A DNA stretch of 51,915 bases from an uncultured Lachnospiraceae bacterium (lineage in GTDB: Bacteria > Bacillota > Clostridia > Oscillospirales > CAG-272): the NCBI GenBank assembly GCA_964466625.1, contig CAYXQF010000003.1, forward strand, positions 1 to 51,915. Reading direction: 5' to 3'. Each line of letters opens with the position of its first letter. Position 1 is the first letter of the stretch. This document shows positions 1 through 51,915 of this stretch, one piece after another. A model generated the notes under the pieces. The model was not told where the DNA came from. It saw nothing but the letters and a program-made list of their open reading frames with translations, and made no database searches. Made by a program: the position numbers and the translations under genes.

Positions 1-2155
1 AAATGCCTTGTTTTTCGATCAGCTCATCATGTGTGCCGACCTCTGCGATCTTGCCTTTGTCAAGAACAACAAGTCGCGTTGCATTGCGGAGTGTGGAAAG
101 ACGGTGCGCGATAGCAATGGTCGTGCGGTCTTTCGAAAGCTTTGCCAGCGAATCCTGGATCTGCTTTTCCGTTTCCGTGTCAAGAGAAGCTGTCGCTTCG
201 TCAAGAATGAGGATCTTCGGATTGTGAAGCAATGCGCGCGCGATCGCGATACGCTGCTTTTCACCGCCCGAAAGCGTGCCGCCCTTTTCACCCACCATGG
301 TGTTATAGCCGTCGCTGAGCTTGATAATGAAGCTGTGTGCGCCTGCAGCCTTTGCTGCGGCAATGACCTCTTCTCGGGTAGCGTCCTGCTTTGCATAAGC
401 GATATTCTGATAGATCGAACCATTAAAGAGGAAGGTTTCCTGCAAAACGACACCGATCTGTGAACGGAGCGAGCTTTGTGTGATGTTTCTGATATCTCTA
501 CCGTCGATCTTCACCACACCTTCGTCCACATCATACATGCGCATGATCAGGTTGATAAGGGTAGATTTACCTGTACCCGATTTACCAACGATACCGATAA
601 ATTCACCGGGCTTGATATGAAGGTTGATATCGCGAAGCACTTCCGCGGATTCATCATAACCAAACGAAACGTTTTCAAGGTCGATATAACCCGAAACTTT
701 GATATCTCTTGCATCTTTTGCGTCCGTGATATCTTCGGGTTCGTCCATGATCTCAAACACTTTTGTGATCGAAGTCATCGCCATCATGATCTGACGGGGA
801 ACGTTTGCAAGGAAGTGAAGCGGTGCGTAAAGCATCGTTGCATACGCGGAGAACTGTGCCATCTCACCGAGCGTCATCGTGCCGCCGAGGATCTGATTAC
901 CAACGTAATAAAGGAGAATAAATTCACCAAAGCCCATGAAGAACTGAAGCAAGGGGTTGATATATGCCCATTTGGTTTCGATCTTGAGCTGTGTCTGTCT
1001 TTCCGCATAAGCATAAGATTCAAAGCGTTTTGCTTCTTTATGCTCCATGCCGTAAGATTTTACGACACGGATACCCGAAAAGATATCGTGTAGAACCGTA
1101 TTGGTCTGGGATTGACGCTCCCAGCTTCTGCGGAAAAGCTTACCCATGATACCACGGAAAAGATAAAATGCCACAGCAATAAGCGGTGTGGGAAGCAAGA
1201 TGAAAAGCGCAAGCTTCCAATCATAAATAAACATCACCGTACCGACAACAAGGAACAAAAGTACTTGTTCCAAGATTTTGGAAAGCTGGTTAACGATAAA
1301 CATACGGATTCTGCCCGTATCGTTGGAGATGCGGTTCATCAGCTCACCTGCGGTTCTTTTCGAAATACGTGCGATGGAAAGGCGCTGAACCTTATCGAAA
1401 AGCATACTGCGCAAGGTGAGGACGACCTTATTACCTGCCAAAATCAGCAGCCAGTTTCTCACGGAAGAAAAGCCTCTGTGCAAAAGCTGAACGAGAAGGA
1501 TCTGTGCGATGACGAAGATATAAGCCTTCAGCATCACGTCACCTTCGCTCAAAATATAATCGTCCGTAAGGGTTTTGGTAAGTCTTGGTGTCACAAGCTC
1601 CAAAAGGGAGATGACAACGAAAAGTGCAATGGAGCCGAAGATCAGCCATTTATGCGGACTGGCAACGCTCCAAAGGCGTTTTGCCATCTTTTTGCCGTCA
1701 AAGCAGGTAAGACAAGTCTCCGAGCCTTGTCTATACGCTCTGCCGCACTTGGGGCAAACACGTTCCGGGGGCGCATATTTATGGAAGGTGTTCTGATCGT
1801 AACGCAAGAAACGGTTCGCTGCTTTTACACCCATGGCGATCTTGCTCTTCTGTCTGCAATCGGCACGGGAAATGAGCACGGGATCGCCGCATTTCGGCTT
1901 ATATTCTGCCAAAACACAGCCGACGCCGGCAGAAAAACGCAGATCTTCAATGTCATGCATTTCTTCGCGCAAAACTTCTTTTTCATTTTCAAAAACGAAA
2001 AGCGTTTGCTCCGTCAAGATGACAAAGCCGTCTGTTTTCCCGTCGGGTATCTCGCGGTCAAGGTTATATTCCCACATGGAAACGACTTTATCTCGTTCGA
2101 TTCCGGGGAAAAAACGATTCGCGCGGGCAAATAAATGTTTTTTATTTTCTGTCAA
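1..2155 (-). CDS. ABC transporter ATP-binding/permease fusion with N-terminal zinc-ribbon extension (3' end runs off the window)
   Basis: Absent from the ORF track because it has no stop inside the window. My translation of the minus strand from TTG 2155 (GTG 2164 is also in frame) stays open to position 2. It reads a zinc ribbon (CPKCGRAYRQGSETCLTCFDG), a multi-TM exporter domain, Walker A GIVGKSGTGKST, signature LSGGEKQRIAIARA, Walker B ILILDEATASLD and IAHRLST. Confidence 0.85.
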   Translation of the reverse strand, partial: MTENKKHLFARANRFFPGIERDKVVSMWEYNLDREIPDGKTDGFVILTEQTLFVFENEKEVLREEMHDIEDLRFSAGVGCVLAEYKPKCGDPVLISRADCRQKSKIAMGVKAANRFLRYDQNTFHKYAPPERVCPKCGRAYRQGSETCLTCFDGKKMAKRLWSVASPHKWLIFGSIALFVVISLLELVTPRLTKTLTDDYILSEGDVMLKAYIFVIAQILLVQLLHRGFSSVRNWLLILAGNKVVLTLRSMLFDKVQRLSIARISKRTAGELMNRISNDTGRIRMFIVNQLSKILEQVLLFLVVGTVMFIYDWKLALFILLPTPLIAVAFYLFRGIMGKLFRRSWERQSQTNTVLHDIFSGIRVVKSYGMEHKEAKRFESYAYAERQTQLKIETKWAYINPLLQFFMGFGEFILLYYVGNQILGGTMTLGEMAQFSAYATMLYAPLHFLANVPRQIMMAMTSITKVFEIMDEPEDITDAKDARDIKVSGYIDLENVSFGYDESAEVLRDINLHIKPGEFIGIVGKSGTGKSTLINLIMRMYDVDEGVVKIDGRDIRNITQSSLRSQIGVVLQETFLFNGSIYQNIAYAKQDATREEVIAAAKAAGAHSFIIKLSDGYNTMVGEKGGTLSGGEKQRIAIARALLHNPKILILDEATASLDTETEKQIQDSLAKLSKDRTTIAIAHRLSTLRNATRLVVLDKGKIAEVGTHDELIEKQGI

Positions 2156-2170
2156 TGCGATCACCCCGCT

Positions 2171-2758
2171 TTACAGGAAAAGCTCGATCTTTTTGCGGCT
2201 CTTGCGGTCAAGTTTTTCTGCGTCTTCAATGACGAAACGGTTACCGTCCACGTCAAAGATGAAAAGTCTGCCATCGCCTGCATTCACGATGCTGCGGAAC
2301 GTATCCTGCAACGTAAAGGTGACTCTGCCGCCCGTGGTTTCCGCGTCCCAATAAGAAAAACCGAAGCGATCCTTAATGGAGTGGATCTTTTTGATCGTCG
2401 GAGAATAATATTTGCGGTTCAGCTCACGCACGAGAAGTTCTTTTTCCTCGCCATCGAAATCTTCGACGTTACGAATCGTGGCAAGCTCCATATTATCAAT
2501 ATTCAAAACGGATATGTATTCCCAGAGAAATTCAAACGGGAAATTGCGGTGAAGCATGACTCTCTGCGGTTCTTTATCCTTGGGCGCACTCATATAGAGA
2601 AAGCCGCCCTTCATCATAAACGTTGCGTTTTCCTTGGTAATGGCAATTGCGTTCGGATTTTCAATGGCACGGCGTTCAGGAGCGCCTTTGCCTTCGCCCG
2701 GTCCTCTGCCGCCGGGGCCTCTGCCGGGACCTCTGCCCGTTCCTCCAAATTCCATCAT
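2171..2758 (-). CDS. DUF1854-like small protein associated with paired ABC exporters
   Basis: ORF 2171-2809 trimmed to ATG 2758 (GAAAGGA about 10 nt upstream). It has a Gly/Arg/Pro-rich N-terminus, then LHRNFPFEFLWEYISVLN...RKYYSPTIKKIHSIKDRFGFSYWDAETTGGRVTF. The family name is from memory, not searched. Confidence 0.55.
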   Translation of the reverse strand: MMEFGGTGRGPGRGPGGRGPGEGKGAPERRAIENPNAIAITKENATFMMKGGFLYMSAPKDKEPQRVMLHRNFPFEFLWEYISVLNIDNMELATIRNVEDFDGEEKELLVRELNRKYYSPTIKKIHSIKDRFGFSYWDAETTGGRVTFTLQDTFRSIVNAGDGRLFIFDVDGNRFVIEDAEKLDRKSRKKIELFL

Positions 2759-2866
2759 AATAAATCTATCCTTTCCGCTTTTTCTTTGGGAAAAGAAAAA
2801 GCTCCTCAAAAAGAAACCTTTCGCGGTTCTCTTTTTGTTTTACTTATTTTTTGTTTCGTAGCAAGA

Positions 2867-5113
2867 TTATTCCGCGATACCCGCGTTTTTCAGCGCTTCG
2901 ATCTGCAAACCGTAAAGCTTGCGGTAAACGCCTTCTTTTGCCATGAGTTCCTCATGTGTACCGCTTTCGGCAACTCTGCCGCCTTCGATAACGATGAGCT
3001 TATCCGCATCGCGGAGTGTGGAAAGACGGTGTGCGATCATAATGGTGGTCTTACCCTTGACAAGCTCGGTCAAAGCTGTCTGGATCTTGCGTTCCGTCTG
3101 GGTATCCATCGCGGCTGTCGCTTCGTCGAGGATCAGGATCTTCGGATTACGCAGGATCGCACGCGCAATGGAGATGCGCTGACGTTCACCGCCCGAAAGA
3201 TCTTTATAACCAAAGCCTATCTTCGTATTGTAAGCATCGGGAAGCTTGATGATAAAATCATGTGCGCCTGCCGCCTTTGCCGCCGCGATCACCTCTTCAT
3301 GGCTCGCGTCAGGTCTTGCGTAGCGGATATTTTCGAGGATCGTACCCATGAAAAGGTATGTTTCCTGCGAAACGATGGCGATATTGCGGTAAAGATCTTC
3401 AAACGCGAGCTTTTTGATGTTAACGCCGTCAATGGAGATCTTACCTTGTTCGGGATCGTAAAGACGAATGAGGAGATTGGCAAGCGTACTCTTGCCTGCG
3501 CCCGTGTGACCAACGATACCAAGCGTTTGTCCTGCAGGGACGTCAAAGCTTACGTGGTCAATGACACGGCGGTTTTTGATATAAGAGAACGATACGTCAT
3601 CAAAGCGGACGTGTCCGTCAAAGGTATCTACGTGAATGGGATTCGGCGCTTCCGTGATCTCCGCTTCCGTATCCATGATCTCGAAAAGACGCTGAAGCGC
3701 ATTGGAGCAGTCAGCCGTCATTTCAGACATTTCGCTGAAGAACTGGAGCGGCGAATAAATCATACCGATATAAGTAATAAACGTCATGAGATCCGCATAG
3801 TTAAATTCATCGACGATAACGAACCAACCGCCCACCGCTCTTGCCATCAGCGTACCGAGCGAATAAAGCAGGAAGCCCGAAAGCGGAACGATGAACGTAT
3901 TGAACGTTGCGCGGCGCAGATCCGCATCGGCAAGGCGCTCGGAACGGGTACGGAAACGCATGATCTCATCGTTTTCTTTGGAAAACGCTTTTACGACACG
4001 CATACCCGAAAGCTCGTCGGAAAGGAACGAGGTCATTGCGCGCTGTGTGGAAAAACGTCTGGCGTGAAGCTTACGGTTTTTGCCGTGGCTGAGCCGCATG
4101 ATGAGAAGCGAAAGCGGAATCATCAAAAGACAAAGGATCGAAAGCTTAGGATTGAGAAGAATGAGCAACACCACGAGCACCACGACCTGCGCCACGTTCA
4201 CGAGGAAGTGCGGAAGGACGTTACAGAAAAATTCATAGATGGTGTTTGCATCGCTGTTTACCTGTGTCATCAGACCACCCGTCTGACGATTGGTGAAAAA
4301 GCTGAGGGAAAGACGCTCGATCGCGCCAAAGATGGTCTTTTTAAGGTCAAAGTTCACCTTGGCGGCAATGACGGAGGTCATATAGTTATTGAGCATGCTT
4401 GCCAGCATCTTCACGACCTTCACGGAGATGATCAGCGCAAGGATCGCGACGACAGCGCCGTAAAATTCACCGCCCTCGGTCAATACCTCGCGGATAAAAT
4501 AACCGGAGGAAAGGTCTGCCACCCAAATGGTAAGGCCTGTCATCGCAATGAGCGAAATAAGAGAGAGCACAAGCTCGATCTTATATTTCAGGAAGAATTT
4601 CATAATGCGGCGGAAAAGCTTACCCTTATCCATACATCTGGGACAGATCTTTCTGTTTTTATTGGGGTAGCGATGTCCGCACTTGGGACAAAGATTCGAT
4701 TTCGGATCGTCATCGGGATCGAGCTCAAACGAGCCGTTGCGTTTCAGCTTATCGAGATATTTACGGAAAATGATCATCGACGTGCGGCAAAAGTTTGTCA
4801 TCACGGCGAGCAGGATAGGTTCTCCGTTTTCATTTTTCGCGGTAAAGCGTGCGCTGGAGAGCAATTCTTCGATGCGGAAGCCGCTGATCTCGGAAAGCGC
4901 ATACGAGCGGAAATCCGTTTCGTTCCAGACACGGCGCGAATTTTGTCCGTCGCTTTCACGAGCCATCACGCCTGTCATCACGAAAAGATGATCACTCGTT
5001 GCCAAAAGATAGCTTTCCGCAGGATTATGCCCCAGATCACGGTCACAATACGCCGTGAGCAAAACATCTTCCGCAGGAATACCCTTTTCCGTCAAAGCGT
5101 CGAATATTTCCAT
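2867..5113 (-). CDS. ABC transporter ATP-binding/permease fusion with N-terminal zinc-ribbon extension
   Basis: ORF 2867-5239 trimmed to ATG 5113 (MEIFDALTEKG); TTG 5134 is also possible. Contains zinc ribbon CPKCGHRYPNKNRKICPRCMDKG, a multi-TM domain, Walker A GHTGAGKST, signature LSGGERQRISIARA, Walker B ILILDEATAAMD and IAHRLST. Confidence 0.85.
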   Translation of the reverse strand: MEIFDALTEKGIPAEDVLLTAYCDRDLGHNPAESYLLATSDHLFVMTGVMARESDGQNSRRVWNETDFRSYALSEISGFRIEELLSSARFTAKNENGEPILLAVMTNFCRTSMIIFRKYLDKLKRNGSFELDPDDDPKSNLCPKCGHRYPNKNRKICPRCMDKGKLFRRIMKFFLKYKIELVLSLISLIAMTGLTIWVADLSSGYFIREVLTEGGEFYGAVVAILALIISVKVVKMLASMLNNYMTSVIAAKVNFDLKKTIFGAIERLSLSFFTNRQTGGLMTQVNSDANTIYEFFCNVLPHFLVNVAQVVVLVVLLILLNPKLSILCLLMIPLSLLIMRLSHGKNRKLHARRFSTQRAMTSFLSDELSGMRVVKAFSKENDEIMRFRTRSERLADADLRRATFNTFIVPLSGFLLYSLGTLMARAVGGWFVIVDEFNYADLMTFITYIGMIYSPLQFFSEMSEMTADCSNALQRLFEIMDTEAEITEAPNPIHVDTFDGHVRFDDVSFSYIKNRRVIDHVSFDVPAGQTLGIVGHTGAGKSTLANLLIRLYDPEQGKISIDGVNIKKLAFEDLYRNIAIVSQETYLFMGTILENIRYARPDASHEEVIAAAKAAGAHDFIIKLPDAYNTKIGFGYKDLSGGERQRISIARAILRNPKILILDEATAAMDTQTERKIQTALTELVKGKTTIMIAHRLSTLRDADKLIVIEGGRVAESGTHEELMAKEGVYRKLYGLQIEALKNAGIAE

Positions 5114-5314
5114 TGGTATTTTGTCTATTTCAAACAAATTCTGATACCGTCCTTTCTTTAATAGATAAATATTTCCATTATTTTTAGTATAACATAACAA
5201 AAAAATCGTGTCAATTCCATTTGCGAGAACTTTTGGCAATTCTCCGTTGACAATGTTACGAGAAAAACTGTTTTTTCAAAAAATTATTTCCGCATGAGAA
5301 AGGAGCGAAACCAT

Positions 5315-5872
5315 ATGTGGGAGATCGTCACCATCGCCATCGGACTTTCCATGGACGCCTTTGCCGCCGCTGTTTGCAAGGGACTTTCCGTAAAAAAATT
5401 AAAGTTTTATCATTTACTGACCGCGGGGCTTTGGTTCGGCATATTTCAAGCGTTGATGCCAAGCTTGGGATATATATTAGGAATAGGATTTCAAAAATAT
5501 ATAGAAGCCTTTGATCATTGGGTGGCGTTTGCGCTGCTCGCGCTCATCGGGGTGAATATGATACTCGAATCCCACAAAACAGAAAGCGTGGAAAGCGGCT
5601 CCTTCTCCCCTGCCGCCATGTTTCCCCTTGCCATTTCCACGAGCATCGACGCGCTTGCTGTGGGTGTCACGTTCCCCACGGCGGATATTCACGCCGCAGT
5701 TGCCGTGCCGCTGATCGGCGGTGTTGCGTTTTTCTTTTCTGTACTCGGTGTCGGCATTGGCAATCTTTTCGGCACAAAACAAAAAGCCCGCGCGGAGCTT
5801 TTCGGCGGACTGCTGCTCATCTTTATGGGTGTAAAGATCCTTTTAGAGCATCTCGGTGTTCTCCACGGCTAA
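5315..5872 (+). CDS. mntP: manganese efflux pump MntP (DUF204 duplication)
   Basis: ATG 5315 is preceded by AAAGGAG. MWEIVTIAIGLSMDAFAAAVCKG in the first half is echoed by AISTSIDALAVGV in the second. The protein is hydrophobic throughout. Confidence 0.8.
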   Translation: MWEIVTIAIGLSMDAFAAAVCKGLSVKKLKFYHLLTAGLWFGIFQALMPSLGYILGIGFQKYIEAFDHWVAFALLALIGVNMILESHKTESVESGSFSPAAMFPLAISTSIDALAVGVTFPTADIHAAVAVPLIGGVAFFFSVLGVGIGNLFGTKQKARAELFGGLLLIFMGVKILLEHLGVLHG

Positions 5873-5998
5873 AAACAACCGGTGGTTGTTTGCGCATCGA
5901 ATACCGCTATGTGGATTTTTTGAAAATTCATGTTATAATAAAATCAGAACCGGTTCCAAAGAAAATTTCACACTCACAAAAGAATCGAGAGGTATAAT

Positions 5999-6757
5999 AT
6001 GACATATAATTTCGGAAATACAATTAAAAATTTGAGAAAACAGCGCGGTCTGACACAAGAGCAGACAGCGGAATTCTTCGGCGTATCCGCGCAAGCCATT
6101 AGCAAATGGGAAACGAATATGTCTTATCCCGACATTACACTTTTGCCGATCATTGCTGCCTTTTTTGGCGTCAGCACCGATGAGCTTCTCGGCGTGGACA
6201 TCGGAAAGCGCGATCAGATCATCACGCAATTTTGCGAAAAAGCTGCTGCGCTTTGTGAAGAAAGCAACTATGCCGAAGCCGTTGCCCTTCTGCGCGGCGC
6301 CCTGCTTCAGTATCCCGGCAATGACAAATTGATGTATCATCTTGCATGGGCTTTAACGGGGACGATCCGCGAGCACCGTGAAAATTTGGACGAGGCGATC
6401 AACATTTATTACAAGATATTGGAAATCAGCACCGATACCGAGCTTCGTGCCAAGGTAACACGAGATCTTGTTTACCGTTACGCAACAAAAAATGACATCG
6501 CGACCGCTCTACGCCATGCAGAGATGCTTCCTTGCTTTGAAGTTTGCCGCGAATATACCATCGGTAGAGGAAATCTTTTGGAGGGAAAAGCGCTTGCCGC
6601 ATATTTGCAGAATAATATCCAACTTTTCGGTAATGCCGTTTTGGAATGCTTGAAATATTTTCAAGATCACAAGATTCTTTCCGAAGAAGAAATGACCCCA
6701 TACACCCCTGAAGATACAAAAAAGAAAATCGCTCTGCTCAAAGAAATTCTCACATAA
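5999..6757 (+). CDS. XRE-family HTH transcriptional regulator with helical C-terminal domain
   Basis: N-terminus IKNLRKQRGLTQEQTAEFFGVSAQAISKWETNMSYPDITLLPIIAAFFGVSTDELLG is a classic Cro/C1 HTH. Confidence 0.8.
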   Translation: MTYNFGNTIKNLRKQRGLTQEQTAEFFGVSAQAISKWETNMSYPDITLLPIIAAFFGVSTDELLGVDIGKRDQIITQFCEKAAALCEESNYAEAVALLRGALLQYPGNDKLMYHLAWALTGTIREHRENLDEAINIYYKILEISTDTELRAKVTRDLVYRYATKNDIATALRHAEMLPCFEVCREYTIGRGNLLEGKALAAYLQNNIQLFGNAVLECLKYFQDHKILSEEEMTPYTPEDTKKKIALLKEILT

Positions 6758-6763
6758 TACGAA

Positions 6764-6792
6764 AAAGCCTTCCGAAATTCGGAAGGCTTTTG
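6764..6792. terminator. bidirectional rho-independent terminator between convergent genes
   Basis: aaaagccttccg-aaat-tcggaaggctttt: a perfect stem flanked by an A-run and a T-run. Confidence 0.7.
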
Positions 6793-6806
6793 ACTTTTCA
6801 CATGGA

Positions 6807-7535
6807 TTAGTCAACGTAGATGAACTGCACGTTGGGGCAGTTGTAGAAAATGGATTCTACTTCGCTTTCAAATCTGCGAGGAAGTGTTACGCTCTTGAGG
6901 TTCTGGCAATCCGCAAATGCATATCTGCCGATGGTGGTCACGGAACTGGGGATTGTCACCTGTTCCAAAGAGCTGCAATGCCAAAAAGCCATGGAGCCGA
7001 TCTCTTCGATACCTTCCGCGAGGGAGAGGTTCTTGAGGTTCGGATAACCGCTGAAGGAGTTCGCATAGATGAGCTTAACGGTGGAAGGAATGCTGATGGT
7101 CTCAACAACGCTTGCCTGGAGTGCAACGATACCCTGACCGTAGCCGATCTGGATTACAGGATAGCTGAACTGCTTACCGGTAACATCTCTGTATGTGAAA
7201 ATTTCATCGAAAACGAGATCAGAGGTAACTTTTTTGGTTTCCCAGTAGCAAACGGCAACGCCGATAATCTCATTTGTATCGGGATTTTCAACGAGTTTTA
7301 CGATATAGTCGTGTTCGTATGTGTCAAGCACACCTTCTACGAGAGAGGTACGAGTTGTGTTATCTACAGTAGTGGTTGCTTCTGTTGTGGTGGCTTCGGT
7401 TGTGGTTTCGCCGGAATCGGTCGTGGTAGCCACGGTGGTGGTAGCTTCGGTTGTGGTTTCTGCAACTTCACCGCAGGAAGCGAAAATCATTGCGCTTGTG
7501 CTGATCGCGAGAAACAAAGCCAAGAATTTTTTCAT
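6807..7535 (-). CDS. lipoprotein with Thr-rich linker and BspA-type leucine-rich repeats
   Basis: MKKFLALFLAISTSAMIFASCGE (lipobox FASC). A TTTEA-type linker is encoded at about 7352-7463. C-terminal repeats read IPSTVKLIYANSFSG..NLKNLSL..IEEIGSMAFWHCSSLEQVTIPSSVTTIGRYAFADCQNLKSVTLP. Confidence 0.7.
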   Translation of the reverse strand: MKKFLALFLAISTSAMIFASCGEVAETTTEATTTVATTTDSGETTTEATTTEATTTVDNTTRTSLVEGVLDTYEHDYIVKLVENPDTNEIIGVAVCYWETKKVTSDLVFDEIFTYRDVTGKQFSYPVIQIGYGQGIVALQASVVETISIPSTVKLIYANSFSGYPNLKNLSLAEGIEEIGSMAFWHCSSLEQVTIPSSVTTIGRYAFADCQNLKSVTLPRRFESEVESIFYNCPNVQFIYVD

Positions 7536-7761
7536 AAAAACTTTAACTCCCATTCAAATTTTTTTGAAGATTTTAGGCGCGCAAATGTCTGAAAATGCGC
7601 CGCATGGCAGACTGTTAACGCGCACAGCCCGCGGTTACTGAATAAATATCTTTATCCTTACATAAAATAAATCATACCATAAACAAAACGGTTTGTCAAG
7701 ATACTATGCACATTTTTTGCGGCGATTTGTCTTGAAAAAACTCGGAAAGTGGGGAAATTCA

Positions 7762-8859
7762 ATGCGTTTTTTGTCCTCTTTGCCGCATAAGCGGATCGCA
7801 TGGACGGTATTTTATCTTTTTCTGGGGATCTTTCTCGGATATTTTTTCATTCGCTATCTTCTTTCGGTATTCTTACCGTTTTTCATCGCTTTTATAACTG
7901 CGCTCTCCCTGCGTCGTCCCTCTCTCCGTTTGGCAAAAGGTAAAAAACAAGCGGCACGTATCATGCGGGTCTTTATGGTGATCTTACTGCTTTTCACCGT
8001 CTTGCTTCTTCTCGTTTTCGCGCTGAGCGCAACGATCCGCCAGCTCGGAGATCTCATCACCGATTTTTCCGAGGAAAGTGAGATCTTCACCGATCTCGGC
8101 AAGATGCTCGACAAAATGAGCATTTTTCTTTCCGACCTTCCCTTTTTTTCAGGCGAAGACGCCATTTCCATGCGCGAAAGTCTACTGACTATGTTCACGG
8201 ATTTTCTGAAAAACGCCGTGATGGGGCTTGCGGCAAAGCTCCCCGAATGGATCGGCGCGCTCATCGCCGCGGTGCCGAAATTTTTGCTCTTTTTTGCCGT
8301 CACGGTGATCTCCGCCATTTATTTCTGCTTAGATCTGGAAAAGATCAGCGCATTTTTTCATAAGCATCTGCAAGGCAACGCCAAAAAGATCGCGGAAGCG
8401 ATCTCGGGCGAATGCGGTCACGCCGTCTTGAAATACGTCAAAGCTTATCTCGTTTTATTTCTTTTCACGTTCGCACAGCTTTTCATCGGCTTTGCTCTGC
8501 TTCGCGAGCGATATGCTTTCTTGCTCGCGCTTTTTATTGCGCTCGTGGACGTTTTGCCCGTTCTCGGCACAGGCACAGTGCTGGTACCGTGGGCGCTCTG
8601 GCTTTTTCTCACGGGACACACCTCTCACGCGATAGGACTTCTCGTGCTTTACGTCGTGACCGCCGTTTTGCGCCAGTTTTTAGAGCCGAAGATCATCGGT
8701 GCCGGTATGGGTGTTTCTCCCTTGCTCACGCTCATCGCCATGTATGCGGGACTCAAGCTTTTCGGCTTTTTCGGCATGGTTCTCATACCACCGCTCGTCA
8801 TGATCGCAAAAAACAGCTATAGCACCATCGCACCGCTGATGAAAGGGGATACCGCTTGA
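7762..8859 (+). CDS. AI-2E/PerM family integral membrane protein (YtvI-like)
   Basis: ORF trimmed to ATG 7762. Multi-TM protein with the LVDVLPVLGTGTVLVPWALWLFLTG motif typical of this family. Confidence 0.65.
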   Translation: MRFLSSLPHKRIAWTVFYLFLGIFLGYFFIRYLLSVFLPFFIAFITALSLRRPSLRLAKGKKQAARIMRVFMVILLLFTVLLLLVFALSATIRQLGDLITDFSEESEIFTDLGKMLDKMSIFLSDLPFFSGEDAISMRESLLTMFTDFLKNAVMGLAAKLPEWIGALIAAVPKFLLFFAVTVISAIYFCLDLEKISAFFHKHLQGNAKKIAEAISGECGHAVLKYVKAYLVLFLFTFAQLFIGFALLRERYAFLLALFIALVDVLPVLGTGTVLVPWALWLFLTGHTSHAIGLLVLYVVTAVLRQFLEPKIIGAGMGVSPLLTLIAMYAGLKLFGFFGMVLIPPLVMIAKNSYSTIAPLMKGDTA

Positions 8860-9428
8860 AACACGTTCGATTTTCCGTCCACCCCTTTGCCATGGCAGGA
8901 CTTTTCCTGCTTCTTTTTGCCGCACCGAAAACGTATGCGTTTGCGGTCTTTTCTTCCGTTTTGCTTCACGAAGCGGGACATCTGACCGCGGCGCTGCTTT
9001 TCCGCGGAAGTGTGCGAGAGATCCGCCTTATGCCGACGGGCATCAGCATCTCGCTCTCCCGTGCCATGTCTTATTACGAGGAGATCGTAACAGCACTTGC
9101 AGGACCGTTTATGAACCTTTTGTATCTTGCGGCACTTCCCCTCTTGCCCGTCGCCGTGCAAAGCTCCGTGCAAATGATCTCCCTTTCACTTTTTTCGCTG
9201 AATATGCTCCCCATCAAAACCTTGGACGGCGGCAGGATCCTTGCCGCCTTGCTTTCTCTCATCACCGACGAAACGCTCTCGGAAAAGGTGCTTTCCGTCA
9301 CAACGGCAATCTGCCTTTCGATGCTTTGGGTCCTTTCTCTCTATATTTTCTTCTACAGCGGCGTGAATTTCATGCTTCTTTTGTTTTGCGCGTATCTTTT
9401 TTCGTTCTGGATCCTCAAAAAACTTTGA
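8856..9428 (+). CDS. site-2 protease family (peptidase M50) membrane metalloprotease
   Basis: TTG 8856 overlaps the upstream stop, with AAAGGGGA 6 nt upstream. Carries HEAGH (HExxH) in a TM helix and LNMLPIKTLDGGRIL (NxxPxxxLDG). Confidence 0.75.
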   Translation: MKHVRFSVHPFAMAGLFLLLFAAPKTYAFAVFSSVLLHEAGHLTAALLFRGSVREIRLMPTGISISLSRAMSYYEEIVTALAGPFMNLLYLAALPLLPVAVQSSVQMISLSLFSLNMLPIKTLDGGRILAALLSLITDETLSEKVLSVTTAICLSMLWVLSLYIFFYSGVNFMLLLFCAYLFSFWILKKL

Positions 9429-9510
9429 AAAACGCTTGCCTTGCGGCAAAAATCATGATATGATAGAAAAAGATCATCGAATTTCGATCAAAAAGAAAGG
9501 ATTTTTTGAT

Positions 9511-9993
9511 ATGACAAAAGCAATCATTGAAATGGAAAACGGCGGCGTGATGACGCTTGAGCTTTATCCCGAAACCGCACCTATCACCGTTGCAAACTTT
9601 GTAAAACTCGCAAAGGAAGGCTTCTATAACGGCCTTATCTTCCACCGCGTTATCGCAGGCTTCATGATCCAGGGCGGCGACCCCACAGGCACAGGCATGG
9701 GCGATCCCGGCTATCAGATCAAGGGTGAATTCGCTTCCAACGGCGTTGTCAACCCCTTGAAGCACACCAGAGGCGTGATCTCCATGGCTCGCTCCATGCG
9801 TCCCGACTCCGCAGGCTCCCAGTTCTTCATCATGCACGCAAATGCACCGCACCTTGACGGTCAGTATGCCGCTTTCGGTAAGATGACTGACGGTTTTGAC
9901 GTTCTTGACCGCATCGCCGGCGTGCAGACCGACTTCTCCGATAAGCCCCGCAAAGAACAGAAAATGAAAACCGTGACCATCATCGAAGAATAA
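9511..9993 (+). CDS. ppiB: cyclophilin-type peptidyl-prolyl cis-trans isomerase
   Basis: ATG 9511 follows AAAGAAAGGA. Motifs: TAPITVANFVKLAKEGFYNGLIFHRVIAGFMIQGGDPTGTGMG and SAGSQFFI. Confidence 0.9.
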   Translation: MTKAIIEMENGGVMTLELYPETAPITVANFVKLAKEGFYNGLIFHRVIAGFMIQGGDPTGTGMGDPGYQIKGEFASNGVVNPLKHTRGVISMARSMRPDSAGSQFFIMHANAPHLDGQYAAFGKMTDGFDVLDRIAGVQTDFSDKPRKEQKMKTVTIIEE

Positions 9994-10033
9994 TCGAGAT
10001 CCTCTCAAAACTTCCGATGAAGATTTCATTTTT

Positions 10034-10062
10034 ACCCCCTCTGACGAGGGGGTTTTCTTTTT
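10034..10062 (+). terminator. rho-independent terminator after ppiB
   Basis: ccccctc-tgac-gaggggg followed by ttttctttttt. Confidence 0.7.
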
Positions 10063-10178
10063 TACCGAATTTTCTTAAAAAATCGCGCGAAAAATGAAAT
10101 TTTTTTACAAAAACCCATTCATTTTTTTACCATTCTATTGTATAATAGTAAGTAAGATAAATTTCCCGAGGTGATGAT

Positions 10179-11669
10179 ATGAAAAAATATATTCTCGCAC
10201 TCGACGAGGGCACGACGAGTACCCGCTCGATCCTTTTCGACAAGAATGGTACGATCGTCGCAAAGGCACAGAAGGAATTTACCCAGTTCTACCCTGCCGC
10301 AGGTTGGGTAGAGCACGACGCCATGGAGATCTATGCCGCACAGTACGCAACGATGACGGAAGCTGTCGTCATGTCGGGGATCGCCCCTTCACAGATCGCC
10401 GCTGTGGGCATCACCAATCAACGTGAGACCACCGTTGTCTGGAATAAACAAACGGGCAAGCCGATCTGTCCTGCCATCGTTTGGCAGTGCAGAAGAACGG
10501 CTGACATCTGTGATGCTCTGCGCGATGCAAGACACACCGAGATGATCCGCGAGCGCGCAGGACTTCCGATCGACGCTTATTTCTCCGGCACGAAAATCAA
10601 ATGGATCCTCGACAACGTGGACGGCGCGCGTGATATGGCAGAAAAAGGAGATCTTCTCTTTGGTACGATTGATACTTGGCTTGTCTGGAAGCTGACGGGC
10701 GGCAAGGTTCATGCCACAGACCGCACAAATGCTTCCCGAACGATGCTTTTCAATATCCACACGCTGGATTGGGACGATGAGCTGCTCGCGCTTCTTGGCA
10801 TTCCACGCAGCATGCTTCCCGAGGTGAAAGCAAGCGCCGACGATTTCGGCACGCTGAATCTTCTCGGAGAAGAGATTCCCATCACCGGTGTTGCCGGTGA
10901 CCAGCAGGCGGCACTTTTCGGACAAGGTTGCTTCTCCGTCGGTGACGCGAAAAACACCTATGGAACAGGCTGTTTTCTCCTTGCCAATATCGGGGAAAAG
11001 CCGCTTTCCGATGCCAAGCTTCTCATCAATACGCTTGCCGCCACGGAAAAAGGGCGCCCTGCGGAATACGCCTTGGAAGGCAGTGTTTTTGTCGGCGGTG
11101 CCGTCATTCAATGGCTTCGCGATGAGCTTGGTTTTCTGCGTGACGCGGCGGACTCCGCCTATTTTGCAAATAAGCTTGCCGATAACGGCGGTGTTTACGT
11201 CGTTCCTGCTTTCACAGGTCTTGGTGCGCCGCATTGGGATATGTATGCCAGAGGCACCATCGTCGGGCTGACAAGAGGAAGCGGTCGCAATCATATCATT
11301 CGCGCGGCGCTGGAAGCAATCGCTTATCAGACGGAAGACATTCTCTCCCACATACAAAACGCGATGGGTGAACCGCTCAAGGTTTTGCGCGTGGACGGCG
11401 GCGCCTCGAAAAATCCATTCCTCATGCAATTTCAAGCGGATATTTCCCGTCTGCCCGTGCATCGCGCAGGCGAAACCGAAGCCACGGCGCTCGGTGCGGC
11501 ATTCCTCGCAGGACTTGCCGTGGGCTTCTGGAAAGATCGAGAGGAACTGAACACCCTTCTTTCCACAGCAGAAATCTTCACACCGTATATGGACGAAGAA
11601 ACCCGTGCCAAAAACCTCGACGGTTGGCGCCGTGCCGTTTCCTCCTCCATTTATCACGCATATTGTTAG
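10179..11669 (+). CDS. glpK: glycerol kinase
   Basis: [21 protein letters not shown]..., [23 protein letters not shown] and VDGGASKN are FGGY-family GlpK hallmarks. Confidence 0.95.
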
Positions 11670-11678
11670 GAGGTAAGC

Positions 11679-12605
11679 ATGCAGATCTCCGTGATTGAAA
11701 AACAGATACCCTCCACCGACGGGATCCACACCCTGCGTGGAAAAATGTTTCTTCCCGAAGGGGAGATTCGTGCCGTTCTGCAGATCGCACACGGCATGGC
11801 AGAGCACATCGACCGCTATGCGGATTTTATGACGTATCTCGCGGAAAATGGCATTCTCGCTGTCGCATACGACCACATCGGTCACGGCAAAACTGCCGAA
11901 AATGACGATGAGCTTGGCTATTTTGCGAAAAAAGACGGCTGGCAGATCGTTTACCGCGACGTGATCGCATTCAGCCAAGCTGTGAAAAACGAGTATCCCG
12001 ATAAGCCGTTTATCCTGATGGGACACAGCATGGGCTCGTTCATCGTCAGAAATGCCGTCACTTACGCGCATGATCTTTACGATGCACTCATCATCATGGG
12101 TACGGGCGGCCCGAATCCGCTTTCGGGCATTGGTCTTTCTTTGGCGAAAGCGATCGCCAAATACAAAGGCGAAAAATACCACTCCGGACTCCTGCAAGCC
12201 TTGACCTTCGGGAGCTACAACAAAAAAACGGACAAAAAACACCCCTACGAATGGCTCACATACGACGGGGAGATCCGTAAAAAATACGCAGCCGACCCAC
12301 ATTGCGGCTTTCTTTTCACCGTTTCTGCTATGCAGGATCTGATCACGATGCAAGCCGAAGTCAATACGGACACGTGGTTTACACTCGTTCCTAAAGAGCT
12401 CCCGATCCTACTCACCTCAGGTGAAGAAGACCCCGTGGGAAGTTACGGTGACGGCGTGCGCACCGTTTATGAAAAACTGCAAAAGGCAGGCGTGCAAAAT
12501 ACTGAACTAAAGCTTTATGAAAAAATGCGCCACGAGATCCTCAACGAAATCGAAAAAGAGCGTGTTTATGAGGATATTCTCGCATTCGTTTTGAAAAATA
12601 TTTAA
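11679..12605 (+). CDS. alpha/beta hydrolase (lysophospholipase / monoacylglycerol-lipase-like)
   Basis: HGMAEH, the nucleophile elbow GHSMGS and a C-terminal MRHEILNE. Lies 10 nt after glpK. Confidence 0.75.
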   Translation: MQISVIEKQIPSTDGIHTLRGKMFLPEGEIRAVLQIAHGMAEHIDRYADFMTYLAENGILAVAYDHIGHGKTAENDDELGYFAKKDGWQIVYRDVIAFSQAVKNEYPDKPFILMGHSMGSFIVRNAVTYAHDLYDALIIMGTGGPNPLSGIGLSLAKAIAKYKGEKYHSGLLQALTFGSYNKKTDKKHPYEWLTYDGEIRKKYAADPHCGFLFTVSAMQDLITMQAEVNTDTWFTLVPKELPILLTSGEEDPVGSYGDGVRTVYEKLQKAGVQNTELKLYEKMRHEILNEIEKERVYEDILAFVLKNI

Positions 12606-12728
12606 AAAATATAAAAAACCATGTCCCATTTTTCCCCTTTGATTCGTTACACATATTAAGTTAAATTTTTTGACACGATAAAAGCGGAAAATCCACCGCA
12701 AATATGAAAAACACGGGAGAAAATATAT

Positions 12729-13613
12729 ATGCAAAATTACAAGATCATCACAGATTTCGGCTGTGATCTTCCCCAGCACATCACAGAAAACCTGGAAATC
12801 GAAATCATTCCTACCTCGATCCACATCGAAGGAGAACCGAACGTTCTTTCGAGCGAAATTGATATTTCCGATTTTTACGCAAAACTTCGCGATAAGAAAA
12901 TGATAAAGACCTCCGCTGTCAGCATCGCCGCTTTCGAAGAAAGCTTCGGCCGTGCGATGGCAGAAGGCAACGACGTGCTTTACATCGGTATGTCCTCGGG
13001 ACTCAGCGGCACGTTCAGCGCGGCAAAAGTGGCGGCTGATACCGTTCTTTCCGAATACCCCGAAAGAAAGATCACCTTCATTGATACCCACAGCGGTTGC
13101 GGCGGCGAAGGCCTTGCCGTTTTCCTTGCGGCAGAGAAAAAAGCCGAGGGCGCCACCTTTGAAGAGATCTCCGCTTATATGCAGGATATCGGCAGCCGCA
13201 TCAGCAGTTGGTTTATGGTCGATGACCTTTTCTTCCTCAAAAGAGGCGGCAGACTCCGCGCAGCAAGTGCCGTTGTCGGCTCGCTTCTCATGATCAAACC
13301 CATCGTGGGCGTGAATGAAGAAGGCAAGCTCGTCGCAAACGAAAAAGCACGCGGCAGAAAGGGTGCCATGGAAGCCCTCATCAAAAAGATCGAAACCTAT
13401 TGTGAAGATCCCAAGGAAAGCATCATCATGATCAGCCACAGCGACTGCATGAAAGACGCCGTTAATTTTGAAATGATGATCCGCGCGAAATGGGATGTAA
13501 AAAACATCATCACCACCGATATCGGCCCTGCATTCGGCGCACATTGCGGCCCCGACACCATCGCCGTATTCTTCATTGAAAAAGAAAAAAATTCTGACAC
13601 CGAAACTGAATAA
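12729..13613 (+). CDS. DegV-family fatty-acid-binding protein (FakB-like)
   Basis: IITDFGCDLP, KTSAVS, GLSGTFSAA and KRGGRL are typical DegV motifs. Confidence 0.85.
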   Translation: MQNYKIITDFGCDLPQHITENLEIEIIPTSIHIEGEPNVLSSEIDISDFYAKLRDKKMIKTSAVSIAAFEESFGRAMAEGNDVLYIGMSSGLSGTFSAAKVAADTVLSEYPERKITFIDTHSGCGGEGLAVFLAAEKKAEGATFEEISAYMQDIGSRISSWFMVDDLFFLKRGGRLRAASAVVGSLLMIKPIVGVNEEGKLVANEKARGRKGAMEALIKKIETYCEDPKESIIMISHSDCMKDAVNFEMMIRAKWDVKNIITTDIGPAFGAHCGPDTIAVFFIEKEKNSDTETE

Positions 13614-13645
13614 AAGTAAGTAAAAAGTGAGAGAAAGGATTCCGT

Positions 13646-15301
13646 ATGACAGCCACGATGACCATTAGCGGTGCCACATTTTATGAAATGCTGACTTCCG
13701 CAGCGAACAGCCTTGAAAACAACAAAGAAAAAATCAACGATCTTAACGTATTTCCCGTTCCCGATGGCGATACCGGCACAAATATGAGCCTCACCATCGG
13801 TTCCGTACATGATTTGAACCTTCCCGATGAAAGTATTTCTACCTGCGCCACCAAAGCGGCAGACTCCGTGCTTCGCTCCGCCAGAGGTAACTCCGGTGCG
13901 ATTCTTGCTCTTTTCTTCCGCGGCTTTGCAAAAGCTGTGAAAGGCATGGAAGAAGCTGACGTAAATGCGGTTGCCGATGCTTTCACCAAAGGCAAAGAAG
14001 AAGCTTATAAAGCTGTCATGAATCCTGCCGAAGGCACGATCCTCACCGTTATCCGCCGCTGTGCGGAAGAAGCGGAAGCTTGCAAAGCAAATTATGCGGA
14101 AAAACTCAACGATTTCTTCGCTTTCCTTTTGAAGGTTGCGGAAGAAACTCTCGAAAAAACACCTGAGATGCTCCCTGTACTCAAGGAAGCACACGTTGTT
14201 GACGCAGGTGGTTGCGGTTTCGTGACCATTCTTCGCGGTATTGTTTCCGCGCTTACCGGTAACCCTGTCGAAGCAAACGCACCCAAATCTACTGACGCGG
14301 TCACCGAAAAAGCAGACTTTGCAGACTTCAACACCGAAGACATCAAATTCAGCTATTGCACCGAATGTATCGTAGAGAAAAACGAACAGTTCCTCGGCGA
14401 AGGTACTGCGGCATCTTTCTATGAACGCATCGTCGACCTTGGTGACAGCATCGTATTTGTCGATGCGGAAGACATCATCAAGCTCCACATTCACACCAAT
14501 CACCCCGGTCTTGTTCTCGAAATGGCTTGTAACTATGGCGCATTTGCCACCGTCAAGATCGAAAACATGAAAAAACAGCACTCTTCCCTCTCCGGCGAAG
14601 CGGTTCCTCAGCCGATTAAAAAGGAACCCGTGATCGCACCTGCTGAAAAGCAGTACGGCTTCGTTTCCGTTTGCATGGGTGACGGTATCCGTGACACCTT
14701 CAAGGATTTTGCCGTTGACAGCATCGTATATGGCGGTCAGACCATGAACCCCAGCATGCAGGACATTCTCAATGCGGTAAACGCAACACCTGCAGAGATC
14801 GTTTTCGTTCTTCCTAACAACAAGAACATCGACATGGTTGCGATGCAGGCAGCAGATGCTTCCACCGAGAAGAAGGTCATCGTTATCCACACAAAGAGCA
14901 TTCCCGAAGGTATTAGCGCACTTCTCGCGTTTGATGAATCTGCCGCTCCCAATGAAAACGAAGAAGCAATGGGTGAAGCTGCAGCAAACGTCAAATCCAT
15001 TTCCGTAACACACGCAGTCAGAGATGCTTCCATTGATGGCGTTGCTGTTCGCAGCGGTCAGGCAATGGGTCTTGTCGGCGGTAAGATCCGCTCTGTTGGC
15101 AAAGATGGCGTAGAGTGTATCGGCAAGCTCGGCGATCAATTCAAAGAAGCTGCTTACGTCACCATCTTCTATGGCGAAGACGTTTCCGAAGTAGAAGCAG
15201 AAACCGTTTTGCATCTCATCGAAAGCATTGTGGACGACGCGGAAGTCGTTCTCGCGCGCGGCGGTCAGCCCCTTTACGATTACATCATTTCCGTTGAATA
15301 A
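13646..15301 (+). CDS. DAK2-domain protein, fatty acid kinase FakA / YloV-like
   Basis: N-terminal Dak2 motif VFPVPDGDTGTNM and RGNSG. About 550 aa, immediately downstream of the DegV gene. Confidence 0.85.
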   Translation: MTATMTISGATFYEMLTSAANSLENNKEKINDLNVFPVPDGDTGTNMSLTIGSVHDLNLPDESISTCATKAADSVLRSARGNSGAILALFFRGFAKAVKGMEEADVNAVADAFTKGKEEAYKAVMNPAEGTILTVIRRCAEEAEACKANYAEKLNDFFAFLLKVAEETLEKTPEMLPVLKEAHVVDAGGCGFVTILRGIVSALTGNPVEANAPKSTDAVTEKADFADFNTEDIKFSYCTECIVEKNEQFLGEGTAASFYERIVDLGDSIVFVDAEDIIKLHIHTNHPGLVLEMACNYGAFATVKIENMKKQHSSLSGEAVPQPIKKEPVIAPAEKQYGFVSVCMGDGIRDTFKDFAVDSIVYGGQTMNPSMQDILNAVNATPAEIVFVLPNNKNIDMVAMQAADASTEKKVIVIHTKSIPEGISALLAFDESAAPNENEEAMGEAAANVKSISVTHAVRDASIDGVAVRSGQAMGLVGGKIRSVGKDGVECIGKLGDQFKEAAYVTIFYGEDVSEVEAETVLHLIESIVDDAEVVLARGGQPLYDYIISVE

Positions 15302-15312
15302 GTGTATAAAGT

Positions 15313-15353
15313 CCCGAAAACCGGCATTTATGCGGCTTTCGGGCTCTTTTTTT
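15313..15353 (+). terminator. rho-independent terminator after the fakA-like gene
   Basis: cccgaaaaccggca...tgcggctttcggg followed by ctcttttttt. Confidence 0.7.
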
Positions 15354-15394
15354 CGATGAGCGTACTATCATCGTACTGAACGCTAAAAAACATG

Positions 15395-15433
15395 AAAAAA
15401 GGTATCGAATGATTTACATTCGATACCTTTTTT
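15395..15433. terminator. bidirectional terminator directly downstream of the integrase remnant
   Basis: aaaaaaggtatcgaatg-attta-cattcgatacctttttt: a perfect 17-bp stem including the A/T runs. Confidence 0.75.
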
Positions 15434-15434
15434 C

Positions 15435-15755
15435 TTAAAACAACGCAGAGAGTGCCTGTGCGATTTCTTGTTGCTTGTTCGGATAAAGATGTGAATATGT
15501 ATTCAGTGTCGTTTCAACATTTTCATGTCCAAGTCACTCCGAAATCACTAGTGGCGAAATCCCCATTTCGATCAATAACGAAGCATGCGAATGACGAAGG
15601 TCGTGCACACGGATTTTTTTCACTCCTGTTTTTTCGCATCCTTTTTTGATCCTCCATCTCAAGTATCCTCTTGAAATTGGAAAAAGCTCGCCCATGCGCA
15701 TCCCCGTAATGTAACAAAAAGAAGCCCCGAAGTCTTCGGAGCTTCTTAACATAAT
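15435..15755 (-). pseudogene. tyrosine recombinase (phage-integrase family) remnant, N-terminally truncated and frameshifted
   Basis: ORF 15534-15788 reads ...FCYITGMRMGEL...KIRVHDLRHSHASLLIEMGISPLVISE then stops. Shifting one frame, my translation continues LGHENVETTLNTYSHLYPNKQQEIAQALSALF to TAA at 15435-15437. This covers box I Arg, the HxLRH box and the catalytic Tyr region only; the N-terminal two thirds or so are missing. Confidence 0.75.
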
Positions 15756-15760
15756 TATTT

Positions 15761-17836
15761 TTAGTCGGTATATGATCTGATTCCACAAGGCAGATGGATA
15801 CGTATTTCTTTTTCAATCTTTCTTTCCGTTTTGATCGAAAACGTGTAGTCTGTGCCGGTATTCTTGACTGCGAAATCCGTTTTTCCGTAATGAGAGCGAT
15901 ATCCCGTCACTCGAATCTCCTTGCCTTTGGAAAGCCATTCGGGCATAATGCCGGCACAAATATGAATAGCTTCGTCATCCTCGAAGAAAAGTGCCTCCGT
16001 TAGATATTGGCACACAGAAAGCGGTGTCCAAAGATGCTGTCTGTCGCCGGAGATCTTCGCGGAGCCTGCTTCAGCTCCTCGCTCCTCGCACCACGTCACA
16101 AAAGGCGATGCATGATTGAACGCTGGGTAAAGATATTTTGCCGCCTCAGCAGAAAGCCCCATGCGCAGATATGCTCTTGCCACGTTACTCAGCGCCATCG
16201 CGACCCAAAGACCGTCGCGCATCCAACCCATGCCGATGGGCAATCCGCCCTCGCTTTGCTTGCCTGTTTCGATAAGACGGACGGTGTCCTTCATAATAGG
16301 ATCATCCGCTGAGAGCAGTCCTGCGGGGAACAAGGCATACAAACAACCATAGAGCGAAGTCAAAGACGCACCTGCAACGGAAGGAATGATGTGACATCCA
16401 TCCACCTCGGCAAGATTTTCTCTGATAGAGGTCATCAGGGCATTTTTTGCTTCTTCGCAAATTGCTGTAAGACTCGTGACATCTTCATCTTTTCCGAGAA
16501 TCTTCGCAGCCTCCAATGTTTTGAAATCAGCTGCGACGGAAAGAATGTTATGCGGATAGAATACACCGTAATAATCTCCTCGGTTCATCATGCCGCAATC
16601 GCCCATACCGCGTGGCATGAGGCCCCTTTCAGAGATAACTCCCGAATTTTTTGTGGACGTTCTGGCGCGGTGATTGAACATCGTGGAGGCATACATTCTC
16701 TCGTAATTTTTTTCCAAGAAAGCGGTGTCTCTCGTGATATAATAGTGCTCCATCACGGCGTTGGCTTTATTGAATACGATGCCCCAGCACTCGTGCTCCC
16801 AGCCCTTACTCGTCGCCCAGCAACCGTCGGGATCTTGTCCTTCCAAATATGTTGGATAATCGTTTACAGCTTCCTCTATATAGCCGATCGACTCGAGAAG
16901 GATCGTCGATTCGAGCGGTTCACCGCTGTTTGCTGATCTGTAAAATCTGGTGCCGCATCCAATGCCCATATGCTCACCGATCTGCTCACGCATAACGAAC
17001 ATGTCAGCCACACAAGCGCGATAGCAGTGCATCAGCGCTTTATCTTCAATATGAATATCGGTTCCTTTGCCAAGCAGATCTTCCCATTCGCGCAGGGCAT
17101 CTGCCATTTCCGCTTCGAAGCACCCAGGGTCGATCTGATCATAATCCTCAAAGTACATCTCATACGGCAGGAAGAAGTAACCGACACGGATTTCCGAGGA
17201 CATCAAGGAATCATGCGCTGTGATCTTTTTCATGGAATTTGGCTTGATGCCGAATTTTTCATTTGCCATCGGCGGCGCGCTTTCGCTGTCTACACCAATC
17301 TTGTAAAGCGGATAATCCTCGGCGCCGTAAGCACAGACCAAAAGTCTGTCTGCTCTTCCATCGTTCATCGTCATCAAAACGTGAGAATGGATGCCATCGA
17401 TCCAGCCCTTGTTACTGATGACCCAGCCTGTTGTGTGCGCAAATTGGATAAAGCAATCGTGATTCTCTTCTGCCGTGTTGACCACAGCCGTCTTCACGAC
17501 CACACCTCGCTTTGCTGCGATCGCGGAAATGGTATAATTTACACCGGCATCTGCGCCTTCGATCAAGAGCATCGGCGCACCGCTTTCGTGTCTTTTCCAT
17601 TTTGCAAAAGGTGCCGCGTGTCCATCCACGGAAACGCTCATAGCAAACTGAATATCCTGAGGCAAAACGACCCAAGAAAGCGGATGAATATTTTTAAGGG
17701 AACCCGACGCACGGGAAAATTTAATTCCGCTTTCCGAAACGTCTGCGACAAGCTTTTCACTTGCCGAAGGACGGCATAGCGTCAGCGTATGGGGAACCTG
17801 AAATGCATACTGAAAATCAATCGTGCTTTGCTTCAT
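15761..17836 (-). CDS. hypothetical protein, possibly an (alpha/alpha)6-barrel glycoside-hydrolase-like enzyme
   Basis: 691-aa ORF with ATG 17836 and an AGAGAGG RBS. No signal peptide. The function guess rests only on Trp/Gly-rich helical-repeat character and the sugar-gene context. Confidence 0.4.
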   Translation of the reverse strand: MKQSTIDFQYAFQVPHTLTLCRPSASEKLVADVSESGIKFSRASGSLKNIHPLSWVVLPQDIQFAMSVSVDGHAAPFAKWKRHESGAPMLLIEGADAGVNYTISAIAAKRGVVVKTAVVNTAEENHDCFIQFAHTTGWVISNKGWIDGIHSHVLMTMNDGRADRLLVCAYGAEDYPLYKIGVDSESAPPMANEKFGIKPNSMKKITAHDSLMSSEIRVGYFFLPYEMYFEDYDQIDPGCFEAEMADALREWEDLLGKGTDIHIEDKALMHCYRACVADMFVMREQIGEHMGIGCGTRFYRSANSGEPLESTILLESIGYIEEAVNDYPTYLEGQDPDGCWATSKGWEHECWGIVFNKANAVMEHYYITRDTAFLEKNYERMYASTMFNHRARTSTKNSGVISERGLMPRGMGDCGMMNRGDYYGVFYPHNILSVAADFKTLEAAKILGKDEDVTSLTAICEEAKNALMTSIRENLAEVDGCHIIPSVAGASLTSLYGCLYALFPAGLLSADDPIMKDTVRLIETGKQSEGGLPIGMGWMRDGLWVAMALSNVARAYLRMGLSAEAAKYLYPAFNHASPFVTWCEERGAEAGSAKISGDRQHLWTPLSVCQYLTEALFFEDDEAIHICAGIMPEWLSKGKEIRVTGYRSHYGKTDFAVKNTGTDYTFSIKTERKIEKEIRIHLPCGIRSYTD

Positions 17837-17950
17837 AGAAAACCTCTCTTTTGGATCAAGCCAACCGCCGAACCATTACCCTCATTATACATAAAAAATT
17901 GTTGTTGTCAACAAAATGATCCACGAAGGGAACTTTTAATTTATTACAAA

Positions 17951-19570
17951 TCAGTTTTCGTTCTTGAGAATATCGTTGTAAACCGTTTCAATATCGGTTT
18001 TGGCAGATTTTTCTTTTTGACCAACCCATTTTGTAAAGCTGTTTTTACCGCTGGCGATCATATTGCTGATAGCACTTTCATACGGACTCCACCAGAGATA
18101 GCCAGGATCATAGGTAATGTTGCTCATGATCAGGTCGAGCATTTCGCTCGATTCTTCATCGCCAAGATATTCCACGGTATAAGCATCGATGATCGCTGTG
18201 CGAACGATGTATTTGGAATGGCAGGTGAGAAGTTCAAAGAATGTACCTACTGTTTCAGGATCGAGAACAGAAACGGGAATGTGATAGTCTGCCACATGGT
18301 TGTCCACATAGTTGCAATACTGTTCCTGCGTTTCGCTGTAAAGCGGATAAGGAACGATACCGATGGAAACGTCCATATCTTTCATGCCTTCAATAGTCGT
18401 GAGGATCTCGGAGAAGAAAAGTGCTTTGCCGCTTGCCACATAGTTGGGAATATCTGCGTAGCTGACGTCTTCAGCGCCTTCGGTCGTAAATACGCTGATC
18501 GCTTTTTCGAGTACGTTGCTCCATTCATTCGACTGCGTCGAAGGTTCGAATACGAGTTTGCCGTTCACGTTATTCATGATTTTCATATTCGAGGCTACGT
18601 GCATTGCATGGGAAGCGTGCTGCGTGCGGATCCAGCCCATGATGTCGCCATCTTTATAAGTATACGCAGAGTTACCGTTGGTATCTTGTTTAACGCCCTT
18701 GATCATTTCCACGAAAATATCCATCGTCCACTTTTTGTCGCGTACGAGCTGATAGATATCATACTGTTGGCAAACTTGATTCTGCGCATAAAGGTCAATG
18801 TTATAGAAAAGAGAATAGATAGAACTGGGGCGTGCAAAATCGCCAATGGCGCCGTACATAGCTTTGGTGCCGTTCTTATCAAAGGTATAGGTGCTCACGT
18901 ATGCCTGATCCCACCAAGGATTTTCAAAATTGATGCCGAGATTATAAAGGTTGTAGTTCTGGTTGTTCGTGTAATATGCGCTTGAAGGATACTGTGTCAT
19001 ATACAGATCGATGGTGTGGATATTACCTGTTATATCTGCATTTACCACTTGTTGAGGAGAAGTACTGATATTAAATTCGATCTTGCAGTTATAAAGCTTT
19101 TCCACAAGCGCGTTTCTTTCACGCACTGCTACGGAAATGCTGTCTGTTTCTTCGGTGTAAAAGCTTGTTTCGTTACCCTCGCCAAGAAGACCGATGGTGA
19201 AAACCTTGCCGCCGAAGTCCACGTCTTCGTAGCCGGGAAGTTTGGTGTAACCGTCAAAGCCAGAAAGGTCAATGGTGGGATTTTCCGGTGTGGTATCTGC
19301 CGTTGTCTCATCAGCAGAAGAAGCTTCCGTTGTTTCCGACGCTGCGGAAGCGGTCGTTGTGTCCGCTGTTGTTGTCTCGGCTGTGGTGGTTTCCGCAGTC
19401 GTTGTTTCAGCGGTTGTCGTTGCGGCGGTCGTTGTGTCTGCTGTTGTGGTTGCCGCTGTGGTCGTGGACGCCGTGGTTGTCGGATCCGCAGGGGTTTCTC
19501 CGCAGCTTGCAAACGCGATGATCGAAAGCATCAGCGCCGCAGAGAGTAGCATGGATAAAAATCGTTTCAT
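17951..19570 (-). CDS. lipoprotein, extracellular solute-binding protein (large sugar-binding type) with Thr-rich stalk
   Basis: MKRFLSMLLSAALMLSIIAFASCGE lipobox. A (TTTAE)n linker is encoded at about 19345-19483, followed by a domain of about 450 aa resembling large ABC sugar-binding proteins. No permease genes are adjacent. Confidence 0.65.
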   Translation of the reverse strand: MKRFLSMLLSAALMLSIIAFASCGETPADPTTTASTTTAATTTADTTTAATTTAETTTAETTTAETTTADTTTASAASETTEASSADETTADTTPENPTIDLSGFDGYTKLPGYEDVDFGGKVFTIGLLGEGNETSFYTEETDSISVAVRERNALVEKLYNCKIEFNISTSPQQVVNADITGNIHTIDLYMTQYPSSAYYTNNQNYNLYNLGINFENPWWDQAYVSTYTFDKNGTKAMYGAIGDFARPSSIYSLFYNIDLYAQNQVCQQYDIYQLVRDKKWTMDIFVEMIKGVKQDTNGNSAYTYKDGDIMGWIRTQHASHAMHVASNMKIMNNVNGKLVFEPSTQSNEWSNVLEKAISVFTTEGAEDVSYADIPNYVASGKALFFSEILTTIEGMKDMDVSIGIVPYPLYSETQEQYCNYVDNHVADYHIPVSVLDPETVGTFFELLTCHSKYIVRTAIIDAYTVEYLGDEESSEMLDLIMSNITYDPGYLWWSPYESAISNMIASGKNSFTKWVGQKEKSAKTDIETVYNDILKNEN

Positions 19571-19594
19571 AAAGTGGTCCTCCTATTATTATAT

Positions 19595-21562
19595 TTATTT
19601 CTTTTCATAAAACCAAATGTCACCCGATCTTGCTTCGACGGTAACATCAAAGCCTGCGAGTAAGTCTTGACCTGTGACCATTCGTACTTCCTTCGTTTCC
19701 GCAGAGGTCAAAACGTATGTGTCATCGGGCTGAAAGCCTTTGGGATAAACGGTGAAGATTGTCTTTTTTGCTGTTACCCCGTTGACAAAATGCAAAAGTC
19801 CCTTTCCCGTTTTGGGATCGTGGAACTGCGCCGCATAGAAATCATCGGAAGATCGGCAAACGGGGGTCAGAGAATAATAATCGGTGCCGATCATACACGA
19901 TGCTGCACGACGCCAGATGGGTTGCATCTCGCGGGCAAGTGCAAAGCCTTCCTCTCCTGCATCATATTCGGTGACGTCTGTGAGCGCAGGTGCCATCGCT
20001 ACATAATAAGAAAACTTATCGGGCGCATCCTTCGCTTCATAATTGCCGTCATAGATCTGCTTTTCTTCGTTCCACCAATTATAATTATGCGCACGGAAGT
20101 AGGGGATCCACTGTAACATATACTGATACTGTTTCAGCTTCAGCGGATGATTGCCGTAGCCCACGTCCGTATAGTGGAGCGGTACGGAGCGTTTCATCGT
20201 TTCGATGTCGTTTCGCCGTCCGCCGCCGGCACAGGAGTCGATCAGAAGCCCCGGATTCCTCGCAAGGATCGTATCCCAGAAGCGGTAATAGCCCTGGATA
20301 TGCAGATTTTCCATCGCGCCGATGCGGTCTTCGGCTTCATTCGGTATCCAGAAGAAGAGGGGATAAAGATTGGAGTCTTGACGGTAGATGTTCACACCGT
20401 ATTCCTTGATCTTTTGGTCGATCATGTCGATCACAAAATCACAGCATTCAGGATTACCAAGATCAACGAGACAATAGTAATAATCCTTTCCGTCCCGATA
20501 CCAATGAATGAGCCACTCGGGATGCTCTACCCCAAACTGCGTAAACGTATTGGAGCGCTCGGGTTCAAACCAAAGAAGAAAGTCGATGTTTTCTTTTTTG
20601 AGTTTTTCGCTGAGCGGTACAAGTCCCCTCGGATAGCCTTCGGGATTCGGGAACCAGTTGCCAACGGTCATCCAATGATAATCACAGGAATACCATCCGG
20701 CATCCAGCCACCAAGCATCGGGATGAATGCCGTTTTGCAAATAAGCATCCACAGCATCGATCTGATTTTCCTCCGTCGTGCCGCAGCACTCGGGGAGTCC
20801 ATCGATCTGTGTGCGGTGCATAAAGCATTTCGGAGGCAGGAGCTTGCCGTTTTCTCTCGGAAGAATATGAGCAAAATACCAACGTCTCCACGTATTGATG
20901 CCGCTTTCTTCATTTCCGTCATACGAAACGAGAACCAGTGACGGCGTTCTCATGGTTTCACCCGGTCGAATCACCATATGGCAGCGCTTTTGTCCGACGG
21001 AGATAAAAATGCCGTCTTCCGTTTGACAGAGTTCCGATGTCCAATAGCCTGTCCAACCAATGGCAAGATTTATGCCGCTTTCAGCGAACTGGAGACGAAA
21101 ATACGGCGAGGCATCCTTGCAGGACATTCCTTCAGGGCGCGGCTCAATCATCATCGTTTCGTGTCCCAAGGGAGAAGAAAACCACTCGAAGCCGTCCTCC
21201 TTGCAGGTGTCGCCGTTTCCGTGCCAAAGCGTGGTGTTCGAGCCGTGAAGCATGCCTTCCAAACGGATATCTTCGATCATCGGCGTATCACAAGCGGAAC
21301 GGTTCGTGAAATATGCCACATATTCAGACGCGTCGAAATCGTGATAGATCTTTTGCTCCACACGGAGTTCAAGCCCCTCGGGACTTGCGCCGACCGTTTC
21401 AATCTTCGTCATATTGCAATCAAGGCGCCGGATTTTTTGCGTGGGATTCCAATCGGCAGGGATACCCCGCATACGTTTTCCGCCGTAAAGAAACGTCAAT
21501 GGAATGTCTTCGGTATTTTGTGGGGAATTTTTCGAATCCAAATAAAAAAGCGTCTTCTCCAT
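19595..21562 (-). CDS. GH36-like alpha-galactosidase family glycoside hydrolase
   Basis: ORF 19595-21574. The second ATG at 21562 has the better GGAG spacing. WWLDAGWY and LIDSCAGGGRRND resemble the GH36 C-x-S/A-G-G-G-R motif. Confidence 0.6.
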   Translation of the reverse strand: MEKTLFYLDSKNSPQNTEDIPLTFLYGGKRMRGIPADWNPTQKIRRLDCNMTKIETVGASPEGLELRVEQKIYHDFDASEYVAYFTNRSACDTPMIEDIRLEGMLHGSNTTLWHGNGDTCKEDGFEWFSSPLGHETMMIEPRPEGMSCKDASPYFRLQFAESGINLAIGWTGYWTSELCQTEDGIFISVGQKRCHMVIRPGETMRTPSLVLVSYDGNEESGINTWRRWYFAHILPRENGKLLPPKCFMHRTQIDGLPECCGTTEENQIDAVDAYLQNGIHPDAWWLDAGWYSCDYHWMTVGNWFPNPEGYPRGLVPLSEKLKKENIDFLLWFEPERSNTFTQFGVEHPEWLIHWYRDGKDYYYCLVDLGNPECCDFVIDMIDQKIKEYGVNIYRQDSNLYPLFFWIPNEAEDRIGAMENLHIQGYYRFWDTILARNPGLLIDSCAGGGRRNDIETMKRSVPLHYTDVGYGNHPLKLKQYQYMLQWIPYFRAHNYNWWNEEKQIYDGNYEAKDAPDKFSYYVAMAPALTDVTEYDAGEEGFALAREMQPIWRRAASCMIGTDYYSLTPVCRSSDDFYAAQFHDPKTGKGLLHFVNGVTAKKTIFTVYPKGFQPDDTYVLTSAETKEVRMVTGQDLLAGFDVTVEARSGDIWFYEKK

Positions 21563-21709
21563 ATTTTTCTCCATTTCTTATGCAAAGTCAAGTAGATTCT
21601 TGACATCGGCGAGTCTTTGTGATATAGTTTTATTATATCATATCAAAAGTTATGAATATATGAATTTTAACGCAATAAACATAACTTTTGTGCCATGTCA
21701 GGAGACGCC

Positions 21710-22540
21710 ATGATCTATATTCCCCATTTATCCCCTCTTCTTCCCGCCACAGATCAAATTTTGACAGAGATTCAGTACACTAAGACCTATACCACAGTTA
21801 ACGACGTGTACCATGATGACGATCATATCCACGATTTTTATGAGATCTATGTCAATCTCAACGGTGACGTTTCTTTCCGTGTGGAAAACCATATCTATCC
21901 CATTCGTCGGGGCGATATCATTCTGACACGTCCCAATGAGATTCACCGTTGCATCTACCACAGCGATTGCGTACACGAGCATTTTTGCATTTGGATCGGT
22001 AGATTTTCTTCTTTGCCTTTTGCGGGGACACCCTTTGCCGACCAAACGCTTCTGTGTTTTTCTGAGGAGGACAAGGCAAAGCTGATCGAGCATTGCTTTC
22101 ATTTATATCAATGTACACAGAGCGATTCCTCGCCTTTTTCCTCTGCGCATCATTTTTTTGCGCTTTTGGATCTGATCTGCACCGGCAAACAGACAGCTCC
22201 TGCCTTCTCCAATCTGCCCTTGTGCTTCACGGAGATCCTTCTTTATATTTCTCGTCACATTCGTGAATCGAGCTGCAACGTCACACATCTCAGTGAAATG
22301 TTTTTCATTTCCCGAAGTCAGCTCAATCGCTATTTTTCTACCTATTTTCAGACAACACCCTCCGCGTATATCGAATCCTGCCGTCTCAGCGAAGCAAAAA
22401 AGCTTCTGCAAATCGGCTATAACGTGCAATACACCGCACTTCATTGCGGTTTCACGGATGCCGCTTATTTCGTGATGCGCTTCCGAAAGAAATTCGGCGT
22501 CACACCTTTGCAATATCAGAAGCAACAAAAAAATCGTTAA
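21710..22540 (+). CDS. AraC-family transcriptional regulator (cupin sensor plus HTH)
   Basis: ATG 21710 follows AGGAG. N-terminal cupin-like HDFYEIYVNLNGD; C-terminal double HTH ending AYFVMRFRKKFGVTPLQY. Confidence 0.85.
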   Translation: MIYIPHLSPLLPATDQILTEIQYTKTYTTVNDVYHDDDHIHDFYEIYVNLNGDVSFRVENHIYPIRRGDIILTRPNEIHRCIYHSDCVHEHFCIWIGRFSSLPFAGTPFADQTLLCFSEEDKAKLIEHCFHLYQCTQSDSSPFSSAHHFFALLDLICTGKQTAPAFSNLPLCFTEILLYISRHIRESSCNVTHLSEMFFISRSQLNRYFSTYFQTTPSAYIESCRLSEAKKLLQIGYNVQYTALHCGFTDAAYFVMRFRKKFGVTPLQYQKQQKNR

Positions 22541-22576
22541 AATGGGATTTTTTCAAACGAAAAGAGGTTTTCAGAC

Positions 22577-23869
22577 ATGACAAATTCTATTTTTAATAAC
22601 TCCGTATACAAACGCTCCCGCTGGGCATACACCTTGGAATGTGCCTTTGAATATTTCATCGCACTGATGGTTTCCGATGCATTTTTGGCGATCCTTTTAT
22701 CGGAAATGGGAATCAACGATGCCGTGATCGGCGTGATCTCCTCGCTGATCTCGCTGGCGTTTTTGTTTCAGCTCTTTTCCATCTTTGTTGTGCAACACAT
22801 CAAAAATATTAAGCTCACAGCGATCCCCATTCATTGCGTCAGTCAAATGTTCTTTTTGGTGCTGTATCTTTTGCCGTTTCTGTCCATTCCGTCCGAGCTT
22901 CGCGCCGCCATCGTCATTGGTTGCCTGCTGATCGCGTATTTCGGAAATTATCTGGTCACGTCCCTCATTTTTAACTGGGGTAATTCTTATGTCGATCCGA
23001 ACGGACGCGCAAATTTTGCCGCGACCAAGGAGATCATCTCTCTTCTGTCGGGCATCGTCGTCAGTCTTGTGATGGGTTGGTCTATTGACCGCTTCATCGC
23101 GAATGGAAATATCAACGGCGGTTTTCTTTTCATCGCGCTCATGATGCTTCTCATGAATATCGGGGATTTTATTTGTCTGATGCTGATGAAAAATCAGGCG
23201 GTGGAAAAGAAATCTCACGAAAAAGCCGAGCCCTTTGGAAAGATCGTTCGAATGCTCTTTTCCAACAAAAGCTTTGTTTATACCATCATCGTACATTCTC
23301 TTTGGAATATTTCGGTCTATATGACCGTCGGCTTCATGGGGACCTACAAGACCAAGGAGTTGATGCTTTCTGTCGGGTTGGTGCAAGTCATCAACATTGT
23401 CGCTTGTCTTGCACGCGCCGTTTTTTCTAAACCCATTGCGCATTATGCCGACAGACGCTCCTATGCCAAGGGCATCAAGCTCGGTATGATCATCGCAGCG
23501 ATCGGATATCTTGTCAATATGTTCACAACGCCTTCTCTTTGGTGGCTCGTTATTTTGCATACGCTCCTCTATCACGTTTCCTGCGCGGGAACGAGTCAGA
23601 ATCTCATCAATCTGACGTACAGTTACGTAGATCGTAAATATTTTGTGCAGGCATCTGCGATCAAATACAGCATCAGTGGACTTTGTGGATTTGCTGCCTC
23701 CATGGTCGGAAGCTGTATCCTCGATGCTGTGCAAACGAGTGGTAACTCAATTTTCGGCATGACGGTTTACGGTCAGCAGATCTTATCGCTGATCTCTCTC
23801 ACCATCACCGTGATCAGTATCATGTTTGTTAAATTCATTATGGAAAAACAAACGATCATCGCGAAATAA
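22577..23869 (+). CDS. MFS-type transporter (probable glycoside/sugar importer)
   Basis: 430 aa, about 12 hydrophobic segments, downstream of AraC and divergent from the GH genes. Confidence 0.7.
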   Translation: MTNSIFNNSVYKRSRWAYTLECAFEYFIALMVSDAFLAILLSEMGINDAVIGVISSLISLAFLFQLFSIFVVQHIKNIKLTAIPIHCVSQMFFLVLYLLPFLSIPSELRAAIVIGCLLIAYFGNYLVTSLIFNWGNSYVDPNGRANFAATKEIISLLSGIVVSLVMGWSIDRFIANGNINGGFLFIALMMLLMNIGDFICLMLMKNQAVEKKSHEKAEPFGKIVRMLFSNKSFVYTIIVHSLWNISVYMTVGFMGTYKTKELMLSVGLVQVINIVACLARAVFSKPIAHYADRRSYAKGIKLGMIIAAIGYLVNMFTTPSLWWLVILHTLLYHVSCAGTSQNLINLTYSYVDRKYFVQASAIKYSISGLCGFAASMVGSCILDAVQTSGNSIFGMTVYGQQILSLISLTITVISIMFVKFIMEKQTIIAK

Positions 23870-23905
23870 AGTTATCGTATTTACACAGCCTAAGATGTAG
23901 CGGCA

Positions 23906-24037
23906 ATGCTTAAAATTTCGAAATCTGCAGCGTATCGCGTCATTCGTGAAATCAACGATGAACTGAAAAAAAGAGGGCTACTTCGTCATTGCAGGACGAG
24001 TACCCCAAAGCGTTTTCATGAAAAATTGTATTGCTAA
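23906..24037 (+). pseudogene. truncated mobile-element-type HTH DNA-binding gene remnant
   Basis: Below the ORF-track size cutoff. My translation is MLKISKSAAYRVIREINDELKKRGLLRHCRTSTPKRFHEKLYC. An in-frame TAA lies 5 codons upstream of the ATG, so the usual N-terminal segment is missing. It resembles the small HTH proteins that accompany integrases in Firmicutes ICEs and prophages (from memory). Confidence 0.45.
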
Positions 24038-24043
24038 TACCTC

Positions 24044-24078
24044 AAAAACCCCGTCTGTATCAGCAGACGGGTTTTTTT
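24044..24078 (+). terminator. rho-independent terminator
   Basis: aaaaaccccgtctg-tatcag-cagacgggttttttt. Confidence 0.75.
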
Positions 24079-24097
24079 GAAAATGCGCGTCAATGTC

Positions 24098-24126
24098 TTG
24101 ATTCCAACAAAACTATGTGTTATGAT
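24098..24126 (+). promoter_or_regulatory. sigma-A-type promoter for the small ORF
   Basis: TTGATT, a 17-nt spacer, then TGT-TATGAT (extended -10). Confidence 0.5.
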
Positions 24127-24136
24127 GAAAGGCGAG

Positions 24137-24436
24137 ATGCACATCTCCTCGATTGCCGTTTTGGTGCAAAACGTTCTTACGAAAAATAAGCAGGAAATGC
24201 AAGAGATGCTGGACGAAAGCGAGATCATGGAGCAAGATATTGCTGCCGCCAAAAATGAAAGACTCGCTCAAACACAGCAGACCGTTATCAAACGTTCCGT
24301 GGATTTCGGAAACACCTTTGACTCGCACACACAGCAAAAGCAACAGCTTGAAAAACCAGACGAGAACACCGCGCAAAAGTTGCTTGGCGAAAACACGGCA
24401 CTCGAACAAACGGAACTTGAAATCGATACACTTTGA
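24137..24436 (+). CDS. hypothetical small hydrophilic (coiled-coil-like) protein
   Basis: ORF 24077-24436 trimmed to ATG 24137, downstream of the predicted promoter. Gln/Glu-rich, no known motif, terminator follows. Confidence 0.4.
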   Translation: MHISSIAVLVQNVLTKNKQEMQEMLDESEIMEQDIAAAKNERLAQTQQTVIKRSVDFGNTFDSHTQQKQQLEKPDENTAQKLLGENTALEQTELEIDTL

Positions 24437-24446
24437 TTTTCATATA

Positions 24447-24491
24447 AAAAGCAAATACTTCCGATCAGCAAAGCTAATCGGAAGTATTTTT
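24447..24491. terminator. bidirectional terminator between convergent genes
   Basis: aaatacttccgat-(11 nt)-atcggaagtattt with flanking A and T runs. Confidence 0.7.
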
Positions 24492-24518
24492 CATGGCACG
24501 CATAACTATGAAAAAATT

Positions 24519-25235
24519 TTAATTTGTGATGAAATCGACGAATCGCTGATGAACCTCAGCATACCGTCCCTTCCCGATCGGAACACGAGCACCGCTTTTC
24601 AAAACAAATTCATAGCGGCGAATCCACTCGACCTCATGCAGATTGACGACAAAACCTCTGTGGCAAAGAAGAAAATCCGAAGAAGAAAGCTTTTCTGCAG
24701 CCTCGCTGATCTTCCATCTGCTTTCAAAAGCTTCTTTTTTCATATTAAATTTTGTACCGCGATCAAATGCTTCCACAAATTGAATATCGGAAAGAGAGAT
24801 TCTTCGCTCACCGACTTCGGTGGGAAGCAGAATCTCTGCATGAGAGCGCCGTTCGCCGTGACAATAGAGCAATGCTTCCTTCAGTTTCTCCTCACATGGG
24901 GGCTCTGCAAGATATCGCGCAGCAGACACCTCATAGCCACGCATTGCCATCTCCAAATTGCGAGAAATAAAGACAATCGCGAGATCCTTTTTCTCTTCTC
25001 TGAGTGTTGACGCAAGTGTGATGCCGTCCATGTCACGCATTTCCGTGTCCAAAAGAAGGAGCTGAAACGGCACACCCCGTCGGATATCCGCAAGGAGTGC
25101 CAATCCCGACGCATATTCAGAAAGCTGATACGGAATCTTCGCTTCCTCAAGCAGTTTCGCGGTCATCTTCGCGATTTTTTGACGATCTTCTCTGTGATCA
25201 TCACAAACGGCAATTTGCCATGAAATTCCCCCCAC
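24519..25235 (-). CDS. LytR/AlgR-family response regulator (REC plus LytTR), orphan
   Basis: GTG 25235 lies 7 nt after GGAAGGAGGG; the ATG at 25256 lacks an RBS. REC domain: IAVCDDHREDRQ, LLLLDTEMRDMDG. LytTR domain: ISLSDIQFVEAFDRGTKF...FLLCHRGFVVNLHEV. No kinase gene is adjacent. Confidence 0.85.
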   Translation of the reverse strand: MGGISWQIAVCDDHREDRQKIAKMTAKLLEEAKIPYQLSEYASGLALLADIRRGVPFQLLLLDTEMRDMDGITLASTLREEKKDLAIVFISRNLEMAMRGYEVSAARYLAEPPCEEKLKEALLYCHGERRSHAEILLPTEVGERRISLSDIQFVEAFDRGTKFNMKKEAFESRWKISEAAEKLSSSDFLLCHRGFVVNLHEVEWIRRYEFVLKSGARVPIGKGRYAEVHQRFVDFITN

Positions 25236-25324
25236 GGGTAGCCCTCCTTCCTGCATGAAACGAGAATTTTATCTGATACTAAATTATACACCATTTGCCA
25301 AAGAAAATCTACTCTTTCCAAAGA

Positions 25325-25350
25325 AAAAACCACCGAGCTCGGTGGTTTTT
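25325..25350. terminator. palindromic terminator
   Basis: aaaaaccaccgag/ctcggtggttttt. Confidence 0.7.
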
Positions 25351-25374
25351 CTCTCAAATGATCATAGGAGGAGA

Positions 25375-26109
25375 TCATTTTGTAAAATCATGTTCTGCGG
25401 CCACATTGCCATTTTCATCGTAATCAATTTGCTTCGTTGTGCCACCGCCGCCATCTTCGTCATACGCAAAAAAGTATTCGCAATAAATGATGTCATTGGC
25501 ATAGATCGTCTGATGAATAATATTGCCATTATCATCATGTTCATATACGTAACGATAGATGGTTTTCACCGCGCCCGATGCATCATAAACGATCATACGA
25601 AGCGCTTCCAGATTTTCGTTATATTCGAAAGTTTCCTTGGTGCCGTCCTCATTATAGGTCGTGCTGCTCGCTAAATAAACTGCAGCAAATTCACTATTTT
25701 CTACATAAAGAAATTGCTCTTCCATATCAAGCACACCGTCAAAATAGGTCTTCATATTTTTGATGTTGCCATCTTCATAATATTCACATTCGGATTTCTG
25801 TTCAAAGAACATATTCCCATTTTCATCATAGTCGCGCATCAAAATCATCGTGCCTTGTTCATCATAAGCACAAAGCGAGCCGGAACCATCTTCATTTTTG
25901 TAAATGGCTACACCACAAACAACACACATATTGTCATCGTCAAGATCATGCTTTTGATAATTTTCACGTTCTCCGCAGTCCGAACAATCATTCCAATGTC
26001 CTTCCAGATCATAAAGAACAGGACTATTTTCATCAATGTGGCTTACTCCACAGCTTACAAAAAGGAGCGCCATCACAAGACAAATAAAAATTAAATAAGT
26101 TTTTTTCAT
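25375..26109 (-). CDS. lipoprotein with YD/MORN-like repeats
   Basis: ATG 26109 follows GGAG. MKKTYLIFICLVMALLFVSCG lipobox. Repeated YDEQG / YDENGN / YEDGN / YNEDG / YDASG / DDNGN units. Confidence 0.7.
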   Translation of the reverse strand: MKKTYLIFICLVMALLFVSCGVSHIDENSPVLYDLEGHWNDCSDCGERENYQKHDLDDDNMCVVCGVAIYKNEDGSGSLCAYDEQGTMILMRDYDENGNMFFEQKSECEYYEDGNIKNMKTYFDGVLDMEEQFLYVENSEFAAVYLASSTTYNEDGTKETFEYNENLEALRMIVYDASGAVKTIYRYVYEHDDNGNIIHQTIYANDIIYCEYFFAYDEDGGGGTTKQIDYDENGNVAAEHDFTK

Positions 26110-26274
26110 TATAAATCTCCATTCCGCCGCTGGCGGCGGCACAAATAAAATTCGAAATTGCATGACCGCAATTTTTGCGGCAAAATGGGTTTGGGTCCCA
26201 TTTTGAATGCAATTTGATAGCGTGATCACTGCATTTACCGATCGAATCAAGCTTCTTTCACGCTATTCTCCTCG

Positions 26275-26802
26275 TTATGGGTGGAAAAATTGATTATATT
26301 CTTGGTTGGTCATGCGAATCGTAAACGAAGCACTTTCACCCACGGCGCGAACGGAGAAGTTGCCCGTGATATTTTCAAAAGTATGCTCCAACGGATCGTC
26401 GGGTGTCAATCTGGCAAGGATCTTTCCTTCGTTCACAACGATCAAAACGAAATTGCCTTCTTTGACGGTAAATTCCGTGAAATCCAACGAAACGACGTTA
26501 TTGTTACCAATGTAATTATTATAAAAGATCTCGTGAACACCTGTAAATTTCTTGGAATGAAATTTAACGCCTTTAGTGCTTTCCGTTTTGGTAAAACCTC
26601 GGGAACCATAGTTCATATTGACCATATCCATATCGGTGATCGTCACAATGGAAATATCCTCTGCGCCATTTGTGTCTTCCACGTGATCAATTCCTGTAGA
26701 AAAGCCCCAAATCAAAACACCAACGAAAATGATCAGAAAGATCGGAAACATAATGATGCTTTTGATGTTGTTCGCTCTTCTGCCGAGTCTGATTCGAATC
26801 AT
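26275..26802 (-). CDS. hypothetical single-pass membrane-anchored protein
   Basis: ATG 26802 lies 6 nt after AAGGAGG and 14 nt after the AIM24-like stop. MIRIRLGRRANNIKSIIMFPIFLIIFVGVLIWGF anchor, then a beta-rich domain of about 130 aa. Confidence 0.6.
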   Translation of the reverse strand: MIRIRLGRRANNIKSIIMFPIFLIIFVGVLIWGFSTGIDHVEDTNGAEDISIVTITDMDMVNMNYGSRGFTKTESTKGVKFHSKKFTGVHEIFYNNYIGNNNVVSLDFTEFTVKEGNFVLIVVNEGKILARLTPDDPLEHTFENITGNFSVRAVGESASFTIRMTNQEYNQFFHP

Positions 26803-26816
26803 CACTGACCTCCTTA

Positions 26817-27539
26817 TCAATTATCGCCAAAACTAATATTGATACCGTCCCCTTTGGAGGAGGAGCCGCCGAGATAGCGCGCCAGAACCTCTGCTGTGTG
26901 GTAGATCGGCATGGACTGAATGTAGACCTTACCGGGGCCCGTTACGCGAGTATGGAACAAGCCCTCGCCGCCGAACAATGCGTTCTTAAATCCCTTGACG
27001 GATTGAATTTCCATCGTGCAGCTTTCGCTCATCGCCGCGAGGTATCCCGTGTCAAGCACGATGCTCTCGCCCGAACGAAGCTCGTATTCTTCACAATGAC
27101 CGTCAATCTCAAGGAACACCGTTCCGTTTCCGGTGATCTTCTGCATGATAAAGCCTTCGCCACCGAAAAAACCTGCGCCAAGCTTTCTTTGAAAATAGAT
27201 AGAAAGGTCAAGCCCCTTTTCCATCGCAAGAAATCCGCCCTTCTGAACGATGATGCCGTTGCCGGGAGTAAGCTCCAAGGGAATGATCGAACCGGGGAAG
27301 CTGGACGCGAAAGCGATCATACCGCTACCACCGTTCGGGGTAAATTCATTGATAAACATCGAGTCGCCCGAAAAAAGTCTGCCAAATGCTTTTTTCAGAC
27401 CGCCGCCCGTGTTGGTCTTCATTTCTATATTGGGACTCATCCAGCTCATAGAACCTTTTTCTGTGCAAAGCGTCTGTCCTGTCGTGGGATAGCAGACAAC
27501 AACCGGCAAACTGCCGCCTTTAATTTCATAATTAATCAT
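26817..27539 (-). CDS. TIGR00266 / AIM24 (DUF124) family protein
   Basis: MINYEIKGGSLPVVVCYP..., GEGFIMQKITGNGTVFLEIDG and GGEGLFHTRVTGPGKVYIQS match the AIM24 family as I remember it. Confidence 0.75.
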   Translation of the reverse strand: MINYEIKGGSLPVVVCYPTTGQTLCTEKGSMSWMSPNIEMKTNTGGGLKKAFGRLFSGDSMFINEFTPNGGSGMIAFASSFPGSIIPLELTPGNGIIVQKGGFLAMEKGLDLSIYFQRKLGAGFFGGEGFIMQKITGNGTVFLEIDGHCEEYELRSGESIVLDTGYLAAMSESCTMEIQSVKGFKNALFGGEGLFHTRVTGPGKVYIQSMPIYHTAEVLARYLGGSSSKGDGINISFGDN

Positions 27540-27559
27540 GTTATATTCTCCTTTATCGT

Positions 27560-28696
27560 TTATAATTCGTCTTTCTCCGGAATTTCTCTTATGGGAGCGG
27601 TCATCGTTTTTTGCGAGGATCCTTTGTTCACAGAACCGCGTTCCTGACGTTCGGTCGGAATCTGTCGGCTGAGGTCCAGATGCTTTTTGATGGCGGCTTG
27701 CGCGTCTTCATAATCGCGAGCTTCCTGCGTTTGCTGTGCTTTCACAAGGGTATCCAGAATTTGCTTTTGGATAGCTTGCGCGTCTTCATAATCGCGGGCT
27801 CCTTGCGTTTGCAGCGCTTTCACAAGGGTATCCAGATTTTGCTTTTGGATAGCTTGCGCGTCTTCATAATCGCGGGCGCCTTGCGTTTGCAACGCTTTCA
27901 CAAGGGTATCCAGATTTTGCTTTTGGATAGCTTGTGCGTCTTCATAATCGCGGCTTTCCTGCGTTAGCGGTGTTTTCGCGAGGGTATCCAGATGTTGCTG
28001 ACGCTCGTAGCTTTCCGCAAAGCGCTCCATCTCTTCAACCCAAGCGCCGCCTTTGATAAGAGAACCATTCGCTTTGGCGTCGTAATACTGATTGATCTTT
28101 TCGGTGTATTTCGTACCCTGCTCTTTTTGTTCTCTACAGAATTTAGCGTAGTTTTCTTTTTCGGCAGCTTCGAATTTTTTCATTTCGCTTCTTCTGTGCG
28201 CCCAGCGCTTAAAGGGATTGCGGCTATAAGATTTATCCGCTTTCAACTCCTGTTTTTTATTACGCAGATCGACTTCCATTTTTGTTTTGGCGTCTTTGAT
28301 CGCATCTTCTCTTCCTGCATTTTCCGCCTCCATGGCTTCCACGATCGGCGCCATGCGGTTCAGTACGGTGAGCGGTCTATTGAATTCGCGCGCCGATCTT
28401 TCCGGATCCACGAGTTTGATACCTCCCTCAAATGCATCCAAACAGGTGAGGATCAGATCTTCATTAAAGAACATCAAACTCTCAAGCCCAAGTTCCGAGG
28501 CAACTTTCGCGCCATCATAGTATATCATCGCGTTGACCGCGATCCCATACGATGCAGGGAGTTTTTTGATCCTATCTATAAAATCCGCATACTTAATGGG
28601 CTCGTTTTCTTTCATTTGCTTAAATAGAGGCAAGGAATCTAATTTTTCTTGATCAAAACGATCACCGATGATGTTGGGATCATATGTTTTCGTCAT
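27560..28696 (-). CDS. hypothetical signal-less protein with four 26-aa tandem repeats (satellite cassette 1)
   Basis: ATG 28696 lies 8 nt after AAGGAG. The C-terminal half contains (A/S)RDYEDAQAIQKQNLDTLVKALQTQG about 4 times. Has its own repeat-bearing promoter. Confidence 0.75.
   Translation of the reverse strand: MTKTYDPNIIGDRFDQEKLDSLPLFKQMKENEPIKYADFIDRIKKLPASYGIAVNAMIYYDGAKVASELGLESLMFFNEDLILTCLDAFEGGIKLVDPERSAREFNRPLTVLNRMAPIVEAMEAENAGREDAIKDAKTKMEVDLRNKKQELKADKSYSRNPFKRWAHRRSEMKKFEAAEKENYAKFCREQKEQGTKYTEKINQYYDAKANGSLIKGGAWVEEMERFAESYERQQHLDTLAKTPLTQESRDYEDAQAIQKQNLDTLVKALQTQGARDYEDAQAIQKQNLDTLVKALQTQGARDYEDAQAIQKQILDTLVKAQQTQEARDYEDAQAAIKKHLDLSRQIPTERQERGSVNKGSSQKTMTAPIREIPEKDEL
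27697..28008 (-). repeat. 78-bp in-frame tandem repeat, about 4 copies
   Basis: Unit starts at 27697, 27775, 27853 and 27931 (cttg[c/t]gcgtcttcataatcgcg...). The first three copies are near-identical; the fourth decays in its second half. Confidence 0.9.
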
Positions 28697-28736
28697 AGCA
28701 AAATTCTCCTTTAAGATCATTTCTTCTTACGCTTTT

Positions 28737-28798
28737 ATTTTAGCAAAAAAAACGTCAAATGACAAGTAGTCAAAGCCTTTCTTCACACTTCTTCACAA
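28737..28798 (-). promoter_or_regulatory. promoter with tandem TGTGAAGAA direct repeats (cassette 1)
   Basis: Minus strand: TTGTGAAGAAGTGTGAAGAA (28798-28779), 13 nt, TTGTCA (28765-28760), 17 nt, TAAAAT (28742-28737). Confidence 0.8.
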
Positions 28799-28813
28799 AT
28801 GGGAACAAATGCA

Positions 28814-28850
28814 AAAAAGAGCGATCACGACATGCGTGATCACTCTTTTT
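28814..28850 (-). terminator. rho-independent terminator after cassette 2
   Basis: aaaaagagcgatcacg-acat-gcgtgatcactcttttt, with one mismatch. Confidence 0.7.
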
Positions 28851-28860
28851 GACCGTATTT

Positions 28861-29877
28861 TTAATCCAAAATGTTTTTGTTTTTTTCATTTTGCACCGTG
28901 CGCACGGGAGCATCCTTTTCGCACGTTCTGTTCTTGTTTTTTCCGTGATTTGTGATATGCGCGCTCAGATCGAGTTGTCTTCCCGCAGGCTGTATCTCGG
29001 TGCGGTTCGCCTCTCTCCTCGCCTCATGACACATGCGAAAATCTCCGGAACCGATCTGTATGCGGCGATTATTCGCCACGTCGGGATAAGGATTCCCCAT
29101 CTTTTTTAAGCGTTTTTCATAGTCCTTCTGCATGGTGTCGCGAATCTTGTCAGCCTTTTTGTTGAGATCCTTTTGCGCTTTGTCTGCTTTTTTGAGCGCT
29201 TTTTGATCCGCTTTTGTGAATGCTCTCGGATCGTTCGCTCTCTTTTGGCGAAGAATCTTGCTTTGATGCTTGGCGTCGTAAAGATCCAGTCTTACTTTAT
29301 CCAGTTTCTCATTCTCTTTTTCCCAAAGCGCGGATTCCTTTTCGAGATACTCTGCCTTCGCGGCATCTTTCTCGCGCAAATCTTTGATATATGCCGCAAA
29401 AGCTTCCTTATCTGCGCGTTTGTTTTTCAGATAATTCATTTTATCGTAGTCAACGTTTTCAGAGTGGATCTCTTCCGTGTCGCGCTGAATTTCAGCGTCC
29501 AAGCGATACGCCATCGCGCCTTCCACATCTTTTACGGGATACCGGTCTTCGATCAAGTGATAGAACAAGTGCATATCGCGAATTTGATCATCGCTTGCCA
29601 TTCGATTCAGAGCATTCCCTATGTTTTCGCTCACGTCCAGATATTCTGACGGTTGTTTTTTCTCTTCCTTCGGTGCAAGAAGCGCGTTGGAAAGCATCTC
29701 AAAGTATACGCCGGGAACTTCTACCAAGTAACTCTGGAGTGTCTCTCTTTCTGATTTTATGTAATCCGTTCTCTTACTATTATGTGGATCGATCAATTTG
29801 ATATACCAGTTCGTGATCAGCGCGATCTCGCTCTCTGTCAATTTCTGGTCTATAACATCATTCATGGTTCTGGGCAT
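28861..29877 (-). CDS. hypothetical signal-less coiled-coil protein with GNPYP module (satellite cassette 2)
   Basis: ATG 29877 lies 8 nt after AGGAGGA; the TTG at 29883 is too close to the RBS. Lys/Glu-rich helical protein. C-terminal part reads KIRDTMQKDYEKRLKKMGNPYPDVANNRRIQIGSGDF. Confidence 0.75.
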   Translation of the reverse strand: MPRTMNDVIDQKLTESEIALITNWYIKLIDPHNSKRTDYIKSERETLQSYLVEVPGVYFEMLSNALLAPKEEKKQPSEYLDVSENIGNALNRMASDDQIRDMHLFYHLIEDRYPVKDVEGAMAYRLDAEIQRDTEEIHSENVDYDKMNYLKNKRADKEAFAAYIKDLREKDAAKAEYLEKESALWEKENEKLDKVRLDLYDAKHQSKILRQKRANDPRAFTKADQKALKKADKAQKDLNKKADKIRDTMQKDYEKRLKKMGNPYPDVANNRRIQIGSGDFRMCHEARREANRTEIQPAGRQLDLSAHITNHGKNKNRTCEKDAPVRTVQNEKNKNILD

Positions 29878-29987
29878 CTTCAAATCCTCCTATCATTCAT
29901 TCTGTTCATACGATGGGATCTCTATATCCCTCATCTCTAATCTCAGCATATCTGCCACCTCCTGCGGTCATGCTGTTCTTTGTATTC

Positions 29988-30049
29988 ATTGTAGCAAAAA
30001 AAGAGGAAAATGACAAGTACCCTCACCTTTTCTTCACACTTCTTCACAA
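29988..30049 (-). promoter_or_regulatory. promoter with tandem TGTGAAGAA direct repeats (cassette 2)
   Basis: Minus strand: TTGTGAAGAAGTGTGAAGAA (30049-30030), 13 nt, TTGTCA (30016-30011), 17 nt, TACAAT (29993-29988). Followed by a leader of about 100 nt. Confidence 0.8.
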
Positions 30050-30061
30050 ATGAGAAAGCGA

Positions 30062-30094
30062 CAAAAATACCCTTGCGCAAAAATGCGCAAGGGT
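30062..30094 (-). terminator. rho-independent terminator after cassette 3
   Basis: cccttgcgca-aaaa-tgcgcaaggg with a T-run on the minus strand. Confidence 0.75.
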
Positions 30095-30100
30095 GCTTTC

Positions 30101-32461
30101 TCAAAGATCTGCTTCGAGTTCTTCCTGTTGTTTCTGCCGTATCGTTTTTTCTGCCGAAAGCGCCACTTCCCTTTGCGGTGTCGCAAGGGTTTTTTCGGGC
30201 GCTTTGGTGGTGCTGGGGATCGAACCTTCGGGGAAAACGACGGGTGTTCTTTTGATCTCCGTTGCCGCAGGCTTCTTGGTTTCTTCGGGTTTCTTGATTT
30301 CTTCGGGTTTCTTAATTTCTTCGGGCTTCTTGGTTTCTTCCGCCTTCTGAACTTCCGCAGACTTTTGAAGCTCCTCTGTCTTTTCCGCCTGCTTGGTGGG
30401 CGGTGTAGGCAAAGGCTTCGAAGGAGTCTTCTGCTTTTGCTCTTTTGTGGGATTTGTGACGTCTGCACGCACGATGACCTGCTTCGCTTTCTCTGAAAGT
30501 CCCGGCGTTTCACGAAGTGTTTCTTCCTTGGTGGCAAGCGGCATAAAACCGAGCTGTCCCGCGCGGATCTGCTCACAGCGCATCGCCGTATGTTCGGGGA
30601 AAGGGTTACCGATCTCTTTTGTGCGCGCAACCGTATCGCGGATCATCTTCTCGCGAAGTGCCTTCAATGCTTTTCCCTTGTCAAGCGCCACACGGGCAAG
30701 AGCCTTCAGCTGTGCTTTATCTGCTTTGGAAATGGGTGCTTTGGTGGCTTTAGGCGCTTGCGCTGTCGGTGCGCTTTTTTCTTCTTCAGAAAGAGATGCT
30801 TGCGGCGTTTCCGTCTGCTTCAGCGCCTTATACTGTGCATACGCTTCTCGATAAGCGATGCTTGCCGCGCCGAGTTGCTCGTTTTCTTTGGAATAGGATA
30901 GCTCTCTGTCCGTCAAAAAATCGCGTTTGGCATCTTCTTGATGTTGCTTATACTTTTCCGCGCCATAGATCTGCGCGGTTTCGCTTTGCGTAGCAAGCGG
31001 CATGAGTTGTGTTTGACCTGTCGAGATTTGACTGATACGCATCACCGTATGCTCAGGAAAAGGATTTCCTTCATTTCTCAGGCGCACAGCGGTGTCAACG
31101 AGAAGTTCTTTTTGCACTTTTCTGAGCGCTGCCGTCTTTTGAGCGAAATCCTTCTCCGCTTTTTTCAGTTGTTTTTCATCTTTTGCGGAAAAATCACGGC
31201 CCAAAAGCTCTTTCTTTCGCCGCAGATCTTCCAGCTTCTGTCTTGCGGTTTGCTGAGGATCTATTTTTCTGCGAAGCTTTTTATTTTCACTCTCGTAAAT
31301 TTTACGTTTGCCTTTTACAAGATCGAGTTTCGCTTTCTCACGGCGCATTTTCTGCTTTGCTTCCGATTTTTCTTGCTTTTGCTCCTTAGTAGCACCAATG
31401 CGAGGCGTTCTTTGACGTATCTCCTTATATTCTTTTTCCGCGTCCTTTTGTGCTTGTTTTTGACGTGTCAAAAACGTATCGACACCTTTTTCACCGATCG
31501 CTTTATCCTGATGGAATTTTTCACGCGAGGTTCTCAAGGCTTCCGCACGCTGAGCACTTTCGCTTTCGACAATTTGCGGAAGACGCGCCTTATGATACGC
31601 AAGGCTCCGCTCGGAAAGACCTTCTTTCAGCTTGATATTCCCTTCTGCAAGATTAGCAAGAATATTCATGACGCTCTTGGCTTCCTTGGGTGTCAGAGGT
31701 TCTCCCGGTGCTTTTGCGGCAAATCGGAAAAACTTTTCATAAGCGTCATCGGTCATCTCGATGTAATTGCGCGGATCTTCGCGAACACCACCCACGCCGA
31801 TCACGGATTTTTCCAAAAATTCATAATATTCCGCGGGGATTTTTTCATAGGTGTTCACAAAACGCCTGGAAAGATCTGCTTTCTCGTCTGATCCCGAAAA
31901 CGTGATCACCTCTGTTGCAAAAGAATGGAACGTCGGCTGGTCATATCGTTTGCCGATGACGTCAACAATCGCGCGATCATGCAAAAACACTTTTGAGAAT
32001 TCCTCATCGGAAAGGAAATATTTTTGGTCTGCATCTTCTTTGATCGCCTCGTCAGCCTTTTCTTCTTTTGCAGGCGGTGCCATATCCATCACGGGCGGTG
32101 CGACTTCTTCTTTCTCCTCTTTTTCCTCTTCGATCGCTTCTTCACGGCGAATGAGATCGTATTCACCCTCAGCGAGCTTATTCAAAAAGGAAATGATATT
32201 TGTCACATTCCGCTCACCGAGCGTTTTGTCATCTTCGGAAAGAAGCTCCGTATCCACCTGAAAATAGGCAGAAATATCTTCCGTTTTGCCGTCTTTGCCG
32301 ATCAAAATGCCTTCGATCGCTTCCAAATATTTTGTATCAATTTTATGCAATGCTTCTTCCGCAAGCTCACGGATCTCTGTTTCTGTGAAATCATCATTTG
32401 CGAGCTGTCGGAAAAGCAAATCAAATTGTTCTTTGTTATAATTCGTTCCGATTTTTGGCAT
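30101..32461 (-). CDS. hypothetical 786-aa signal-less protein built of duplicated modules (satellite cassette 3)
   Basis: ATG 32461 lies 8 nt after AGGAGG. Two N-terminal copies of a domain of about 100 aa (KIDTKYLEAIEGILIGKDGKTED...NIISFLNKLAEGEYDL versus KIPAEYYEFLEKSVIGVGGVRED...MNILANLAEGNIKL). A long Lys/Glu/Gln coiled coil. Two GNPFPEHT modules. KKPEE[IT] repeats near the C-terminus. Confidence 0.8.
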   Translation of the reverse strand: MPKIGTNYNKEQFDLLFRQLANDDFTETEIRELAEEALHKIDTKYLEAIEGILIGKDGKTEDISAYFQVDTELLSEDDKTLGERNVTNIISFLNKLAEGEYDLIRREEAIEEEKEEKEEVAPPVMDMAPPAKEEKADEAIKEDADQKYFLSDEEFSKVFLHDRAIVDVIGKRYDQPTFHSFATEVITFSGSDEKADLSRRFVNTYEKIPAEYYEFLEKSVIGVGGVREDPRNYIEMTDDAYEKFFRFAAKAPGEPLTPKEAKSVMNILANLAEGNIKLKEGLSERSLAYHKARLPQIVESESAQRAEALRTSREKFHQDKAIGEKGVDTFLTRQKQAQKDAEKEYKEIRQRTPRIGATKEQKQEKSEAKQKMRREKAKLDLVKGKRKIYESENKKLRRKIDPQQTARQKLEDLRRKKELLGRDFSAKDEKQLKKAEKDFAQKTAALRKVQKELLVDTAVRLRNEGNPFPEHTVMRISQISTGQTQLMPLATQSETAQIYGAEKYKQHQEDAKRDFLTDRELSYSKENEQLGAASIAYREAYAQYKALKQTETPQASLSEEEKSAPTAQAPKATKAPISKADKAQLKALARVALDKGKALKALREKMIRDTVARTKEIGNPFPEHTAMRCEQIRAGQLGFMPLATKEETLRETPGLSEKAKQVIVRADVTNPTKEQKQKTPSKPLPTPPTKQAEKTEELQKSAEVQKAEETKKPEEIKKPEEIKKPEETKKPAATEIKRTPVVFPEGSIPSTTKAPEKTLATPQREVALSAEKTIRQKQQEELEADL
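30270..30351 (-). repeat. 18-bp in-frame tandem repeat (KKPEEI/T), about 4 copies
   Basis: tttcttcgggtttcttga / tttcttcgggtttcttaa / tttcttcgggcttcttgg / tttcttccgccttctgaa, starting at 30280. Confidence 0.85.
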
Positions 32462-32497
32462 AAGAAAATCCTCCTTGCACCATACTGTTCTGACTAC

Positions 32498-32559
32498 ATT
32501 ATAACAAAACGGGAGGAAAATCTCAATCCCCTCACCTGATTCTTCACATTTCTTCACAC
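32498..32559 (-). promoter_or_regulatory. promoter with tandem TGTGAAGAA direct repeats (cassette 3)
   Basis: Minus strand: GTGTGAAGAAATGTGAAGAA (32559-32540), 13 nt, TTGAGA (32526-32521), 17 nt, TATAAT (32503-32498). Confidence 0.8.
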
Positions 32560-32561
32560 TT

Positions 32562-32593
32562 AAAAACCGCCGATTTTCATCGACGGTTTTCGG
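32562..32593 (-). terminator. rho-independent terminator ending the T4SS-like operon
   Basis: aaaaccgccgat-tttc-atcgacggtttt, 7 nt after the VirB4-like stop. Confidence 0.75.
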
Positions 32594-32599
32594 AAATCT

Positions 32600-35251
32600 T
32601 TATGGATTTTCGTTTTCAAAAACATCACGGACGTGATCCGATGCGACAACGGAAATGCCAAGTCGGGAAATCGGTCCCGTGATCATAAAGGCACTGCCGC
32701 GATCGTTATTGATGATATCCTGCTGTTCGGTTTCGTTGATCTCGCCCGCCTTTTCATAAAGCGCGCAAAGATCCGCCATATCGTTGGGAGCCAAAGCAAA
32801 GATCATGGAATACTGGCAAGCATTGATGATCGCCGTAGATTTTCTTGCGATCTCGGGGCTGCCCACGAAGTCCTTGATATTCTGCGTGATAACGATCTGC
32901 ATACCGTTGTATTTACGGATACGTTTCGCAAGCTGGAACATAAAGTCCAGCGCAATGGGATATTTCGTATCGATGAAAACGTGTGCTTCATCAATGACGA
33001 TGATGATCTTTCTGTCTGTGCCGTATTTCAAGTTGAAATCACGGTTTTTAATGATCTCATTATCAAGCCATTTCAAAACGAGAAGCATCTGTGCATTGGC
33101 GATGGTGTTATTTTTATTGGCAAGCAAGCTTTGGAAATTGAACACTGCAAAATTTTCCTTGACGGAAAGGCTATTTTCGCCGTTCCAAAGGTTGGCGTTT
33201 CTGCCGTCACCTGCGAATTTTGCAACGTAGTTGTCAAGAATTCGGAGATTCGCAATGTCATATTCCGCTTTTGCTTCCGCCTGACGTTCCTTGATCAGCG
33301 CGTAAAGATCATCAAAGGTAGGATAATCCTTCGGCGCAAGCTTTGTCAGATCCGTATGGCGTGTGATTCCCATTTTATGATAGAGGGAAAGAACGATGTT
33401 ATTGAGATATTCCAAAGCATCGGAAGAAATACCGACAAGGATCTGCTTGAAAAATTCCTCCAGGAACTGCAGATGCACAGAGAAATTGGCATTCACGCCG
33501 TCTGCGGCTTCGTCCGCTTCCAGCGTTGTGATGATATGGAAGGGATTCAGACGTCCTTCCTTTGCGGTGCCGACGTCCAGAACCTTACCGTTCAAGTTGC
33601 GCGCAAGTGTCGTATATTCATTTTCGGGGTCGAGAATAAATATCTTACTATTCTCTGCCGCAAGATGCGTGAGAAGCGTTTTCGTAGCAAAGGATTTGCC
33701 GCTACCCGATTTACCCATGATAACCATATTGGAGTTAACTCTTTCGTTATTTCTTTTGAAAAAGTCTACGATCACAGGGAAACCGTTGGAATGACCGAGC
33801 AGAACGCCCTTGTTATCCATCACATAATTCAAAACGAACGGGAACACTGCCGCGATCGAGCTTGCGTGAATGGAGCGATAATGCTCCGCAAGGCTATCAT
33901 AAGGAGAAGGCATTGCCGCGGCAAACGCGCGAAGCTGTTTTGCGCTGTTTTCACTGGTTTTGAAACCGCCTTCCGCAAGCATACTGCGCACACGCTTGCG
34001 AAGACTTTCTTTGGAATTTGCTTCATCGCCGAAGATCGCGATGTGGATATTAACCTCATAGAGCGTTTCGTTGTCATTTTGAAGCATTGCCAAAAGCTCA
34101 ACGAGTGTATCGATGTGTGTTTGCTGGTCGATGATATCCGATGCCTTGAACGCGCTGAAGTTCTTTGCGAGAAGCTCTTGCAAAGCTTTATCAATGCGGC
34201 GCACCGCTTTGGATTTTTCGATCGGAATGATATTCATCGTTACCTTCGTGCCGGGAATATTAAAGATCTGATAACCCCATGCGTTTTTCACGGAAAGCGG
34301 ATAGTCACGCACGGAATACAGATGGCAGACTTTACCGTCGATATAGGATTTATTCAGACGGAATTCCACCGTTTCCGGCATGATATAATTCATGTATTCA
34401 TCGGGTTCATAATAGTCGATCTCGCGTTCATCGAAATCTTGCGTATAATTATATTTCAAAAAGACCGCAAGCTCTTTATCGTTCAAACGATGACATTCCA
34501 TCGTCTTTTCCGTAAATTTGGTGATCGCGGTATTGAGAATTTCCGAGATCGTAGCGGGATTGGTATCATAAACCACGAAATAATAAGCCGATTTATAAAC
34601 CACGGAATTGGTGTTCAGTTCTTCAAGGATCGCCGCGCGGTCATCAATGATATGCTTTCTCGACGTGGTTTCCTCATAAGCGATACCGCCGGATTCCATC
34701 GTTTTATCAATATCGTACTTTTTATTTTTTTCCTGCACGATATAGTCGTCAAGCATGATCGGTCGATCGATCTTCACAAGAGAGGCACGCGTCTTTCCCG
34801 TCACGCCCTTGATCACGTTGGCAAAGACCTTGTCGATCAATTCGTTTTGCTTATATTCGGAAAGAAGACGGAATTCCTTCGGGGAGATCTCCAAAACCCC
34901 TGCGACGTACTCATCGTATTCGATGAGCCCATCACGGATTCCTTTATAAGGAAAGAGCACGGACATATCGTCCTTGGAATTTCCCGTATTTTTCTTGAAT
35001 TTTTTGTTGCTGACAGAATAAACGAGCCAGCTTCCCATCTGCACGTAAAGCTTTTCTCCATCGACGGGAAGATAAAGACAAACGAAAACACCAAGCACGA
35101 CTGCCATGATGAGATACTGCATTCTGCCGAAATTCGCGAAGAGCAAAAGAAGCTCAATACCGATACCGATCACACCGATGATCAGATCCACTAAGCTGAC
35201 GTTACGGTAAAATTCAACCTTTACCTTTGTTTTCTTTGGTATGATCCTCAT
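32600..35251 (-). CDS. VirB4-family T4SS ATPase with fused N-terminal VirB3/PrgI-like two-TM segment
   Basis: Walker A MGKSGSGKSFATKTLL, Walker B IIIVIDEAHVF. The N-terminal 70 aa hold two hydrophobic helices (LVDLIIGVIGIGIELLLLF, YLIMAVVLGVFVCLYL). The ATG overlaps the upstream TGA (ATGA at 35248-35251). Confidence 0.85.
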   Translation of the reverse strand: MRIIPKKTKVKVEFYRNVSLVDLIIGVIGIGIELLLLFANFGRMQYLIMAVVLGVFVCLYLPVDGEKLYVQMGSWLVYSVSNKKFKKNTGNSKDDMSVLFPYKGIRDGLIEYDEYVAGVLEISPKEFRLLSEYKQNELIDKVFANVIKGVTGKTRASLVKIDRPIMLDDYIVQEKNKKYDIDKTMESGGIAYEETTSRKHIIDDRAAILEELNTNSVVYKSAYYFVVYDTNPATISEILNTAITKFTEKTMECHRLNDKELAVFLKYNYTQDFDEREIDYYEPDEYMNYIMPETVEFRLNKSYIDGKVCHLYSVRDYPLSVKNAWGYQIFNIPGTKVTMNIIPIEKSKAVRRIDKALQELLAKNFSAFKASDIIDQQTHIDTLVELLAMLQNDNETLYEVNIHIAIFGDEANSKESLRKRVRSMLAEGGFKTSENSAKQLRAFAAAMPSPYDSLAEHYRSIHASSIAAVFPFVLNYVMDNKGVLLGHSNGFPVIVDFFKRNNERVNSNMVIMGKSGSGKSFATKTLLTHLAAENSKIFILDPENEYTTLARNLNGKVLDVGTAKEGRLNPFHIITTLEADEAADGVNANFSVHLQFLEEFFKQILVGISSDALEYLNNIVLSLYHKMGITRHTDLTKLAPKDYPTFDDLYALIKERQAEAKAEYDIANLRILDNYVAKFAGDGRNANLWNGENSLSVKENFAVFNFQSLLANKNNTIANAQMLLVLKWLDNEIIKNRDFNLKYGTDRKIIIVIDEAHVFIDTKYPIALDFMFQLAKRIRKYNGMQIVITQNIKDFVGSPEIARKSTAIINACQYSMIFALAPNDMADLCALYEKAGEINETEQQDIINNDRGSAFMITGPISRLGISVVASDHVRDVFENENP

Positions 35252-36807
35252 GAACCTTTACCGTCCTTTCCTGTTGCTCTTCCCTGGATCGCGCCGCTGA
35301 CTTTACCCTGCATATGCTGGTTCATCGGCTTCGCCGTCTGCTGAGGCGATTCGCCTTTTGCCGCACTGACAACGCCGGGCTGTCTGCCGCTCAAAGCTTC
35401 TGCAACAGAAGGCTTCTTCTTTTCCTCATTTGTCTGCGGTGCCGAGGCTGCCTGCGGCTTTTCTGTCTGCCGCTGACTGTCAGAGGCAGGTTTTTGATAA
35501 GCGGGATTGAAGGTTCTCGTATTTTTGAGAACACTTTCGAGTTTGCTTTGCGAAGTGCCGCCTGCCGCACCTGCGTTACCGGCAGCGCCGGCAACACCTG
35601 CTTTTCCGGCTGCCCCCGGCGCACCGGCAGATTTTTCTTTCGGTGCTGAGGCTTTCAATTTTTCAGAATATTTCTGTCTTGCCGCTTCACCCTTAACAGC
35701 ACGCTTTGCTTCGCTGTTTCTGTGAATGGCGGCTGATGCGTCTTTTTTCAAATGCTGGATCGGCATACCGGCAAGGTTGGCAAGCTTGCCGACCGTGTGT
35801 CCTGCCACAAAGCCTGCCACAGAACGAATACCTGCGTTTGCTGCCTGATTTTCCATTTTGTCAGCCGTACCTGCGCCTTGGTTGACAAGGTTGCCTGCCA
35901 GAACCGTCCCTTTTCGGCAAGCAAAGGCGCCGCCGATGATAAAGGCAACTCTTGCAAGTTGATTCAAAAAGCTATTGTTGAAAAATTCCACTTCCTGAAT
36001 CGTATGGACAAGCAACATAAAGATATTGATGGAAAGCAGTGAACCGTATGCAATCAAATATTTATTGATCACCTGATCACGCCAAAGCTTAAAGCGCGCA
36101 CCTTCATCAAGAGGTGTCGTGCTCATGGAAAGGGGCGAAACGATAAAGAGGAAAACGATGCCCACCACACGTTCCACAAAGCTGAAAAGTGAAAGCGCGA
36201 TCAAAATCAAAACCACGATGCCGCTGAGATAACCGATGAGGTAGTCCATAGACTCCAAATCAAAATATCTCTCTACGTCACCGGTGCTGAAATAATCATA
36301 GCCGTCAGCGCCTCGAATAAACTGATTCAAGACCTGTGTTTTGTTTCCGTCACCGTCCCACGCGCCGTCTGCGGCTGCCGCAAACAGCATACCGCCAAGA
36401 CTGGTATTACCCACAGAGGTCGCATCGTAAATAGAAGTCATGACCGTGGAAACGACAACGACGCCAAGCGACATGATAGCGGGAACGAGGAGAAAATACA
36501 AGAGCGTTTTCGCGGAATCCAGGCAGATCTGAATCGCGCTTTTACCTTCGCCAAGTCTGCCCATGGAGCGGAATACGCTATACGCTGTAAAGATAAAAAG
36601 CAGGATAAAACCGATGACAAGAACTGCCTCGAAAGCGCCTACGACAAAATCATTCGTGATAAAATAATATACAAGATCTTGCTTTTCCCCATCAATCGCA
36701 ACTGGTTCAATACCACAAAGCATGCCTGCGATATCAATCAGAAAGTCGATGCAGAAAAAAAGCGACTTCATCAGATTAAATAATAATTGCCAAAACCAAT
36801 TAAACAT
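35248..36807 (-). CDS. polytopic membrane protein, VirB6/TcpH-like T4SS channel candidate, with low-complexity tail
   Basis: About 330 aa with 6 or more TM segments, starting MFNWFWQLLFNLMKSLFFCIDFLIDIAGM. Then an Ala/Gly/Lys/Gln-rich tail of about 190 aa (AGAPGAAGKAGVAGAAGNAGAAGG). It occupies the position normally held by VirB6-like genes. Confidence 0.55.
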   Translation of the reverse strand: MFNWFWQLLFNLMKSLFFCIDFLIDIAGMLCGIEPVAIDGEKQDLVYYFITNDFVVGAFEAVLVIGFILLFIFTAYSVFRSMGRLGEGKSAIQICLDSAKTLLYFLLVPAIMSLGVVVVSTVMTSIYDATSVGNTSLGGMLFAAAADGAWDGDGNKTQVLNQFIRGADGYDYFSTGDVERYFDLESMDYLIGYLSGIVVLILIALSLFSFVERVVGIVFLFIVSPLSMSTTPLDEGARFKLWRDQVINKYLIAYGSLLSINIFMLLVHTIQEVEFFNNSFLNQLARVAFIIGGAFACRKGTVLAGNLVNQGAGTADKMENQAANAGIRSVAGFVAGHTVGKLANLAGMPIQHLKKDASAAIHRNSEAKRAVKGEAARQKYSEKLKASAPKEKSAGAPGAAGKAGVAGAAGNAGAAGGTSQSKLESVLKNTRTFNPAYQKPASDSQRQTEKPQAASAPQTNEEKKKPSVAEALSGRQPGVVSAAKGESPQQTAKPMNQHMQGKVSGAIQGRATGKDGKGS

Positions 36808-36829
36808 TCAGATCTTACCCCTCCTTCCC

Positions 36830-37495
36830 TCAATTTTTCTCTACATTGGTAATATAAAACAAAAGATAGTTAAACGTAAACGGAACCGACGGCTCAGGTG
36901 TTTGAGCACCGCAAGTACAGCGGTTCTCTATGATGCGAACGACGATATATTGCCCCGCATGAACAGTCTGTTCTTCCTCGAACGCAAGATGCGTAGAGTC
37001 CCATTCCGTTTCGATCGAAAAAGTATCCGCATGATAGCTATCCAGATCGCCAAAGACATCTTCTTCGGTCAGCTCCGGATCCGACGGATTCTCACCATCA
37101 TCGGGAGGTATCGTTTCTTCGTTTCCGCCGACACTGTCCGGCAGTTCATTGGAAACGTAAAATTCAAAGCTTAAACTCGCAGGCTTTTCCTCCGTGTGAA
37201 GGAAAAAAGCAAATTCGCCCACCGTCAAGGTATAACCGTCTGCGACTTCAAAAGCGATCAGACGGTAATCATCGTAATCCACGACGTCTTTCATCGTGCT
37301 GCTGTTTTCAAGCTCTATCGCCTCATAAAAGGTAGACATTTTCTCTTCGGTCTTTCCGTCCGGGGACATTAAGATCACGGAAGAAAAATAGTCCAAATAA
37401 TCCTCCTCCACCCCTCCTGCGCCGAGATCGGCGCAGGAAGTGAAAAGAGGAAGTATCATAAGCAATAAGATCAGTATTTTTTTAACTGCCTTCAT
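36830..37495 (-). CDS. hypothetical lipoprotein of the T4SS-like operon
   Basis: MKAVKKILILLLMILPLFTSCAD lipobox. The start overlaps the upstream stop by 1 nt (TGATG). Confidence 0.65.
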   Translation of the reverse strand: MKAVKKILILLLMILPLFTSCADLGAGGVEEDYLDYFSSVILMSPDGKTEEKMSTFYEAIELENSSTMKDVVDYDDYRLIAFEVADGYTLTVGEFAFFLHTEEKPASLSFEFYVSNELPDSVGGNEETIPPDDGENPSDPELTEEDVFGDLDSYHADTFSIETEWDSTHLAFEEEQTVHAGQYIVVRIIENRCTCGAQTPEPSVPFTFNYLLFYITNVEKN

Positions 37496-37797
37496 CAGTC
37501 AAAGAACCATGCGGTCCAGCTTTCGGAGTCATAGCCGAGGTAATCCATGAAAGCTTCAAGACCAAACTGAAGCATGACGATCAAGATGAAGATGAGGACA
37601 AAGCCGATGATCGCGTTTTTGAGCGCACCCTTTGCTTTTTCATGTTCCTGCGGATCTTCTGCTTTTGCGTATTTCACGCCGAGTACGATGCACCAGATCG
37701 AGCCGATGGAGCCGACAAGACCGAGCATAACGGGAAGCAATACAGCAACTAAGTTGTGGATAGGTTCTACAATGGAAGCAACGTCAATATTACCCAT
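37495..37797 (-). CDS. small two-TM VirB2/TrbC-like (pilin-like) protein
   Basis: 100 aa. Two hydrophobic helices (LVAVLLPVMLGLVGSIGSIWCIVLGV and AIIGFVLIFILIVMLQFGL) are joined by the charged loop KYAKAEDPQEHEKAKGALKN. AAGGAG RBS. Confidence 0.55.
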   Translation of the reverse strand: MGNIDVASIVEPIHNLVAVLLPVMLGLVGSIGSIWCIVLGVKYAKAEDPQEHEKAKGALKNAIIGFVLIFILIVMLQFGLEAFMDYLGYDSESWTAWFFD

Positions 37798-37854
37798 AAA
37801 AATCTCCTTTTCAAATCAATCAAATTGTTGTTGGGTGGTGTATGTTTGTGTTTT

Positions 37855-40800
37855 TTATTTCACTTTCGCCTTACTGCTGACAATCAGGAAAATGAATCCG
37901 CTTGCGCCGACAAGGGAAAGCAACATAAGAATGATAATGTTGGAAGCCGCGTTGCTTGTGAATTCTCTTGTGAATTCATATTCAACGGTATTTCCGGCTT
38001 CGTCGGAAACCACGATTCTGTAATTTCCGGGTTCGCTGATAAACGGAGGGTTATCAACGTCTTTTGTCGCCGTTTTGGAGTAGACAAGCTCTTGACCGCG
38101 GTAAACATCCACGTGGTCACCTTTCAGAAGGCCCATGATCGTAACATCGTTTCTTGTCGTACCGCCGTGGTCTACACCTTCCAAGGTCACGTCCGGCGGT
38201 GTGTGGTCAATGGATACGCCAAATCCGTAAACGGTGCCGCTCAAAAGATCCTTCAGCTCGATATCGTACGCGCCGCTCTGATTCAAAGAGACCTTTTGTG
38301 CGCCGGTTTCGTCGGTGGAAATTTGACTCACATAAGAGAGTCTGTCTGCACCGTCGACCAGCCAAACGCCCGAAATGGCAAAACCGGGAAGAACTGTGTA
38401 GTCAAGACTGGTGATCGCATGCGTGAAGATCGCAAATTCGACCTTCGAGGTGTTGCCGATGACATCGGCAAGCTCGATCTCATACACACCGTGATCACGG
38501 AAGACAAGATCGCTCGTTTCCAAGATCTCGCCGTCCTTTTTCACGGAAACCACCTTCAGCGTTTCTCCATCACCGGAGATCGTGATGATCTCATTGGTCG
38601 CGATGCCGTTCGGCACGCGGTTGTGACCGATGATGATCTTGTAGCTCACGGCGGTGTCCACGATGATCGTTTTCGAAGTGCTGTTGCCTGCAAAGTCGAA
38701 GAACGTGAGTACGTATTTACCGTTTTCACTGAGAAGCTGATCTTTTTCGTAGACAGTTGTCATCGAGCCAAGCGAATAACGCGCCGAAATCTGAGGATCT
38801 GTCCACGTGTAGCCGAACGAGCCTTTGACAAATCGCTCGTCGCCAACGCTGATCATCTCCACGCCATCAAGCAAGAAAGCTTCGATGACCCGTTTTTGCA
38901 GATGAACGGTAAAACGGTATTTGTTTCCGTATTCGTCCATATAGTCGATCTCGTGCGTTTCATATCCTTCCGCGAATGCGGGCGGGAATGTCAAGATGTA
39001 TTCGCCGTCTACGATAGATACCTTCTCGCCGTCCACCTTGAGAACAGCGGCTTCTCCGCTGTCACCGATGATGACAGAGCGGTTGGACCATGCGCCTTTG
39101 GCGAGAACCTGCTCCATCGCGAGCAGCTCAGGCGTTGCACTGCTTTCGGTGAGTCGGGAAACAGTGATCTGTCCGCCGTCCGAAATACGAACGGTTCGTG
39201 TCACGCTGTTGCCGTATTCATCGGCAAATACGATCTCATAAGCGCCGTTGCCTTCTTTACCGATGCAGCCAAGGAAATCTTCTTCCTTGTATTCTGCAGG
39301 GTTCGGAATGAGAAGATTATAAAGAATATGTTTTACAGAGGTTTCACCGTTTTGTGTCACACGGTAATAGATGTAGCGGATATCGTCACTAACGAAGCGA
39401 GCGTAATCCACGTTGACCTTACCGTTGGTATACATCTTATCCCGATAAGGCGCTTCTTCGTTGAAGCCCGTCAAGTAATTGTTATACGTAATCTCCGTCG
39501 GCGCCTTCAAGGATACGGTGAACGTCAAAACGTTGCCGCAACCGTCGTCCACGAGGATCTTGTATTCACCGACTTCGCTCACGGTGAACGTGAAGTACCG
39601 TTTGGAAGCTTTGGCGTCAGGCGTAAACGCTACGCCGTCCTTTTGCGCTGTCACGGTGCAAGTGTCTTTTTCCGCCCAGATCGTAAACTGTACGGAATGA
39701 TTGCTCTTTGCTGTGAAGCTGCCGCTTTTATCCACGGTGTATTCCACCGTTTCCAGATTGTCATAGAAAATCTTCACGACGGCTTCAAAGCCAAATCCGA
39801 TGCGAAGAAAAACGATCTGCGTATTGCCGTAAACGTCCTCTGTCACGATCTTATAATAGCCTTCGTCCTTCATTTCGGAAATGTTCTGACCTTCACCGAA
39901 CAAGATGTTTTCCGTCTTGCGGTAAAAATCAAAGGTTTCCTTTTCGGAATAATATACGGAAATCTTTACGACCGCTTCCGTGATGCTCGGTTCATAGATC
40001 GTCACCGCGCTCTTGGCACCCGTATAGACCTCTTCGTTTTGGGTGTTTGTTTCGATCAGCTCGCCCGTTTCCTTTTCCACGAAACGAACGACCGTCGCAC
40101 GGTTGGAGCGTTCAAACTGAATGATGACGGGAGAAGTATTTTCAAGATCCGTCACACGGATCTGCCAGAATTCAAAGCCGTCTGTCGGCTTCGGAAACAT
40201 CAGCGTCAGTTTGCCGTCCTTGATTTCGTAATTTATCACGAAATCGTGCGTAACGTTTGCAAACAGCTCGCCTGCTGCCGCATTCACCGTTTGCAAGAGC
40301 TTGTAGCTTCTGCCATTCAGATAATAAAGCTCCAAGCCTTCGGCGTGATACTGTATCTGATAGATCCCACTTCCTGCTTCATTTTGATACAGGAACGCGA
40401 CCGTCGCGTATTCTGTAAGGACGAGTTTTATGTCCTTGCTCGTATACTGCGTGTCAGCGAATTCGCCGTCATAGATCAAAGACAGAGGGTTTTCGCTGTA
40501 TTCCGTCTTTTCGCCGTCGATATAATAGGAAAGACCGATATCACTCGCGATATTGAACGTCATCGAAGTGGAATTATTCAAAATATCCGTTACGGTAACG
40601 GTATATTTACCAAATCCGCTGACGGTCATGGAGCGAAGCAAGAGCTGTCCTTGTGTCAAGGGAATGACCTTGCCATCTCTTGTGATCGTGACGTTTCGGA
40701 TCTCATTGGCATCGTCCCAAGTGATGGTCACGTGACGGCAGTTAAGTGTCTGACCGTTTTCCACGGGAATGGTTACGGCACTTTTTTCTGCGAACAAGAC

Positions 40801-43800
40801 GTTCGCTATGCCATTTTGCTCATTCCACGTGTATTCCTGCGTGATCGCTTTCGCAAATACATCCGGAGGTGTCTTGTCTTGCGCGCAGGTCACAATAATA
40901 TAGGTGGAAGGATCTTTTTTGTGGGCAATCTTGATCGTCCATGCACTGCTGTTATCAATGATGCGCACATACTGCGAACCAGAGCGAGTATGTTTGAGTG
41001 TCGGATTACCGAAGATCACGGTAAATTCGTATTCCGCATCGGCATCGTATTTGAGACGGATCTCCGACGATGCAGTGACCTGATACGCATTGTTGCCGAG
41101 GCTCACGACGTAAGCGGAGCCGTTGACATCGCTGCCCATCGGAACGTAATCGCCATTTTCATCCTTGCATTGGAATTCCACGACGGGAAGCGATCTTTGG
41201 AATTCAAAGGTTTCCGAATAGGTATTGCCGTAAATGTCGGCAAGCTCAATGGTATATTTACCACTCTCATAAAGTGTGAGCGTCGACGAATACTCAATAT
41301 CCATCAGAACGCTGTCTTTATAAAGCTTGAAGCCACCGATCGCGATCTCGTCTGCACTGCGGTTTACCGTCAAGATCAAAGCTTCATCGTCCTTGACCGT
41401 TGCCGTTGCGTAAAGATCACTTTCATTGGCACGGATCGTGATGCTTGCAAAGTTACCAAGACGGTCATAAAGATAAACGATCACGGTGTCTTCCGTCAGT
41501 TTCAGTCCGCCGGAAGCTTTCAGCTCCTTGGCAGTCATAAAAGCAATGACTTTACCCGAGGTGCTGGTCACATAAAGATACGCGTGTTCATCGTATTCGG
41601 GGGTATATCCGCCGGCTGTGGTCACAAACTCAAGAAGTGTAACAGAGCCTGCGCGAATGGTGGAGCCGCTGACGAAGCGGTCGAGATAGCCCGACTGCGT
41701 TTTTCCGCTCTGCGTATATTCATAGCGGAGTGTCGGTGCGTAAAAGTCTGCGTAAACGAAGAATTTTCGGCTACCATTTCCGTCAAACTCGATAAATTCG
41801 TAAACGCCTGTTTTCGAAACAAGATCGCGGAGTTTTACGGATCTTCCCTTTTCCACGATCACTTCCGTATATTCACCCACGTTGCCACGACCGTTATATT
41901 CACGATAGAAGAGCACAGTGCGTCCGCTATCGGAAGTGAAGGTGTAGTTCGCAAGAAGATACGCCTCGTCGATTTCACTGTAGCCGTGAATGTTCGAGAT
42001 CGTTGTGCTATAAATTTCCGTGTCACCCTTATAGGTGATCTCTTTGGAAAACGAACCTTGATAGGTAAGGTCTTCATCAAATACGGCGTCCTTCTGATAT
42101 TTCGGTTCGCCGTTTCCGTCTACCTCGCCTGTATTTGCCGTGAGATAGAGCCATTCGCCGTTATCGTAATTACTGATCGACTTTGCATGCTGTTTCAGCG
42201 CATCGCCGATGAGAAGGCTCATCACTTGATCATAATCAAGAGAAGTTTCTTGCTGGTTGCTGTAATAATAGTAAGCGTAATCCTGCGCGTTGGGTGTCTG
42301 CGAGGTGTCCCAAACGGTATTTTTGTATCGGATCCAAGTCTGCCCCGTTGCCGCTGTGGCGGTTTCACCAATGGCTTTCTTGAAGTGAGCCGACATACCG
42401 CTATTGAGCAGGTTTACGATCGAGGTGGAATTCGGACCGAGGTAAACGAGTGCCACGTCCTGCAATTCCATAAAGAGCGCGTATTCATACGCTTTGTCTT
42501 TATCAGAGAAGGCAGGTGCTGCACCGCTTTCCGCATAGCGGTTAGAGGTGATCTCATAGGAAAGCATTTCCGTTGCTTCGTTTCCGGAAACCTCAAAGCG
42601 ATAGAATCGCTTATTGGCAAAGGTCCAAACGCGGTTGGTAAGAAGACCTTCCTCCGAAATAGAATAGAAGTTATTCGGCATATCGTTTTCCGTTGTGAAG
42701 TATACGGGGAAATCGGTCGCTGTTTTTTCATTGTAGAAGAATGAAAATTCGTAATAACCCTTGGCATTTTCATTCACTTTCACGGTGATAGATTGGGATT
42801 CAGGGTTATATTGAATGCTTTCGATACCGAAAGTCTTGCCGTCATTCTTGCCGAAGCCGTCCGTGTAAGGATCGGTTCCGCTGTAATCTTCATCAAGCTC
42901 GAAGATTTCTTTGCCGTTGTGTATGATTCTCGTCACGCCGAATCTATCGCCTGCGGAATAAGGGTTATCAAGCTTGAACTCAAATTCATAGCTCTTACCT
43001 TCTCCGCTGACGAGGACTTCATAGCCCTTTACGGTTTCAATCTCCGTCACGGGATCTTCCACAACGTCGACCTCAAATTCGCCATGGCTGTCAAACAAAA
43101 CGAGGGGGGAATAGAGGATCTGATCTTCCGCTGTCTTGTTTCCGTGCGTATCCTCGAAAACGAAACCGATCTTATATTTCGCAGAAGTGTTCACAGGCAT
43201 GCCGATGGTTTTATAGGAAAGCGTGATCGTGCCTTTCAATCCGTTAAAGGAAAGAATGTCATCCGAGCGGTTTTCTGAGCCGTAGACCGTGCGTCCGTTG
43301 ACGAGCGCATCGCCGCTTTCAGCGATCACATACATATGAGCGTATTTTAGATCGTCAAAATCCGCTTCATTCATCACAACGTACAGTGTGTGAGAAGGCA
43401 AGGAATTCGCCGCGGTATCGCAGGTGATGCTTTCCGCTCTCGGCGGTATCGCATCATAGTAAAATGTCAACGGGCCATACGTCCAATAGGCAGAAGCGCC
43501 GTTTGCCCCTTCAGCCTTAACGTGCAGATAATAATCTCCGTTCACATTTTGATGTGTAAATACATTCGTGCCGATGACAAAATTTGTTTTTTCAATCCAA
43601 TCGGAAACGGAGTATGCATCGGACGAAGTCGACCAAGCGTAATAGAGTTTACCGCTTGTAGTCATTTGAGAAAGCTCCACGCTGACAGAATGAGATTGTT
43701 CTTTCTTGTTTTCTGTTGCGCAAGTTCCATTACTGAGTTTCGGCGTACGAGTATCAATATCCACCGTGCCCAAATTGACATCAGCAGACGTAGGAAGCAC

Positions 43801-45141
43801 ACTTACGTTATTCTCATTTTCTGCATTCCAAAGAAGGTCACAAACACCCGTTGTTTTGTTAAAACCTTTAATCTTAAGATCGCCGCTTGCAAAAAAAGAA
43901 CCATCAAAATCATCCTCAAAAGCAAAGAGGAGTGTCTTTGTGAAAGTACCACCGATACACTTAAGAGAATAGTCCGTGCCACCAATCGAAACATTCAAGC
44001 GCAAAGAGTTTTCTGTAAGCTGAACAGGTTCCGAAAAATCCACTGCAATATAGACATTTCCACCTTCATACGCCGAAAGATTTACCAAACGATACTCCGT
44101 AATCTCAGGAGCATTTAAATCAACCAATGTAGTATAATAAGCAAGATTGCTGAAGGTTTTTGTCATCGAAGCAGAACCAAAATAAAACTTTAAGCAAACA
44201 CCATCCGCTGCTTTTGCAAAAACTGTATTTTGATTTCTCGCGGATATTGTGATAGAACTGACATCAGCCTCATTACCACTATTGCTACCAAAAAAATTAA
44301 ATGAATGCGTTTTTGAGGTCTTGTTATCGACATCCACATAGTACGAACGTGTCCCGCAACCTGTTTCTAACTCAAAAGTTTCACCGTGTGCCGCGCTATA
44401 ACTGCAAGTCACTGTAAAGCCACCATTAAAATACAAAAGGTCACCAATGTTATAGAAAGCGTTTAATTTCTCGTCTCGCCATAAATCAATCATATGTTGC
44501 TTAAAGCCATTAGAAAAAGGAACTTCAAAATCTTCCGTTATCGTTGTTTTTTCCGTAGTCAAAGTATCATCCAAGACAAGCACACCGCTTTGCTTTACGC
44601 TATCAGCACCCATGAAAATGTAACTGCCATTCTTTTTGACGATTTCAGCACTGTCCGCATAACCGATACCTGCAATCAACGTATTATTTTCAGGATCCGG
44701 AAACGCATTGGTAACGGATACGATAGTAATACCAAACAGTTCCGTATATGCATTATCTCCATCCTTCACCGCTACGGACACGTCGCCTTGGTTAAGACTA
44801 ATGGAGGTGCCAATGGTAAATGTAGTTTTTTCTGCATTCAGCGTTATGGTTAAATCAATTGCGGTATAGTCGAGACCACCGGTTGCTGAAATATCAAAAG
44901 TCTTCACATGCACTTTGACATCGCCTTGAGCATTTCCGTTCAATTCCAAAACGGCCGAAACTTGTCGATCCGATGCAGAAGGGATCTCCCCATCTTTCCA
45001 CGCCAACGACACGGTCGGGAGCGTATATTTGGTGGCACTCGCCGCACTCACAGAGAAGGTCGGCATCAGAAGTAAGATATAAGTCAGCAAAAGCAGAAAA
45101 GCCACTGCTTTTTGACTGATTTTATTCATTCTTTTTTTCAT
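37855..45141 (-). CDS. 2428-aa surface protein: signal peptide, Calx-beta-like domain, many HYR/DUF5011-like Ig repeats, C-terminal TM anchor
   Basis: Signal peptide MKKRMNKISQKAVAFLLLLTYILLLMPTFSVSAASA. N-terminal region VKVHVKTFDISATGGLDYTAIDLTITLNAEKTTFTI. At least 11 domain ends follow G-x-Y-x-[IV]-x-[VLF]-x-D-x-x-GN (for example GKYTVTVTDILNNST, GVYEIELADVIGNTS, GNYRIVVSDEAGNTV). No LPXTG; ends NIIILMLLSLVGASGFIFLIVSSKAKVK. Confidence 0.85.
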   Translation of the reverse strand: MKKRMNKISQKAVAFLLLLTYILLLMPTFSVSAASATKYTLPTVSLAWKDGEIPSASDRQVSAVLELNGNAQGDVKVHVKTFDISATGGLDYTAIDLTITLNAEKTTFTIGTSISLNQGDVSVAVKDGDNAYTELFGITIVSVTNAFPDPENNTLIAGIGYADSAEIVKKNGSYIFMGADSVKQSGVLVLDDTLTTEKTTITEDFEVPFSNGFKQHMIDLWRDEKLNAFYNIGDLLYFNGGFTVTCSYSAAHGETFELETGCGTRSYYVDVDNKTSKTHSFNFFGSNSGNEADVSSITISARNQNTVFAKAADGVCLKFYFGSASMTKTFSNLAYYTTLVDLNAPEITEYRLVNLSAYEGGNVYIAVDFSEPVQLTENSLRLNVSIGGTDYSLKCIGGTFTKTLLFAFEDDFDGSFFASGDLKIKGFNKTTGVCDLLWNAENENNVSVLPTSADVNLGTVDIDTRTPKLSNGTCATENKKEQSHSVSVELSQMTTSGKLYYAWSTSSDAYSVSDWIEKTNFVIGTNVFTHQNVNGDYYLHVKAEGANGASAYWTYGPLTFYYDAIPPRAESITCDTAANSLPSHTLYVVMNEADFDDLKYAHMYVIAESGDALVNGRTVYGSENRSDDILSFNGLKGTITLSYKTIGMPVNTSAKYKIGFVFEDTHGNKTAEDQILYSPLVLFDSHGEFEVDVVEDPVTEIETVKGYEVLVSGEGKSYEFEFKLDNPYSAGDRFGVTRIIHNGKEIFELDEDYSGTDPYTDGFGKNDGKTFGIESIQYNPESQSITVKVNENAKGYYEFSFFYNEKTATDFPVYFTTENDMPNNFYSISEEGLLTNRVWTFANKRFYRFEVSGNEATEMLSYEITSNRYAESGAAPAFSDKDKAYEYALFMELQDVALVYLGPNSTSIVNLLNSGMSAHFKKAIGETATAATGQTWIRYKNTVWDTSQTPNAQDYAYYYYSNQQETSLDYDQVMSLLIGDALKQHAKSISNYDNGEWLYLTANTGEVDGNGEPKYQKDAVFDEDLTYQGSFSKEITYKGDTEIYSTTISNIHGYSEIDEAYLLANYTFTSDSGRTVLFYREYNGRGNVGEYTEVIVEKGRSVKLRDLVSKTGVYEFIEFDGNGSRKFFVYADFYAPTLRYEYTQSGKTQSGYLDRFVSGSTIRAGSVTLLEFVTTAGGYTPEYDEHAYLYVTSTSGKVIAFMTAKELKASGGLKLTEDTVIVYLYDRLGNFASITIRANESDLYATATVKDDEALILTVNRSADEIAIGGFKLYKDSVLMDIEYSSTLTLYESGKYTIELADIYGNTYSETFEFQRSLPVVEFQCKDENGDYVPMGSDVNGSAYVVSLGNNAYQVTASSEIRLKYDADAEYEFTVIFGNPTLKHTRSGSQYVRIIDNSSAWTIKIAHKKDPSTYIIVTCAQDKTPPDVFAKAITQEYTWNEQNGIANVLFAEKSAVTIPVENGQTLNCRHVTITWDDANEIRNVTITRDGKVIPLTQGQLLLRSMTVSGFGKYTVTVTDILNNSTSMTFNIASDIGLSYYIDGEKTEYSENPLSLIYDGEFADTQYTSKDIKLVLTEYATVAFLYQNEAGSGIYQIQYHAEGLELYYLNGRSYKLLQTVNAAAGELFANVTHDFVINYEIKDGKLTLMFPKPTDGFEFWQIRVTDLENTSPVIIQFERSNRATVVRFVEKETGELIETNTQNEEVYTGAKSAVTIYEPSITEAVVKISVYYSEKETFDFYRKTENILFGEGQNISEMKDEGYYKIVTEDVYGNTQIVFLRIGFGFEAVVKIFYDNLETVEYTVDKSGSFTAKSNHSVQFTIWAEKDTCTVTAQKDGVAFTPDAKASKRYFTFTVSEVGEYKILVDDGCGNVLTFTVSLKAPTEITYNNYLTGFNEEAPYRDKMYTNGKVNVDYARFVSDDIRYIYYRVTQNGETSVKHILYNLLIPNPAEYKEEDFLGCIGKEGNGAYEIVFADEYGNSVTRTVRISDGGQITVSRLTESSATPELLAMEQVLAKGAWSNRSVIIGDSGEAAVLKVDGEKVSIVDGEYILTFPPAFAEGYETHEIDYMDEYGNKYRFTVHLQKRVIEAFLLDGVEMISVGDERFVKGSFGYTWTDPQISARYSLGSMTTVYEKDQLLSENGKYVLTFFDFAGNSTSKTIIVDTAVSYKIIIGHNRVPNGIATNEIITISGDGETLKVVSVKKDGEILETSDLVFRDHGVYEIELADVIGNTSKVEFAIFTHAITSLDYTVLPGFAISGVWLVDGADRLSYVSQISTDETGAQKVSLNQSGAYDIELKDLLSGTVYGFGVSIDHTPPDVTLEGVDHGGTTRNDVTIMGLLKGDHVDVYRGQELVYSKTATKDVDNPPFISEPGNYRIVVSDEAGNTVEYEFTREFTSNAASNIIILMLLSLVGASGFIFLIVSSKAKVK

Positions 45142-45144
45142 AGT

Positions 45145-51915: not shown

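Follow-up and report, generated by a model that had tools for sequence, protein, structure and literature searches.

A type IV secretion operon followed by three genes with a common operator

The window, by which we mean the whole analyzed stretch of 51,915 nucleotides, comes from an uncultured gut Clostridia bacterium and carries an operon for a type IV secretion system (T4SS) followed by three genes that we call A, B, and C. Listed in the direction of transcription, the locus comprises:

49553-48879, minus strand: OmpR/PhoB-type response regulator, paired with the following kinase as candidate regulator of the operator
48882-47452, minus strand: multi-TM histidine kinase, the partner in this candidate pair
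47338..47398, minus strand: T4SS operon promoter with operator TGTGAATGTTTGTGAA (47398-47383), -35 box TTGAAA (47366-47361), 17-nt spacer, and -10 box TAAAAT (47343-47338)
45145..47295, minus strand: VirD4-like type IV coupling protein (T4CP) of the CD1115 family
37855..45141, minus strand: surface protein of 2428 aa with signal peptide and C-terminal TM anchor, a presumed adhesin
37797-37495, minus strand: pilin-like protein of the Mbov_0395 family
37495-36830, minus strand: lipoprotein
35248..36807, minus strand: VirB6-like polytopic membrane protein of the MMCAP2_0566 / Mbov_0396 family
32600..35251, minus strand: VirB4 ATPase of the Mbov_0397 family (mycoplasma-ICE type; 612 bits against a cutoff of 590)
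32563..32590, minus strand: hairpin and T-run 3' of the virB4 stop codon, read from the sequence as the boundary between T4SS operon and cassette C
32540..32558, minus strand: operator of cassette C, TGTGAAGAAaTGTGAAGAA, then -35 box TTGAGA (32526-32521) and -10 box TATAAT (32503-32498)
32461-30101, minus strand: gene C, 786 aa
30069..30094, minus strand: intrinsic terminator of cassette C (11 pairs, 7 of them G-C, with T tail)
30030..30048, minus strand: operator of cassette B, TGTGAAGAAgTGTGAAGAA, then -35 box TTGTCA (30016-30011) and -10 box TACAAT (29993-29988)
29877-28861, minus strand: gene B, 338 aa
28814..28850, minus strand: intrinsic terminator of cassette B (16 pairs)
28779..28797, minus strand: operator of cassette A, TGTGAAGAAgTGTGAAGAA, then -35 box TTGTCA (28765-28760) and -10 box TAAAAT (28742-28737)
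28696-27560, minus strand: gene A, 378 aa (386 aa from an alternative upstream ATG)
27539-26817, minus strand: AIM24/TIGR00266-family gene, co-transcribed with A
26820-26275, minus strand: single-TM protein of 181 aa, co-transcribed with A

This T4SS belongs to the mycoplasma-ICE type and has no recognizable VirB8 or VirB1 component. Its island (24.5 to 49.6 kb) is set in conserved chromosomal flanks and, with its content fully accounted for, includes neither a relaxase nor an integrase, while the T4CP is retained. The first-pass annotation had missed the absence of a relaxase.

It had described A, B, and C as three units with repeat-bearing promoters and with terminators for the second and third cassettes, and all these elements as well as the three reading frames could be located. 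Each gene is preceded by an RBS and a sigma-70-like promoter with extended -10 box. The hairpin found behind virB4 recurs 5' of an orphan C homologue in locus L002. Gene A has no terminator of its own and reads 20 nt on into the AIM24-family gene. Cassette A is an operon with this gene and the TM protein, another feature missed previously; in L001, L005, and L090 the same pair is kept behind the final cassette.

The promoter repeat is a tandem direct repeat with 10-bp period, TGTGAA-N4-TGTGAA (TGTGAAGAAnTGTGAAGAA), located about 13 nt 5' of each -35 box, and matches the window 3 times against 0.01 expected. Including the T4CP promoter, the operator has 4 sites in the window against 0.35 expected, which bears out the proposed co-regulation of the cassettes with the T4SS. 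Across loci, it lies upstream of every family gene in 18/18 family-bearing loci and in 0/79 other VirB4-related loci, always 60 to 160 nt 5' of the gene start, and the genes behind it encode family members, the T4CP, or an additional pilin. Even orphan family copies far from any T4SS, among sugar genes, retain it. Judging from this sharing of operators, the family genes and the adjacent T4SS probably constitute one regulon.

The histidine kinase and response regulator would be plausible regulators of this operator. In L094, the T4SS is likewise flanked by orthologues of both (78% and 88% identity), giving two genomes with such an OmpR-type two-component system at this position. Similar to the regulons of the OmpR/PhoB family, tandem direct-repeat half-sites with 10- to 11-bp period lie just 5' of or replace the -35 box, and genes for an OmpR-type response regulator and a histidine kinase sit beside the regulated operon; the response regulator itself scores below every NCBIfam equivalog cutoff. 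A LytTR regulator is also encoded nearby.

An undescribed protein family with modular architecture

A, B, and C are paralogues that belong to a single, very small and rapidly diversifying family of largely helical proteins made in the cytoplasm, a relationship with common architecture that had previously gone unnoticed. Members have one or two N-domains of ~100 aa (IGxx[YF][DN]...hPxxYxxL), a long hairpin of antiparallel helices in which an EKEN motif is conserved, and a G[ND]P[FY]P...R..QI..G turn-helix followed by a disordered tail with acidic/aliphatic C-terminus. In the window, these parts are arranged as follows:

Gene C (786 aa): two N-domains (aa 1-105 and about 165-290), helical hairpin with YESENKKL, GNPFPEH modules at aa 465 and 618, KPEEIK repeat, disordered tail ending in LEADL
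Gene B (338 aa): one N-domain (VPGVYFEML), hairpin with WEKENEKL, GNPYP module at aa 261, disordered tail; colinear with C aa 162-504
Gene A (378 aa): N-terminal IGDRFD...LPASYG, RNPFKRW motif, 26-aa repeat in four copies, LDLSRQI motif, EKDEL end

The GNP[FY]P module, reported earlier as occurring twice in C and once in B, is statistically real (z=12-27 in shuffle tests): the two C copies align with a Smith-Waterman score of 156 (shuffles 27±4.8), and each scores 87-88 against the B module (shuffles 27±4.9; 0/1000 shuffles reach this). The N-terminal duplication within C likewise holds up (z=5.1; 0/1000 shuffles). B and C families match each other with an hhalign probability of 99% (E 1.6e-18), and homologues P0001-P0004 match C at 59-65% identity. 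The placement of gene A as a divergent paralogue of B and C is tentative, suggested by weak homology to both (E 0.02-0.09), by its match to the N-domain HMM (E 0.078, ranking above all decoys), and by a tail common to the A-type protein L5_294 and the B-type protein L1_406 (E 1e-13).

All three proteins are hydrophilic as described before (GRAVY -0.9 to -1.1) and charge-balanced (pI 5.5-8.5), and their 19-residue hydropathy maximum of at most 1.06 indicates that they have neither TM segments nor signal peptides. Of the disordered, basic or polar C-termini proposed in the first-pass annotation, the disorder is seen in AF2 models, themselves of low overall confidence (pLDDT 57-58), but the extreme C-termini are acidic rather than basic (EKDEL, LEADL). 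Across the family, the last 8 residues have a net charge of -1.9 (controls, +0.26±2.3) and proteins begin with MP, though both terminal features were spotted only after the fact, and tails that share ancestry do not count as independent observations.

Among 1.84 billion representatives, the family accounts for about 12 clusters, and searches of Pfam, NCBIfam, PHROGs, PADLOC, and PDB gave no match. It is so far undescribed, in line with the earlier failure to recognize a known family, and nothing in it clearly matches partition, anti-restriction, or relaxosome functions. Neither do A, B, and C resemble known T4SS signals or effector domains, and none of their histidines or catalytic-type residues is invariant among them.

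Distribution and rapid evolution of the family

Phylogenetic co-occurrence, suggested earlier as a check, places family genes next to a T4SS of this type in about 7 lineages (the window/MAG_325, L001, L007, L089, L090, L094, and L096), including L007 with two barely recognizable members directly 3' of a virB4 whose product is 75% identical. Two further lineages have orphan family genes with the operator kept and no T4SS within the contig, and close T4SS relatives in Ca. Scatosoma have no family genes within 10 kb. In Erysipelotrichaceae/Bacilli relatives, analogous arrays of hydrophilic TM-less proteins lie 3' of VirB4; 16/44 of these proteins have an MP start compared to 19/741 other ORFs, and the arrays of L017, L018, and L020 have a different direct-repeat operator in common with the promoter of the VirB6-like gene.

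Family genes evolve under dN/dS of 0.12-0.50, below 1 in all comparisons, against 0.02-0.04 for VirB4; compared at equal dS, they exceed VirB4 in dN by a factor of 18-33. The number of gene copies ranges from 2 or 3 up to 6, tails are swapped between members, and repeats have expanded in frame. Such speed would be expected of coiled-coil and disordered proteins in general as well.

Comparison with known systems

The X-Tfe effectors of Xanthomonas and Stenotrophomonas are, like A, B, and C, otherwise dissimilar proteins encoded near a T4SS that have one ~100-aa module towards the C-terminus and no Sec signal. This module, the XVIPCD domain, is the part recognized by the coupling protein VirD4. 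It matches the family in neither sequence nor fold, and the module of A, B, and C is instead a helical hairpin that may occur twice per protein; their host is Gram-positive, and the enzymatic toxin domains and adjacent immunity genes of X-Tfe are not seen with them. The Bep effectors of Bartonella, a family arisen by duplication in which the helical BID domain serves delivery, are similarly paralogues encoded next to a VirB/VirD4 system with a repeatable helical domain and a charged C-terminal tail. However, BID tails are positively charged and those of A, B, and C acidic, the latter have no BID or FIC domains, and Beps derive from a relaxase signal, a link not visible here.

The machine itself resembles the mycoplasma ICE module (Mbov_0395/0396/0397, the CDS15-17 region, plus the CDS5 T4CP), with NCBIfam matches above cutoffs and the same gene order of pilin-like protein, polytopic TM protein, and VirB4; among plasmid VirB4s, those of Spiroplasma come closest. 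Unlike in mycoplasmas, the host has a cell wall (a Clostridia/Eubacteriales MAG of 46% GC), the island has no DDE transposase, and the giant adhesin and A/B/C family come in addition; NCBIfam detected no other genes of these ICEs among the window proteins scanned. Relaxase-less T4SSs of Patescibacteria are also monoderm systems with VirB2/T4SS_pilin-like gene, VirB6, VirB4, and T4CP, although from another phylum and described without candidate cargo family or common operator (PMC12102498). Given the missing relaxase, both they and the T4SS described here are presumed to have been taken over for a role other than conjugation. Among Gram-positive systems, the 89K T4SS of Streptococcus suis has been proposed to export SspA-1 (reviewed in PMC12857230). 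This cargo is a subtilisin-like protease, and 89K has no multigene cargo family and, unlike the T4SS studied here, is equipped with VirB1 and VirB8 and located on a mobile island.

Possible functions of the family

We consider it most plausible, at a probability of roughly 40%, that A, B, and C are translocated substrates of the adjacent T4SS. The foremost alternative, though unlikely, is that they are non-exported cytoplasmic parts needed by the machine, such as scaffolds, chaperones, or ATPase-docking factors in place of the missing VirB8, VirB1, or relaxosome functions. The regulon and synteny common to family and T4SS would fit this, as would the predicted long helical hairpins typical of scaffolds. 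Yet one would expect structural partners to evolve at the rate of the conserved machine they belong to, far from the dN ratios found, while the variable number of redundant, tail-swapping paralogues and the related Ca. Scatosoma T4SSs that function without family genes nearby argue against an essential component.

Somewhat less credible is an intracellular role unrelated to secretion within a broader two-component response, with cell contact, aggregation, or envelope state as possible triggers. Orphan copies with operator, the co-transcription of A with two non-T4SS genes, and the lack of a known type of secretion signal point this way, but family genes lie within a few kb of the T4SS in about 7/9 lineages although it makes up ~1% of the genome, and in distant Firmicutes arrays occupy the equivalent position behind VirB4.

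Conjugative plasmids transfer primase, SSB, PsiB, or ParB, and it is conceivable, if improbable, that the family serves non-canonical DNA transfer as pilot, DNA-coating, or establishment proteins traveling with DNA or as an unrecognized relaxosome. A conjugative T4SS type with T4CP and no recognizable relaxase could be read in this sense, and transfer of accessory proteins is known from conjugative T4SSs (PMC8406263). Against it stand the absence of any detected nuclease, HUH, Rep, recombinase, or DNA-binding domain in the family, the lack of invariant catalytic-type residues, the balanced charge, and the conserved flanks of an island without integrase. That the ORFs are non-coding or the module a compositional accident, as low-complexity, Lys/Glu-rich sequence with overlapping antisense ORFs might suggest, is effectively refuted by dN/dS below 1, orthologues in several assemblies, the shuffle tests, and the expression signals (RBS and promoter for each gene, terminators for cassettes B and C).

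Counting against translocation are the missing similarity to known T4SS signals or effectors, the two orphan lineages, Ca. Scatosoma, the post hoc nature of the termini, the weak homology of A, the low pLDDT, and the generally fast evolution of such proteins. In its favor we count the regulon, the T4SS linkage, the retention of a T4CP without DNA-processing genes, the effector-like evolution, the common termini, and the analogous Erysipelotrichaceae/Bacilli arrays. If the family proteins are indeed substrates, the histidine kinase and OmpR-type response regulator would bind the operator and switch on machine and family genes together, and the coupling protein would recruit the family proteins via the conserved hairpin/GNPFP module and/or the acidic tail. 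The T4SS would then export them, either to the surface or into a cell in contact with the producer. Sharing a control site with a T4SS that is devoid of the usual DNA-processing genes makes these proteins the best candidates for its cargo.

The cassette genes A, B and C

Downstream of the VirB4 gene lie three genes, here called A, B and C, each with a good ribosome-binding site and a sigma-70-like promoter whose -10 box is extended; strong intrinsic terminators follow C and B.

32461-30101, minus strand: gene C, 786 aa, ORF downstream of the VirB4 gene
30094-30069, minus strand: strong intrinsic terminator of C
29877-28861, minus strand: gene B, 338 aa, ORF downstream of the VirB4 gene
28850-28814, minus strand: strong intrinsic terminator of B
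28696-27560, minus strand: gene A, 378 aa, ORF downstream of the VirB4 gene

No terminator is found at the end of A, and 20 nt further on comes a gene of the AIM24/TIGR00266 family, followed by that of a 181-aa single-TM protein. The three products are very hydrophilic (GRAVY -0.9 to -1.1) without any N-terminal hydrophobic stretch (maximum 19-residue hydropathy at most 1.06), in agreement with the first-pass annotation, which had described three cassettes with their own promoters encoding proteins that lack signal peptides and TM segments. The recurring GNP[FY]P module that it reported is equally clear, with the two GNPFPEH copies of C scoring 156 against each other (shuffles 27±4.8) and the GNPYP module of B scoring 87-88 against each C copy (shuffles 27±4.9), as is the N-terminal duplication within C (z=5.1). 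With ORFs, promoters, terminators, module and duplication all found, that description is confirmed and needs a single correction: the tails, given there as disordered and basic or polar, are indeed predicted by AF2 to be disordered in B and C, but the extreme C-termini are acidic.

Two of these genes contain short internal repeats. Gene A carries an in-frame 78-nt tandem repeat (27696-27999; 3.9 copies, 90% match) that encodes the 26-aa unit TLxKAxQTQxARDYEDAQAIQKQxLD; all three A homologues (301 aa) have a single copy of this unit, so the repeat of A is a recent expansion. The disordered tail of C contains an 18-nt repeat (30270-30348; 4.4 copies) encoding KPEEIK units, and its length differs among orthologues.

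A new paralogous family

A, B and C are paralogues that make up a new family of defined architecture. Residues 162-504 of C run colinear with B, and the two proteins share an N-terminal domain of ca. 100 aa (hP[AG]xYYxxL), then a helix (Y/WEKENxKL) and then the module G[ND]P[FY]P...R..QI..G, whose region in C is given by residues 359-500 and 579-660; comparison of their profiles by hhalign reaches 99% probability (E 1.6e-18). Sequence comparisons suggest, weakly, that A is homologous to both: profile comparisons of A with the family give E 0.02-0.09, A has the family's N-terminal pattern IGxx[YF]D...LPxxY, an N-domain HMM built without A ranks it over every decoy among 4157 ORFs (E 0.078), and the A-type protein L5_294 and the B-type protein L1_406 of two comparison loci have a common tail (E 1e-13).

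As the first-pass annotation had stated, the proteins belong to no known family that we could recognise. B and C have no match in Pfam-A, NCBIfam, PHROGs or PADLOC, and the sole match of A in these scans, to ZorA (E 0.0067, 13 bits), is a chance-level coiled-coil match. A PDB sequence search returned nothing below E 0.1. Structure prediction, proposed there as a check, was run with AF2 on 5-row alignments for both B and C and is poor overall, N-domains included (mean pLDDT 58 for B and 57 for C); its confident part (77-94) is confined to a long antiparallel hairpin of helices, the GNP turn behind it and then a short helix, and the best Foldseek matches in the PDB are generic helical proteins at E>1.

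The family is small and annotated throughout as "hypothetical protein" in the source records. Word-based searching of 5.8 billion proteins yielded 4, 1 and 3 homologues of the three proteins, a profile search of 1.84 billion representatives gave 17 matches, 3 of them spurious, and the plasmid collection contains no relative of C. The literature on mycoplasma ICEs likewise offers no counterpart of A, B or C, its CDS19 being a TM protein. Two of the spurious matches, P0015 and P0019, are FN3-like "PG.YYTFLVS" repeat proteins by their sequences; the third, P0023 (7327 aa, 14 matched stretches), was judged a spurious multi-repeat match from its match pattern alone. In the nearest genome, "Eubacteriales bacterium fecal_MAG_325", VirB4 has 99% identity.

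An operator common to the family and the T4SS

Each cassette carries TGTGAAGAAnTGTGAAGAA ca. 13 nt upstream of its -35 box, and the gene of the VirD4-like coupling protein (T4CP), which opens the T4SS operon, is preceded by TGTGAATGTTTGTGAA, 13 nt, TTGAAA, 17 nt and TAAAAT. This arrangement is the same at both places, and the operator is common to the T4SS and the family, bearing out the co-regulation that the first-pass annotation had claimed. We searched for TGTGAA-N4-TGTGAA in all fetched comparison loci and found it in 18/18 family-bearing loci and in 0/79 other VirB4-related loci, always 60-160 nt upstream of a gene start. Its targets are family genes, the T4CP gene (in the window and the related loci L094/95), an extra pilin gene (L094) and one further hydrophilic gene (L090); orphan family copies amid sugar-utilisation genes (L002/3/86/87/88 and L092/93) keep it as well. 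The promoter repeat is an operator that defines a regulon. At the hydrophilic gene of L090, which encodes a 338-aa protein not recognised by the family HMMs, four consecutive TGTGAAGAA half-sites instead of two are found (11255-11290).

Two types of regulator and a further gene pair accompany these sites.

Immediately upstream of the T4CP gene (47295-45145): OmpR/PhoB-type response regulator (RR, 49553-48879) and multi-TM histidine kinase (HK, 48882-47452)
24519-25256, minus strand: orphan LytTR-type response regulator without adjacent kinase, at the island edge here and in two further assemblies (L001 20186-20902; L005 4405-5142)
26275-27539: AIM24/TIGR00266-family gene and gene of a 175-181-aa single-TM protein (L001 18768-20032; L005 3007-4268; L090 12440-13716)

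Tandem direct repeats of 10-11-bp period beside the -35 box are the usual type of site of the OmpR/PhoB family. The response regulator has the corresponding domains (Response_reg 1.3e-15, Trans_reg_C 2.6e-16 in Pfam), and orthologues of both proteins (88% and 78% identity) flank the T4SS again in L094. From this conserved linkage and the layout of the sites (period of 10 bp, placed directly before the -35 box), we infer that the RR/HK two-component system is the candidate regulator of the regulon. Known LytTR sites are 9-bp repeats ca. 21 bp apart, which makes the LytTR regulator a less likely binder of the operator; in the window, it is separated from the island by an inserted lipoprotein with MORN-like repeats (25375-26250). 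The AIM24 and single-TM genes always follow the last cassette and, in the window, lack a separate promoter, and so belong to the same regulon.

Linkage to the T4SS and rapid evolution

The synteny of the family with the T4SS is conserved. Co-occurrence, another check proposed at first pass, shows family genes adjoining this T4SS type in ca. 7 lineages:

Window and MAG_325: 3-5 family genes adjoining the T4SS
L001: 6 family genes adjoining the T4SS
L007: 2 family genes directly after a 75%-identical VirB4, recognisable by profiles only
L089, L090 and L096: family members adjoining the T4SS
L094: one family member between the extra pilin gene and the T4CP gene

The family evolves fast. Between the window and MAG_325, family dN is 18-33 times that of VirB4 at the same dS. 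Values of dN/dS are 0.02-0.04 for VirB4 and 0.05-0.11 for the AIM24 protein, whereas C has 0.12-0.25, A has 0.14-0.32 and B has 0.50. Tails are moreover exchanged between paralogues. B of the window (28861-29030) and an 80%-identical orthologue (L004 7340-7535) diverge abruptly after ...GSGDFR into unrelated tails, of which that of the window keeps the family motif RQLDLS and the other ends in IDELEPKSK; a frameshift behind the odd C-terminus of B is ruled out by the abrupt divergence of the DNA, and the change looks like a modular tail replacement. Family C-termini combine acidic and aliphatic residues (for example EKDEL, LEADL, IEDPIV and IDEPxx), with a net charge of -1.9 over the last 8 residues versus +0.26±2.3 in controls, and nearly all close members start with MP; both terminal motifs were noticed post hoc. 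The cassette array of MAG_325 is split across two contigs, and genes for a large serine recombinase and TnpV/DUF6809 at the break (L004 7632-9149, L005 245-873) suggest a transposon insertion inside the array.

A chromosomal T4SS of the mycoplasma-ICE type

The adjacent machine belongs to the T4SS type of mycoplasma ICEs, with all three marker families above their NCBIfam cut-offs: VirB4 is an "Mbov_0397 family ICE element conjugal transfer ATPase" (612 bits, cut-off 590), a 519-aa polytopic protein is MMCAP2_0566/Mbov_0396 (152 bits, cut-off 90), and a 100-aa protein falls into the Mbov_0395 pilin-like family (52 bits, cut-off 40). The T4CP matches the CD1115 family, and the closest VirB4s on plasmids, from Spiroplasma, are 26-27% identical. 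The operon also encodes a lipoprotein and a large anchored surface protein.

37855-45141: 2428-aa protein with signal peptide and C-terminal TM anchor, between the T4CP and pilin-like genes, with only faint Calx-beta and BiPBP_C matches

Its counterparts in related T4SS loci keep this size (2400-2530 aa), and it is presumably a contact adhesin.

Unlike the mycoplasma elements, this machine resides in a walled Clostridia host and lacks ICE functions. DNA-processing genes are absent at the locus: no relaxase, integrase or transposase is present in the fully accounted-for 24.5-49.6 kb or elsewhere in the window, and the ORFs of 24.5-51.3 kb and 0-25 kb include no relaxase, DDE/FtsK-type alternative, integrase or excisionase. 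Since the flanks of the island (FakA, DegV, LytTR) are moreover chromosomal genes that are syntenic in another assembly, this is a chromosomal, relaxase-less T4SS that keeps its coupling protein, a situation resembling that of relaxase-less T4SSs in Patescibacteria (PMC12102498). Further away, four consecutive plus-strand ORFs (8-5161; 151, 205, 340 and 1008 aa) and two large minus-strand ORFs (15761-19570; 691 and 539 aa), which have the FakA/DegV genes on one side and a melibiase on the other, are without a Pfam match.

Analogous arrays in other Firmicutes

Loci of VirB4 relatives with 55-60% identity (Erysipelotrichaceae, Bacilli, Anaeroplasmataceae and some Clostridia) encode, after VirB4, one to five hydrophilic proteins of 400-860 aa that lack TM segments and have no Pfam or NCBIfam match. 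These proteins have acidic ends (e.g., DDLDLSN, DDLNLSK), and 16/44 start with MP compared to 19/741 other ORFs. With hhalign E values no lower than 0.015, the Erysipelotrichaceae-type arrays cannot be shown to be homologous to the window family, and we therefore treat them as analogues, not members. Three of the 79 non-family loci, L017, L018 and L020, are the only ones with a direct-repeat operator, TGTKGCA-N4-TGTKGCA, ca. 10 nt upstream of the -10 boxes of each "MP..." cassette and of the VirB6-like gene. In L017, it is found at the following positions:

8519-8536, 12763-12780, 15120-15137, 18602-18619 and 21703-21720: TGTKGCA-N4-TGTKGCA sites

Here the same regulon design is seen independently, with another operator word. 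A ca. 178-aa protein (MNxKQLxxLxKNNEESREFTR...) with a weak DUF6262 match alone recurs in the Erysipelotrichaceae/Bacilli arrays (L017 14315-14851, with equivalents in L018, L020, L021, L026 and L045) and may be a regulator or chaperone of these arrays.

Possible functions of the family

We favor, with a probability of ca. 0.4, that A, B and C are translocated substrates of the T4SS. Like known T4SS substrates, they are linked to and co-regulated with a T4SS equipped with a coupling protein. The two-component system would switch on the machine and the family genes, the T4CP would recognise the hairpin/GNPFP module and/or the acidic tail, and the proteins would be exported. The closest functional analogues are the X-Tfe/XVIPCD and Bartonella Bep/BID effector families, which likewise combine a shared delivery module with variable parts and to which A, B and C show no relationship in sequence or fold. 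Several points count against translocation: Pfam, PDB sequence and Foldseek searches gave no similarity to known T4SS translocation domains (XVIPCD, BID, Dot/Icm E-block or the Arg-rich tail of VirB/D4, the tails here being acidic, not Arg-rich), the terminal motifs were noticed post hoc, two lineages, of the L002 and L092 types, carry orphan family genes, and close T4SS relatives in Ca. Scatosoma have no such genes nearby.

It is unlikely that A, B and C are instead accessory or adaptor parts of the machine, which would account for the working of a minimal monoderm T4SS that lacks VirB8 and VirB1. Co-regulation with the T4SS is also what proteins of T4SS-independent function could show, and orphan copies keep the operator amid sugar-utilisation genes, while conserved synteny ties the family to the machine; we consider such a function improbable. 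More improbable still is a non-canonical role in DNA transfer. The neighbouring machine is of a conjugation type, but A, B and C gave no HUH, Tyr, RHH or HTH domain match, and His is missing from the residues that stay invariant among the paralogues (M, P, Y, L, D, E, K, N, R and G). Nothing places A, B and C among the WXG100/LXG-type substrates of a T7SS, which also form helical hairpins: there is no Pfam match, and the neighbouring ATPases are VirB4 and VirD4, not EssC.

If A, B and C are translocated substrates, a wider picture is conceivable that we regard as doubtful in its entirety. The locus would be a dedicated protein-translocating T4SS of a Gram-positive gut anaerobe, derived from a mycoplasma-ICE-type conjugation machine by loss of its DNA-processing genes and controlled by a dedicated two-component switch; A, B and C would be its effector repertoire, recognised via a previously unknown helical-hairpin/GNPFP delivery domain and the acidic tail at the C-terminus. 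Clostridia, Erysipelotrichia and relatives would then widely share this design, in which a T4SS is combined with individually promoted "MP..." cargo arrays and a direct-repeat operator specific to each lineage.

It has long been asked whether Gram-positive T4SSs evolved into dedicated translocators of effectors, and there is essentially one example (recently reviewed in PMC12857230). As a relaxase-less T4SS with a coupling protein, a defined operator, a likely regulator and a few co-regulated, signal-less, fast-evolving proteins that share a module, this locus is a concrete and testable candidate. Its operator could help to locate additional cargo genes in other parts of genomes, as the orphan copies illustrate, and if the arrays of Erysipelotrichaceae and Bacilli work likewise, this would be a common, unrecognised secretion route in gut and rumen Firmicutes.
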